DNA from: Octopus sinensis
Taxonomy: Eukaryota
Assembly: GCF_006345805.1 (NCBI RefSeq)
Contig: NC_043016.1
Span: forward strand, 22,506,001 to 22,570,000
Direction: 5' to 3'
DNA length: 64,000 nucleotides
Part shown: positions 1-64,000 of the stretch, in pieces
How the letters are laid out: the number at the start of each line of letters is the position of its first letter
Position numbering within the stretch: the stretch's first letter is position 1
The notes under the pieces: model-generated
Told to the model about the DNA's origin: nothing
Database searches by the model: none
What the model saw: the letters and a program-made list of their open reading frames with translations, nothing else
Made by a program: the position numbers and the translations under genes

Positions 1-30
1 GGGTGGATTCTATCCTGGCACCAGGCTAGC

Positions 31-675
31 TTATGAATGTGTGGAAGACCTCTCTTCAGCCATTCCACAGTATACATCCAAGCAGACAGTGGGCCAAAAA
101 TATGCACAACCTTCAGTAAAAACAGCATTTTCATCAACTTGGCATGAAAAACGCGCGCCACAGATGTCATATCTGTGCTCTGGCAGCTGGCCAGCGAACA
201 CATTCTCTTTAATCTCTGGCCAGGTAGGATTGCAGGTAAATGTAATGAAGAGATCCGGCTTTCCAAACTTACCGAGATATGCCATTGCGTCCTGCATTCG
301 TTTATACATATACCGAGGTGAGCCAAGAAATGTTGAAGGGAGAATAATACGCTTTCCAACGTTGGCTGCATCACTGTCTTGCCGTATTGCATCCTCTAGA
401 TTAACGTATTCTGTCGCTCTCAATTGGTCCTGGTGAGAACGAATGTATTTTAAACGTTCAGACTCAACTTTACAATACATGTTGACAAAAAACTGATTGG
501 TCAAAGAATGGCACCTTAGTAATAAATTAAACTCGTTTTCTCTCATCATGAGTCGATAGGCGTAAAATGTCTTGCAGGAAACCTTGTCAAGAAGTGTGAA
601 AATTGTGGGATCAACCTTTTTAATTTTTAAGTGGTATCCATCCTCTCCATGAGGAAAAAGGAGAGGGTACTGCAA
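31..675 (-). mobile_element. Helitron Rep (helitron_like_N) coding fragment
   Basis: ORF carries the Helitron motifs YPLLFPHGEDG, IILPSTFLGSPRYM and GKPDLFITFTCNPTWPEI; frameshifted near the window edge. Confidence 0.9.
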
Positions 676-714
676 GCAATCATAACATCGGTGTATTTTG
701 AAACAAAAGTCACG

Positions 715-905
715 TCTTCATCCAACAAACACTAAAGTTTTCCCCAAATCCAGGGTTTTTATAACTGAGCAACTTGACTTAAAAGAATCCATTACAAATA
801 TTCTTTACGTAACTTTTTAGAATCTTTATGAGCAGTTATATTAACCAATGGAAAAAACGAAAATAATAATCCTTCGGCAATACGACATTACGTCATATTG
901 CCAAT
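715..905. repeat. Dispersed ~200-250 bp unclassified repeat, copy 1
   Basis: catccaacaaacactaaagttttccccaaatccagggtttttataact...caatacgacattacgtcatattgc recurs at ~3840-4075 and ~14330-14560. Confidence 0.8.
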
Positions 906-1239
906 TTGCGCTTTATTTCAAAAATGGCTAAAATGGCTACTTGTTACACTGTGCATCTTTGTAATTTTTATTTATTTCCTGCCTGCCATTCTGCATAAGA
1001 GTGTATGTTGCAGCATCTAAACCTTTGTTTATATATTTGCAAACATACTTAATAGAGTTAACAGAGTTGCAGAATTGTCTTTGCTTCACTGTAGAATACT
1101 AATCATCTTCATCTATCCCGACTCCTGTTGCAGAGAGCAAGAACATTGTTCTCGGAAATTTTTTCGAAAATTAAAATGGGGATTAAATGAAAAGATGAGT
1201 TACATGAATATCATCACACTAGTGATTGAAATAAATGGA

Positions 1240-1630
1240 GATTGTGGAATGCCCCACGCATGCACACACACACACACACACATGTGCACACGCGCACAGA
1301 GTATCAAACAACAGATGACATGGACACGTGTGTGAGAGAGATAGAAGGGGTGTGTTGTCATGTATACGTACAGACATAAATATGCATACATCTTTTTTTT
1401 TGTGTGTGTGTGTGACAGAGAGAGGATGCCACTTAGACATCACTCTCTCCCTGTCTCATACAGATGCACGCACACACGTACAAAAAAAATGTATGTATAC
1501 AGGACAACATACCCCTTCTCTCTTTCACGCTAGCACATGCACATACATGAATATATACAAATGTACATACAAAAACACGTGTGAGTGTGTAACTGACTTG
1601 TGTGTGTGTTTGTGAGAAAGAGAGGGAGAG
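1240..1630. repeat. CA/GA-rich diverged tandem repeat
   Basis: Alternating (CA)n, (TG)n and (GA)n blocks in about two diverged units. Confidence 0.5.
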
Positions 1631-1894
1631 AGAACATTGCAAACAATGAATGAAATAAACATGAAAGGAAAAAAAAATCATATAAACAAAAGCTCGTAAA
1701 GACTATCTTGAACCAAATATTCAAATTTGTGAACTTAGTAAAAGTTCTTTCAGTAACTAATCATAGTTGTTTGCAAATAGTGCATTAAAACTTGAAATGA
1801 AAACATTAAAATAGAGAGTGAGAGATTTTGCAAATGAAAACAGAAAACTTTGCTGTTGCTATGTCAATAATGGAAGTTGACATTGAGAAACCTT

Positions 1895-2340
1895 TTTAAA
1901 GAAGTGAATCATGTTTCACCGCCATGTAGCATGGCAGTTTGCACACATGCATCATACAGTCTACCTTTCACTCTGAGTGAGAGGCCCTTTATTGGCAGCA
2001 GAGGTAGGAACTCTCTGAACTTTGCCCAAGCTTTTCTTATTTTAGCAGCTACACCTTCAGAGCATCCACCCCCGCTACAGATTTGGTCACCTAGGTAACA
2101 GAAGCTATCAACTACTTGTAGTTATTCCCCCTGGAATATGATGGATGCTGTTCTCTGCACATTTTCAGTGTTTATTGCTCCTGAGCATTTGCCATACACA
2201 AAAACTCTTCTCACTTAGGTTTCCTTTGATATTTCTGCACCTCTTATGTGTCCATAGCTTACACTGGATACATCTTATGGAGTTTCTACCTACGCCTTTT
2301 TTTACAGATAGAACAGGGCCATCTACCTGAAGGAATTTGT
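1895..2340 (-). mobile_element. RTE LINE fragment (same family as 20.8-26.6 kb)
   Basis: Matches 21540-21960 (CRIQCKLWTHKRC, GKLQVVDSF, RLYDACV). Confidence 0.85.
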
Positions 2341-2499
2341 GATACACACATGCACACACACCCATATATACACATACACCAACATTCATGCATATACATC
2401 TACATACATGCAAATGTGGGCATAAATGTACATATGTACAGGCATATACAAATGTATAATAATAATATGAATATGTCTTGCAAACAACTTGCACATGCA

Positions 2500-3100
2500 A
2501 GTGCTGCCAGTCAAAATCTCTGTATACCGGAAGCCAGCAAGTGTATGGGGTCATCAGGAGAGAATGCGCACTGTTTCGGGGCCTACCTCTCGACAGCATC
2601 AATGCGCACCGGCCCCCCTCACTAATATGAGGCCCCGCTTGCTAGATCAGCTGGTTATGAAGTTAAACTCAATATCCTTCTAGCCATCGCTCATTGTCTC
2701 TTTTTAACCAAATCCAGTGGCTAGCCTTCTCCACTGTAGATTGGATATCAGGTATTGACTTTACGATGAGTTAGGCCTACCTATAACAACAGTTGTCTCA
2801 CGCTGTGTCCAACAAACCCTCTACATCCGACTTCGATAGGAAAATGTTCCGCTTTCCAGCTTGCGTCTTCACATTCCTCGAGGAGGTTTACCTAACGGTT
2901 CAGTTTTCGAGCCTGAGCGGCGTCCATATTATCTTCATGAGGAACCGTTAGCTCGACTATATTTACAACTTTCTTTCTTTCACACCACATCAAAATATCT
3001 GGTTTTTTCGTAACTGGGATGGGAAAGAAAACCTGGCACCCAGGTAAATCTGCAGTTACCTCCCAATAGCCGTTCCACTTTTCATTTCTCTCAGGAAGTT
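2500..3100 (-). mobile_element. Relic 3' end of an RLE-type non-LTR retrotransposon (Hero/NeSL-like)
   Basis: Manual translation of ~3080-2700 gives WEVTADLPGCQVFFPIPVTKKPDILMWCERKKVVNIVELTVPHEDNMDAAQARKLNR*..CEDASWKAEHFPIEVGCRGFVGHS..EKASHWIW, the PD..(D/E) restriction-like endonuclease signature. Not in the ORF track. Confidence 0.8.
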
Positions 3101-3839
3101 TCTTGATCTTCTTCTTGAAACGGATCTGTAAAGGGAACTGGTTGCTTCTTTACACTTTTGGGGTGCAACTTGGGTGCAACACAATTTCCTTTCTTTTTGT
3201 TTCTAGAAACTACCAGTCAGGAACGAAACGCAAGTTTAGAAATATATACAATTCTTTATTCTCTTGGTTCAACAACGAAACACGATGGTATACTGGTATC
3301 CACCTAGTTCAACACAGCAAGGCTGAATTCTAACGTTTGTAAGCTTCTTACAACAATTCAGCAGCAATAGAACAGGTTAAATCCTAAGCGTCTGGGACAG
3401 GAGAATAGGCTGAACACACGTATGAAAATACGTCCCTTCTCTTCTATCACCGTGTCTCAAGTCCCCGACGCTATTAAGGAACGCGATAGAATTTATTCTT
3501 CAGTCTCTAGCGCATGTGCATGAGGGAACTTCCTTATGCCTTTCCAGAAGGTTCCAACCCCGCACACGCACACTGAAGGACGCTCCGCACACGCACACTG
3601 AAGAATGACGTTGCGTGTGCGCACACTGGAACATGATGTCACTACAGATCCGCTGACCTGGTTGCACGAAGGTAATGAAATCTCTAGATGGTACTTTCAA
3701 TGGTTTTTTCTGTGTTGTTGAGATGAATTTGGTTCTTTATAGCATTGAAGATGACTAAAGAAAAAGAAGTAGCTATATAAGTATTAAGTGAAAAAAGATA
3801 TAATGTATAATCTATCAAAAAAAATCACCAGTGTCTCAA

Positions 3840-4075
3840 AGGAGTGAGTGTCATGGAGTTGAGTTACATCCAACAAACACTGAAGTTTTTCCTAAAATCT
3901 AGGGTTTTTATAACTGCTCAACTTGATTTTAAAGAATCGAAATTACATACAAATATTCTTTAAGTAACTCCTAGAATTCCTATATGAGCAGTTATATTAA
4001 CCAATGGAAAAACGACAATAATATTTCTTCAGCAATACGACATTATGTCATATTGCTAGCTACCACAAATTGGCG
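3840..4075. repeat. Dispersed unclassified repeat, copy 2
   Basis: gagtgagtgtcatggagtt...gacattatgtcatattgc, homologous to copies 1 and 3. Confidence 0.8.
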
Positions 4076-4082
4076 CACTTAT

Positions 4083-4830
4083 TTAAAAATGGATACTTGC
4101 TACACTGGCTACCGAATTAGCTCTGGATGAAGATGTAATATTGTCAATTTCATGAATGACAATATCATTACTGGACTGCATGTATTTGGTCAATAAAGGC
4201 AGCTGGCAGGTAACCTGTATTGTGCTATTCACAAAACAAGCATTTCTCTTGTTGATCAGTGAGATGTATGACTTTACAACCATGTTGTCAAATCTAGTCT
4301 TTTTCAATTTTGTGAAGTTGATGATTCCACTATCCATATTTATGGCATCTTTACTCTTCTTAGTTCCCTTTTTAGCCAGTTTAATAATTTTGGGGCTCAC
4401 GTTATCATGGTCAATCTAATGTTTGGTGACTTTACAATTCGCTCTTTGACAGAATAGAAATAGCCAAGTTTATTTCTCAGCTGTATTCCTTCATTAGCAT
4501 TTCTGGCTTTGTTTGGAGGCACACATTCGTATTTACTTGCAATCTCATACAAACTCATGTACTCCATCAAATTGGATCTGTTTGGATACCAATTTTGCAC
4601 CATATTCTCATAATAAAGATTGGTGGACTCCAGCCCCAATTGGTCCAGTTCATACTGAGGTCTGAACATATGCAATCGGTAATTGGGCAAATTCCAATCC
4701 AATCCAGATAACACTTTCAAAACACCCATAGAAATGGTGGCCAGGTAGTTTGTCAGCAGCTTCATAGGTGCCTGTTTCACGCTTTCCCATCAACTGAAGT
4801 CTGGCATTCTTATACTTTGAATAAATGGAA
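4083..4830 (-). mobile_element. Helentron/Helitron-like coding fragment with a USP-type Cys-box motif
   Basis: KRETGTYEAADKL and YMSLYEIASKY resemble Helentron Rep-region motifs; LINKRNACFVNSTIQ resembles the GLxNxGNxCYxNSxLQ Cys box of C19 proteases. Confidence 0.55.
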
Positions 4831-5093
4831 TTGGTTGAGACTGACAAATCCACGTCCATTTATTCAAAGTATAAGAGTGTCAGACTTCAGTTGATGGGCA
4901 AGCGTGAAACAGGCACCTATGAAGCTGCTGACAAACTACCTGGCCACCATTTCTATGGGTGTTTTGAAAGTGTTATCTGGATTGGATTGGAATTTGCCCA
5001 ATTACCGATTGCATATGCTCAGACCTCAGTATGAACTGGATCAATTGGAGCTGGAGTCCACCAATCTTTATTATGAGAACATGGTGGAAAATT
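4591..5093. repeat. Long inverted repeat (two 239-bp arms, 25-bp spacer)
   Basis: 4591-4829 is the reverse complement of 4855-5093; the ORF track shows the same peptides on both strands. Confidence 0.95.
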
Positions 5094-5569
5094 TTGCACA
5101 TAGAGCCCAGGGACACAGATTTTTCAGATTCATAATTGCGATTAGGATCACAATTAAATGCTACACCTTGCCATTGAAATTGTGTATACTTCTGATTTTC
5201 TCTGGAAAGCTTTCTCCATTTTAGTTATATTTTTCAGTTGCTTTCATTCTTTTGTTTGCTATTTATTCTACCTTTTTCTCTTCTTTTTTGCAATCGTATT
5301 TCTTTGTCTTTTTTATTTTCTTGTACTTTTTTATTTCTATAATTTTCCTTCTTTCTCTGCAATCTTATTTCCCTACCTTTATCACCTTCTTGTTCTCTTG
5401 TCCTCCTTTCATATCCCCTCATTTTTTGCAACCAAACTTTCCGCTGGTTTTTTACCTTCTTCTATAATTTTCATACTTAGTGTTTGAATTCTCATTCTTT
5501 GGTCTTTTTTTATTGTCTTGTGATATCTTATTTCCTTCTACCTTTCTTTCATGCTCTTGAATGTTTATG

Positions 5570-6335
5570 GGAAAGAGAGCATCATAGTGGACATTGCCAA
5601 ATTCACCACTATATGACTCTGAAATCTTCCTTTCTGTAAATGTTCGACCACAAACAGTGAGCAGAGGAAGGATAATTTCATTGTCATTTTTGTGTTGAAC
5701 CTGAATTGCAACATTGTACAATTCACTAATAACAGCTAATTCAACATTACCTCCATATGTTCCATCTCTACTCATGTATGCTTGATATTCCTGCATTGTA
5801 CTATTAGAAATAAGAGAATGAAAATACTTCCAATCATTACAACCACCAAGGAAGGAGGTTATGTTTTCATTGGCATTGGTTTGTCTGTCTGTCCATCTGT
5901 GTGCAAAATAACTCAAAAAGTTGTGAACAGTATTTGATGAAACTTGCAGGAAAAGTTGGTAATGACACAAGGAACAGATGATGAAATTTTGGTAGTGATC
6001 CGGGAATTTTTATGGATTCTTGAAGGATTTGTTATATTTACTTTATATGAAGTATTACATTACATTCTTTGATTATCTCCCTTGAAAACACGTTCATTGT
6101 TGCCACGTAACCCATGGTGGCGTTGCTGTTTCCAAAGTTTATTTTTGTTTCTCTATTAGTAATTTTACTCGCGGATCTATCTTGAAATGAGCTTGGCGGA
6201 GGTCTGCGCTCTCCGAGTGCTTTTCTAGTTGCATATGTATCGTACAGACTCTTCCCAAAGAGTTTGGTAATTTCTGTTGTTTTTGAGCTAGAGTGACACA
6301 GCTCTGAACATACAGTTACCATCACCCATGACTTT
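5570..6335 (-). pseudogene. OTU-family cysteine protease domain of a Helentron, split by a HINE
   Basis: MGDGNCMFRAVS (~6330-6295), VRYICNDWKYF rejoined across the insertion, GTYGGNVELAVISELYNV, and HYDAL; one internal stop. Confidence 0.8.
5838..6228 (+). mobile_element. Non-autonomous Helentron (HINE/DINE-1 type)
   Basis: 5' caccaagg..ggttatgtttt, (gtct)n, 3' cttggcggagg, terminal hairpin gcgctctccgagtgc then ttttctag; inserted at TT, and removing it restores the OTU frame. Confidence 0.75.
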
Positions 6336-6740
6336 ATGAAAGGAATGAATTAATAAATTCATGTAATTTATTCTTTTATTCTTTTATTTGACTGCGGCTA
6401 TGCTGGAGCACCATCTTTTAGTCAAGCAGATTGACTCCAATACTTATTCTTTGTAAGCCTAGTATTTATTCTATCGGCATCTTTTTGCTGAACCTCTAAG
6501 TTACGGAGATGTAACCACACCAGCATTGGATGTCAAGTGATGTTGGTGGGGTGGACAAACACAGACACACAAACACGCACACACACACACATATATACGA
6601 CGAGCTTCTTTCCATCTATCAAATCCACTCACAAGGCTTTGGTCAGCTTGAAGGCTTGAAGCTATAGTAGAAAACACTTGCCCAAGGTGCCACGTAGTTG
6701 GACTGAACCCAGGAACCATGTGGCTGGTAAGCAAGCTTCT

Positions 6741-7711
6741 TTATTTTATTAAATTTTCCACAAGGGCAGCACACAGAGAGAAGCTTGTGGGCTGGACACA
6801 GACATTAATGGGATGAATGATAATGATACAAGGATGATAAGGATGGGAGAAGATGAAAAGCGCCTGCCAACTTTCGCTTCTCTAAAACATTGTTCTTTTT
6901 TCTTTTTTAAACACACAATGAGGTGATAAACCTCTTACATAGTTCAGAATGAAAACCACACACGAGGCAATAATCCTCTAACTTTTTACATTTTACAGAG
7001 TCTTTTTGAGGTAATACACCGCTTATACCATTGTCCCACATTTCAATTTTTCTGTCCGGCCAGGTTCCTCGCTTCATTGAAGCATCTAGTCGGTTCCAAG
7101 CCAGACCACTTGGCCATATATCTAAAGGAGTCCGCTGGGAAGGAATTCATTATCCTGCACAGATCGTTATCCCATATGACCTCCGCAGCCACCTGCGAAG
7201 GCCACTCAGGGTCCTCCATGCGGGACAGAAACCCCTCCCACCGGCCCTTCCTTTCAATTTTTCTAATCACATTTTGTAATGTCCATCACTTATGGAAGAG
7301 GACAACAAATTCCTCCTCCAGCGGCTCATCTGCCAAAGAAGCATTGGGACATGCCAGCAGCGTGTCACAAACTGCCGGCAGTGTCCCATTTTTCTTTTTT
7401 CTTTTCTTTTCCCCTTGGACTGCAGGAGGGTGGTGTTCCTTTGCTGCGTCCAGCAGGTTTTCCCTTCCTCCTGCAGCCCTCAGGTCCTTCGGTGGGCAAC
7501 CATTGTTGCCCACCTTTTGTTTTTGTTTTTTCCAGTAAGGACTCCTTGCTTGTACAAAACATAAAACCTACAGGCAACAAATCCTACTGGACTCAAAGAG
7601 CAAAAAGTCTTATCTTATGGTAGAGTGTCTTACAAATTCAATTTTCTTCCACTGCACACCAGCGTGACGACTTCAGCAGTCAAGTGAAGAACGATTAACA
7701 ACCGGAACCAG
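6741..7711 (-). mobile_element. Family A copy A1, internally deleted (5' UTR joined to the C-terminal half and 3' UTR)
   Basis: Flanked by AAGCAAGCTTCT at 6729-6740 and 7712-7723; 7535-7711 matches the A2 5' end at 9285-9461; 3' end gcccttgtgg..aataaaataa. Confidence 0.85.
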
Positions 7712-7723
7712 AAGCAAGCTTCT

Positions 7724-9461
7724 TTATTTCATTCAATTTGCCACAAGGGCATCACACAGATAGAAGCTTGCGGACATTAATGGGATGAATGATACGAGTT
7801 TTCCGGCCAACCAGGCTCCTTGCTACACTGAAGCATCTACCTGGTTCCAGGCCGGGCCACACAGACACAAATCTATAGGAGTTCTCTGGGAAGGATTTCA
7901 TGATCCTGCACAGATCACTATCCCATAGGACCTCCGCAGCTACCTGCAAAGGCCACTCAGGGTCCTCCGTGCAGGACAGAAGCCCCTCCCACCGGTCCCT
8001 CCTTTCCATTTTCTTAATTTCATTTTGTACAGTTCCTCCTTTGTGGAAGAGGACCACAAATTCATCCTCCAGCGGCACACCCGCCGGAGGAGAATTGGGA
8101 CACGCTGGCAGCGTGTCACAACCCACCGGCAATGTCCCGTTTTTCTTCTTTCTTTTCTTTTTCCCTTGGGCCGCGGGAGGGTGGGGTTCCTGTGATGCGT
8201 GCAGCAGGTCCTCCTTTTCTCCTGCAGCCCTCAGGTCCTTCGGTGGGCAACCATTGTTGCCCACCTCTTTTGTTTTTTCGAGGAGGTGGAAACCTCCTCA
8301 TCATCCTCCTCCTTCTCTCCCTCCATTGAGGGAGCAGGGAGAGATTCCACTATTAACTGCTCCAGGATCCTATTTTGGTCCTTGGGGCAGTTTTTCTTAA
8401 TGTGACTGCTCTCCAGACACAGATGACACTTGGTGGGGGAGTCCCTTAAGCATCACTGGGTACCTAGACCCGACCATCCTCAAAAAATCTGGAAAGACCA
8501 GACTTTCAGCTGTTTGGGTCCATAGGGTCAAAACAGCTTTTGACCCCTCCCAATCAGCCGCAGACAAAATTTTCACATTAAGCAGCTTGGTACTGCTACT
8601 ACCCAGACCCCAGTGGATAGAATCCTCTATCCACTCAGGCTCAATTCCGGGTGGCAAACCGCAGACCCAAGCCTTCAATAACTTCTTTCCACAATAGCTG
8701 GGAAGGAACATGATTTCCTTGCCCTCAGGGGGCCGGCTTGCAAAATCGCAAGCTTCTTGGGGGAGTCAAATAGTAACCAGACCGTTGCATACTTGACTCC
8801 CTGTGAAATGAATTTAATGGCTGGCATGTACTCTGCCAGCTCCTTCAAAATTGTGGCCTTCGGGAAGACAGTTATGGTGTCGAGTGACTTAGAATAAGTC
8901 CTCAACACCACCGTCTTCCTTTCGAGCTCTTTCATCCATTTTTTGGGAGGTGTTAAATCCCACACAAGTAATTCCTTTGCCATTTAAAAATGTTCAAATA
9001 CAGTTCAAAGTGTAAAATAAAGAAAGACACAAAAAAAGAAGGAAAGACACAACAGAAGGGAAGAAATAAAATATAACAGTTCAAATAAAGTTCTTTTTTT
9101 TAAAATAAATGATAGTGTGGAAAGAGAGTTCAAATCCTGGCAAAGAAATTAATTTTTGACCGAAAAGGTACTTCTGGCCTATCCTTGTAATCCACATGGG
9201 CACAAACATTTTCAAAAATAATTTCTCACAATTATGTGAGAAAATACATATCTCCACCGCAAGGCAGACAAAAAGCTCCGAATCCATAAGGACTTCTTGC
9301 TAGTACAAAAAAATAAACCTACAAGCAACAAATCCTACTGGACTCAAGGAGCAAAAAGTCTTACCTTACAGTAGAGCGTCTTTCAGTTTTCGCCAGCTGC
9401 ACACCAGCGTGACGACTTCAATTCAACAGGCGAGTGAAGAACAACTAACAACCAGAACCGG
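7724..9461 (-). mobile_element. Family A copy A2, ORF1-only Tx1-like element
   Basis: Frameshifted ORF MAKELLVWDLTPP.. (8983) through ..DPEWPLQVAAE.. (7752); TSD at 7712-7723 and 9462-9473; no EN or RT. Confidence 0.9.
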
Positions 9462-11288
9462 AAGCAAGCTTCTTACCACACAGGCACTCCTGAGCCTGTT
9501 GAATATTTTTCAATAAATTCTGTAAGGGAGTTCACCTTTAGTTTAAAGATACTAAGCTGATCGATAAAGGAACGCGACCATCGTTCTACAATACAATTTC
9601 TTGACATTTTGAAAATGTCTAGAAAGAAATTACAAAAATTAAATAGGGTTGAAACTGCCCCTAGGGGCGAATTCCTCCCTTGGAAAAGCACTCAAACGAA
9701 AGTTGGGTGCCTTACACAACTTATTTACAAAAATGTACACAAAAATTGGGCTATAAATAGTCAAAATAAACGATTACCTTCGGAGTCGAAGTGACAGCAC
9801 TTCCATAGACAGAGAGATAGATAGATGAATGAGTGAGTATAATTTTGTAAATAATAAAAACGAAATTAATAAGGTACTTCACCTTCAATGTTGACTTGAA
9901 ACGTCTTCCTGAAAAGGAAAGTGATTTGACTCTAAGTATTTAGAAGATGATAACTTTTTTATCGTGTGTTCATAAATAGAACAAAGGAATACTTTGGTTA
10001 TTTCCAGTTTAAACATCACATATTTGTTTATAGATTTGTGAGTGTGTGTGTATGTGCGTGTGTTACAGAGAGACAGAGTGAGAGAGAGGCAAACAGACTG
10101 AGAGTGGGAGACAAAAAGAGACACAAGATAGAAAGAGATTGAAAGTGTGTGTGTGTATCTTTGAATGACAACATTAATGTTCCGTCCCCACTTCATATTT
10201 GTCGCTTACACAACTCTGTCCTCTTCCCTGATCACCACGCAAACCTCAATGGCCCTCTTACACTTTTGTAGGCAAGCTAGATATATATTGTCAGGACATG
10301 CAGTAAGACTAGACTATAACATTCTGTTGTCAGTCACTGCATGTATGACATATTTGGCAAATGAAAGACGGAAAATGGAATATACAAGAATTTATTAATC
10401 ATGACAATTGTTTCAACACATCTAGCATTGATCCCTCTTGGGTGGGACATTCAACGAGTGGTTCAGGAGCATCCGGTGGGGCAGATGTATCTTATCGGAT
10501 GATAAATAGATACAACTCATTAAAATACCAGTTCCACAATGTAACTTCTCATTTTATAGAAAGACTAGCTTAATGTGACCCGCTTTATGCACGGGTGATG
10601 TTTTGGTTGTTGGACCAATGTATTAATGTAACATTGTTTTATTGTTTTAAAATGAAAGAGGCAATGCGTTTAGTGCTAAAAAAAAAAAAAAAAGACAAAC
10701 GTCCGCCAATGGGAAGACAGTTCATATTCGTTTAGAGCACTCTGGGTATAATCATAAAATTGAAAAATGGAATTTCAGTGGCGAATATTGTTGAGGACTC
10801 TAAAAAAAAAATGTTTTTTAACCTGCAGGAAGATAGTTTAAACCAAAAAAGGCAGACTGTAAACTCACATCTGCAATAATGTTTGAAATTAGAATTCACA
10901 CCCAGCTCAGTTTTGTAGAAAGAGTATCGCGATGTGGATGCATGAGTTGTGAGTTTGACTCACAGAGGTTATATGGTGACACATGCCAGTCCTTTCGACA
11001 CCACCTAAACAATGGAACAGTGTATAAAATGTAATTAACAACTCATTCACTTTATGAATGTCTTATGTTGGCGAAGAAACAATAACTTGACAAAACCGTT
11101 CAATGGAGACGTAGAAGGAATTGGAAAATGAGGAATAAAGAGACGAATGAGTTGGATCAAATGTTTGCAAAAATCTTAAACCAATCTTCTTTATGAACCA
11201 TGTTCTTTTTAATGTCTTTATTTTCAAGAATGAAGAGGTAATCAAGACGTGCAGAAGAAAAACTCAAGCAAAATCTCATGACTTACAA

Positions 11289-11879
11289 TCAATCTTGTTT
11301 TGTCAGAGCCTCCTGATAAACTACGTTCCTTGTGCGCTCATGATCGCCAAGAATGAAGAGGTTATGCGGATTTCCAACTCGAGAACAGGCTACGTACAAT
11401 TGACCATGACTGAAGACCGGTTGTGACAGGTTAATGCCTACAATGTCCAGTGATTGTCCCTGTGACTTGTTGATTGTCATCGCGAAGCATAGTTTTATCG
11501 GAAATTGATAGCGTTTAAACTGAATGGGAACATCAGAGGGTGAAATACTCATTTTATGTATCATCTTCATTGTTCCTATGAATGGTCCACTCAAAATTTC
11601 AGCAGTTATAACATGGCTTTGAATCCTCCTTATAACCATTTGGGTTCCATTGCATATTTCAGGCGTTTCCAACAAATTATTGTTAACGACGGTCGCCTTG
11701 AGCATACAAATAAATTCTTTAAAAGGTATAATGCTTCTTAGCACAGCAAATCTTTTATTCACGCAAAATAACAGCATATCTTCTGATAGATAATATCTGT
11801 TATAATTGTGCGGTGGTGGTGGGAGATAATAATTCACCTTTCTGAAAGACCTGTGGTAGGAATATGTAAACTTTTGCAT
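11289..11879 (-). pseudogene. PIF1-type helicase C-terminal fragment within the Helitron
   Basis: ICNGTQM, QFPIKLCFAMTINKSQGQSL, FSHGQLYVACSRVG. Confidence 0.9.
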
Positions 11880-12780
11880 CTGTCACATTTCGTCTTTATA
11901 GATACAAACATAAATACATTGAGAGAGGCGATGGAGAAGAAAGTAGAGGGAAGGGAGAAAGAGAGAGAGACGGAGGAAGACAGGCAGTTAGGCAAAGAAA
12001 CGACAATCATACAGTGAGAGGGGTGGTGGAAGAAAGAGTAAAAGAGAGACGGCGAAGCTGTCAAACATAGTTATAGAAAGAATTTGAAGGGAAGGGGGAA
12101 AAGAGAGAGATCGAGGAAGAAAAGGGGATATATGAAAGACAGGACTGAAAAATAAAATATTTTGAAACCTAAAGATGATTTGGTTTACAATGAGAAAACG
12201 AATGAAATAGTTAAGAAGTAAATATTTCAAAACTGGAAAATTTTTCAAATTTACCGACAAATTTTTGTTAACGACGGTCAGCTTAAGCATACAAATACAT
12301 TCTTTAAAAGGGTATAATGTTTCTTAGCTCAGCAAATTTTTTATCCACGCAAAATAATAACATCTTCTGATAAATAATATCTGTTATAATTGTGCGGTGG
12401 TGGTGGTGGGAGATAATTCACCTTTCTGAAAGACCTGTGGTGGGAATATTTAAACTTCTGTGGCTGTCACGTTTTGTCTTTATAGATACAAACATAAATA
12501 CATTGAGAGAGGTGGTGGAGATGAAAGAGAGATGGCGGAGGTGTCAAACGTTGTTATAGAGAGAGAAAGTGGAGGGAAGGGGAAAGAGAGAGAGACAGAG
12601 GAAGACAGGCAGTTAGCCAAAGAAACGACAATCATACAGTGAGAGGGGTGGTGGAAGAAAGAGTAACAGATGCTATCAAACAACGTTATAGAGAGAACGT
12701 GAAAGGAAGGTAGGAAAGGGAGAGAGAGAGAGACGGAGGAAGAAAAGGTCATATATGAAAGACTTGTCAAAGTGTGCTTT
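11680..12780. repeat. Diverged ~570-bp tandem duplication inside the Helitron
   Basis: ttgttaacgacggtc..gaaagacctgtgg..atagatacaaacataaatacattgagaga occurs at ~11680 and ~12265. Confidence 0.85.
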
Positions 12781-12954
12781 TTTTGCCCTTCTAACCACAC
12801 CTTTTAGGATAGGGATTTCTAACCTAGCCCACTCGCATCCTCACCTCATTTTACATGTCCTGTAAATTTTGGAGTCAGTCTGACCCCATCTAGTGCCCCT
12901 TAACCCATTCCAATGCCAAAATGAGACAAACTTTTCGCATTTCAGATTTATAGA

Positions 12955-13950
12955 TATTGAAAAGCAACCAGACAGGAAATATCTTCATTTATATAGAAGA
13001 TCAGAAATAAAATCACATGGAAAAAAAGAAATGAAGTATTAAAAATAACCATTAACAAATATGGATGTACGAATGCACTCAGGCAAGCTGCATGGCACAA
13101 ATACACTCGCTCATACAAGCACCCGTGAAAATGTGAGCATACGCACATGTGAGGCTGTGTACACTCATGATCACAAAGCGAGTTATTTACTTGGTGTTTG
13201 TAAGAATGGGGAGGTTAACAGTAAACTTAAGTCATCCATACCTTAAATTAAATTATGTTAACAGTTACTTAAAATTCATTCCCAGTGCATTGTGTGAAAG
13301 TACATTTATATGCATGTAGGCATCTTGAGAATCTTTCAGAAATACTAATAATGATCTTCTCATTAGTCCACAGAATAGACAAGGATTCCTTGTAGCAGAG
13401 ATGGCATCTCCTGGAAATTATATTGTATGGTTTCGCATGCCTTACTATGGACCAAGTTATGCTGTACTTCATTTTATCCTCCTTCAGTCACCATACAAAA
13501 TCTGCCAAAGATGTTGAATGTCTCTTATTGATTGTCTTAAAGCTGGTGATGTGGTTACGATAGCGATTCTTAAATGAATTAGCCATCTGCCCAATGTGTG
13601 CTTGGTGCATTTATATACAAGATTTGTACTCATACAAAGATTCATCAAAGAGCATTTTGATTTTTCTCTGATTGAGTATTTATCATATTTATTTGGATAT
13701 AAGGCAGTCCCGACTCCATTTACCGATGTTATTACCATGTTAGCTGTACCATAAATATTTCTACTACTATAATTTGAACTCTAGATGTTGCTGTCTTATA
13801 AAGTTTTTCTATCTTGTCATTGAAAGCTCGTTTGGTTACTGTTTGTGTAACACTACTTTTATATGTTTCCTGTTTGGAAATAGTTAATAAATATATTTTA
13901 CTTTTGAAGTAGGAATATATATTGATAAACATGTACATAAATCCTGACTG
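12955..13950 (-). mobile_element. Penelope-like element 3' relic (GIY-YIG end and 3' UTR)
   Basis: YSITWSIVRHAKPY..RCHLCYKE; homologous to 17670-18340. Confidence 0.75.
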
Positions 13951-14329
13951 CAGCTACATAAATGCCATAGCGAGAAATATATTCTCTGAAACGCTAACTG
14001 ACATCTTATGTATGCATGTATGTGAAGATAAATAATTTGTGTTCGTTTAACTGCTATAAAAAAAGTACAGTTTCATAATTATAGAAATAAATTTCATTAA
14101 CAAGTTGAAGAACGTGCAGAAAGAGAAAATAATTACTACATTAGTTTACTTGTGTACATTTAGCATTTATAGTACAATTGGAAAGTAAAGTCATTTTGTC
14201 GTAGAGAATTACGACTTAAAATTCACACTAGCTAATCCTTCATACTAACTACTAGAATTCACAACAATTCAAATAAGTCTTGTTGGATTTTTATCATAGA
14301 CATGGCATGAAAATTAGCCAATACCTCAA

Positions 14330-14560
14330 AGAGTGAGTGTCATGGAGTTTAGTAACATCCCACAAATGCTAAAGTTTTCCCCAAAATCCAGGGTTTTTAT
14401 AACTACTCATCTTGACTTTAAAGAATGGAAATCTTATAAAAATATTCTTTTACTAATTTTCAGAATTCCTATATGAGCAGTTATTTCAACCAATAGGAAA
14501 ACGATAATCATATTTCCTCAGCAGTACGACATTATGTCATATTGCCGGCTGCCAGAAGTT
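14330..14560. repeat. Dispersed unclassified repeat, copy 3
   Basis: Homologous to copies 1 and 2. Confidence 0.8.
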
Positions 14561-14589
14561 GGTGCCGATATTTGAATGGCTACATGCTA

Positions 14590-16935
14590 CAGGTGAAATG
14601 CAAAGGGAACATCTGCACCAGATAGAATGAGGGGGATTCTGGGGATGAAAATGTCCTCTCCTTTGCCACAGCCAGACAAAATTGTGACTTCATGAACGTA
14701 CTGCATAGCCTTCTTTATTTTATTAAATTTGCCACAAGGGCAGTGCACAAAGAAGTTTGCGAGCTGGACACAGACATTAATGGAATGAATGATAATGATA
14801 CAAGGATGATGAGAATGGGAGAAGATGTAAAGCGCCCGCCGACTTTCGTTTCTCTAAAACATTGTTCTTTTTTAGAATCACAAAATGAGGCAATAAACCT
14901 CTTTCACAGTTCAGTAGGTACAGGAGCACACATGAGGCAATAATCCTCTTACTTTATATATTCAACAAAATATTTTGAGGTAATACACTTCTTACACAAT
15001 TGTCCCACATTTCAATTTTTCTGTCCGGCCAGGCTCCTTGCTTCATTGAAGCATCTAGTCGGTTCCAAGCCTTGGCCATATATCTAAAAGAGTCCGCTGG
15101 GAAGGAATTCGTTATCCTGCACAGATCGTTATCCCATATGACCTCCGCAGCCACCTGCGAAGGACACTCAGGGTCCTCTATGCGGGACAGAAGCCCCACC
15201 GGCCCTTCCTTTCAATTTTACTAATAGCATTTTGCAATGTCCCTCCCTTATGGAAGAGGACAACAAATTCCTCCTCCAGTGGCTCATCCGCTGAAGAAGC
15301 ATCGGGATATGCTGGCAGCATGTCACAAACTGCTGGCAATCTCCCGTTTTTCTTTTTTCTTTTTCCCTTGGGCCGTGGGAGGGTGCCTCTATTAACTGCT
15401 CCAGGACCCTATTTTGGTCATTGGGGCAGTTTTTCTTGATGTGGCTGGTTTCTAGGCACAGGTGACATTTGGGGGAGCATCCCTCGAGCATCACCAGATA
15501 CCTAGACCCGGCCATCCTCAAAAAATCTGGGAAAGCCAGACTTTCGGCTGATTGGGTCCATAGGGTCAAACTGCATAGCCTTCTTAATAACCAAGTGTGT
15601 CCCATTGCAAAGCTTTGGAAGGTCTAAATTCCTCAGCAGCATGACAGGAGCTCCGACTTTTACTTCCAGTGTATGAGGAGGCAGGCCATGTGGGTCAAGG
15701 GAATTAAGAAACTCCACTGGATAGTTCACTGCCTGGTCATTGTCGGGTACAGAATTGATTGACCCATACACGTGCAGCCTTCTCGGAAGCAAAAGCAGCA
15801 GCTTAGCATTGAGAGTGGCCACTGTGTTGTTTTTTGGAGCCAAAATGGCTCTTTCGGAAATCCAATTCATGTCAAGGTAGTTCCTTTGTAGATTTGGGAA
15901 GACATGTGCCTCTAGTTCATTGGAATTACTGATAATACATCAGAGGTGAGTTAGTGACAGTTTTCTGTTTTCATTGAGAGGAACAACACCGTTTCCGATT
16001 GACAATATATCATATGCAAAATCTGATGCCATCTGGTCACCGTGAAGCTGTGCTCTCATGTTTGTTTTGAGAGATAATGTTGTAACATTTTGCTACAGGG
16101 GCGAGGACTTTAGGCAGGCCCTGATTACATCTTCCCTGGTTCCTTTGGGAAATTGCCAGACAGGAGAAGAGTTATAGCACCCATCATAGCGGGACAGTCT
16201 CTGATGTCTTCAAGAGTGGTGTTGAGAGCTTCAAGGGATCGCTTGTGGGCCATTGTGCATTCATTCCAAACTATCAGCTGGTAACTCCGGAGAAGCAAGC
16301 CGTTTTCACACATTTTGGTGATGTTACAGGAGGGCACTTTGGACCGTGCCAAATCAAATAGTAGCTTAAAGGTTGAGTGCACTGTCCTACCACCGGGCAG
16401 TAAAGTTGCTGCAATGCCAGAGGAGGCCACAGCTACGGCTACGTCTTTTCGGTGCCTTACTTTTACAAGGAGAAGCTAAATAACAAACGTTTTTCCAGTC
16501 CCTCCAGGTGCATCAAGAAAAAATACCCCCTTTTCGTTTCTGCATGTGGTCAAAGATGGTACTGTAAGCTCACTATTGCTCAGGCAGAAGTTTGGGCCCA
16601 TTTTGCTGGATGTATTGATTAAGGGCTTCAGTGTCATAAGACGTTTCACATATTAACTCTGTTGGTATTGAAGGTGTCCCATGGTGCAATGATTGTGGCA
16701 GCCCATATGTAGGTAAGGTATTACCTCCCACAGAAACAGTCTTGTTCTCTATGTTAAGGAAAGCACAGTTGTAAATGAATTCATTTTCAGCAGACAAGCA
16801 GGTATGATGCAGTTGGGCCTGGTAATAGAAGTCTTCTGATAGGTCATGTCTGTACTTTAACCACAATGAATGTGGGACACTCAACAACTGGTTCAGGAGT
16901 ATCCAGTGGTACAGACATATCTCGTCGGGTGATAA
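14590..16935 (-). mobile_element. Degenerate Helitron PIF1 helicase region, interrupted by family-A copy A6
   Basis: LWLKYRHDLSED; FLDAPGGTGKT (~16510); ASSGIAATLLPGGRTVHS; LLRNLDLPKLCNGT..KAMQ continues as YVHEVTILSGCGKGEDIFIPRIPL beyond the insertion. Confidence 0.9.
14715..15570 (-). mobile_element. Family A copy A6, 5'-truncated
   Basis: 14-bp TSD CTGCATAGCCTTCT at 14701-14714 and 15571-15584; runs from mid-ORF1 (TLWTQSAESL..KCHLCLETSHIKKNC) to the A-rich 3' end. Confidence 0.9.
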
Positions 16936-17221
16936 CCCCCTTGGCCCATGGGTTGGAAGCCCTTCTGGCAAAGAAAATAGAACACCCAAAAGGGCTCCCG
17001 ATCCTCTGTGTCAGAAGGATTTATGTTCGGATCACAACTAAGCCTTAACCTAAGCCTAAGCTAACCTAGCAAAAGGGGGCTGAGGAGCATCTAAGAGGCA
17101 GCGACTAATCCCAATCTAGTCCTAACCCCTCCTAGGGGTACTATTGGTCAAGACTGCATTGAAGATATGCATTGGAGAAGGTTGCCTTGGAGACCTGCAT
17201 CAAAGGTTTGCTCACTATTAT

Positions 17222-17229
<8 letters not shown>

Positions 17230-17268
<39 letters not shown>

Positions 17269-17470
17269 CAAATCAAACAATGAAAAACTTAAGCCAATAC
17301 ATAAAATTAATTAATTTATATTATTTTAAATATATATCAAAAGTATTAAAAGTTTAATAAAAGATAATGAGTAAAACACTACGATCGTTTCATGGCTGTC
17401 CAATTCGTAATAATTCGAGTTATGGTTACAGTCAATCTTCAGGTAATTGAAATATTTATCTTAGCGAGGT
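17230..17470 (-). mobile_element. Solo PLE pseudo-LTR with a degenerate hammerhead (17376-17446)
   Basis: Homologous to 42143-42350; minus strand CTGAAGA..cagccat GAAA CGATC GTA GTG; lies between (TA)n runs. Confidence 0.7.
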
Positions 17471-17999
17471 TTAACATATATATATATGTATTAACAAGTG
17501 AAAGACAGATGATAGAATATATGAGAATATATTATTAATCACAACAATTGTGAGACACTCAACAACTGGTTCAGGAGTATCCAGTGGTGCAGACATATCT
17601 TGTCGGATGATAAATAAAAAAAACTCGTTAAAATGATTGTTCTACAATGCAACTTTTTGTAGAAAGAAAAACAGCCAGATAGAGGAAAATCCTTCATATA
17701 TATAGAAGATCCAAAAATAAAATTGTAGAAGACAAAAAGAGAAATGAACCCTTTATCCAGCGAGAAAAGTATTGAAAATAACCTTTAACAGATATGGATG
17801 TATAAACGCCCTTGCACAAACTGCATGGCATGAGTACACATGCTCATACAAGCATTAGCAAAAAAGTGAGCTGACGCACATGCGAGGTTAGGTGGACACA
17901 TTATTACAAAGCGAGTTATTTAGTAAGTGTTTAGAAGAATGGCGCGGTTAAAAGTAAACTTAAGTCATCCATACCTTAAAGTAAAATTACACTAAGTTA

Positions 18000-20330
18000 T
18001 CAGTTACTCAAAATTCATTCTTACTGCATTGTGTGAAAATACATTTATATGCCTGTCGGCTTCTCGATAGGCGTTCAGAAATTCTGTGGACAGGGATTCT
18101 GTGGAATCCTCGGAGAGGAGACAGTATCTCCTGGAATTTACACTATGGTTTTGCATGTCTAACTATGGACCAAGTAATGTAGTATTTTGTATTAGCCTCC
18201 TTCAGTCGCCATATAAAATCTGCCAAAGATGTCAAATGTCTCTTATTGATTGATCTAATGCTGGCAACATGATTATGATAACGATTCTTAAATTAATCAG
18301 CTTTCTGCCCAATGTAAACATAGGACCCTCTCCTTGTGTGCACGCTAGCAGGTGGGTTATTGAACCATTGCTGCATTTTGCTATTGTTTATGCGATGCAT
18401 AAGCTGCTCCAAATTAGCAGAGTTAGTGTAGGATACCTTCACAGTGTGTCGATTAAAAATAGCATGATACCGATTGGATTTAGGAAAACGCATGTCCAAA
18501 GCAGCAAAAATTTTCCAGCAATCCTGGTTGAAACATGCAAACAGAAAATTGCGTTGAACCAGAGGACATCCTGATTCCTATATCTGTTAGGTTTATTTGA
18601 TCTAGTATATTGTACAGGATTGGAACAAGGAGATGAATTATGTCGCATGTGTCTAAGTTTTCTTTGGTAGATCATTGACATGGTCAATTCTTTCTGGCCT
18701 GTATTCTTTATCTGAGTGATTTCTGAAACGGTAACGTTGTGGTGGTATACAATATGCATCGCAGTTGTAGGAATTACCAGTGTTGCTTAAACCTGCATCT
18801 TGTAAATATTGAATTCTATCATAGTACCAAGCCTTAGCTACAGTGTCATTATAATAAGATGCATGAGATTTGAAAATTTTACTGGTAGCATATAATCTAG
18901 AAATTTTAGTAGAAATATTCTTAACTAGTCCCTGTATAATTGAGGGTGGAGGGTTGGATGCTACATTAATGTACTTAATATGATCATTCGGCTTATAAAA
19001 TGGTTCAAATAATCCAGTATCAAGACAGAAGATAGCGTCAAGAAAATTCACTCTATGGTAATCCTTACCTATAGTAATGTTTAATCCTAAATTTTTGTAA
19101 AGTCTAAAGAAATATTTTCTATGCCTTTCTAACTGTACTTTACTACTTCTGTCTAGAAAAAATAAGGCATCATCCCTATATAGACCTCCTGTTACTTCAG
19201 GAAAGGAAGAAAGGATATATATTCTGACTAGGTCACTGGCCTGAGCAGAATCATGTGAGCCCATTGCTATATCAAGTGCATTTTTCTTGTCTAATCGACT
19301 CCATAATGTACCATTAAAATCTACTAGAGTGGCTCGTGCGGCAAGAAAAATATCTATTTCGTGTTTGGACAAATCAGAATTTTTCATGCTAAAAATCAGG
19401 GCTTGATTAAGAACGATCAGGTTAGTAGTGGCATAGTAGCTCTCTATATCAAGTTGCAAGAATTTACTAGTCATATTAATTTCTAGAAGCTAGAACCATC
19501 CAACCACCTCTTGGGTATCAGACCAGAGGGCTAATCTAATTAAGTACAGGTATTTCCCTGTCAATGATATTTTTACTAATAATGCCTATATTGGATTTAG
19601 GACAAATCAATCTGAGGGGTCGATAAGAAAGTTAGGTTTATAGTTCTTAAGCAAAATCCAGGGTTTTCAGGGGATGTAGGGTTCTGTTCTATCATCAATG
19701 GCTAGATCTTTGATGATTTATAGCCCTGTAGTGCTGATTCTTTTTAATACATCATTACTAGCATGTCTATATTTGCTGCGTAATTCCTTCCTAATCATAG
19801 ACTTATATAGATCAATATCAACAATGGAAACATTACTTGTTTTGTCCACTGGTACAAGTATCCCTGGAGCTTTCTTGAAGTCGACAAGTAATTTTCTGAT
19901 TTTCTGTTTTGATGTATATTACACCTTCTAGGATACATCCTGAACTTCATGTTCTTGACAATACTATATAATTCTTTTTCAAATCTGGTTAGGTGTTGGT
20001 TTGTCACTGGGTTCCTTCTAGATTTGAATATTTTTCTCAGTAGGTGACCAGGTTCAGGTTTGTCGTTATGTTTAAGCTCCTTGTCGAAAAAGAAAGCTTT
20101 CCACTGCATTCTGCACACAAATTAGCTCGTTTTCTCCACGAGATCCCGTATATAATCCTTCCTACTGAGTATAGGTATGTCCTTTAGTGAAACATCCATT
20201 GTTATTTTATCCATCATCTTGGTATGCTACCGTAAAGCATCTTCTTCCTAGAAATCGGAAAGTGGTTAATGGATAAGAAAACGAATGGTTTACACCTGGT
20301 AGCTTACTGGTAAAGCACACACACATATAT
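18000..20330 (-). mobile_element. Penelope-like element, degenerate RT and GIY-YIG
   Basis: ORF 18653-19474 has IAMGSHDSAQASDLV, GGLYRDDAL, VNFLD, FYKPND; GIY-YIG region at 18000-18500. Confidence 0.85.
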
Positions 20331-20368
20331 AAGTACTTTTATTATCATTTTTTATTATTTATTATCTT

Positions 20369-20485
20369 AGACCTGCTGAGTAACTATATTTTCAAATAGA
20401 GTAAATTTTAGTTCGATTTGATTTTAAATCGAATTGATTTTATTATTATCTATTTGAAAATATTGCCATGAAACGCACATAGTCT
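20369..20485 (+). ncRNA. Degenerate type I hammerhead-like fold upstream of the PLE
   Basis: agac CTGCTGA..14-bp perfect stem atattttcaaatag/ctatttgaaaatat..GAAA CGCAC ATA gtct; two core substitutions. Confidence 0.5.
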
Positions 20486-23015
20486 TTTTACTATTATTTA
20501 CTATTTATTGTACTTTATTGATTTTTAGAATAAGGTTTTTTTCATAGTATATATTTTCTATATGGTGTGAATAACATCTTTCTTTATTGAATTGTTTAAT
20601 ACAGGTTTTTCTCTATATTATATACATATATGAATATTATATATACATGTATAATATATCTATATATATCAATATTATATATATTTATATATATCAATAT
20701 ATTTATATACATCAATATTTATATATATCAATATTGATATATATAATATATTTATATATATCAATATTTATATATATATAATATATTTATATATATCAAT
20801 ATATTTATATATATATCAATATATTTATATATATATATATATCATCATCATCATCGTTTAACGTCCGTTTTCCGCGCTAGCACGGGTTGGACGGTTCGAC
20901 CGGGGTCTGGGAAGCCAGGGGCCGCTCCAGGCTCCAGTCTGATCTGGCAGAGTTTCTACAGCTGGATGCCCTTCCTAACGCCAACCACTCCGTGAGTGGA
21001 GTGGGTGCTTTTTACGTGCCACCTGCACAGGGGCCGGGGGGTCCGGCATCGGTCACGATCGGTTCGAGCTTTTAACGTGCCAGCAGCACGGGGGCAACGG
21101 GATCCGGGGTACTTTGGGGATCCGGGGTACTTTGAATGGGTAGGGGGTATGTGGAATTGCTGCAGAAAGCAGCCCGGGTCTTTGCAGTCACAGCATATCT
21201 CCAGAGATCTCGGTCCTTCGCCATTGCCTCAGTGAGGCCCAATGCTCTGAGGTCATGCTTGACTACCTCATCCCATGTCTTCCTGGGTCTACCTCTCCCC
21301 CTGATACCTTCAACTGTTTGGGAGTGGCACTTCTTCACACATCTCTCTTCATCCATCCGCAGCACATGACCATACCATTGCAAGCGTCGCTCTTGCACAC
21401 CACATCTGATGCTTCTTATATCCAGCATTTCTCTCAGGATGCTTACACTCTGTCTTGCGTGCACACTGACACTACACATCCAGCGGATCATGCTAGCTTC
21501 ATTTCTTTCAAGTCTACGCATGTCCTCTGCAGTCACAGCCCATGTTTCATTACCGTGAAGCATGGCAGTTCGCACACATGCATCATACAATCTACCTTTC
21601 GCTCTGAGGGAGAGACCTTTTGTTGCCAGTAGGGGTAGGAGCTTTCTGAACTTAGCCCAGGCTATTCGTATTCTAGTGGTGATACTCTTTGTGCATCCAC
21701 CTCCGCTACTAACTTGGTCACCCAGGTAGCGGAAACTATCAACTACTTCTAGTTTCCCTCCCTGGAGTGTGATGGAATCTGTTTTCTGAGTGTCTGTTGT
21801 GTCTATTGTCCCTGTGCATCTGCCGCACATGAAAGCTATCTTATCTGTTAATTTCCCTTTAATGTTGCTGCACCTCTTATGTGTCCATAGCTTACATTGG
21901 GTGCATCTTATCGAGTTTCTACCTGTACCTTTCCTACAGATTGAGCAGGGCCACCTACCCGAGGGGGTGTGTGCTGAGTACCTCTTGCTGCTTACTAATA
22001 CTTTGGTCTTTGCTACATTTATTCTAAGGCCCTTTGATTCTAACCCTTGCTTCCACACCCGAAATTTCTTTTCTAGTTCCGGTAGTGATTCTGCTATGAG
22101 AGCTAGGTCATCGGCATAGAGGAGCTCCCAGGGGCATCCCGTTTTGAATTCCTCTGTTATTGCCTGAAGGACTATGATGAATAAAAGGGGACAGTTTGAT
22201 ACCTCTGTAGTTATTTCTATCTAGAGCATCACCCTTACCCTTGTAGCAGTTGACTATGGTGCTGCTGCACCAGTCATTGGGTATGACTCCATTGTGAACT
22301 ACCTGGTTTACAATGCGGGTGACTATGTCATAGCCCACATAGCCAGCTGTTTTAAGCATCTCAGCAGTGATTCCTGATAGGCCGGGGGCTTTACCTGGTT
22401 TCATATCCTTAATTGCCTTATCTACAAGGGAGCTGTCTATTCGGGTAGCTGGTCCCTCTACTGGGTCAACATTTGGCAGGCTCTCCTCCTCCCATTCATT
22501 CTCCTCATTCAGCAGTCTTTCATAATGGCTTCTCCAAGCCTCTTTCTTTTCACTAGCAGTAAAAGCAAGTGCCCCATCATCCATGCGGACACATTTCTCT
22601 CCTATAACATCACTATTTTCTCTGACACACTGTCTGGCAATCCGAAATACTTCAGCTCTTTGATCCTCGCGTCGCTGGACATTGGCAAACTTCTTCTTTT
22701 CTGCTACATCTTTGGCTATGTATACCTGCCGCCCAGCCTCCCTTTTGGCTATCTGGTACAGTTCCCTGCTGCCCCCATCCTTCCAGGCCTTCCAGGCCCG
22801 TCTCTTTTCACAAATGGCTTTATCTACTGCACTATTCCACCACCACGTAATTCTAGGTCTGGAAGGGACTTTGCACCATCCACAGACTCGGTCTGTGGCA
22901 CTCAGCAAGCTGTCCCGTAGGAATTCCCAGCTACCTTCTATGTCTGACGTCTGAAGCTCCTCCTCCCTCTCATCAAATTTCTTGATGAGTATGTCCCTAA
23001 ATTTCTAACCATGTG

Positions 23016-24788
23016 CAAGCCATGTACAGTGCAAGCCATGTACAGAGATGCCGTAAGTAAGGTTAGAGTTGGCAGCATGTACACAGAAGAATTCAAGGTA
23101 GAGGTTGGGGTCCACCAGGGTTCAGTACTCAGCCCCCTCCTATTTATCATAGTCCTCCAGGCAATTGTGGAGGAATTCAAGACAGGTTGCCCCCGGGAGC
23201 TCCTCTATGCTGACGACCTCGCTCTAATCGCTGAGTCACTATCAGAACTGGAGGAGAAGTTCCAGGTGTGGAAGGAGGGTTAGAATCGAGGGGCCTTAGA
23301 GTCAACCTAGCTAAAACCAAAGTACTAATAAGTAGAAAGTTAGAAAATCCACAAATATCCTCAGGAAGATGGCCCTGCTCGATCTGTAGAAAAGGTGTAG
23401 GTAGAAACTCTATAAGATGTACCCAGTGAGCTATGGACACATAAGAGGTGCAGCAATGTCAAAGGTAGGCTAACTGGGAAGATAGTTTTTGTATGTGGCA
23501 GATGCTCTGGAGCATTGACCTCCGAAAATCTGCAGAAAACAACTTCCGTCACTTTCCGGGGGGAAAAACTAGAAGTAGTTGATAGCTTCCGCTATCTAGG
23601 TGACCAAGTCAGTAGTGGGGGCGGGTGCGCTGAAAGTGTAACTGCTAGAATAAGAATAGCCTGGGCAAAGTTTAGGGAGCTCTTACCTCTGCTGGTGACT
23701 AAAGGCCTCTCGCTCAGAGTAAAAGGCAGACTGTATGATGCATGTGTACGAACAGCTATGCTACATGGCAGTGAAACATGGGCCGTGACTGCTGAGGACA
23801 TGCGTAAGCTTGTGAGGAACGAAGCCAGTATGCTCCGATGGATGTGTAATGTCAGTGTACTTACTCGACAGAGCGTTAGTACCTTGAGAGAAATGTTGTA
23901 CCTAAGAAGCATCAGTTGTTGTGTGCAAGAGAGACGATTGCGCTGGTATGGTCATGTGGCGAGAATGGATGAAGATAGGTGTATGAGAAAGTGCCAATCC
24001 CTAGCAGTTGAGGGAACCCGTGGAAGAGGTAGACCCAGGAAAACCTGGGACGAAGTGGTGAAGCACGACATTCGGACGTTAGGTCTCACCATGGAAATGA
24101 CTAGAGACTGAGACCTATGGAAGTATGCTGTGCGTGAGAAGACCCGGCAAGACTAGTCAAGCCATAATCCATGGCCCCTACCTGGGACGTAGTCAGTCCA
24201 CCTGTGCATACCTTCCTTCTTGTGACACTTGTGAAGACCTGTTGAGGCAAGTGAGAATCGAATCGAATCGAATCAAATCAAATCAAATCGAACCAAATCA
24301 AAATAGATGAACATCAATGGAATTTGTATCCTTGTGGTACCAGTGCCGGTGGCACATAAGAAAACCATCCGAACGTGATCGTAGCCAGTACCGCAACGAC
24401 TGGCCTCCGTGCTGAGGGCACGTAACAAACACCATCCGAGCGTGGTCGTCCGCCAGCCCCGTCTGGCACCTGTGTCGGCGACACATAAGAAAACACCATC
24501 CGAGCGTGGCCGTCAGCCAGCCTCGTCTGGCACCTGTGTCGGTGGCACATAAAAAACACCATCCGAGCGTGGCCGTCTGCCAGCCTCGTCTGGCACCTGT
24601 GTCGGTGGCACATAAAATCACCCACTACACTCTCGGAGTGGTTGGCGTTAGGAAGGGCATCCAGCTGTAGAAACACTGCCAGATCTGACTGGCCTGGTGC
24701 AGCCTTCGGGCTTGCCAGACCCCAGTTGAACCGTCCAACCCATGCTAGCATGGAAAGCGGACGTTAAACGATGATGATGATGATGATG
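23016..24788 (+). mobile_element. 5'-truncated copy of the same RTE family, nested in opposite orientation
   Basis: GVHQGSVLSPLLF, LLYADDL, GRGRPRKTW; (GAT)n tail; ATGTG on both sides (23011-23015 and 24789-24793). Confidence 0.9.
24350..24615. repeat. ~62-bp tandem repeats in the RTE 3' UTR (plus an (AATCG/AATCA)n run at 24255-24302)
   Basis: aaacaccatccgagcgtggccgtc..gcctcgtctggcacctgtgtcggtggcacata x3, plus a diverged unit. Confidence 0.9.
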
Positions 24789-26227
24789 ATGTGAAGGGTT
24801 CTTTAGCCTCCAAATCCTTCTTTTCTGGATTGGTTTGTTTCTTGGAGTCCTTCTGGCCTCAAGCTTAAAGTCACTGATGATTAGTCTATGCTGAGGGATA
24901 CATTCTTCACCCGGGAGGGTCTTTGTATTCAAGAGCAACCCTACATCCCGCTGTCTGGTGAGGATGAAGTCTATTTGGCTAGCGGAGTCTCCTGACTGAT
25001 AAGTTATAAGGTGGCAGACTGGCTTCTTGAAGTTAGTGTTGCAGATTGAAAGGTTACATGCATCACAGAATTCCAGCAGTCTAGTTCCCTCATCATTTCT
25101 GGTGCCAATACCATGGCCACCATGTACCCCAGTGAAGATACCCGATTCCCGCCCAATATGCCCATTAAAATCTCCACCTACAAAGATGAGGTCCTTGCTA
25201 CTAGTCTTTGAAGTAGCCTGCAGAAGGGTATCATAAAAGTTGTCCTTCTGATCATTTGGTAGTCCCGCTTGTGGGGCATAGGCGGAGATAATCATAGCTG
25301 TGCCACTCTGTAGGACCAACCTGAGCTTAAGCACTCTATCGCAAACCCTGACAACCTCTCTGACCTTATCCACCCATTTCTCCGCAAGGAGAATGCCTAC
25401 ACCCCCTACACCTTCCACGTTACCTTGCCAGAAGTACCTAAGTGCCTTGCCCGTGAGGACCCTAGCTGAAGCACCTCTCCATCTTACCTCTTGTATGCAG
25501 CATACATCAACCTGTCTTCTCTCTAGCATCTCTACAATCTCACTAGACTTGCCTGTCAATGTACCAACATTGATAGTGCCAACTCTGAAAACTGGGAAGG
25601 AGATGTGGGGGGAGGGGGGGATTCAGCGCCTGAGAAGAGGAGGGTTGTTGTGGTGGTGATAGTTTTCGTGGCATTTTTCTTTTGATCTCTCTTCCGACCT
25701 GATCACGCCGTGGGCAGGAGCTGGTGTTAGCAGTGGTCATTCGTTATCGTCACTGAGTAACGTAATTAGGTAGCGTAGTAAGGAGGAAAAATACAGATAT
25801 TCTAGAGTTGAGTTGGGGGGGGGTCCAGCTGAGAAAGGTTTCACCAGTGAAAAGAGAGGGAGAGATAGTGGAGGGGTGCAGGTAATATAGGGGAGCACCA
25901 GTGGGGAAGGTTGGGGTAAGGAGGAACGATGGCAGGAAGGGTTGGTGCAGGTTCGTAAGAAATAAAAACGTAGGATATTACGAGGCGGGGAGGGGACTGG
26001 AAGGAGATAGTCGGATTGAGGCAGTGTCAGATTCAAAACAGGAGGAAGCGTAAGATCAGTGGGCGGTTGATGAGCTGTGGCGCTAGCAGCTTGTCTTTTC
26101 ACAGTGAAAGCATATGAGGAGAAGGGGTAGGAAGGGGTGGTGGGGGAGGAGGAGGAGGAGGGCGTATCCGGTGTAGATGGTGAGAACAATGTTCACCGGT
26201 ATTGGTGGTGGGGGTGGGAGGGCGGGC

Positions 26228-26635
26228 ACACCGCCGATGGCGGAAAGATGGAATTAAGGATTGAAGGTAGCCTTAAAGGCTAAATTTCGTAGAGAAAGAT
26301 AGGAAAGACAAATCAAGTTACTGTACAAGTTGAGACATTTAACAGTGGCAACGTATGAATGTATGTTGTAACAGCAAATGAATGTATGTTGTGCGATGTA
26401 CGGAAAAATAATAAGATAAATCTTTAAACTTGCTGTGGGCATCGACCGGAAGTTGAGTTGAAGAAGAAGCAAGTTGAATTGGGAATTTGTAATGGCGATT
26501 TTCAAGTTTGAGCAGCAGCAGAAGAAGAAGAAGAAGAAGAAAGACACCGCCGATGGCGGAAAGATGGAATTAAGGATTAAAGGCTAAATTTCGTAGAGAA
26601 AGATAGGAAAGACAAATCAAGTTACTGTACAAGTT

Positions 26636-26639
<4 letters not shown>
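26228..26639. repeat. ~100-bp direct repeat at the RTE 5' end
   Basis: acaccgccgatggcggaaagatgg..gttactgtacaagttgaga at 26228 and 26544. Confidence 0.85.
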
Positions 26640-26704
<65 letters not shown>

Positions 26705-26714
<10 letters not shown>

Positions 26715-27118
26715 TAGAAGTAAATATATGGCACATCGAAGTACCGATATTTACTGGAAATAACGAACGTAATAATACGACGCTAATGTATAGCTTCACC
26801 GCATATGTACTAGCAAAAATGCGTGAGTGCAACAAACTTGAAAAAAATTGTCTTACCTCCAGGGAGAACATCTGAAAGATGAAATACCTAGAAAAGGATG
26901 ACGTGGGACCGGAGTCAGTTTCAGATTTTTCAAGATATGCCTGCACACATATACTTGATCTATCTTCATCAGCCAAACATATATCACGACAACATTTCAG
27001 ATGTTACCACATTAATGCCAATACACTCGACTGAAACGCCAAAACGCTAACAGAACGAGAATGGTGAAGAAGTTTCAATAAAATTAGTAATGCAATACGA
27101 GAGTATTGCCTTTCTAGT
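26705..27118 (+). mobile_element. Possible non-autonomous Helitron/Helentron remnant
   Basis: Terminal hairpin gcaatac-gaga-gtattgc followed by ctttCTAG|T; 5' end not identified. Confidence 0.35.
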
Positions 27119-27625
27119 AAAGAATAGCCCGTGAGGGAAAATTATTTATATATATCAATATTATATATATATATTTATATATATCAATATTGTATATATA
27201 TATATATATTTATATATATTAATATTATATATACATATATACTCTTTTACTCTTTTACTTGTTTCAGTCATTTGACTGCGGCCATGCTGGAGCACCGCCT
27301 TTAGTCGAGCAAATCGACCCCGGAACTTATTCTTTGTAAGCCCAGTACTTATTCTATCTGTCTCTTTTGCCGAACCGCTAAGTGACGGGGACGTAAACAC
27401 ACCAGCATCGGTTGTCAAGCAATGCTAGGGGGACAAACCCAGACACACAAACACACACACGCATATACATATATATACATATATATGACAGGCTTCTTTC
27501 AGTTTCCGTCTACCAAATCCACTCACAAGGCATTGGTCGGCCCGGGGCTATAGCAGAAGACACTTGCCCAAGATGCCACGCAGTGGGACTGAACCCGGAA
27601 CCATTTGGTTGGTTAGCAAGCTACT

Positions 27626-29784
27626 TAATTTTATTTAATTTGCCACAAGGGCAGTACACAGAGAGTAGCTTCGCGGGCTGGATATAGACATTAATGAATG
27701 ATGGTGATGGAATGAAGATGGTGATGGGAGAAAACGAAAGTGCCCGCTGACCCCCGCTTCTCTAAGACAATGTTCATTTTTTCAATAAGTTCAAAAATGT
27801 TCTTTTTTTCAATAAGTTCAAAAATGTTCTTTTTTTCAAAAATTTCACAAAAATTTCAAACTTTTACAAATTTCACATGAGGCACTTAACCTCTTTCTTT
27901 CATTTAATTTGCCACAAGGGCGGCACATAAATTCACAACAATTCTCCCTGTCAGGTCCCCGAAGCAAAGTGACTTGCCGCCTGCAGACAACTCTGCGATG
28001 ACAAGTCGAGGCCTGCAAAGAGAAAAGTAAATTCTTTCCTGTCAAAGGTCGCTGCGACCCTTGACAACATGTTTTCTGTTACTACCTCCGCAGCCACCTG
28101 CTGAGGCCATAACGGACTACTTGAGCCGACCTTGGCCATACGTTCTCGGTCACCCAAGCCATTCAAAAATTTTTCCACCTTCCCTCCCTTGTGGTAAAGG
28201 AGGATAAACAACTCCTCTTCACAGGAAGGGACCTCACACTGATCCGTCAGTGGCACACTTCCCACTGACGGAGCCCTGTCTGCGGGTGGCACACGTCCCA
28301 CCCGCGCTCCGTTGGCGACCCAGAAACATCAGCCGTCTGACCTCTTTTTCTCTTTTTCCTCTTTTTTAGAGGATGCTAGCCTGGGGGGCTCCGTCGGCAG
28401 ACGCGGGGGGTCGCTATCCTCCTCCTCCGTCTGTGCGTTCTTTGGTGAGCAACCATTGTTGCTCACCTGTCTTTTTCTTTTCGTGGAGGCAACTTCCTCC
28501 ACCACTTCAACCGTCTCCCCCTCCACTGAGGGGGCGTCAGGCACCTTTTCCTTTTCATGCTCCGGGGCACCACCACGGCCCCCAGGACAGTTCCTCTTGA
28601 TATGTCCAGGCTCCAGGCACAGGTGACACTTGGGGGGGCGTCCCTCAAGCATCACCAGATACTTGGACCCGGCCATCCTCAAGAAATCCAGAAAAACCAG
28701 ACTTTTGGCTGATTGGGTCCACAGGATCAACACCGCTTTCGCCCCCTCCCAATCAGCCGCAGGCAGTACTTTTACATTCAGAAGCTTGGAACTGCTACCG
28801 TCCAGACCCCGGCGGATAGAATCCTCTATCCACTCGGGTTCAACGCCGGGTGGTAAGCCGCAGATCCAGGCTCTCAATAATTTTTCCCCCTTGTAATTTG
28901 GGAGAAACAATATTTGTTTGCCCTCAATGGGCTGGCTTGCAAAATCGCAAGCTTCTTTTGGGGAGTCAAATAGCAACCAAACCGTTGCGTATTTCACTCC
29001 CCATGCGATAAATTTAACGGCTGGCATGTAATCCGCCAGCTCGTTCAGTATGGTAGCCTTTGGGAAGACTGCTGTGGTGTCGAGCGACTTCAAATAAGTC
29101 CTCAAAACCACGGTCTTCTCCTCCAGCTCTTTTAAATACTTATTGGGAGGTGTCAATTCCCACACAGTAAATTCCTTTGCCATGTTAACATAAAGTTCAA
29201 TAACAGTTCAAAATGTAATAACATAAAGTAAGACACCAAAAGGAGAATGAAAACACAACAGAAGAGAAGAAACAAAATTAGAAATAGCAGTTCAAAAACG
29301 TTCTTTTTTTAAAAATAAATGATAGCTCGAAGAAGAGAGTTCAAATCCAGACAAAGGAATTAATTTTTTTTTCTTTTTTCTTTTTTCTCTTTTTTCGGCC
29401 AAAAAAAAGGTACTCCAGGCCAAATGTCCAGCTGGTAAAACAACTTGCAAAAAGAATCCTTGGTACTCCGTGGTAAATCCAGTGGAAAACACAAAGACAA
29501 TTTCAAAACACATTAATTTTTGCAGAGGGATTACGCCTCTTCAAAAACACAATTCTCACTGCAAAGTGAGTCTTTACACTCGACCACAGACAGGAAAAAT
29601 TTCCGGAGCAAAGTGAAGTCTATTACTTGCTAAAAATTATTAAATGCAAAGCAATAAACTTCACTAAGCCCCTAAATAAAATTCAACAAATGCCTACCTG
29701 TAGTCGAGTTTCAAAAATTCAACATTTCATGTCGAAAGACGTGACAGCTGGCAGCTGCCAAAAAACATGTCCGAACACGTCGAT
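27626..29784 (-). mobile_element. Family A copy A3 (2.16 kb, ORF1-only)
   Basis: TSD GGTTAGCAAGCTACT at 27611-27625 and 29785-29799; ORF 28329-29183 with C-terminal domain at 27951-28301. Confidence 0.92.
28329..29183 (-). CDS. Tx1-like ORF1 protein with CCHC zinc knuckle (A3, N-terminal part)
   Basis: 284 aa; KCHLCLEPGHIKRNC (CX2CX4HX4C); LPNYKG motif; Lys-rich tail. Confidence 0.85.
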   Translation of the reverse strand: MAKEFTVWELTPPNKYLKELEEKTVVLRTYLKSLDTTAVFPKATILNELADYMPAVKFIAWGVKYATVWLLFDSPKEACDFASQPIEGKQILFLPNYKGEKLLRAWICGLPPGVEPEWIEDSIRRGLDGSSSKLLNVKVLPAADWEGAKAVLILWTQSAKSLVFLDFLRMAGSKYLVMLEGRPPKCHLCLEPGHIKRNCPGGRGGAPEHEKEKVPDAPSVEGETVEVVEEVASTKRKRQVSNNGCSPKNAQTEEEDSDPPRLPTEPPRLASSKKEEKEKKRSDG

Positions 29785-29799
29785 GGTTAGCAAGCTACT

Positions 29800-31840
29800 T
29801 TATTTCATAAAATTTGCCACTAGGGCAGTATACAGAGTAGTTGCGGGCTGGACAAAAAACATTAATGAATGATGGTGATGGATGAAGATGGTGATGGGAG
29901 AAGACGAAAGCGCCCGCCGACTTTCGCTTCTCTAAGACATTGTTCAAAATTTGACAAAAAAATTCAATAAATTATTACAAATTTTAAAAGAGGCAATAAA
30001 CCTCTTTTTCAGTATAATAAAAAATGTTCAATGGGCCTATGTAACCCGGCCGACCATCGCTCTTGCCTCACCGAGGCAATAATCGCTGGTCAGGCAGTGG
30101 TCCAAAGGTATAATTTGGAATGAGTGCATCGGGAAGGAACCCACGATCCTGCCTAGATTACCCCTCCCTATGACCTCCGCAGCCAGCTGCGAAGGCCACT
30201 CGGTGTCCTCCGTGCAGGACCGAAGTCCCTCCTAATGGCCTCTCTTTTTCATTTTACGCACTGTATCTTCCACCGCTCCTCCTTTGAAAAAGAGGAGGAC
30301 AAATTTTTCCACAAATTGTCCCTCAGGCGGCACACCTGCGTGAGAAGACCCAGGAGATGCCATCTGCGTATCACAATCCGCCGGCGGCGTTCCGTTTCTC
30401 TTTTTTTTTCTTCTTTTTGCCTTGGGCCACGGGAGGTTGAGGTTCCGGAGTTGCACACACCGGGTTCTCTTCTCCCGCAGTTTCCAGGTCTTTTGGTGGG
30501 TTGCCATTGATCCCCACCTTTCTTTTTCTTTTGGAGGAAGTCTTTGCTTCCTCATTCTGTTTCTCTCCCTCCATTGGGGGGGGGGGCAGGGAGAGGCTCC
30601 GATATCAACTGCTCCAGGATCCTACTCTGGTCCCTGGGGCAGTTCTTCTTAATGTGGCCGGTCTCCAGACACAGGTGACACTTGGGGGGGCGTCCCTCAA
30701 GCAACACCGGATACCTGTACCCGGCGATCCTCAGAAAGTCCGGCAAGACCAGACTTTTGGCTGATTGGGTCCATAGGGTCAATGTGGCTTTTGACCCCTC
30801 CCAATCAGCCGCAGGCTGTTTTTTCACATTTAGGAGCTTGGCGCTGCTACCACCCAGACCCCGGCGGATAGAGTCCTCTATCCACTCGGGTTCAATGCCA
30901 GGTGGTAGGTCGCAGATCCACGCTCTCAGAAATTTTTCACCCTTGTAGTTAGGGAGAAACAAAATCTCCTTGCCCTCAATGGGCTTGCTTGCAAATTCGC
31001 AAGCTGCTTTAGGGGAGTCAAACAGCAACCAAACCGTTGCGTATTTTACTCCCCGTGCAATGTATTTAACGGCTGGCATATAGTCTGCCAGCTCGTTAAT
31101 GATAGTTGCCTTCGGAAAAACAGCGATGGTGTTGAGCGACTTTGAATAAGTCCTCAACACCACAGTCTTGTCCTCTAGCTGCTTCAAGTATTTTTTGGGA
31201 GGTTCTAGGTCCCACACAATAAGTTCCTTTGCCATTTTGTAACGGAATTCAATAAAAGTTCAACAGGTGTAAAAATAAATGCAATAGAAAGAGTGAGAAG
31301 AGAAAACACAACAGAAGAGAAGAATTACAATAAAAATGACAGTTCAAAAAGAGTTCTTTTTAAATAAAAGATAGCTGGAAGGAAGAGAGTTCAAATTTGG
31401 CAAAGGAATTAATTTTTTGGCCGAAAAGGTACTCCTGGCCAAGCGTCGAAACAATCCTTGGTTACTCTTGGTGCTTCTTGGTATATCCCAAAAAACAGTC
31501 CTTGAATATCCTTGGTGCTTCTTGGTAAATCCAATTTGAATTAATTTTTGAGGAGGGGCTACGCCTCCTCAAAAAACACAATTCTCATTGCAAAGTGAGT
31601 CTTTATACCCGCAACAGGCAGGAAAAAATACCTGGAGCAAAGTGAAGTCTATTACCTGCTAAAAAATTTTAATGCTAAATAACATTAAATGCTAAAAACA
31701 TTAAAAGCAAGCAATAAACCTCACTAAGCTCCTAAAAATATAAAACGCCTACCTGTCGTCGAGTCAAAAAGTTCAACAAAAGTTCAATAATTCACGTAGC
31801 AACACGTGACATTTGGAGCAGCCAAAAAAACACGTCTGTC
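29800..31840 (-). mobile_element. Family A copy A4 (2.04 kb, ORF1-only)
   Basis: ORF 30552-31235 (KCHLCLETGHIKKNC); right junction TGGTAAGAAGCTACT at 31841-31855. Confidence 0.92.
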
Positions 31841-31855
31841 TGGTAAGAAGCTACT

Positions 31856-34528
31856 TTATTTTATTTAATTTGCCACAAGGGCAGTACACAGATAGTAGCT
31901 ACAGGCTGGACATAGACATTAATGAATGATGGTGATGGAATGAAGATGGTGATGGGAGAAGACGAAAGCGCCTGCCGACTTCCGCTTCTCTAAGACATTG
32001 TTCTTTTTTCAATAATTTCACAAAATTTCCAAAATTTCACAAAAATTCCAAAATTTCACAAAAATTCCAAATTTTACAAATTACAAATTCAAAAATGTTT
32101 CCAGAGGCAATAAACCTCTATCTCAATATAATACAAAAACAAGTTCACGTTACTCGGCCGATGAACGCTCTTGCTTTATTGACGCAATCGTTCCTCGTCA
32201 GGCCCCCGCATACAGGTATAAATTGAAAGGACTCCTCCGGGAGAGAATTCTCGATCCTGCACCGATCGTTATGGAATAGGAACTCTGCAGCCAGCTGCGA
32301 AGGCCACTCGGGATCCTCCATGCAGGACCGAAGTCCCTCCCATTGGCTTCTCTTCCTCATTTTACATGTTTCATTTTCTAATATTCCTCCTTTGTAGAAG
32401 AGGATTACATAATATTTCTCCGGATACACAAGTGCCGGAGGAGACATGAGTCACGCCGTCTGCGTGTTACAATCCGCTGGCGGTGTTCCGTTTCTCTTCT
32501 TTCTTTTTTTCTTTTTACCGTGGGCCATGGGAGGTTGAGGTTCCGGTGTTGCACACGCTGGGTCCACTCTTTCTCCCGTAGCTTCCGGGTCTTTTAGTGG
32601 GTCACCATTGTTCCCCACTTTTCATTTTCTCGTTGAGGAAGTCACCGCTTCCTCGTACTGTTTCTCTCCCTCCATTTGGGGGGCAGGGAGAGGTTCCGAT
32701 ATCAACTTCTCCAGGATCCTACTTTGGTCCCTGGGGCAGTTCTTCTTAATGTGGCCGGTCTCCAGGCACAGGTGACACTTGGGGGGGCGTCCCTCAAGCA
32801 TCACCGGATACTTGGACCCGGCCATCCTCAAAAAGTCCGGAAAAACCAGACTTTTGGCTGACTGGGTCCATAGGGTCAAAACAGCTTTTGACCCCTCCCA
32901 ATCAGCCGCAGGCTGTACTTTTACGTTCAGTAGCTTGGAACTGCTACCATCCAAGCCCCGGCGGATAGAGTCCTCTATCCACTCGGGCTCAACGCCTGGT
33001 GGTAAGCCGCAGATCCAAGCTCTCAACAATTTTTCTCCCTTGTAATTTGGGAGAAACAATATTTGTTTGCCCTCAATGGGCTGGCTTGCAAATTCGCAAG
33101 CTGCTTTAGGGGAGTCAAATAGCAACGAAACCGTTGCGTATTTAACTCTTCGTGCAATAAATTTAACGGCTGGCATGTAGTCTGCCAGCTCGTTTAAAAT
33201 AGTAGCCTTTGGGAAGACTGCTATGGTGTCGAGCGACTTCGAGTATGTCCTCAGCACCACGGATTTTTCATCTAGCTTATTCAAATATTTTTTGGGAGGT
33301 GTCAATTCCCACACAGTGAATTTCTTTGCCATAACGTAAGGTTTAAAAACCGTTCAAAATGTAATAAAGTGACACTTGGGGGGGGGGCGTCCCTCAAGCA
33401 TCACCGGATACTTGGACCCGGCCATCCTCAAAAAGTCCGGAAAAACCAGACTTTTGGCTGACTGGGTCCATAGGGTCAAAAGCTGTTTTGACCCCTCCCA
33501 ATCAGCTGCAGGCTGTACTTTTACGTTCAGTAGCTTGGAACTGCTACCATCCAAGCCCCGGCGGATAGAGTCCTCTATCCACTCGGGCTCAACGCCTGGT
33601 GGTAAGCCGCAGATCCAAGCTCTCAACAATTTTTCTCCCTTGTAATTTGGGAGAAACAATATTTGTTTGCCCTCAATGGGCTGGCTTGCAAATTCGCAAG
33701 CTGCTTTAGGGGAGTCAAATAGCAACGAAACCGTTGCGTATTTAACTCTTCGTGCAATAAATTTAACGGCTGGCATGTAGTCTGCCAGCTCGTTTAAAAT
33801 AGTAGCCTTTGGGAAGACTGCTATGGTGTCGAGCGACTTCGAGTATGTCCTCAGCACCACGGTTTTTTCATCTAGCTCATTCAAATATTTTTTGGGAGGT
33901 GTCAATTTCCACACAGTGAATTTCTTTGCCATAACGTAAGGTTTAAAAACTGTTCAAATGTAATAAAGTAAATAAGACACAAAAAGGAGAATGAAAAACA
34001 CAACAGAAGGGAAGAAACAAAATTAGAAATAGCAGTTCAAAAAAAGTTCTTTTTCTTTTAAAAATAAATGATAGACGGAGGAAAAGAGTTCAAATCCAGA
34101 CAAAGGAATGAATTTTTTCTGTTTTTTTCTTTTCACATTTTTCGGCCAAAAAATGGTATTCCAGGCCAAATGTTCAACTGGTAAAACTTCTTGATAAAAT
34201 AATCCTTGGTACTCCTTGGTAATTCCCGTGGATAACACAAAGACAATTTCAAAAAACAATTTTTGCAGACGGACTACGCCGCTTCAAAAATACAATTCTC
34301 ACTGCAAAGTGAGTCTTTACACTCGACAACAGGCAGAAAAATTATATCTGGAGCAAAGTGGAGTTTATTATCTGCTAAAAAATATTAAATGCTAAAAAAC
34401 ATTAAATGCAAGCAATAAACTTCACTAAGCTCCCAAAACTACAAAACGCTTACCTGTAGTCGAGTCAAAAGTTCAACAATTCACGTTGAAACACGTGACA
34501 ACTGGCAGCTGCCAAAAAACACGTCAGA
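31856..34528 (-). mobile_element. Family A copy A5, with a ~600-bp internal tandem duplication
   Basis: ORFs 32622-33332 and 33354-33932 are near-identical; C-terminal domain at 32145-32447; TSD at 34529-34543. Confidence 0.92.
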
Positions 34529-34550
34529 GGTTAGCAAGCTACTTACCACA

Positions 34551-34706
34551 CAGCCACTCCTGCGCCTACAGCCACTCCTGCGCCTACAGCCACTCCTGCG
34601 CCTACAGCCACTCCTGCGCCTACAGCCACTCCTGCACCTACAGCCACTCCTGCGCCTACAGCCACTCCTGCGCCTACAGCCACTCCTGCGCCTACAGCCA
34701 CTCCTG
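34551..34706. repeat. 18-bp tandem repeat (cagccactcctgcgccta) x9, last unit partial
   Basis: The unit is the first 18 nt of the SINE head read on the minus strand. Confidence 0.95.
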
Positions 34707-34729
34707 CTGTATATATTTATATATATATC

Positions 34730-35154
34730 ATCATCATCATCATCGTTTAACGTCCGTTCTCCATGCTAGCATGGGTTGGACGGTTCGACCGGGGATCTGG
34801 GAAGCCAGAAGGCTGCACCAGGCTCCAGTCTTATCTGGCAATGTTTCTACAGCTGGATGCCCTCCTAACGCCAACCACTCCGTGAGTGTAGTGGGTGCTT
34901 TTTACGTGCCACCTGCACATGTAGAAACTTCTGGTATTGGTGGAGGGGGTGGGAGGGCGGGCGAACCTCGAAGCAACGAGTTTGAATATAAATCGTAGGA
35001 ACAACGAGTTTGTTTGAATATAATTCGTAGGAACTCTTAAAAATATGAATGAAACGGGTTGAAAGTTAAAGTCTTAGCTGGCCATTTTTCTGAAAATCCG
35101 TGTTTTGTCAGGAAGATGCAGCGAGTATGAGGGAGGGAATACGATCGTCCGCTG

Positions 35155-35158
<4 letters not shown>
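34730..35158 (-). mobile_element. Short non-autonomous RTE derivative
   Basis: 34730-34920 is the RTE 3' end with (GAT)n tail; 34933-34962 matches RTE 5' region 26198-26227; (TA)n flanks. Confidence 0.65.
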
Positions 35159-35213
<55 letters not shown>

Positions 35214-35399
35214 TTATATATATCAATATTATATATATATTTATATATATCAATATTATATATATATATTTATCTATGTCAATATTATATATATTTATAT
35301 ATATAATGGCAGTGCCCAGCATGGCCACAGCTTGTGAGCTGAAACTAGATAAAAATAAAAAAAAAAAAAAAAAAAAATATCAATATTATATATATATAT

Positions 35400-36000
35400 T
35401 TATATGTGTATATTGGCAGGGCTTACTGCTAGGGAGTCGGCCATATGCTAGAAATAGACCATCAACGGTCAAACTACAAGGAAATTCTCTAGAGGAAAAA
35501 TACAGCGAACACCAGAACCAATTTTGGCGGGCATGACAGATGAAAATTTATATAAAAAACAGAATTAAATGCATTCCTCGGTTTCAGCCTTAACAAAAGA
35601 ATTACTTATGCAATCCAAATATCCGTGCTTCTTCAGTGCATCCGTTCATAGTAATGTAAACGGAAAAGCTAACCCCAGCTTTCGTGCCGGTACAGACACG
35701 TGTGTAGCTTTACCGATTACACTAGTGATAAAATTTCAAATGTCTTGGCTCTGGCGCGCTAATAAATTTATGAGGCGAAGGGCTGCAGTAAATAATTCAC
35801 TGCGGTTCGTGCCTAAAATTTTATTTTAATACTTACTATATTAGTTCTAAATTTCTCTTCTACACGTGTTTCATGAGGTGCATTTAACGTTCCCTAGACA
35901 CTCAATGTTTCACAGAAACATATCTTAACTGCAACCCCAATCATCAGGACTCTTGATAAATTTATTATAACACAATAACTATTTCTATATTTTAATATTT
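35400..36000 (-). mobile_element. PLE 3'-end relic with degenerate hammerhead (35569-35641)
   Basis: EEKF..NRSELFT GIY-YIG-type tail; atgca CTGAAGA agc..gct GAAA CCGAG GAA tgcat. Confidence 0.5.
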
Positions 36001-36213
36001 TAACAGTTACGAATGTAACTAACAGACAAATATGCGTGTGTGAAGATAAATTCGCCGAACCTTGCTGTGCAAGCTATAATTTAATTGATTAAAAATTTAC
36101 AAAACTAAATTCAAACGTGACTTATGCCTATAAACATGCATATAAATTAATAATATGTAGGAATGAAGAAAATTATAATATAATAATGAAAAGAATGTGT
36201 AATAGTGATGATA

Positions 36214-37501
36214 TGAGGGGCGTTCAATAAGTAATACCCCTGACCCACTTCCCATAGCAGTAGAGCAACGAAACTTGGCACAGTTATTAGTCTTTTTTTT
36301 ACATAGGAACCACCCAGAGTTACGCATTTCTCCCATTGTTTGATGCAGCTCTGGAGACCGTTTTTGTAGAAGACCCCAGCTTGGTCCTCCAACCTGAACG
36401 TGACTTCAGAAATCAAGGCTGCATCATCTTGGAAACGCTTTCCTTTCAAAAACAACTTCATGACTGGGAAGAGGTGAAAATCAGAGAGTGCAAGGTCAGG
36501 AAAGTAGGGGGATGGGGGAGGAGTTCATAGCCATTCGCCTGTGCTTCTGATCTGGCGACAAGCGAGTTGTGGACCGGAGCGTTGTCCTGCAGGAGCAGGA
36601 TGCCTTTGCTGATCTTGCCCCGCCTCTTGATTTTGATAACTTCTCTTAATTTCCTCAAAAGTGAAGCATAATAAGCTCCTGCAATTGTGGTACCCTTTGC
36701 TAGGAAATATGTCATCACTACTCCGTCCTGGTCCCAGAAGACTGTGAGCATGACCTTGCCAGCGGAGGGCTGCACCCTTGCCTTCTTTGGAGGGGGTGAG
36801 TCACGGTGCTTCCACTGCATTGACTGGGCTTTGGTCTCTGGATCATCGTGATGGACCCAGGTTTCATCCTGTGTAATCAGTCTTTTGAAAAATTTTGACT
36901 CATCTTGGCACATCTCCAAATTCACCCTCGAGCACTCGACGCGTTCTTGCTTCTGGAAAGGCGTGAGCAACCTGGGAATCCATCTGGCAGACACCTTTTG
37001 CATATGCAAATGGTCATGAATGATAGTTTCCACAGACCCGGTACTAATCTTGACCTCATGGGCTATTTGGCGAATAGTTATGCGTCGATCTTCCAAAATG
37101 GCAGCCTCAACTTGACGGACAGATGCCTCATCAATGGCAGAAGGGGCGACCAGATCTGGGAGCTGTTTCCACAGAGTTCCGACCATGTTTGAATTCACGA
37201 TGCCAGCGTTTTACAAGGTCATATGATGGGGCATCATCACCATAAGTTACTTTCATTTCATCAAAAGTCTCCCGTGGTGTGCGTCCTTTCAAATACAAAA
37301 ACCGGATCACTGCTCGACACTCAACAGGCTCCATTTCACACTTGACTCGGTTCAAACACCTGTAAATCAGAAACCACAATTAATTCAGAGCTGTAATTTT
37401 CCACTTACTCTATAGAGATATAAATGATTGCACATGCAAAATTTCAGCTAGATCAAACAACTGCAAGTGGGTCAGAGGCATTACTTATTGAACGTCCCTC
37501 G
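36214..37501 (-). mobile_element. Full-length mariner (DD34D) DNA transposon, frameshifted
   Basis: TA-flanked TIRs (t/c)gaggg(g/a)cgttcaataagtaat..ctgacccact; 1288 bp; WIPRLLT, ITQDETWVHH, LLQDNAPVH, LLPHPP. Confidence 0.95.
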
Positions 37502-38145
37502 TATAATAATGAAAAGACTATATAATATAGTGATGATAAAATAAACAGTGACAAAGAAATATATATTCGAATAAAAACTATAGTTAAAAGTGGACTTAAA
37601 CAAATATGAATGAATGACAAAATGCAAAAAAAAAAAAAAAAAGATATATAACCTAATCTACGGAAAAAAATTTACAAATGATAAAATATAATAATCATAA
37701 TTTACAAAGTAAAAATTAGAGAGTAATAACATAAAAATAACGTTAAAAATATCATAAAACAAATGTTGTAAAAATATAATAAAAAATATGTAAGTTCAGT
37801 CTATCGTTGTATAACATGGTTATACTACTTGCTAAGTTCAGCTTAACGTCGCAAGGCTTGGCAAAAGTATCTACATTCCCACCTATTTGGGAAAATTTTT
37901 GACTGGAAAAACACTCAGATCAAAGCAGATCTTATAGGGAACCACCTTGACCAAAAAATTTTTTAAAATTCCAAATAAAGAGAGAGAAATTCAATCAACT
38001 TACAGGAGCTGATGTCAACACATCCACAGAAAAACATTCTTTAAAAGAATGCACATATTCCTAATTTGATGTCATCATCTTTATTCTCATACTCACACAA
38101 AATATGCATAGATATATGAATTATATATATATATATATATATATG

Positions 38146-41100
38146 GTGGATTTACTCATCGAAGACGATGAATGAGAGTTCAGTAAATAACCTTCAACAA
38201 TTCCGAAGCCTTGTGACACCACATGTGTACTTTCAATCCAGCAGATGTCTTGCACACTTTCTCGCAAATGGTACACTTGCATGTATTCGTTGGTTCAAAA
38301 TGTCTTCTCGAGTGGACAGCTAACCCAGCTTTGCTTCGTGCTTTGAACCCACAGTGACACACACAATCATTGTTCGGTGGATTTTGCTGATGTGTTGCTT
38401 TCAAATTTGCACAAAGGGCGTCCCTATGACGAAGGCGGTTACTTTCAAATTCCCTAGTCTTTAGAAAACACATTTTCCTCCATTTGCTGCAATCCCCTGC
38501 TGCACTCTCCCAGGAGCTCAGAGCAATGTCACAACGCTTCAGATTGTCTTTTAGTTTATCCTTGTAACGAAGAAGAGGACGCCCTGTTGGACGGGAAGAA
38601 TTTGTCAATTGCCCATAAAAAAACTGCTTTGGAACTCTTGAGTCATCCATTCTTACGAGATGACCAGACCACCGCATTTGTATCTTAATCAAAAATGTTT
38701 CAATACCAGTGATCTCACACCTCTCCAGTAACTCACTATTTCGAACACGATCTTGCCATTTAACATTGCAAATAGAACAAAGACATCTCATATGGAAAGA
38801 ATCAAGCTGATTGATATGTTTGCGATACAAGGTCCATGATTCAGCACCATACAGAAGAGTAGATAGAACAACAGATTTGTAGACTGCTACTTTTACTTTG
38901 AGACACATCGTGGCTGTTCCAGAGTCTGTGTCGCAACCTACCAAATGCTTCACTTGCTTTATTGATTCCGTTTTGGATATCTTTTTCAAATTTTACATCA
39001 TCAGACACAATAGAGCCGTGGTATGTAAAAGAAGATACTGTTTTCAAAGCTTTACCATCAACATATACCACTGGTTGTGAAGAGGGTGAAGAGTTTGTTT
39101 TTGGCTGGTGAATAAGTTCAGTTTTCGTTATGCTAATTGTAAGACCAAAGGCCTTACATGCATCAGAGAAGCTATTGAGGATGTTCTGCATGTCCTCAAG
39201 ACTATGGGTGACAAGAGCACAGTCATCAGCAAAAATGGAGATCAAGAACAGTCTGCACAAAAGTCTGGGTTTTGGCTTTGAACCGCTGCTGGTTAAATAA
39301 CCCTCCGCTTGATCAATACTCAACACCTACACCTTCCGAGGTGTCTTTGAAGGCTGTTTCAAGCATCACTGAAAAGAAAAGAGCAAATAGGATCGGAGCA
39401 AGGACACATTCTTGCTTGGTTCCATTTGACACTTCGAATGGTTCACTTTGTTCGCAGTCAGACCGTACAGACGCCATCATTCCATGACGAAAGGAGACAA
39501 TCACATTCAACATCTTGTCTGGAACACCAAGCTTCCTCAAAACAGTCCACAGGGCATCCCTGGAGACGGTATCAAATGCCTTAGTGAGATCAACAAAGGT
39601 AACAAACAAGTCCTTATTCTGTTCCCTTGCTTTCTCTTGTAGTTGCCGTAAGCTGATCATATCCACAGTGCCTCTTCCAGACTGGAAACCACATTGGGTT
39701 TCTGGGAGCACAGTTTTACAAATTGAATCATTGAGTCTGTTTAAGATTACACGCGCTAGAATCTTACCAGCAACAGATAAGAGAGAGATTCCTCTATGGT
39801 TATCACACTCCATATTTATTTCCTTTGTGCTTAAACAGGTGAATAATTGAAGCATCTTTGAACTGTTGTGGCATGGTACCAAGTTCCCATATTGATGAAA
39901 ACAGAGCACTTAGTTTCCTGATTAGCAGTTGGCTTCCACATTTGTATATTTCTGCAGGTATCCCATCATCACCTGGAGCTTTACCATTTGACAATTGCTT
40001 TATAGCCTTTTCGACCTCCGACATGGATGGACTGTCAGCAAGATTCTCGATGGCTGGCTTCTGAGGAAGATTATCAATCACTTCCTGATCCACGGTCGAT
40101 TCTCTGTTTAAAACATTTGAAAAATTTTCAGCCCAGCGCTTAGTAATTTCTTTCTTATCGGTAAGGAGAGTGCCATCTGATGAAAATATTGAAGATACCC
40201 CCCCCCCCCCTTTGAGATGGGACCAAAGACACCTTTGAGATTTTGGTAGAAAGATTTAAAGTCGCACTTATTCGCTGCATCTTGTAAGGCCTGGGCTTTC
40301 AACTTCCACCAGTTTTGTTTCATTTCCTGGAGCTGAGATTGTGCCAATTTTTTGGCCATTCGAAAAGCCTTGTGTTTTACTGAAGAATTTTTGTCAGTAA
40401 TCCACACTTCGATGGGTTTGATGTATGTTACTGAGCAAAAGGAGGATGGTTGGATCATTTTCATCAAACCAATCTTGGTTCTTCCTTCGAACATATCCTA
40501 ATGACTCTTTGGCAGAGTCATACACTGCAGTTTTAAACTATGACCAAGATGCCTCAATGTCATTCCCACATATAATGGAGGACAGCTTTTCATCAGTAAC
40601 CTTTTGAAATGACTGCATGGCCTCCTTAACCTTCAACTTGTCCACATCAATTCTCTTGATGGGAGAACTACGTTGATTTCGAACAGGGCGTTTGATTTTC
40701 ATCTTGATTGTGGAGCAGATCAATTTGTGATCTAACCAACATTTCCCTATACTGTAAGAGCATGTAAGACTTGCATCTTGTCTATCAGAATGATGTACAA
40801 TGACATAGTCAATGAGATGATAATGATTAGACCGGGGATGCTTCCAACTGGCTTTCTTGCAATTAGGTAACTGAAACACGGTATTAGTGAGCAAAAGATC
40901 AAACTCACTGCAAAGAGACAATAAGAGAACACCGTTTGAGTTGACTTTACCAATTCCGTGTGAACCAACGACGTTGCTCCATAATTGTGTATCGCTACCT
41001 ACACGAGCATTGAAGTCACTTAAGATAAACAGATTATCTTACAGCTTATCTTAAATAGATAATCTGTTAATCTGTTCACATAAAGAGGAGTAAAAACTTT

Positions 41101-42109
41101 CTTTTAGCAACTCAAAAATGTAGCATATATGTCTTTTTCTACCGCAATGCGCAAGGACATAAGTCTGTCATTTATACCAACAGACAGAGAGTCAAGATTT
41201 TTGGCAATATCATTCCTGATGGCAAAACCAACGCCTGATTCACGTTTCTCAGAACTTGCTTTTCCTATCCAATAGAAAGTGTACCCACCTTCAACTTCCT
41301 CTAACTGTCCCATATTAGCAAACCTGGTTTCAGAAAGAGCTGCAATATCAATTTTATGATGCTTCAACACACGTGCTATGATAGCGGTTCTTCATTCAGG
41401 GTTCTTTTTGTTATCTTGGAGTGTTCTCACCATCCTAGACGCAATGAACATAATTGTACCATGTATTTTCTTTCTATTTTTGATTTGGGTGCAATATTGG
41501 ATGCCCAGACATCTGCACCAGATGACAGGGACAAGAGCAAGTAAGCAATGTTTAGGTCATTTTTTATAGACCCCTCCCCATGAAAAGGAAAGCAGTGCCA
41601 TCCTAAAAAGGGCTGCTTTGTTATGAAAGGAGGACACGAGTCACACAATTACTTGCGGGTGTTGTGTAAAATGGCCATCTACCTTCCACCACCTATGTGC
41701 AATGTTCATGTTAGGAACTACCAGTGACATCCTTCACCTGTTCCCGTCACAATCCCATCATCGCCATAGGATTTAATAAAAAAAACAAACAAACAAAAAA
41801 TACCTATCGATGCGCCAAACCTCAGGTGTTATTGAGTGAAAATGGTTTACTGAACAACCAGCACTTTGACTTGTTTAAAGTGGTCATTGCTTGTGCTGAA
41901 CAAAGCCCACTCTCTCCATCGAATTAACATGGTCTGTACAGGTGGACGGTGTGCCACACGTCAGATGATAAAACAATCGCAGGATTTTCTTGTAAGAGTG
42001 TTCCATCTCCTAGATCAGTCAGTTGTGAGAGTCAACACTAAAGGATCTGATCCACCCTGGTAGGCTTTCTGCGCGCCTGGGCACCATACCAGGTATTTCT
42101 AGGTCCTCA

Positions 42110-42112
<3 letters not shown>
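38146..42112 (-). mobile_element. Near full-length degenerate RTE LINE (second family)
   Basis: EN (IDIAALSETR, LLGDFNARVG), RT (HRGISLLS, FVDLTKAFD, GTKQECVLAP, FADDCAL), two C-terminal CCHH fingers; (TA)n on both sides. Confidence 0.92.
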
Positions 42113-42144
<32 letters not shown>

Positions 42145-42257
42145 TATATTAAATTAGAGATAAAACCACTATTATGTAAATCATACAATGAAAAGCTTAA
42201 GCCAATACTTATATTATTTAAATATATATCAAAATTATTAAAAAAGATAATTAATAT

Positions 42258-42326
42258 AACACTACGATCGTTTCATGGCTGTTCAATTCTTAAAATTTCC
42301 GAGTTACAGTCATTCTTCAGGTGGTT
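42258..42326 (-). ncRNA. Type I hammerhead ribozyme, one helix II mismatch
   Basis: cac CTGAAGA atgactg..cagccat GAAA CGATC GTA gtg. Confidence 0.75.
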
Positions 42327-42483
42327 TAAATATTTAACTTGGCGAGGTTTATATATATATATATATATATATATTATATTAAATTAGAGACAAAACCACT
42401 ATTATGCAAATCAAACAAAGAAAGACTTAAGCCAATACATAAATTAATTTATATAAATTTAGAAATTTAACAATTATAAATAG

Positions 42484-42540
42484 CCACTACGATCGTTTCA
42501 TGTCTTATTTCAGCACATCTTTGAGACATTCTTCAGGTGG
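42484..42540 (-). ncRNA. Type I hammerhead ribozyme, intact core
   Basis: CCAC CUGAAGA AUGUCU-(18 nt)-AGACAU GAAA C-GAUC-GUA^GUGG; helices I and II pair perfectly and helix III is palindromic. Confidence 0.9.
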
Positions 42541-43864
42541 TTTCAAAACCTTCTTGGCGAGTTTTGCTGTATTGAAGTATACACAAAAAAAATGAGACCT
42601 CAGTATATCAAATATAGAAGAAAGTTTACTTAATTATTACAATAACAGTTATACAATATAATTCTATGAAACTCTGAAAAACAGATTTTAAAATTGAATC
42701 TGAACGCTAAAATTCAAGGGGAGCAACTCATATCAAATTGAAAATAAGTAAAATAAGTACCGAAGGGAAGCAACTCATGTCTAAAATGTGGGCAAAAGAA
42801 AAATATATATCTTATGAGGAACAAGTCGATGAAGTCTTTAAATATTATCTTGGGAAGGCCCAAACTCCAAGCAGGAATGTTGTGACATGTAGACAAGTTC
42901 CAAAGAGCTCAAACTTTGAATTTAAATATGTATTTGGATCTAATGAACTCTTTCAGATAAGTCATCTACCACTACCGTTAGTATAAGGTTTGCATTTTGC
43001 TAATATCTTCCAGCTAATGCTGTAGTTAACTCCTTGCACTTTTAAGGACCAAATATCACTGGATAATTTAGTTGCCTTACATTTATTCTAGTCTCTGAAG
43101 CTAACTATATGATTATGAAATCTTGAAATTTTCTTCTGTAAGACCCATATATTTTTTAGTTACAGCTGCATTGCTAGTGCTGGTAGAACTCACAGTAGCT
43201 TCATAAACGATGACCTCGCTCAAACCATTCATTGGGTACTGGTCTTTACTATGCTGTGCAGTTTTATAAGTAATTATATTCTTGAAATTAGGTGTCAAGC
43301 TAAAACTAATTTTCAGATTATGCCTATTAAAAAGTTTTCTAAATTTATTCTGACTTGGGAAATGCTTATTATATAAGTGATAGGAAGTATTTACATATCT
43401 TAAAATTCACTTCCAGAGAGTAAGGAGGTGCAAACCAGAATATTTTCCTGTTTCTATTTTTCCTATTCTTTATATCTGACCTAACATTGGGAGTATATAT
43501 TAATTTTCATTAAAGCCACTAGCTTTAAGTGCACTATTATACAAAGGTGCAACACTTATGTTTATATTAAATGAGAGGTTAGAAATTTTTCTACTGATAT
43601 TCTTAACTAAATTCTTTAAAACTATGTGTAGGTATCAAGAACATATATTGATATAACTAATTCTGTCATTGGGCTTTCTATAGGGCTCGTAGGTATTCTG
43701 CAGTAAATTTAAGGTTACATCCAGGAAATTAACAGCTGTTAAGTTGGTGTCAGTCATTATATTAGGCTTGAATGACTGCATTATCTGGATATCTTTCCTA
43801 TAGCGCCATTTGGTGTTGCTACATAATTTTTACTTCACTAAATCTTTTTAGAACCTGACATTTG

Positions 43865-45570
43865 GTGCATGAGGGAGTTTGATGCCGCTGCTCTCATTTG
43901 CACTTCCTGTTGTGAAGTTGGTTCATCTGGGACACTTGACAGTAAGAGATCTAGTTTCATTTTTAAAACACATCCAGCCCGTGCAGGTCTCTCAGATCCT
44001 TCGGGAGGATATTGAAGAGCTGTTGCAATATCTTGTCCTATATGTTGATGTCAAAGTTGGAGCCTTTGGCATTATGCAGTGGAACACTGTTTTAGCATTA
44101 GTATAATTCTCAATGCCATTGTTTGGGACAAGTCTCTCCATGATCTTCCAAATGTATATTACGGCATATTCTAGGGAATAGAATCTCAACCTGTAACTTA
44201 TATGCTATATAGAAGTTGTCTTTCTGTAGCTTTGTTGAATTGACTCAAGTTCTGCAATTAATTTCACACTGGTTGGTGACCATAGCTGGAAGCAATAGTT
44301 GAAGTGGCTTAGGACAAATGTCCTCCAGGCGACCATCATGGCTTCCTGATCTTTCATTTTAAAAGATCTAAGTATCCATCTGGTCTGCATTTCATTGTCA
44401 ACTTAGCAACATGCACATGGAAGGATGCATCATTACTCATGTAAATGCCCAGGTTTCGCACTTACTGTGTCTCTGGCATCGCAATCCCTCCACGTTCAAT
44501 GTATTAGGTTGTCCCAAAAGTTCGTAAACACTTGCGAAAATTGAATTTTTACTCGCCAAGTACTACCAAAAACAACAAAAATTATTCCTCAAAATAAAGA
44601 CCATTATTTTCCAAGACTTTCTACGAACTTTTGGGACAACCTTATATTTAATTGGTATTGCATTTAGTTTTGCATTCTGATAACATAGGGCTTGTTATCA
44701 GAATGCAAAACTTTTCAACATTAAACAGCATGCTATTCTTAGCCCACTTGTATATTTCATCTAATTCACATTGCAGCTGCATAGCATCTTCAGTTCTGTA
44801 TCACCTGCGAGACTTCTGTATCACCTGCATAACTTGTGATTGTGGCTCTCTGTGTGGCTGAGGGCATATCCGAGAGGGCCATTATGAACAGTAGTGATCC
44901 CAGATCAGTACCTTGTGGAATACCGCTCACTATTTACATGTCATTAGAGGTGGCTCCATTGGCTACTCCTGCTTGACGTCTATCTGGCAGAAAGTCATGC
45001 AGTCATTCTCCAAATTTCTTAAATATGCCGAGATCACGCAGTTTGTGACATATCATTCCATGATCAACTTTATCAAAAGTCTTTGCAAAGTCTAGATATA
45101 CCAAATCCACATTTGAGTGGTTGAGCAGCTGTTTCAACACCCAATCATAGTTTTGTAAGAGCTGAGTCAGGCTGCTTCTTTGTGGTTGGAAACCATGTTG
45201 GGTGTCAGTCAGCAAGTCATTTTCCTCAAGGAGCGTGGTTAGTTTTCTTCTGACTATTCATTACACGATTTTGCTGATGTGTGAGGTCAGAGAGACAGGT
45301 CTGTAGTTTTTGGCCGCTGCTCTGCTACTTCCTTTACAATTGAGGCATATTTTACCTTCCCACAGCTTGCTTGGAAGTTGCAAAGAATATCTAGAAGAGA
45401 AACTGCAGTGGTCTTGCTAGAACTCCCTTACATGATCTTTGAAGGATTGCTGGGAATCCATCAGGGCTAGTAGATGAGTTTGGGTTCATCTCATCTATAG
45501 CCCTTATTACATCGTCTTCTTTTATATTGATGTAATCAATCATCACTACCTCTGTTTATGTTTACATTGA
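43865..45570 (-). mobile_element. CR1-clade LINE RT relic
   Basis: NYRPVSLTSH, QHGFQPQRSSLTQLL, VDLVYLDFAKTFDKVDH, QLWSP, IYIWKI. Confidence 0.8.
44504..44644. mobile_element. 141-bp mariner-type MITE
   Basis: TA-flanked 23-bp TIRs t(t/a)aggttgtcccaaaagttcgta. Confidence 0.9.
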
Positions 45571-45595
45571 TAATGATGATAATAATAATAATAAT

Positions 45596-46174
45596 TTATT
45601 CTTTTTATTGGCCACAAGGGCTGACACACATGATTAGAAACATAAAGGGACAGAACAGGACGAAAGGTTACAAAGGGTTTTGTCCGTTTTTGAAAAAATA
45701 ATCCGTGTAAACAACAGTGTAACAATGAAAATATTTAACAACGAAAAACTCCCAAAAGGGGGAGGTGTTACGAAAAGTTCCTGGTGGAAAAAACCCATTA
45801 AAGCCAACAGGAGCCTGGTCAAAAAAAGGCGCGCGTGCTTTCCGGTTCGGAAGGAGGATCTCTGTTGCCTTTTATGGCGCGAGGTGGGTGTTTTTTTGGA
45901 AGAGCTTGTGACAATGTGTGTGTTTGTGGAGGGTATGTTGTTGGAAGGAAGGAACAGCCGACTGTTCGCTTCATAGCCATTTTTGTTTAAATGTGTTTGT
46001 TATTTTCACAATGTTCAAAAGTTTAAAATTTTGCCTAGCCAACTAGCTTCGTACGAAGTTAGTTGGTTTGGCCACAAAAATATCCAAAAATATTAACACT
46101 TTTAAAGAAATTACCAATCAAATTGGCACAAAACTTACGCAGCTTTTGGAGACACGTCCATCCGCTTTGAAAGA
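45596..46174 (-). mobile_element. Tx1 family B mini-copy B0 (5' UTR and ORF1 start fused to the 3' UTR)
   Basis: Junction ggtcaaaaaaagg|cgcgcgtgctttccgg at ~45828; (AAT)n on both sides. Confidence 0.85.
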
Positions 46175-46189
46175 AATAATAATAATAAT

Positions 46190-49100
46190 TAATTCTTTTT
46201 ATTGGCCAGAATGATTAGGAACATAAAGGGACAAAACAGGATGAAAGGTTACAAAGGGTTTTGTCCGTTTTTGAAAAAAATCCGTGTAAACAACTGTATA
46301 ACAATAATTATATAACAACATAAAACACCCAAAAAGGGGAGGCGTTACGAAAGGTTCCTGGTGGAAAAAACCCCACAAAAGCCAATGGGAGCCTGGTCAA
46401 AAAAAGTGGGGGTAGAGAGCCCCTTTTTTCTCCTTTTATATTACCTTATTGAATCACAGGCGAAACCTGAGAACTGGTCCATTTATACAGGCCAGTCTCG
46501 CACAATTCACCCACCTTTCATAAAACTTGCTATCAGACAGCACTCTCCTCTCTAACCTCATCATCCTTTTCAAGTGAAACTTGAAAAAGTTGATGAGGCC
46601 TTGACCAAAGAGGAAAGTGTCTGACTTTAGTCCTTTCAAACGAGTCCACCATACAACTTCTTTTGCCACAGCCACTAGGCACAAGAAAACGGCCTTGCCC
46701 TCCTTGTTAAAGGAGGTCGGCGGGGCAATCTTCACTATGGATTCAGCCGATAGTCAGATCCGTCCTACACGTGACAGTAGCTGTTCGACATAAACCCATA
46801 TTTCAGCAATACTCGGGCACTGGACGAGTGTGTGCAGAACGGTTTCGTCGTCCTGGCAACACCTCGGGCAGGCCTGGCTGACGGCACTTCCGTGCCGGTA
46901 GAGTTTATCTCAAACAGGCAGAGCCCCTCGGTAGCACTGCCAGGCAAGCGACCTCTGGAAATTATCCATCGGCCCCGGCCTGAAAGTCCTCCCGAACAGA
47001 CCGCTCAATTCGTCATCTTCAACGCCTAGAGTTTCCCAAAGAACGTCGTCGCATTTTTCCTCCACTAACCCTCTATAGAACGCTAGAGTGGAGCTGTAAC
47101 CGATCGCATTGGCCGCCTGACGGAGGGCGGAGAGGGCTTGACGGCACTCGAGGTGCCAAGCGGTCTACGTTTGATCCAGGTCTGCAGCTCCGTCAAAGAG
47201 ACGAGCTGCGGAAAATCGCGTCTGACAAAAGACGACCACACCTGTTCACCGTCTAGGAAGCGCTTGAGATGCCGCAGCCTGAGCGCATGTCTGCGCAACA
47301 GCAACCACGGCATTCCAAGGCCTCCGTTCAGCAGTCATTGAGAGCAGATGGATCGCCTGACCAGTGGCACCTGACCCTTCCACAAAAAGTCGAAGAGCAG
47401 GCGTACCAGCTTGGCCAACCAGCGGTCGGGAAAAGGATGACGGTCAAGCGGTAATAGATGACGGATGCGATGTACGCATTCGCCACCTCCGCTCGACCTT
47501 TCACGGACAGCTTCCTCTCGGCCCATTTCTGGGTGAGACATGCCACCCTGCTCGTCACCTCTTCCCAGTTCTTATCCACCTGGAGGTCCGGACCGAACCA
47601 GACCCCGAGCAGTTTAACGGGTCCGTCTGTCCAGCGCCCTACGACGCTGTTGGACGGCATGGGCTTGCCTCTCCAGGTGCCCAGTTGCAAGCCCACAGAC
47701 TTTTCCGCGTTAATCTTTGCCCCTGTCACCGCTTCGTACTGGTTTAGCGTCTCGCCAATCAGGCCAATGTGCCTGTGGCTCGACACCACCACGGTGACGT
47801 CGTCGGCATAAGCAGACACGCTGTTTCTGCCTCCTAGATCACGCGGGATATCCCTCAAAGCCTCCAACTTGCGCAGTAATGGCTCGAGAGTCAAAATGTA
47901 CAAGAGGGAGGAGAGAGGGCATCCTTGGCGGACTGAACGCGAGATGTCGAACGGTTCCGAAAGGTGACCGTTCACCCGTATCACCGAGCAGATGTTGCTG
48001 TATAAAGCAGCTATCCACCCGCGGAAGCTGGACCGAAGCCGGCTGCCTTGAGGACAGCTGCCAGGTACCGATGGTCGACCCTATCGAAAGCTTTACTCTG
48101 ATCCAAGTTGATCAAAGCCCCACCCGCGCCAGCGTCGTTATCCACCCTCTCTATGATGTAGCGCATGAGATGGAGGTTGTCGTGTATCGACCTGGTCGGC
48201 ACGGCGCATGTCTGCGTCTTGCCGACCAGCTTGTCCATGGCAAGCGCCAATCTCTTGGCTAGCACCTTGGCCAAAATCTTCAACTCTGCATTGAGCAGAG
48301 TGATGGGCCGGAAATTCCCTATAACGGCCCCCTTGTTTGGGTCCTTCTTTAGCAAAGCCACCACCCTCGACAGACAAAAGCAGGAATTCTCCCGTTTTGC
48401 TGCCAGTTGCAGTAGACGTTTGCCAACAGGCCCGCAATCAAGCCTGCACCGTTGTCCGTTCCACCGCTCGTCCCAAACAGTTGAGCAAAGTGCCGCTGAA
48501 GCACCGTACACATCTGCTTCGGTTGGGTAACCTCGCGCCCGTTCTGGTCCACCAAAGACCGAATGGTTGCTCTGTTGCCTCGCTTCGCCTCCGCCACGCG
48601 GGCCCATCGAGCGGCTCTAGTCCCCTCCCCGCTTAGCGAACGTGCCTTAGCTCTGACAACGCAGCCTTCGTGTTTGGTGTTGAAGTGTTGGTCGAGGGCC
48701 AACACGTCGGTCGCTATGCCAGTGTCAAGAGCCTCGTCTAGTTTCTTAACTAAATCCCGCTCTCTCTTCCTACGTTCAATAGTTAGAGTCTTACTATACC
48801 TAATCGACTCTACTCTAAATGCTCTCTTGAGGGCGAACCACCAGTTGTTGTTGATGATTGCCCCCGTGACCGCCCGCTTAACTAGTAAACTAATCCGGTC
48901 TCTGTAAGCTTTGCACGCCGTTAACGACGCGTTCAGCTTCCAGTAGCCGGGTCCCTGTCTATGTAGCCTATCTAAGTCGACCGTACAGATCACTAATTTG
49001 TGGTCCGTATATTCGACTAGGTGGAATTGTGGACACCCTACGCTGTCCTTATCCGCTGGCCTACAAAACACTCTATCTAAGTACGATCTAGACGACCCGA

Positions 49101-50526
49101 TGCGGTTTGTCCAAGTCCACATTGGCACATTCGGGTTGTCTAGTCGAAACCTGTCGGACAGCTGAAAGCGGCCGAGTAGGTTGGCGAGGCTCTTGCACCC
49201 TCCCCTTCTCCTATCAGACGCTCCCCTGCCCACCCGATCAAAACGTTCGTCTAAGACAGCGTTCCAATCCCCAACTAGCACTAGAGTGCGTGACGTTCCC
49301 AGGAAAACTTCCAGACGTTTGAAATAATCCGACTGCCCTGCTCCTGTCGGAGCGTAGGCAGCCAGCAGTCTGAAAGCACCGCCGTCACTACCGTCGACGT
49401 CGAGGACCACCAACTTACCTTCCGGATCCAGGAAGACTGTCCTTATTTTCAGGTCCAGGCCCTTCTGAAACAACACCGCAGTACCACCACCGCCCGCTCC
49501 CGGCCGACACGGAGATAGAAATATCTCGTATCCGCCGAAAAGGGCTGCGAGTTCCTGCGGGTGGGAGAGCCTGGTTTCACTGATGGCTGCTACATCCACA
49601 TCATGAAACCTCAGGTCGTTTAACAGGTGACCCTGTTTCCAAGGTGACCCGAGGCCTCTCACATTCAAGCAACCGATTCTAAGATTTGCCATGTTTCAAA
49701 AGTTAGGGAAAAAATAGGAGAAAAAAGGCTCTACTTACTGTTGTTGGTGGTGGGGGTGGCTCCCTTGTGCATTTGCACGGGTTCTTCAACAATATTTTTA
49801 TAAAGTTTCTGAGAGAAACTTTTCCCTAGCGATCCCACATCGTTAGGGAATATTTGCTTGATTTCATCATATGTTTTTGCATTTATTTTTATTGTGAGAA
49901 TGTGTGCTGGTGGTATGTTTTGTGTTGGTATGATGAAATCGGTTATATTTGTACTAGTTTTGTTTTTTAAGTACTCCACTAGTTTTTGGTTCTTTGTGTT
50001 TATTGATGTAATTGTGTCTGTGTGTGTTTGTGTGTGTGGCAGTGGCAGTAGTGGTGTCGAAAGTGTTGTTGTTGTTGTTGTTGTGAGTGTGTGTTGTTGT
50101 TGATGTTGTTGTTGATGTTGGGAAGTACTATTTGTTCGTGCTTCCCCTGTAAATCTTTTTGTTTTTTCCTCCTTTTCTTCTTTGGAGGCACTATACTCCA
50201 TTCTCCTTTGGTGGAATCAGAGCTCGCACAATCTGAGATCTCTTCATCCGGCAAAGGAATGGTTGAGGGGTCTGCTTCAGCAGCAGGACGAAAGGTTGTT
50301 GGTTCCGCCGGTATCGGTGGTGCCGCTGCTCCTGTTGCTGTTGATGTTGCTGCAGTTGATCTTCGAGGTACTGGTGTCGGTGTTCGCCCAACTGACGAGC
50401 TCCGCAAGAAGCCGGTCGGTTTGGCTACAAAAATATTTTTAAAAATTCAAACTTATTAACAAATTTCCAATAAAATTGGCACAAAACTCACAGAGCTGAT
50501 TCACGTACGTCCGTCGTGTCGGAAGG
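46190..50526 (-). mobile_element. Tx1 family B copy B1 (ORF1 N-half deleted, ORF2 degraded)
   Basis: EN ORF 48349-49692 (MANLRIGCLNVRGL, ISETR, GDWN); RT fragments; 5' UTR joined to mid-ORF1 at ~50385. Confidence 0.9.
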
Positions 50527-50550
50527 AATAATAATAATAATAATAATAAT

Positions 50551-53500
50551 CAATTCTTTTTTATTGGCCACAAGGGCTGACACGCATGATTACATAAAGG
50601 GACAAGACAGGACGAAAGGTTACAAAGGGTTTTGTCCGTTTGTTAAAAAATCCGTGTAAAAAAACTTTATAACAATGATTATTAAAACAATGAAAAACTC
50701 CCAAAAGGGGGAGACGTTTCGAAAGGTTCCTGGTGGAAAAAACCCTACAAAAGCCAACGGGAGCCTGGTCAAAAAAAGGGGGTGTAGAGAGTCCCCTTTT
50801 TATCTCCTTTTACATTACCTTTTTTTGAAATCACAGGCGAAACCTGAGAACTGGTCCATTTATACAGGCCAGTCTCGCACAATTCACCCACCTTTCATAA
50901 AACTTGCTATCGGACAGCACTTTCCTCTCTAACCTCATCTTCCTTTTCAAGTGAAACTTGAAAAAGTTGATGAGGCCTTGACCAAAGCGGAAAGTGTCTG
51001 TCTTTAGCCCTTTCAAACGAGTCCACCACACGACCTCTTTCGCCACAGCCACTAGGCACAAGAAAACGGCCTCACCCTCCTTGTTAAAGGAGGTTGGTGG
51101 GGCAATCTTCACTATGGATTCGGCCGATAGTCGGATCCGTCCTACACGTGACAGTAGCTGTTCGACATAAATCCATATTTCAGCAATACTCGGGCACTGG
51201 ACGAGTGCGTGCAGAACGGTTTCGTCGTCCTGGCAACACCTCGGGCAGGCCCGGCTGACGGCACTTCCGTGCCGGTAGAGTTTATCTCGAACAGGCAGAG
51301 CCCCTCGGTAGCACTGCCAGGCGAGAGACCTCTGGAAATTATCCATCGGCCCCGGCCCGAAAGTCCTCCCGAACAGACTGCACAGTTCGTCATCTTCAAC
51401 GCCTAGAGTTTCCCCGAGAACGTCGTCGCATTTGTCCTCCACTAACCCTCTATAGAACGCTAGAGTGGAGCTGTAACCGATCGCATTGCCCGTCTGACGG
51501 AGGGTGGAGAGAGCTTGACGGCACTCGAGGTGCCAAGCGCCCTTTCTCGGTCTACGTTTGATCCAGGTCTGCAGCTCCGTCAAAGAGACGAGCTGCGGAA
51601 AATCGCATCTGACAAAAGACGACCACACCTGTTCACCGTCTAGGAAGCGCTTGAGATGCCGCAGCCTGAGCGCATGTCTGTGCAACAGCAACCACGGCAT
51701 TCCAAAGGCTTCCGTTCAGCGGTCGTTGACAGCAGATGGATCGCCTAACCAGTGGCACCTGACCCTTCCACAAAAAGTCGATGAGCAGGCATACCAGCTT
51801 GGCCAACCAGCGGTCGGGACAAGGGACGACGGTCAAGCGGTAATAGATGACGGATGCAATGTACGCATTCGCCACCTCCGCCCGACCTTTCAGGGACAGC
51901 TTCCTCTCGGCCCATTTCTGGGTGAGACGTGCCACCCTGCTCGTCATCTCTTCCCAGTTCTTATCCACCTGGAGGTCCGGACCGAACCAGACCCCGAGCA
52001 GTTTAACGGGTCCATCTGTCCAGCGCCCTACGACGCTGTTGGACGGCATGGGCTTGCCTCTCCAGGTGCCCAGTTGCAAGCCCACAGACTTTTCCACTTT
52101 AATCTTTGCCCCTGTCACCGCTTCGTACTGGTTTAGCGTCTCGCCAATCAGGCCAATGTGCCTGTGGCTCGACACCACCACGGTGACGTCGTCGGCATAA
52201 GCAGACACGCTGTTTCCGCCTCCTAGATCGCGCGGGATACCCCTCAAAGCCTCCAACTTGCGCAGTAATGGCTCGAGAGTCAAAATGTACAAGAGGGAGG
52301 AGAGAGGGCATCCTTGGCGGACCGAACGCGAGATGTCGAACGGTTCCGAAAGGTGACCATTCACCCGTATCACCGAGCAGATGTTGCTGTATAAAGCAGC
52401 GATCCACCCTCGGAAGACTGGACCGAAGCCGGCTGCCCTGAGGACAGCTGCTAGGTACCGATGGTCGACCCTATCGAAGGCTTTACTCTGATCCAAGTTG
52501 ATCAAAGCCCCACCCGCGCCAGCGTCGTTACCCACCCTCTCTATGATGTAGCGCATGAGATGGAGGTTGTTGTGTATCGACCTGGTCGGCACGGCGCATG
52601 TCTGCGTCTTGCCGACCAGCTTGTCCACGACAAGCGCCAATCTCTTGGCTAGCACCTTGGCCAAAATCTTCAACTCTGCATTGAGCAGAGTGATGGGCTG
52701 GAAATTCCCTATAACGTCCCCCTTGTTTGGGTCCTTCTTTAGCAAAGCCACCACCCTCGACAGACAAAAGCAGGAATTCTCCCGTTTTGCTGCCAGTTGC
52801 AGTAGACGTTTGCCAACAGGTCCGCAAACAAGTCTGGCATTGAAAAGTAAAGCTCGTAGGGCAGACCATCCAAACCCGGCGATCTACCTCTCGTGCAACT
52901 CTTCATCGCTTCCTGTACTTCCCAGGCAGATATCGGTCCTTCGCAGCACTCTGCCTCGCTGTCCGAGAGTTGCGGTAGGCCGTCCAGGTACACACCGAAG
53001 TCTGTACCGTTGGTGTCCGTTCCACCGCTCGTGCCAAACAGTTGAGCAAAGTGCCGCTGAAGCACTGTACACATCTGCTTCGGTTGGGTAACCTCGCGCC
53101 CGTTCTGGTCCACCAAAGACCGAATGGTTGCTCTGTTGCCTTGCTTCGCCTCCGCCACGCGGGCCCATCGAGCGGCTCTAGTCCCCTCCCCGCTTAGCGA
53201 ACGCCCTTAGCTCTGACAACGCAGCCTTGTTTGGCGTCGAAGTGTTGGTCGAGGGCCAACCTTGCCGCCAACACGTCGGTCGCGATGCCAGTGTCAAGAG
53301 CCTCGTCTAGTTTCTTAACTAAATCCCGCTCTCTCTTCCTACGTTCAATAGCTAGAGTCTTACTATACCTAATCGACTCTACTCTAATTGCTCTCTTGAG
53401 GGCAAACCACCAGTTGTTGTTGATGATTGCCCCCGTGAGCGCCCGCTTAACTAGTAAACTAATCCGGTCTCTGTAAGCTTTGCACGCCGTTAACGACGCG

Positions 53501-56372
53501 TTCAGCTTCCAGTAGCCGGGTCCCTGTCTATGTAGCCTATCTAAGTCGACCGTACAGATCACTAATTTGTGGTCTGTATATTCGACTAGGTGGAATTGTG
53601 GACACCCTACGCTGTCCTTATCCGCTGGCCTACAAAACACTCTATCTAAGTACGATCTAGACGACCCGATGCGGTTTGTCCAAGTCACATTGGCACATTC
53701 GGGTTGTCTAGTCGAAACCTGTCGGACAGCTGAAAGCGGCCGAGTAGGTTGGCGAGGCTCTTGCACCCTCCCCCTCTCCTATCAGACGCTCCCCTGCCCA
53801 CCCGATCGAAACGTTCGTCTAAGACAGCGTTCCAATCCCCAACTAGCACTAGAGTGCGTGACGTTCCCAGGAAAACTTCCAGACGTTTGAAATAATCCGA
53901 CTGCCCTGCTCCTGTCGGAGCGTAGGCAGCCAGCAGTCTGAAAGCACCGCCGTCACTACCGTCGACGTCGAGGACCACCAACTTACCTTCCGGATCCAAG
54001 AAGACTGTCCTTATTTTCAGGTCCAGGCCCTTCCGAAACAACACCGCAGTACCACCACCGCCTGCTCCCGGCCGACACGGAGATAGAAATATCTCGTATC
54101 CGCCGAAAAGGGCTGCGAGTTCCTGCGGGTTGGAGAGCCTGGTTTCACTGATGGCTGCTACATCCACATCGTGAAACCTCAGGTCGTTTAACAGGTGACC
54201 CTGTTTCCAAGGTGACCCGAGGCCTCTCACATTCAAGCAACCGATTCTAAGATTTGCCATGTCTCAAAAGTAAGGGAAAAAAAAGAGAAAAAAGGCTCTA
54301 CTTACTGTTGTTGGTGGTGGGGGTGGCTCCCTTGTGCTTTTGCACGGGTGCTTCCACAATGTTTTTATAAAGTTTCTTCGAGAAACTTTTCCCTAGCGAT
54401 CCCACATCGTTAGGGAATATTTGTTTGATTTCATCATATGTTTTGCATTTATTTTATTGTGAGAATGTGTGCTGGTGGTGTGTTTGTGTTGGTATGATGA
54501 AATCGGTTATATTTGTACTAGTTTTGTTTTTTAAGTACTCCACTAGTTTTTGGTTCTTTGTGTTATTGATGTAATTGTGTCTGTGTGTGTTGTGTGTGTG
54601 GCAGTGGCAGTAGTGGTGTCGAAAGTGTTGTTGTTGTTTGTTGTTGTGAGTGTGTGTTGTTGTTGTTGTCGTTGTTGATGTTGGGAAGCACTATTTGTTC
54701 GTGCTTCCCCTGTAAATCTTTTTGTTTTTTCCTCCTTTTCTTCTTTGGAGGCACTATACTCCATTCTCCTTTGTTGGAATCAGAGCTCGCACAATCCGAC
54801 TCTTCATCCGGCAAAGGAATGGTTGAGGGGTCTGCTTCAGTAGCAGGACAAAAGTTTTTGGTTCCGCCGGTATCGGTGGTGCCGCTGCTCCTGTTGCTGT
54901 TGATGTCGCTGCTGTCGACCTTCGAGGTACTGGTGTCGGTGTTGGTTTGGTGGTGGTTGTCGGTGTTGGTTTGGTGGTGGTTGTTGTTGTGGAGGTGGTG
55001 TTGTTCGTCTTGGTGCTGGTGTTGGTGATGGTGTTGGTGGTGTGGCAGCCTTTGGTGTTTCTTGCTGTTTTTGTTGTTTCTGTTGTTGTTGCTTGTGTTG
55101 TTGTTGTTGTTGTTGTTGCTGCTGCCTCTTGCTGAAAGCCTCCATCCTCTTTTTGTGAATGGGACAGTCCCTCTTTAAGTGGCTTTCGCTGCTGCAGAGG
55201 AAACATTTTGGCTTTCGCCCCTCCACAGCAACGTTTAGCCTGGTGCCGTCCGGCAAACTTACGAAATCAGGGACTTTACTGATATTCTCTTGCTGAACTT
55301 GCGCAAGAAGCAGCACTCCCATCCCCAACCAGTTTTTCGCCCTCACTCTCCTGACATCTAGAATGGTGGTAGTGTCCTCTATATCATAGAGGACAGCTGC
55401 CACCAGCCATGACATATCTAGCTCGGGGGGGGGGCGAGGTCAATTTTTATTTTTGTTACTCTTCGCCCGAGGTGGGTCGGAACTAGTAACAAATTCTCAG
55501 TTTGCAAGGGCGAAATGGCGTTCGCCCTTGCAAGCTCCTCTGTTGGGAAGCGAACCTCCACGGTTCCAAAACACTTCCCCTTGGTTACGTAGCTCTTTTG
55601 GGCCCAAATGGGCTTTAGAGCTATCTCCAACTGTTGGGGTGTGGCATTTGTCATTCTTTTTAGTTTTCTGTCGAAAACTTTGTATATTATTGTTTTCTTG
55701 TTGGTGCTTTCAATCACTTCTTGTGGAGTATTGAGGAAGATGCCATTGCCATCCTTCCTCAACAACTCCTTCGCTCTTTTCACATCTTCTAGAGTTATCT
55801 TAACTTCCTCCGAAATTTGCTTCGCAGCAGAAGCAAATTGTTGGAAGTTTTTTCTTTTTTCTCCGTGTCAATGTTTGTAATGATTTTTGTAATTGTTTTT
55901 CTTCCTCCTCCTTCCGTACCAAAGCATTGGGTGAAGGCAGAGAGGGGAAAATCGAGAATTACGTCGAACGCGACGTCCTGGCTTGCATTCTCCTTTTGAA
56001 CGGAGCGCGTGCTCTCCGGTTCGGAAGGAGGATCTTTGTTGCCTTTTAAGGCGTGAAGTGGGTGTTTTGTACGAGTTGTTGTGTGGTTTGCGGAGGGAAT
56101 GTATCTTGAAGGAAGGAACAGCCAACTGTTCGCTTCATAGCCATGTTTGTTTGTAATATTCAAAATGTTGAAAAATGTCAAATGTTCAAATTTTTAAAAC
56201 GTAATTTCACCCCGAATGGGGCAAAATTTCGCCCAACCGACGAGCTCCGCAAGAAGCCAGTCGGTTTGGCCACAAAAATATTAAAAAATATTCAAACTTA
56301 TCGGCAAATTTCCAGTAAAATTGGTGTCAAATTCACGGAGCTGATTCACGTACGTCCATCGGCGTCGGAAGG
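50551..56372 (-). mobile_element. Tx1 family B copy B2, full length (5.8 kb)
   Basis: ORF1 ~54300-56145 (KCFLCSSESHLKRDC, poly-Q); ORF2 50831-54260 with EN, RT (DQSKAFD, GCPLSS, YADD) and CPRC..ETVLHALVQC; (AAT)n flanks. Confidence 0.95.
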
Positions 56373-56390
56373 AATAATAATAATAATAAT

Positions 56391-59300
56391 CAATTTTTTA
56401 TTGGCCACAAGGGCTGACACGCATGATTACATAAAGGACAAGACAGGACGAAAGGTTACAAAGGGTTTTGTCCGTTTGTTAAAAAAATCCGTGTAAAAAA
56501 CTTTAAAGCAATGATTATAAAAAACAATGAAAAACTCCCAAAAGGGGGAGACGTCTCGAAATGTTCCCGGTGGAAAAAAACCCTACAAAAGCCAACGGGA
56601 GCCTGGTCAAAAAAAGGGGGTGTAGAGAGTCCCCTTTCTTCTCCTTTTACATTACCTTTTTCTTTGAAATCACAGGCGAAACCTGAGAACTGGTCCATTT
56701 ATACAGGCCAGTCTCGCACAATTCACCCACCTTTCATAAAACTTGCTATCGGACAGCACTTTCCCTCTAACCTCATCTTCCTTTTCAAGTGAAACTTGAA
56801 AAAGTTGATGAGGCCTTGACCAAAGAGGAAAGTGTCTGTCTTTAGCCCTTTCAAACGAGTCCACCACACGACCTCTTTCGCCACAGCCACTAGGCACAAG
56901 AAAACGGCCTCGCCCTCCTTGTTAAAGGAGGTCGGCGGGGCAATCTTCACTATGGATTCGGCCGATAGTCGGATCCGTCCTACACGTGACAGTAGCTGTT
57001 CGACATAAACCCATATTTCAGCAATACTCGGGCACTGGACAAGTGCGTGCAGGACGGTTTCGTCGTCCTGGCAACACCTCGGGCAGGCCCGGCTGACGGC
57101 ACTTACGTGCCGGTAGAGTTTATCTCGAACAGGCAGAGCCCCTCGGTAACACTGCCAGGCGAGAGACTTCTGGAAATTATCCATTGGCCCCGGCCCGAAA
57201 GTCCTCCCGAACAGACCGCTCAGTTCGTCGTCTTCAACGCCTAGAGTTTCCCCGAGAACGTCGTCGCATTTTTCCTCCACTAACCCTCTATAGAACGCTA
57301 GAGTGGAGCTGTAACCGACCGCATTGCCCGCCTGGTGGAGGGCGGAGAGGGCTTGACGGCACTCGAGGTGCCAAGCGCCCTTTCTCGGTCTACGTTTGAT
57401 CCAGGTCTGCAGCTCCGTCAAAGAGACGAGCTGCGGAAAATCGCGTCTGACAAAAGACGACCACACCTGTTCACCGTCTAGGAAGCGCGTGAGATGCCGC
57501 AGCCTGAGCGCATGTCTGTGCAACAGCAACCACGGCATTCCAAGGCCTCCGTTCAGCGGTCGTTGACAGCAGATGGATCGCCTGACCAGTGGCACCTGAC
57601 CCTTCCACAAAAAGTCGAAGAGCAGGCGTACCAGCTTGGCCAACCAGCGGTCGGGACAAGGGACGACGGTCAAGCGGTAATAGATGACGGATGCGATGTA
57701 CGCATTCGCCACCTCCGCTCGACCTTTCACGGACAGCTTCCTCTCGGCCCATTTCTGGGTGAGACGTGCCACCCTGCTCGTCACCTCTTCCCAGTTCTTA
57801 TCCACCTGGAGGTCCGGACCGAACCAGACCCCGAGCAGTTTAACGGGTCCGTCTGTCCAGCGCCCTACGACGCTGTTGGACGGCATGGGCTTGCCTCTCC
57901 AGGTGCCCAGTTGCACCCCACAGACTTTTCCGCGTTAATCTTTGCCCCTGTCCCCGCTTCGTACTGGTTTAGCGTCTCGCCAATCAGGCCAATGTGCCTG
58001 TGGCTCGACACCACCACGGTGACGTCGTCGGCATAAGCAGACACGCTGTTTCCGCCTCCTAGATCGCGCGGGATGCCCCTCAAAGCCTCCAACTTGCGCA
58101 GTAATGGCTCGAGAGTCAAAATGTACAAGAGGGAGGAGAGAGGGCATCCTTGGCGGACCGAACGCGAGATGTCGAACGGTTCCGAAAGGTGACCGTTCAC
58201 CCGTATCACCGAGCAGATGTTGCTGTATAAAGCAGCGATCCACCCGCGGAAGACTGGACCGAAGCCGGCTGCCTTGAGGACAGCTGCCAGGTACCGATGG
58301 TCGACCCTATCGAAGGCTTTACTCTGATCCAAGTTGATCAAAGCCCCACCCGCACCAGCGTCGTTACGCACCCTCTCTATGATGTAGCGCATGAGATGGA
58401 GGTTGTCGTGTATCGACCTGGTCGGCACGGCGCATGTCTGCGTCCCGCCGACCAGCTTGTCCACGACAAGCGCCAATCTCTTGGCTAGCACCTTGGCCAA
58501 AATCTTCAACTCTGCATTGAGCAGAGTGATGGGCCGGAAATTCCCTATAACGTCCCCCTTGTTTGGGTCCTTCTTTAGCAAAGCCACCATCCCTCGACAG
58601 ACAAAAGCAGGAATTCTCCCGTTTTGCTGCCAGTTGCAGTAGACGTTTGCCAACAGGTCCGCAAACAAGTCTGGCATTGAAAAGTAAAGCTCGTAGGGCA
58701 GACCATCCAACCCGGCGATCTACCTCTCGTGCAACTCTTCATCGCTTCCTGTACTTCCCAGGCAGATATCGGTCCTTCGCAGCACTCTGCCTCGCTGTCC
58801 GAGAGTTGCGGCAGTCCGTCCAGGTACACACCGAAGTCTGTACCGTTGGTGTCCGTTCCACCGCTCGTCCCAAACAGTTGAGCAAAGTGCGCTGAAGCAC
58901 CGTACACATCTGCTTCGGTTGGGTAACCTCGCGCCCGTTCTGGTCCACCAAAGACCGAATGGTTGCTCTGTTGCCTCGCTTCGCCTCCGCCACGCGGGCC
59001 CATCGAGCGGCTCTAGTCCCCTCCCGCTTAGCAAGCAAGCCTTCGTGTTTGGCGTCGAAGTGTTGGTCGAGGGCCACCTTGCCGCCAACACGTCGGTCGC
59101 GATGCCAGTGTCAAGAGCTTCGTCTAGTTTCTTAACTAAATCCCGCTCTCTCTTCCTACGTTCAATAGCTAGAGTCTTACTATACCTAATCGACTCTACT
59201 CTAATTGCTCTCTTGAGGGCAAACCACCAGTTGTTGTTGATGATTGCCCCCGCGAGCGCCCGCTTAACCAGTAAACTAATCCGGTCTCTGTAAGCTTTGC

Positions 59301-62265
59301 ACGCCGTTAACGACGTGTTCAGCTTCCAGTAGCCGGGTCCCTGTCTATGTAGCCTATCTAAGTCGACCGTACAAATCACTAATTTGTGGTCCGTATATTC
59401 GACTAGGTGGAATTGTGGACACCCTACGCTGTCATTATCCGCTGGCCTACAAAACACTCTATCTAAGTACGATCTAGACGACACGATGCGGTTTGTCCAA
59501 GTCCACATTGGCACATTCGGGTTGTCTAGTCGAAACCTGTTGGACAGCTGAAAGCGGCCGAGTAGGTTGGCGAGGCTCTTGCACCCTCCCCCTCTCCTAT
59601 CAGATGCTCCCCTGCCCACCCGATCGAAACGTTCGTCTAAGACAGCGTTCCAATCCCCAACTAGTACTAGAGTGCGTGACGTTCCCAGGAAAACTTCCAG
59701 ACGTTTGAAATAATCCGACTGCCCTGCTCCTGTCGGAGCGTAGGCAGCCAGCAGTCTGAAAGCACCGCCGTCACTACCGTCCACGTTGAGGACCACCAAC
59801 TTACCTTCCGGATCCAAGAAGACTGTCCTTATTTTCAGGTCCAGGCCCTTCTGAAACAACACCGCAGTACCACCACCGCCCGCTCCCGGCCGACACGGAG
59901 ATAGAAATATCTCGTATCCGCCGAAAAGGGCTGCGAGTTCCTGCGGGTGGGAGAGCCTGGTTTCACTGATGGCTGCTACATCCACATCATGAAACCTCAG
60001 GTCGTTTAACAGGTGACCCTGTTTCCAAGGTGACCCGAGGCCTCTCACATTCAAGCAACCGATTCTAAGATTTGCCATGTTTCAAAAGAAAAAAAAAAAA
60101 AGGAGAAAAAAGGCTCTACTACTGTTGTTGGTGGTGGGGGGGTGGCTCCCTTGTGCTTTTGCACAGGTGCTTCAATAATATTTTTGTAAAGTTTCTGAGA
60201 GAAACTTTTCCCTAACGATCCCACATCGTTAGGGAATATTTGTTTTATTTCGTTGTAAACTGTTTTGTTTATTTTTATTGTGAGAATGTGTGCTGGTGGT
60301 GTGTTGTGTGTAGGTATGATGAAATCTGTAATGTTTGTGCTTGTTTTGTTTTTCAAATACTCAACCAGTTCCTGGTTTCTTGTATTCACTGCTGTAATCG
60401 TGTCTGTAATTGTGTCTGTGTTTGTTTGTGTCTGTGGTAGTGGCAGTAGTAGTGGTGTCGAAAGTGTTGTTGTGTTGTTGTTGTTGTTGTGAGTGTGTGT
60501 TGTTGTTGATTGTTGTTGATGTTGGGAAGTACTATTTGTTCATGCTTCCCCTGTAAATCTTTTTGTTTTTTCCTCCTTTTCTTTTTTGGAGGTACTATGT
60601 TCCATTCTCCTTTGTTGGAATCAGAGCTCGCACAATCCGAGATCTCTTCATCCGGCAAAGGAATGGTTGAGGGGTCTACTTCAGTAGCAGGATGAAAAGT
60701 TTTGGTTCCGCCGGTATCGGTGGTGCCGCTGCTCCTGTTACTGTTGATGTCGCTGCTGTCGACCTTCGACGAGGTACTGTGTCGGTGTTTGGTGGTGGTT
60801 GTCGGTGTTGGTTGGTGGGGTTGTCGGTGTTGGTTTGGTGGTGGTGTCGGTGTTGGTTGGTGGTGGTGTTGGTTGGTTGGTGGTGGTGTTGTTGTTGGAG
60901 GTGGTGTGTTCGTCTTGGTGTTGGTGTGGTGAGGTGTTGGTGGTGTGGCAGCCTTTGGTATTTCGTGCTGTTTTTGTTGTTTCTGTTGTTGTTGCTTGTG
61001 TTGTTGTTGTTGTTGCTGCCTCTTGCTATACTCCTCCATTCTTTTTTGAATGGGGCAGTCCCTTTTCAGGTGGCTTTCGCTACTGCAGAGGAAACATTTT
61101 GGCTTTCGCCCCTCTACAGTAACATTTAGCCTGGTCCCATCCAGTAAGATGACAAAGTCAGGTATGGCATTGATGTTTTCCTGCTGGATCTGTACCAGCA
61201 GTTGAATACCCATGCCTGACCAGTTCTTTTCTCGTACCCTCCGAACATTCAGAATAGTGGCAGTGTCCTCTATGCCATAGAGGACAGCGCCACTAGCCAT
61301 GAGATTTTCTGTTCGGGGGGTATTGTGCTATAGTTCTTTTTTGTACCTTACGCCCGAGGTACGTCGGGACGAGGAACAAATGTTCATTTTGCAAGGGCGA
61401 AATGGCGTTCGCCCTTGCAAGCTCCTCTGTTGGGAAGCGAACCTCCACGGTTCCAAATCGCTTCCCTCTTGTCACATAGCTCTTCTGGCCCCAAATGGGC
61501 TTCAGAGCCATCTCTAACTGTTGTGGTGTGGCGTTAAACAATCTTTTAGTTTTCTTTTCGAAAACTTTATAAAAGATTGTTCTTTTGTTTGTCTCTTGTG
61601 TGAGTTGTTGAGGTGTGTTGAGGAAAACACTGTTTCCCTCCTTTCTCAACAAATCTTGTGCCATTTTTATGTCCTCCATTGTTATTTCTACATCTTCCGA
61701 AATTTGCTTCGCAGCAGAAGCAAAATCGTTAGAGACTTTTACATTTTTTTGTTGGTTCTTTTCTGTGTTTGTGTCTGTTATAAGTTTCTTTACCTCCCCC
61801 TTCGGTACAGCATCACTTGTTGAAGGCAGAGGGGGGAAATCAAGAGTGACGTCGAACGCGACGTCCTGACTAGTATTCCCCTTTCGAACGGTGCGCGTGC
61901 TTTCCGTTTCGGAAGGAGGAGCTCTGTTGCCTTTTACGGCTTGAAATGGGTTGTACGTAACCCGTGACGTTGTTTTTTGTTCTTGTGGAGGGGGTGTTGT
62001 AAGAAGGAGGGAAGAGCCAGCAGCTTGTTTTAAAGCCATTTTGTAAATGTGTGTGTGCAAAAAAAAAAAAATGTCAATTTCAATGTAATAAACAGCAATT
62101 TCACCCCGAAGGGGCAAAATTTCGCCCAACCGACGAGCTCCGCAAGAAGCCGGTCGGTTTGGCTACAAAAATATTAAAAAATATTCAAACCTATCAATAG
62201 ATTTCCAATGAAATTGGTGTCAAATTCACGGAGCTCATTCACGTACGTCCATCGGCGTCAGAAGG
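56391..62265 (-). mobile_element. Tx1 family B copy B3, full length, divergent ORF1
   Basis: ORF2 ~56670-60078; ORF1 ~60100-62038 starting MALKQAAGSS; (AAT)n flanks. Confidence 0.95.
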
Positions 62266-62339
62266 AATAATAATAATAATGATAATAATAATAATAATAA
62301 TAATAATAATAGTCGTCGTCGTCGGCGGCGGCGGGGGGG

Positions 62340-64000
62340 GGGGAAATTTTGTTTGATTTCATTATATATTGTTTTGTTTATTTTTATTGTCAGAATGTGT
62401 GCTGGTGGTGTGGTTTTTGTTGGTATAACAAAATCTGTTATACTTGTACTGGTTGTGTTTTTCAAATACTCAACCAGTTCTTGGTTTTTTGTATTTATTG
62501 CTGTAAGTGCGTCTCTGTTTGTTTGTGTCTGTGGCAGTGGCAGTAGTGGTGTCGAAAGTGTTGTTGTTGTTTGTTGTTGTGAATGTGTGTTGTCGTTGAT
62601 GTTGTTGTTGATGTTTGGAAGCACTATTTGTTCGTGCTTCCCCTGTATATCTTTTTGTTTTTTCCTCCGTTTCTTTTTTGGAGGCACTGTGCTCCATTCT
62701 CCTTTGTTGGAATCAGAGCTCGCACAATCCGAGTACTCTTCATCCGGCAAAGGAATGGTTGAGGGGTCTGCTTCAGCAGCAGGACGAAAGGTTGTTGGTT
62801 CCGCCGGTATCGGTGGTGCCGCTGCTCCTGTTGCTGTTGATGTTGCTGCTGTCGACCTTCAAGGTACTGGTGTCGGTGTTGGTTTGGTGGTTGTTGTTGT
62901 TGGAGGTGGTGTTGTTCATCTTGGTGCTGGTGATGGTATTGGTGGTGTGGCAGCTTTTGGTGTTTCGTGTTGTTTCTGTTGTTGTTGTTGTTGTTGTTGT
63001 TGCTGCCTCTTGCTGTAAGCCTCCATTCTCTTTTTTTTTAATGGGGCAGTCCCTCTTTAAGTGGCTTTTGCAGCTGCAGAGGAAACATTTTGGCTTTCGC
63101 CCCTCTACATCAACGTTTAGCCTGGTGCCGTCCGGCAAACTCACGAAATCTGGGACCTTGCTGATATTTTCTTGCTGAATTTGAGCAAGAAGCAGCACTC
63201 CCATCCCCAACCAGTTTTTCTCCCTCACTCTCCTGACATCCAGAATGGTGGTAGTGTCCTCTATATCACAGAGGACAGCTGCCACCAGCCATGACATATC
63301 TAGTTCAGGGGGGGGCAAGGTCAATCTTTATTTTTGTCACTCTTCGCCCGAGGTGGGTTGGGACGAGTAACAAACTCTCAGTTTGCAAGGGCGAAATGGC
63401 GTTCGCCCTTGCTTGCTCCTCTGTTGGGAAGCGAACCTCCATGGTTCCGAAACGCTTCCCCTTGGTTACGTAGCTCTTTTGGGCCCAAATGGGCTTTAGA
63501 GCTATCTCTAACTGTTGGGGTGTGGCGTTTGTCATTTTTTTCAGTTTTCTATCGAAAACTGTGTATGTAATTGTTTTCCTGTTGGTGTTGTCAATTACAT
63601 CTTGTGGAGTATTGAGGAAGATGCTGTTGCCATCCTTCCTCAATAATTCCTTCGCTTTTTTTATGTCTTCTAAAGTTATCTTAACTTCGTCCGAAATTGC
63701 TTCGCAGCAGAAGCAAAATCGTTGGAAGTTTTTTCATTTTTCTCTGTGTTCATGTTTGTAATAATTTTGGTAATGTTTTTCCTTTCTCCTCCTTCCGTAC
63801 CAAAGCATTGGGTGAAGGAGAGGGGGAAAATCGGGAATTACGTCGAACGCGACGTCCTGGCTTGTATTCTCCTTTCGAACGGAGCGAGTGCTCTCCGGTT
63901 CGGAAGGAGGATCTTTGTTGCCTTTTAAGGCGTGAAGTGGTGTTTGGACGAGTTGTGTGTGTTTGCGGAGGGAATGTATTTGGAAGGAAGGACAGCCAAC
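62340..64000 (-). mobile_element. Tx1 family B copy B4, ORF1 only visible; lacks ORF2 and 3' UTR and runs off the window
   Basis: ORF1 motifs match B2; ends within the ORF1 C-terminus at a (GTC)4(GGC)3-poly(G) junction. Confidence 0.8.

What the first reader, a model, noticed from the sequence alone, without database searches (positions are those of the whole stretch)
27611..34543. ORF1-only Tx1-like retroelements stacked at one nucleotide inside a SINE's tRNA-derived head
Seen: three ~2.1-kb elements lie head-to-tail, separated by GGTTAGCAAGCTACT (27611, 29785, a variant at 31841, and 34529). Removing them rejoins one SINE as ..TGGCTGTGTGGTA^AGTAGCTTGC.., between its A-box and B-box. Each element has a ~600-bp 5' UTR, one ~400-aa ORF with a CX2CX4HX4C knuckle, a 3' UTR and an A-rich end, with no endonuclease or RT. 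The three copies differ from each other, so they look like successive insertions rather than one duplicated unit. Known: the Tx1 clade includes sequence-specific families targeting multicopy RNA genes and microsatellites, and ORF1-only HAL1 elements exist in the L1 clade. Inference: this is a non-autonomous half-Tx1 family that parasitises both an autonomous partner and a SINE used as a multicopy safe target, and each insertion splits the SINE's Pol III promoter. I do not recall this combination being described.
Basis: partly seen in the sequence, partly recalled or inferred. Interest (0 to 1): 0.92.

Follow-up and report, generated by a model that had tools for sequence, protein, structure and literature searches.

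The report
ORF1-only retroelements stacked in octopus SINE
A family of about 2-kb retroelements in an octopus genome keeps only the RNA-binding gene of a LINE and inserts again and again at one nucleotide of a common SINE, which combines several known transposon behaviours in a new way and may use RNA pairing to find its target.

Summary
Three minus-strand elements (27626-29784, 29800-31840, 31856-34528) lie head to tail, separated by AGTAGCTTGCTAACC. Removing them restores an octopus SINE without gaps.

The same window holds more copies. A second, independent SINE copy carries two elements at the same nucleotide (6741-9460). A 5'-truncated copy with a 15-bp target-site duplication sits in a Pif1-helicase ORF (14716-15570). 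Two Octopus sinensis loci show the same SINE-head/element junction.

The ORF (two RRM-like regions, a CCHC knuckle, and a C-terminal domain with no known relatives) is homologous to ORF1 of an APE+RT LINE of the L1/Tx1 group in this window. No copy has an endonuclease or RT.

Array members differ at dS 0.4-0.6 with dN/dS 0.10-0.18, whereas an in-place duplicate gives dS 0.012 and dN/dS about 1.3. They are therefore separate insertions from selected lineages, not one duplicated unit.

New here: a 3'-UTR motif GCAAGCTWCT is the reverse complement of the target AGWAGCTTGC and covaries with it.

Not shown: Tx1 clade membership, and the autonomous partner. All ORFs in the window are broken.

Precedents exist: Tx1 families that target transposons, tandem insertions around a TSD, HAL1, and HeT-A. 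I rate it a new variant of a known kind.

The parts
27240..27610 (-). Host SINE copy 1: the part downstream of the insertion site (AACCAAATGG..., B-box-like GGTTCAGTCC, body and tail)
   Evidence: aligns collinearly to intact O. sinensis SINE copies.
27611..27625 (-). Target-site copy S3 (AGTAGCTTGCTAACC on the minus strand), at the 3' junction of E1
27626..29784 (-). Element E1: 5' UTR 29184-29784; ORF 28329-29183 (284 aa); divergent C-terminal region about 27954-28301; 3' UTR with an internal relic 3' end at about 27885-27921
27664..27674 (-). E1 3'-UTR motif GCGAAGCTACT, the reverse complement (with a 1-nt bulge) of the target AGTAGCTTGC
27641..27653 (-). Small conserved 3' hairpin TGCC-CTTGT-GGCA, shared with the (ATT)n LINE as GCCCTTGTGGC
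   Evidence: 95.8% of cells paired.
29785..29799 (-). Target-site copy S2 between E2 and E1, identical to the local SINE sequence
29800..31839 (-). Element E2: ORF N-terminal part 30552-31235 (227 aa); C-terminal domain in two other frames, 30040-30517
31840..31855 (-). Variant separator S1 (AGTAGCTTCTTACCAG). It differs from the local SINE (GCTAACC) and resembles other SINE copies (CTTACC).
31856..34528 (-). Element E3: ORF 33332 to 32148 (about 395 codons with two in-frame stops); internal 600-bp duplication 32770-33369 / 33370-33969
34529..34543 (-). Target-site copy S0, next to the SINE head
34544..34707 (-). Host SINE copy 1 head (..GGCTGTGTGGTA, A-box-like). Its first 18 nt are tandemly repeated 8.8 times (34550-34707).
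6386..6740 (-). Host SINE copy 2 (about 78% identical to copy 1): downstream part, including the target copy AGAAGCTTGCTTACC (6726-6740)
6741..7710 (-). Element EB (internally deleted: 5' UTR joined to the C-terminal part of the ORF, then the 3' UTR). 3'-UTR motif CAAGCTTCT.
7711..7723 (-). Separator AGAAGCTTGCTTC between EA and EB
7724..9460 (-). Element EA (second subfamily): ORF from 8983 with frameshifts; C-terminal domain 7752-8264; 3'-UTR motif GCAAGCTTCT, a 10/10 reverse complement of the target AGAAGCTTGC
9461..9497 (-). Target copy AGAAGCTTGCTTC plus the head of SINE copy 2 (GGCTCAGGAGTGCCTGTGTGGTA)
14701..15585 (-). 5'-truncated copy Etr (14716-15570), flanked by the 15-bp TSD AAGAAGGCTATGCAG (14701-14715 and 15571-15585), inside a Pif1-type helicase ORF
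45580..64000 (-). Related autonomous LINE (ORF1 with RRM-like regions and CCHC; ORF2 with APE, RT and zf-RVT) in a tandem array with units separated by (ATT)n. Its ORF1 is homologous to the ORF of the elements, and its 3' end shares GCCCTTGTGGC.

Best explanation
These are copies of a protein-coding but non-autonomous non-LTR retroelement family of octopods.

Structure: a 5' UTR of about 600 nt, then one ORF of about 395 aa, then a 3' UTR of about 300 nt ending in a small hairpin (TGCC-CTTGT-GGCA) and AAATAAAATAA. The ORF has two RRM-like regions, one CCHC knuckle, a basic linker, and a C-terminal domain of about 100 aa found only in this family. The ORF is a LINE ORF1 of the RRM+CCHC type found in L1/Tx1-group LINEs.

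Mechanism (inferred from the hallmarks): the family has no endonuclease or RT, so it must be copied by target-primed reverse transcription using the ORF2 protein of a site-specific partner that has not been identified. The bottom strand is nicked at TA^AGWAGC. This site lies 2 nt after the A-box of an abundant octopus SINE, always in the SINE's orientation, and gives 12-15 bp TSDs. Each insertion regenerates ..TAA|AGWAGCTTGC.. at its junctions, so further insertions stack head to tail with one target copy between units.

Shown: the three array members are separate insertions from diverged lineages whose ORF was under purifying selection.

Proposed, not shown: the 3'-UTR motif GCAAGCTWCT pairs with the target sequence AGWAGCTTGC. 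The target sequence could be carried on a read-through transcript, where the nicked DNA end (identical to the motif) would displace the motif and prime precisely at the element's last base. Alternatively the motif could pair with the target's top strand.
For: - Anatomy and junctions.
- Empty-site reconstruction: gap-free against intact SINEs.
- Same insertion nucleotide in four independent SINE copies: two in the window, plus O. sinensis L001 and L003.
- TPRT hallmarks: 12-15 bp TSDs and a 5'-truncated copy whose rejoined flanks restore one continuous Pif1 ORF. There are no LTRs or TIRs.
- ORF1 homology: BLASTP 2e-12 and 3e-6, collinear, to ORF1 of an APE+RT+zf-RVT LINE in the window. That LINE's RT is closest to human L1 ORF2p (3e-29, against R2 at 1e-14). 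An exhaustive HMMER search found 75 distant relatives; the eight looked up include three octopus proteins, and five of ten scanned match CCHC models.
- No RT or EN in any of seven copies from two species.
- Independent insertions and a functional ORF: dN/dS 0.10-0.18 at dS 0.39-0.62 between E1, E2 and E3, and 0.13-0.17 against the O. sinensis copy. The in-place duplicate gives dS 0.012 and dN/dS 1.28. Identity along the elements is mosaic: E1-E3 are 92% identical in the N-terminal ORF and about 45% in the 3' half. Three separators are 15/15 identical.
- Motif-target complementarity: 10/10 in EA, 9/9 in EB, 8/8 in E1 and 7/7 in E3. The A/T position switches together with the target's T/A.
- Precedent for tandem insertions sandwiching a TSD in Tx1-mobilised elements: PMC4494074.
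Against: - No partner with ORF2 and this 3' end or this target was found. The only related LINE in the window targets (ATT)n and shares only about 17 nt of the 3' end.
- Every ORF in the window is interrupted, so current activity is unproven.
- One of eight insertions is outside a SINE, at a site sharing only TAAGAAG. Recognition may therefore be of a short motif rather than of the SINE.
- The pairing statistics are modest: six sequences in two lineages; 35/500 and 31/500 shuffles reach the observed values; only one position covaries. A similar 9-mer, CAAGCTWCT, also occurs inside the ORF.
- Three hits in one SINE among what should be very many empty SINE copies is not explained by simple re-targeting.
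Confidence: 0.75

Rival explanations
1. One element inserted once, and the array then grew by local tandem duplication or unequal crossing-over between the flanking target copies. The differences between copies would be decay after duplication.
For: Head-to-tail units with short identical separators are what unequal exchange produces. E3 does contain a true in-place 600-bp duplication.
Against: Between E1, E2 and E3, dS is 0.39-0.62 with dN/dS 0.10-0.18, so the divergence built up under selection. The real in-place duplicate has dS 0.012 and dN/dS 1.28. E1 is 92% identical to E3 in one segment and about 45% in another. Three separators are still 15/15 identical.
Confidence: 0.04
2. The family is not SINE-specific. 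The partner endonuclease prefers a short motif (TAAGWAG), and the SINE is simply the most abundant carrier of that motif in octopus genomes.
For: The truncated copy sits at TTA|AGAAGG in a Pif1 ORF and shares only the core with the SINE site. An unoccupied TAAGAAGCTT exists at about 3356.
Against: Seven of eight insertions are in the SINE. Both copies of this SINE family in the window are occupied, several times over, while three copies in 42 kb of O. sinensis are empty. The 3'-UTR motif matches 10 nt of the SINE target, not just the core.
Confidence: 0.25
3. Multi-unit arrays are made, at least in part, in a single event. Either a read-through multimer RNA copied from another array is reverse-transcribed whole, or the RT jumps from the 5' end of one RNA (which carries a target copy) to the target-like 3' end of another RNA.
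For: The E3/E2 separator AGTAGCTTCTTACCAG differs from the local SINE (GCTAACC) at 2-3 of 15 positions, while the other three separators show 0/45 changes. It resembles other SINE copies (CTTACC). E1 carries an internal relic 3' end (GCCCTTGTGGCAAATTAAATGAAAG), as expected from a switch onto another RNA's 3' end. This model would also explain why arrays are far more common than chance re-hitting allows.
Against: The E2/E1 separator and both outer copies are identical to the private local variant (GCTAACC), which indicates at least two local TPRT events. Mutation of one separator cannot be excluded.
Confidence: 0.25
4. The copies are independent deletion derivatives of a normal ORF1+ORF2 LINE and lost ORF2 after insertion.
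For: Internally deleted LINE copies are common. EB is such a deleted copy of this family.
Against: E1, E2, E3, EA and two O. sinensis copies, spanning dS up to about 1.3, share the same ORF, C-terminal domain and 3' UTR layout with no RT or EN remnant. The C-terminal domain has no match in the related LINE's ORF1 or ORF2.
Confidence: 0.03

Closest known systems
Target-specific Tx1-clade LINEs and their non-autonomous riders (Tx1L in Tx1D; Keno; Kibi/Koshi; crocodilian Tx1-Mar with SINEU-3) - Kojima 2015, PMC4494074
   Same: Insertion at one site of a multicopy sequence, including other transposons. A defined TSD. Tandem insertions sandwiching a TSD, interpreted as sequential insertions. Non-autonomous elements sharing the partner's target. 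A related APE+RT LINE in this window is microsatellite-specific and arrayed like Kibi/Koshi.
   Different: Here the target is a tRNA-derived SINE, hit just after its A-box. The rider is not a SINE but a 2.1-kb element that keeps a selected ORF1 and adds a novel C-terminal domain. Tx1 clade membership is not shown.
HAL1 (half-L1) of mammals (own knowledge: Smit 1999; Bao and Jurka 2010)
   Same: A LINE derivative that retains ORF1, lacks ORF2 and propagates as a family through a partner's ORF2p.
   Different: HAL1 belongs to the mammalian L1 clade, with a coiled-coil type ORF1p. It inserts without site specificity and ends in poly(A). The octopus ORF1 is the RRM+CCHC type, and the element is site-specific.
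HeT-A of Drosophila telomeres (own knowledge)
   Same: Encodes only a Gag/ORF1-like protein with CCHC knuckles and no RT. It is target-restricted, forms head-to-tail arrays and depends on RT supplied in trans.
   Different: HeT-A is in the Jockey clade. It adds to chromosome ends without an endonuclease nick or TSD and has a host function.
R1/R2-type use of downstream target sequence on read-through RNA (own knowledge: Luan and Eickbush 1996; Anzai et al. 2005)
   Same: Target sequence carried at the RNA 3' end anneals to the nicked target and fixes the start of reverse transcription. The variant separator and the motif/target pairing fit this idea.
   Different: Those elements are autonomous and rDNA-specific. 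I know of no description of an internal 3'-UTR copy of the primer sequence that could mask the read-through target.

Membership tests
Non-LTR (TPRT-mobilised) retroelement | Target-site duplications of variable short length flanking the insertion | tested here: met
   12-15 bp copies of AGWAGCTTGCT(W)ACC at every junction, and the 15-bp AAGAAGGCTATGCAG around the truncated copy.
Non-LTR (TPRT-mobilised) retroelement | 5'-truncated copies with an intact 3' end | tested here: met
   Etr 14716-15570 keeps only the 3'-terminal 855 bp. Its rejoined flanks give one continuous Pif1 ORF.
Non-LTR (TPRT-mobilised) retroelement | No LTRs or terminal inverted repeats; A-rich 3' end | tested here: met
   One search found no terminal repeats. 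The end is AAATAAAATAA, which is A-rich but not poly(A).
Tx1 clade (L1 group) | RT sequence groups with Tx1 in an RT phylogeny | not testable with these tools
   The element has no RT and no Tx1 reference sequences were available. The related LINE's RT is nearest to human L1 ORF2p among solved structures and has a C-terminal zf-RVT. L1-Tx1 is the only L1-group superfamily listed among recently active LINEs in O. vulgaris (PMC13282606).
Tx1 clade (L1 group) | ORF1 related to the ORF1 of clade members | tested here: inconclusive
   The ORF is homologous to ORF1 of an L1/Tx1-group LINE in the window and to ORF1-like CCHC proteins, several of them from octopus, at 21-31% identity. None of these is a verified Tx1 reference.
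Tx1 clade (L1 group) | Sequence-specific insertion | tested here: met
   The same nucleotide is hit in four independent SINE copies from two species. There is one off-target site that shares TAAGAAG.
HAL1-like ORF1-only non-autonomous LINE derivative | Conserved ORF1, no ORF2, propagating as a family | tested here: met
   Seven copies from at least three subfamilies and two species share the layout. dN/dS is 0.10-0.18.
HAL1-like ORF1-only non-autonomous LINE derivative | Derived from mammalian L1, sharing its 3' end and poly(A) | tested here: not met
   The host is an octopod, the ORF1 is the RRM+CCHC type, and there is no poly(A). It works like HAL1 but is not a member.
tRNA-derived SINE (the host element) | Internal Pol III A and B boxes in a tRNA-like head | tested here: inconclusive
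   TGGCTGTGTGG (A-box-like) and GGTTCAGTCC (B-box-like) are visible. ARAGORN and Rfam give no tRNA call. A tRNA origin of octopus SINEs is published (Ohshima and Okada 1994, cited in PMC4824008).

The most novel reading that the evidence does not exclude
Target choice in this LINE lineage is set, at least in part, by RNA. A 10-nt 3'-UTR motif (GCAAGCTWCT), placed just upstream of a conserved terminal hairpin, base-pairs with the target (AGWAGCTTGC) and covaries with it. Under this reading, changing the motif would retarget the element, and one ORF2 protein could serve riders with different targets. The (ATT)n LINE has TAATCAT at the equivalent position. That would make it an RNA-programmed, site-specific LINE system with an ORF1-only rider.
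Probability: 0.12. Interest if true: 0.9.

Novelty: new variant of a known kind. Interest (0 to 1): 0.6.

Why it matters
The family shows that an ORF1-only LINE derivative, kept under purifying selection, can exist outside mammals and Drosophila and can be site-specific. This bears on what ORF1 proteins contribute when ORF2p is supplied in trans.

A SINE serves as the landing pad, and every insertion separates the SINE's A and B boxes. This is a clear case of one non-autonomous retroelement disabling another.

The covarying complementarity between the 3' UTR and the target gives a concrete, testable handle on how site-specific LINEs position the primer, and possibly on whether RNA contributes to target choice.

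Practically, such arrays will confuse repeat annotation in cephalopod genomes. At least two gene models in O. sinensis (LOC115225585 and the model behind P0140) contain sequence of this family.

Tried and rejected
- tRNA and Rfam scans of the window and of an intact SINE gave no tRNA call.
- Word-indexed protein searches gave one close relative for the N-terminal part and none for the C-terminal domain.
- The RT search returned 775 hits but no informative names for assigning a clade.
- Partner hunt: P0125 looked promising but is the O. sinensis copy of the (ATT)n LINE. No ORF2-bearing element with this 3' end is present in the window or in L001-L003.
- The two metagenome scans (3'-end pattern, then ORF profile) found nothing.
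- The window's ORF is not on record in the assembly index.
- The AlphaFold model of the N-terminal part was poor (pLDDT 43). The C-terminal model (pLDDT 63.5, beta-alpha-alpha-beta-alpha-beta) gave no significant PDB match.
- Rejected: local tandem duplication; independent loss of ORF2; an LTR or TIR element.
- Rejected: the (ATT)n LINE as the direct partner. Its target differs, and only about 17 nt of the 3' end are shared.
- Rejected: a forward-copy reading of the UTR motif (6/10 matches, against 10/10 as a reverse complement).
- Rejected: a resemblance between CTCTGTGT in the UTR and the SINE head. The LINE, which has a different target, carries the same TGTGT.

Full report
**1. Observation**

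The 15-mer GGTTAGCAAGCTACT occurs exactly at 27611, 29785 and 34529. A variant lies at 31840-31855. The repeated units are on the minus strand:

| Element | Coordinates | Length |
|---|---|---|
| E1 | 27626-29784 | 2159 bp |
| E2 | 29800-31840 | 2041 bp |
| E3 | 31856-34528 | 2673 bp |

E3 is longer because a 600-bp stretch (32770-33369) is duplicated in place at 33370-33969.

Read on the minus strand, the flanks are ..AGGCGCAGGAGTGGCTGTGTGGTA | AGTAGCTTGCTAACC | AACCAAATGGTTCCGGGTTCAGTCCC... Joined with one copy of the 15-mer, they align without a gap to three uninterrupted SINE copies from Octopus sinensis, at up to 92% identity. The insertion point is 2 nt after the A-box-like TGGCTGTGTGG and upstream of the B-box-like GGTTCAGTCC. 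ARAGORN and Rfam do not recognise the head as a tRNA. The tRNA origin of octopus SINEs is taken from the literature (Ohshima and Okada 1994, cited in PMC4824008).

**2. Anatomy of an element**

- The 5' UTR is 596-605 nt (479 nt in the second subfamily).
- The ORF starts MAKEFTVWELTPP.. and carries the knuckle CHLCLEPGHIKRNC (Pfam zf-CCHC, below the curated cut-off).
- After a basic linker (KKKRKKKNG) comes a conserved stretch of about 100 aa: EFVVLFHKGG..WEGL.SC.EDPEWPSQVAAEV..RI..SFP..SF.
- The 3' UTR is about 290 nt. It ends in the small hairpin TGCC-CTTGT-GGCA and then AAATTTAATAAAATAA.
- No copy has an intact full ORF. The open stretches are 284, 227 and 236 aa. E3 reads through about 395 codons only across two in-frame stops. 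E2 and EA have frameshifts.
- No copy contains an endonuclease or RT. There are no LTRs or TIRs.

**3.

A second copy of the same SINE (about 78% identical, with unrelated flanks) carries two more elements at the same nucleotide:

head GGCTCAGGAGTGCCTGTGTGGTA | AGAAGCTTGCTTC | EA (7724-9460) | AGAAGCTTGCTTC | EB (6741-7710, internally deleted) | AGAAGCTTGCTTACC AGCCACATGG..

These two are the only copies of this SINE family in the window, and both are occupied.

A third site holds an 855-bp, 5'-truncated copy (14716-15570). It is flanked by the 15-bp duplication AAGAAGGCTATGCAG. Removing it restores one continuous ORF with a Pif1 2B domain. That target (TTA|AGAAGG) shares only TAAGAAG with the SINE site.

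In O. sinensis, the only close protein relative (LOC115225585, 62% identity) lies directly after a SINE head: GGCTGTGTGGTA AGTAGCTTGCTTCC | 5' UTR. A second locus shows GCCGTGTGGTA AGAAGTTTGCTTCC | 5' UTR.

In total, four independent SINE copies in two species are hit at the same nucleotide and in the SINE's orientation. There is one off-target insertion.

**4. What the ORF is**

It is homologous, and collinear, to the two halves of ORF1 of an APE+RT LINE that lies in the same window at 45.6-64 kb (BLASTP 2e-12 and 3e-6). That LINE has Exo_endo_phos, RVT_1 and a C-terminal zf-RVT. Among solved structures its RT is closest to human L1 ORF2p (3e-29) and far from R2 (1e-14). The LINE is itself site-specific: its units are arrayed with (ATT)n between them, and the O. 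sinensis copy is flanked by (ATT)n on both sides.

An exhaustive HMMER search with the ORF profile found 75 distant relatives at 21-31% identity. The eight looked up include three octopus proteins, and five of ten scanned match CCHC models.

The element's ORF is therefore an ORF1 of the RRM+CCHC type, and its nearest identifiable relative is ORF1 of an L1/Tx1-group LINE. Tx1 clade membership proper cannot be tested, because the element has no RT and no Tx1 references were at hand. L1-Tx1 is the only L1-group superfamily listed among recently active LINEs in O. vulgaris (PMC13282606).

The C-terminal domain has no homologue in 5.8 billion proteins, no Pfam match and no match in the LINE. Its model (pLDDT 63.5, beta-alpha-alpha-beta-alpha-beta) has no significant PDB neighbour. 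Its dN/dS is 0.4-0.7, so it is coding but under weaker constraint.

**5. Successive insertions, not a duplicated unit**

| Comparison (first 200 codons) | dS | dN/dS |
|---|---|---|
| E1, E2, E3 pairwise | 0.39-0.62 | 0.10-0.18 |
| Each against the O. sinensis copy | 1.1-1.3 | 0.13-0.17 |
| The in-place duplicate inside E3 | 0.012 | 1.28 |

The differences between array members therefore built up while their lineages were under selection for the protein, before they arrived at this site.

Identity along the elements is mosaic. E1 and E3 are 92% identical in the N-terminal ORF but about 45% in the 3' half, where E2 and E3 are 67-92% identical. Three of the four separators are still identical, 15 of 15.

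The same data show that the ORF1-only layout is old and is the family's normal form. It is not a set of independent deletions.

**6. Mechanism**

Shown:
- 12-15 bp TSDs
- 5' truncation
- a fixed 3' end
- variable 5' ends
- no enzymes encoded by the element

Inferred: the elements are copied by target-primed reverse transcription, using a partner's ORF2p that nicks the bottom strand at TA^AGWAGC. After insertion, both junctions keep most of the site: head plus TSD on the 5' side, and ..ATAA plus TSD plus SINE on the 3' side. The site can therefore be hit again. Kojima reads tandem SINEU-3 copies sandwiching a TSD in crocodilians in the same way (PMC4494074).

Simple re-targeting does not explain why one SINE is hit three times when empty copies are common (three in 42 kb of O. 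sinensis).

The E3/E2 separator (AGTAGCTTCTTACCAG) differs from the local, private variant (GCTAACC) and looks like other SINE copies. E1 carries an internal relic 3' end. Both observations fit RNAs that carry target sequence and an RT that switches templates, or the copying of multimer read-through RNAs. I treat this as a partial rival explanation.

**7. A new feature: a 3'-UTR motif complementary to the target**

About 38 nt before the 3' end, every copy has a motif that is the reverse complement of the first 10 nt of the target.

| Copy | UTR motif | Target |
|---|---|---|
| EA | GCAAGCTTCT | AGAAGCTTGC (10/10) |
| EB | CAAGCTTCT | AGAAGCTTG (9/9) |
| E1 | GCgAAGCTACT | AGTAGCTTGC (10 pairs with a 1-nt bulge) |
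| E3 | AGCTACT | AGTAGCT (7/7) |
| E2, Etr | degenerate | (5 or more pairs) |

The one position that differs between subfamilies (A or T) changes together with the target (T or A), over three independent target sites.

On the alignment, 76.8% of helix cells pair, against 20-56% when the partner is slid. One pair shows AU:2 and UA:2. Only 35/500 and 31/500 shuffles reach the observed values. With six sequences in two lineages this is suggestive, not proof. A similar 9-mer also occurs inside the ORF.

The motif has the same sequence as the 3' end of the nicked bottom strand (..GCAAGCTWCT-3'). On a read-through RNA it would pair with the downstream target copy, and the DNA primer could displace it to start cDNA synthesis exactly at the element's last base. 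Alternatively, it could pair with the target's top strand. The (ATT)n LINE has TAATCAT at the equivalent place, but in AT-rich sequence that carries no weight.

**8. Comparison with known systems and novelty**

The behaviour matches target-specific Tx1-type LINEs and their riders. The coding content matches HAL1 (ORF1 only). The combination of ORF1 only, restricted target and head-to-tail arrays resembles HeT-A.

None of these fits as a family:
- HAL1 is mammalian L1.
- HeT-A is in the Jockey clade and telomeric.
- Tx1 membership is untestable here.

I found no description of an ORF1-only element of this group, of a LINE-type element aimed at a SINE's promoter region, or of the UTR/target complementarity. 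Repbase and Dfam could not be consulted.

Verdict: a real feature and a new variant of a known kind. It is of moderate to good interest, and of higher interest if the RNA-target pairing proves functional.

Noticed in passing
window 45580-64000 (minus strand); L002 7720-13370: At least three full-length (~5.9 kb) copies of an L1/Tx1-group LINE (ORF1 with RRM-like regions and CCHC; ORF2 with APE, RT and zf-RVT) lie in a tandem array separated by (ATT)n. The O. sinensis copy is flanked by (ATT)n on both sides. This is an (ATT)n-microsatellite-specific LINE, analogous to Kibi/Koshi.
   Followed up: partly
window 34550-34707: The first 18 nt of the SINE head (AGGCGCAGGAGTGGCTGT on the minus strand) are tandemly repeated 8.8 times, directly upstream of the insertion site. 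The origin is unknown; slippage or aborted or template-switched reverse transcription are possibilities.
   Followed up: no
window 27885-27921 (minus strand), inside the E1 3' UTR: E1 contains an internal second copy of the 3'-terminal signature (GCCCTTGTGGCAAATTAAATGAAAG), followed by about 270 nt of E3-like 3' UTR. The E1 lineage looks like a chimera made by a template switch onto the 3' end of another subfamily's RNA.
   Followed up: partly
About 90-100 nt from each element's 5' end (e.g. window ~29690, ~31750, ~34450, ~9365; L001 ~5580; L003 ~13840): A splice-donor-like AG|GTRAG (ACAGGTAGGC / TAAGGTAAGA) is conserved in all subfamilies and both species, while the surrounding 5' UTR diverges. 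It could mark a 5'-UTR intron or a regulatory element.
   Followed up: no
window 31212-31243 and 31389-31420 (E2); the equivalent positions in E1, E3 and EA: The 5'-UTR sequence AATTCCTTTGCC is complementary to the start-codon region ATGGCAAAGGAATT about 170 nt downstream, and this is conserved between subfamilies. It could form a translation-control hairpin.
   Followed up: no
window 14300-15900 and 11289-11879 (minus strand); also 31-675: Pif1-type helicase ORF fragments, which look Helitron-like. One of them is the landing site of the truncated element.
   Followed up: partly
window 18650-25560, 36458-37198, 38180-39910: Other transposon remnants are present: APE/RT LINE fragments of other families and a mariner-like transposase ORF. 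The whole window is a dense nest of transposable elements.
   Followed up: no
L001 6001-6846; L003 8001-34638: At least two O. sinensis gene models contain sequence of this family. LOC115225585 (P0001) is the element's ORF itself, and the multi-exon model behind P0140 includes a fragment of it.
   Followed up: partly
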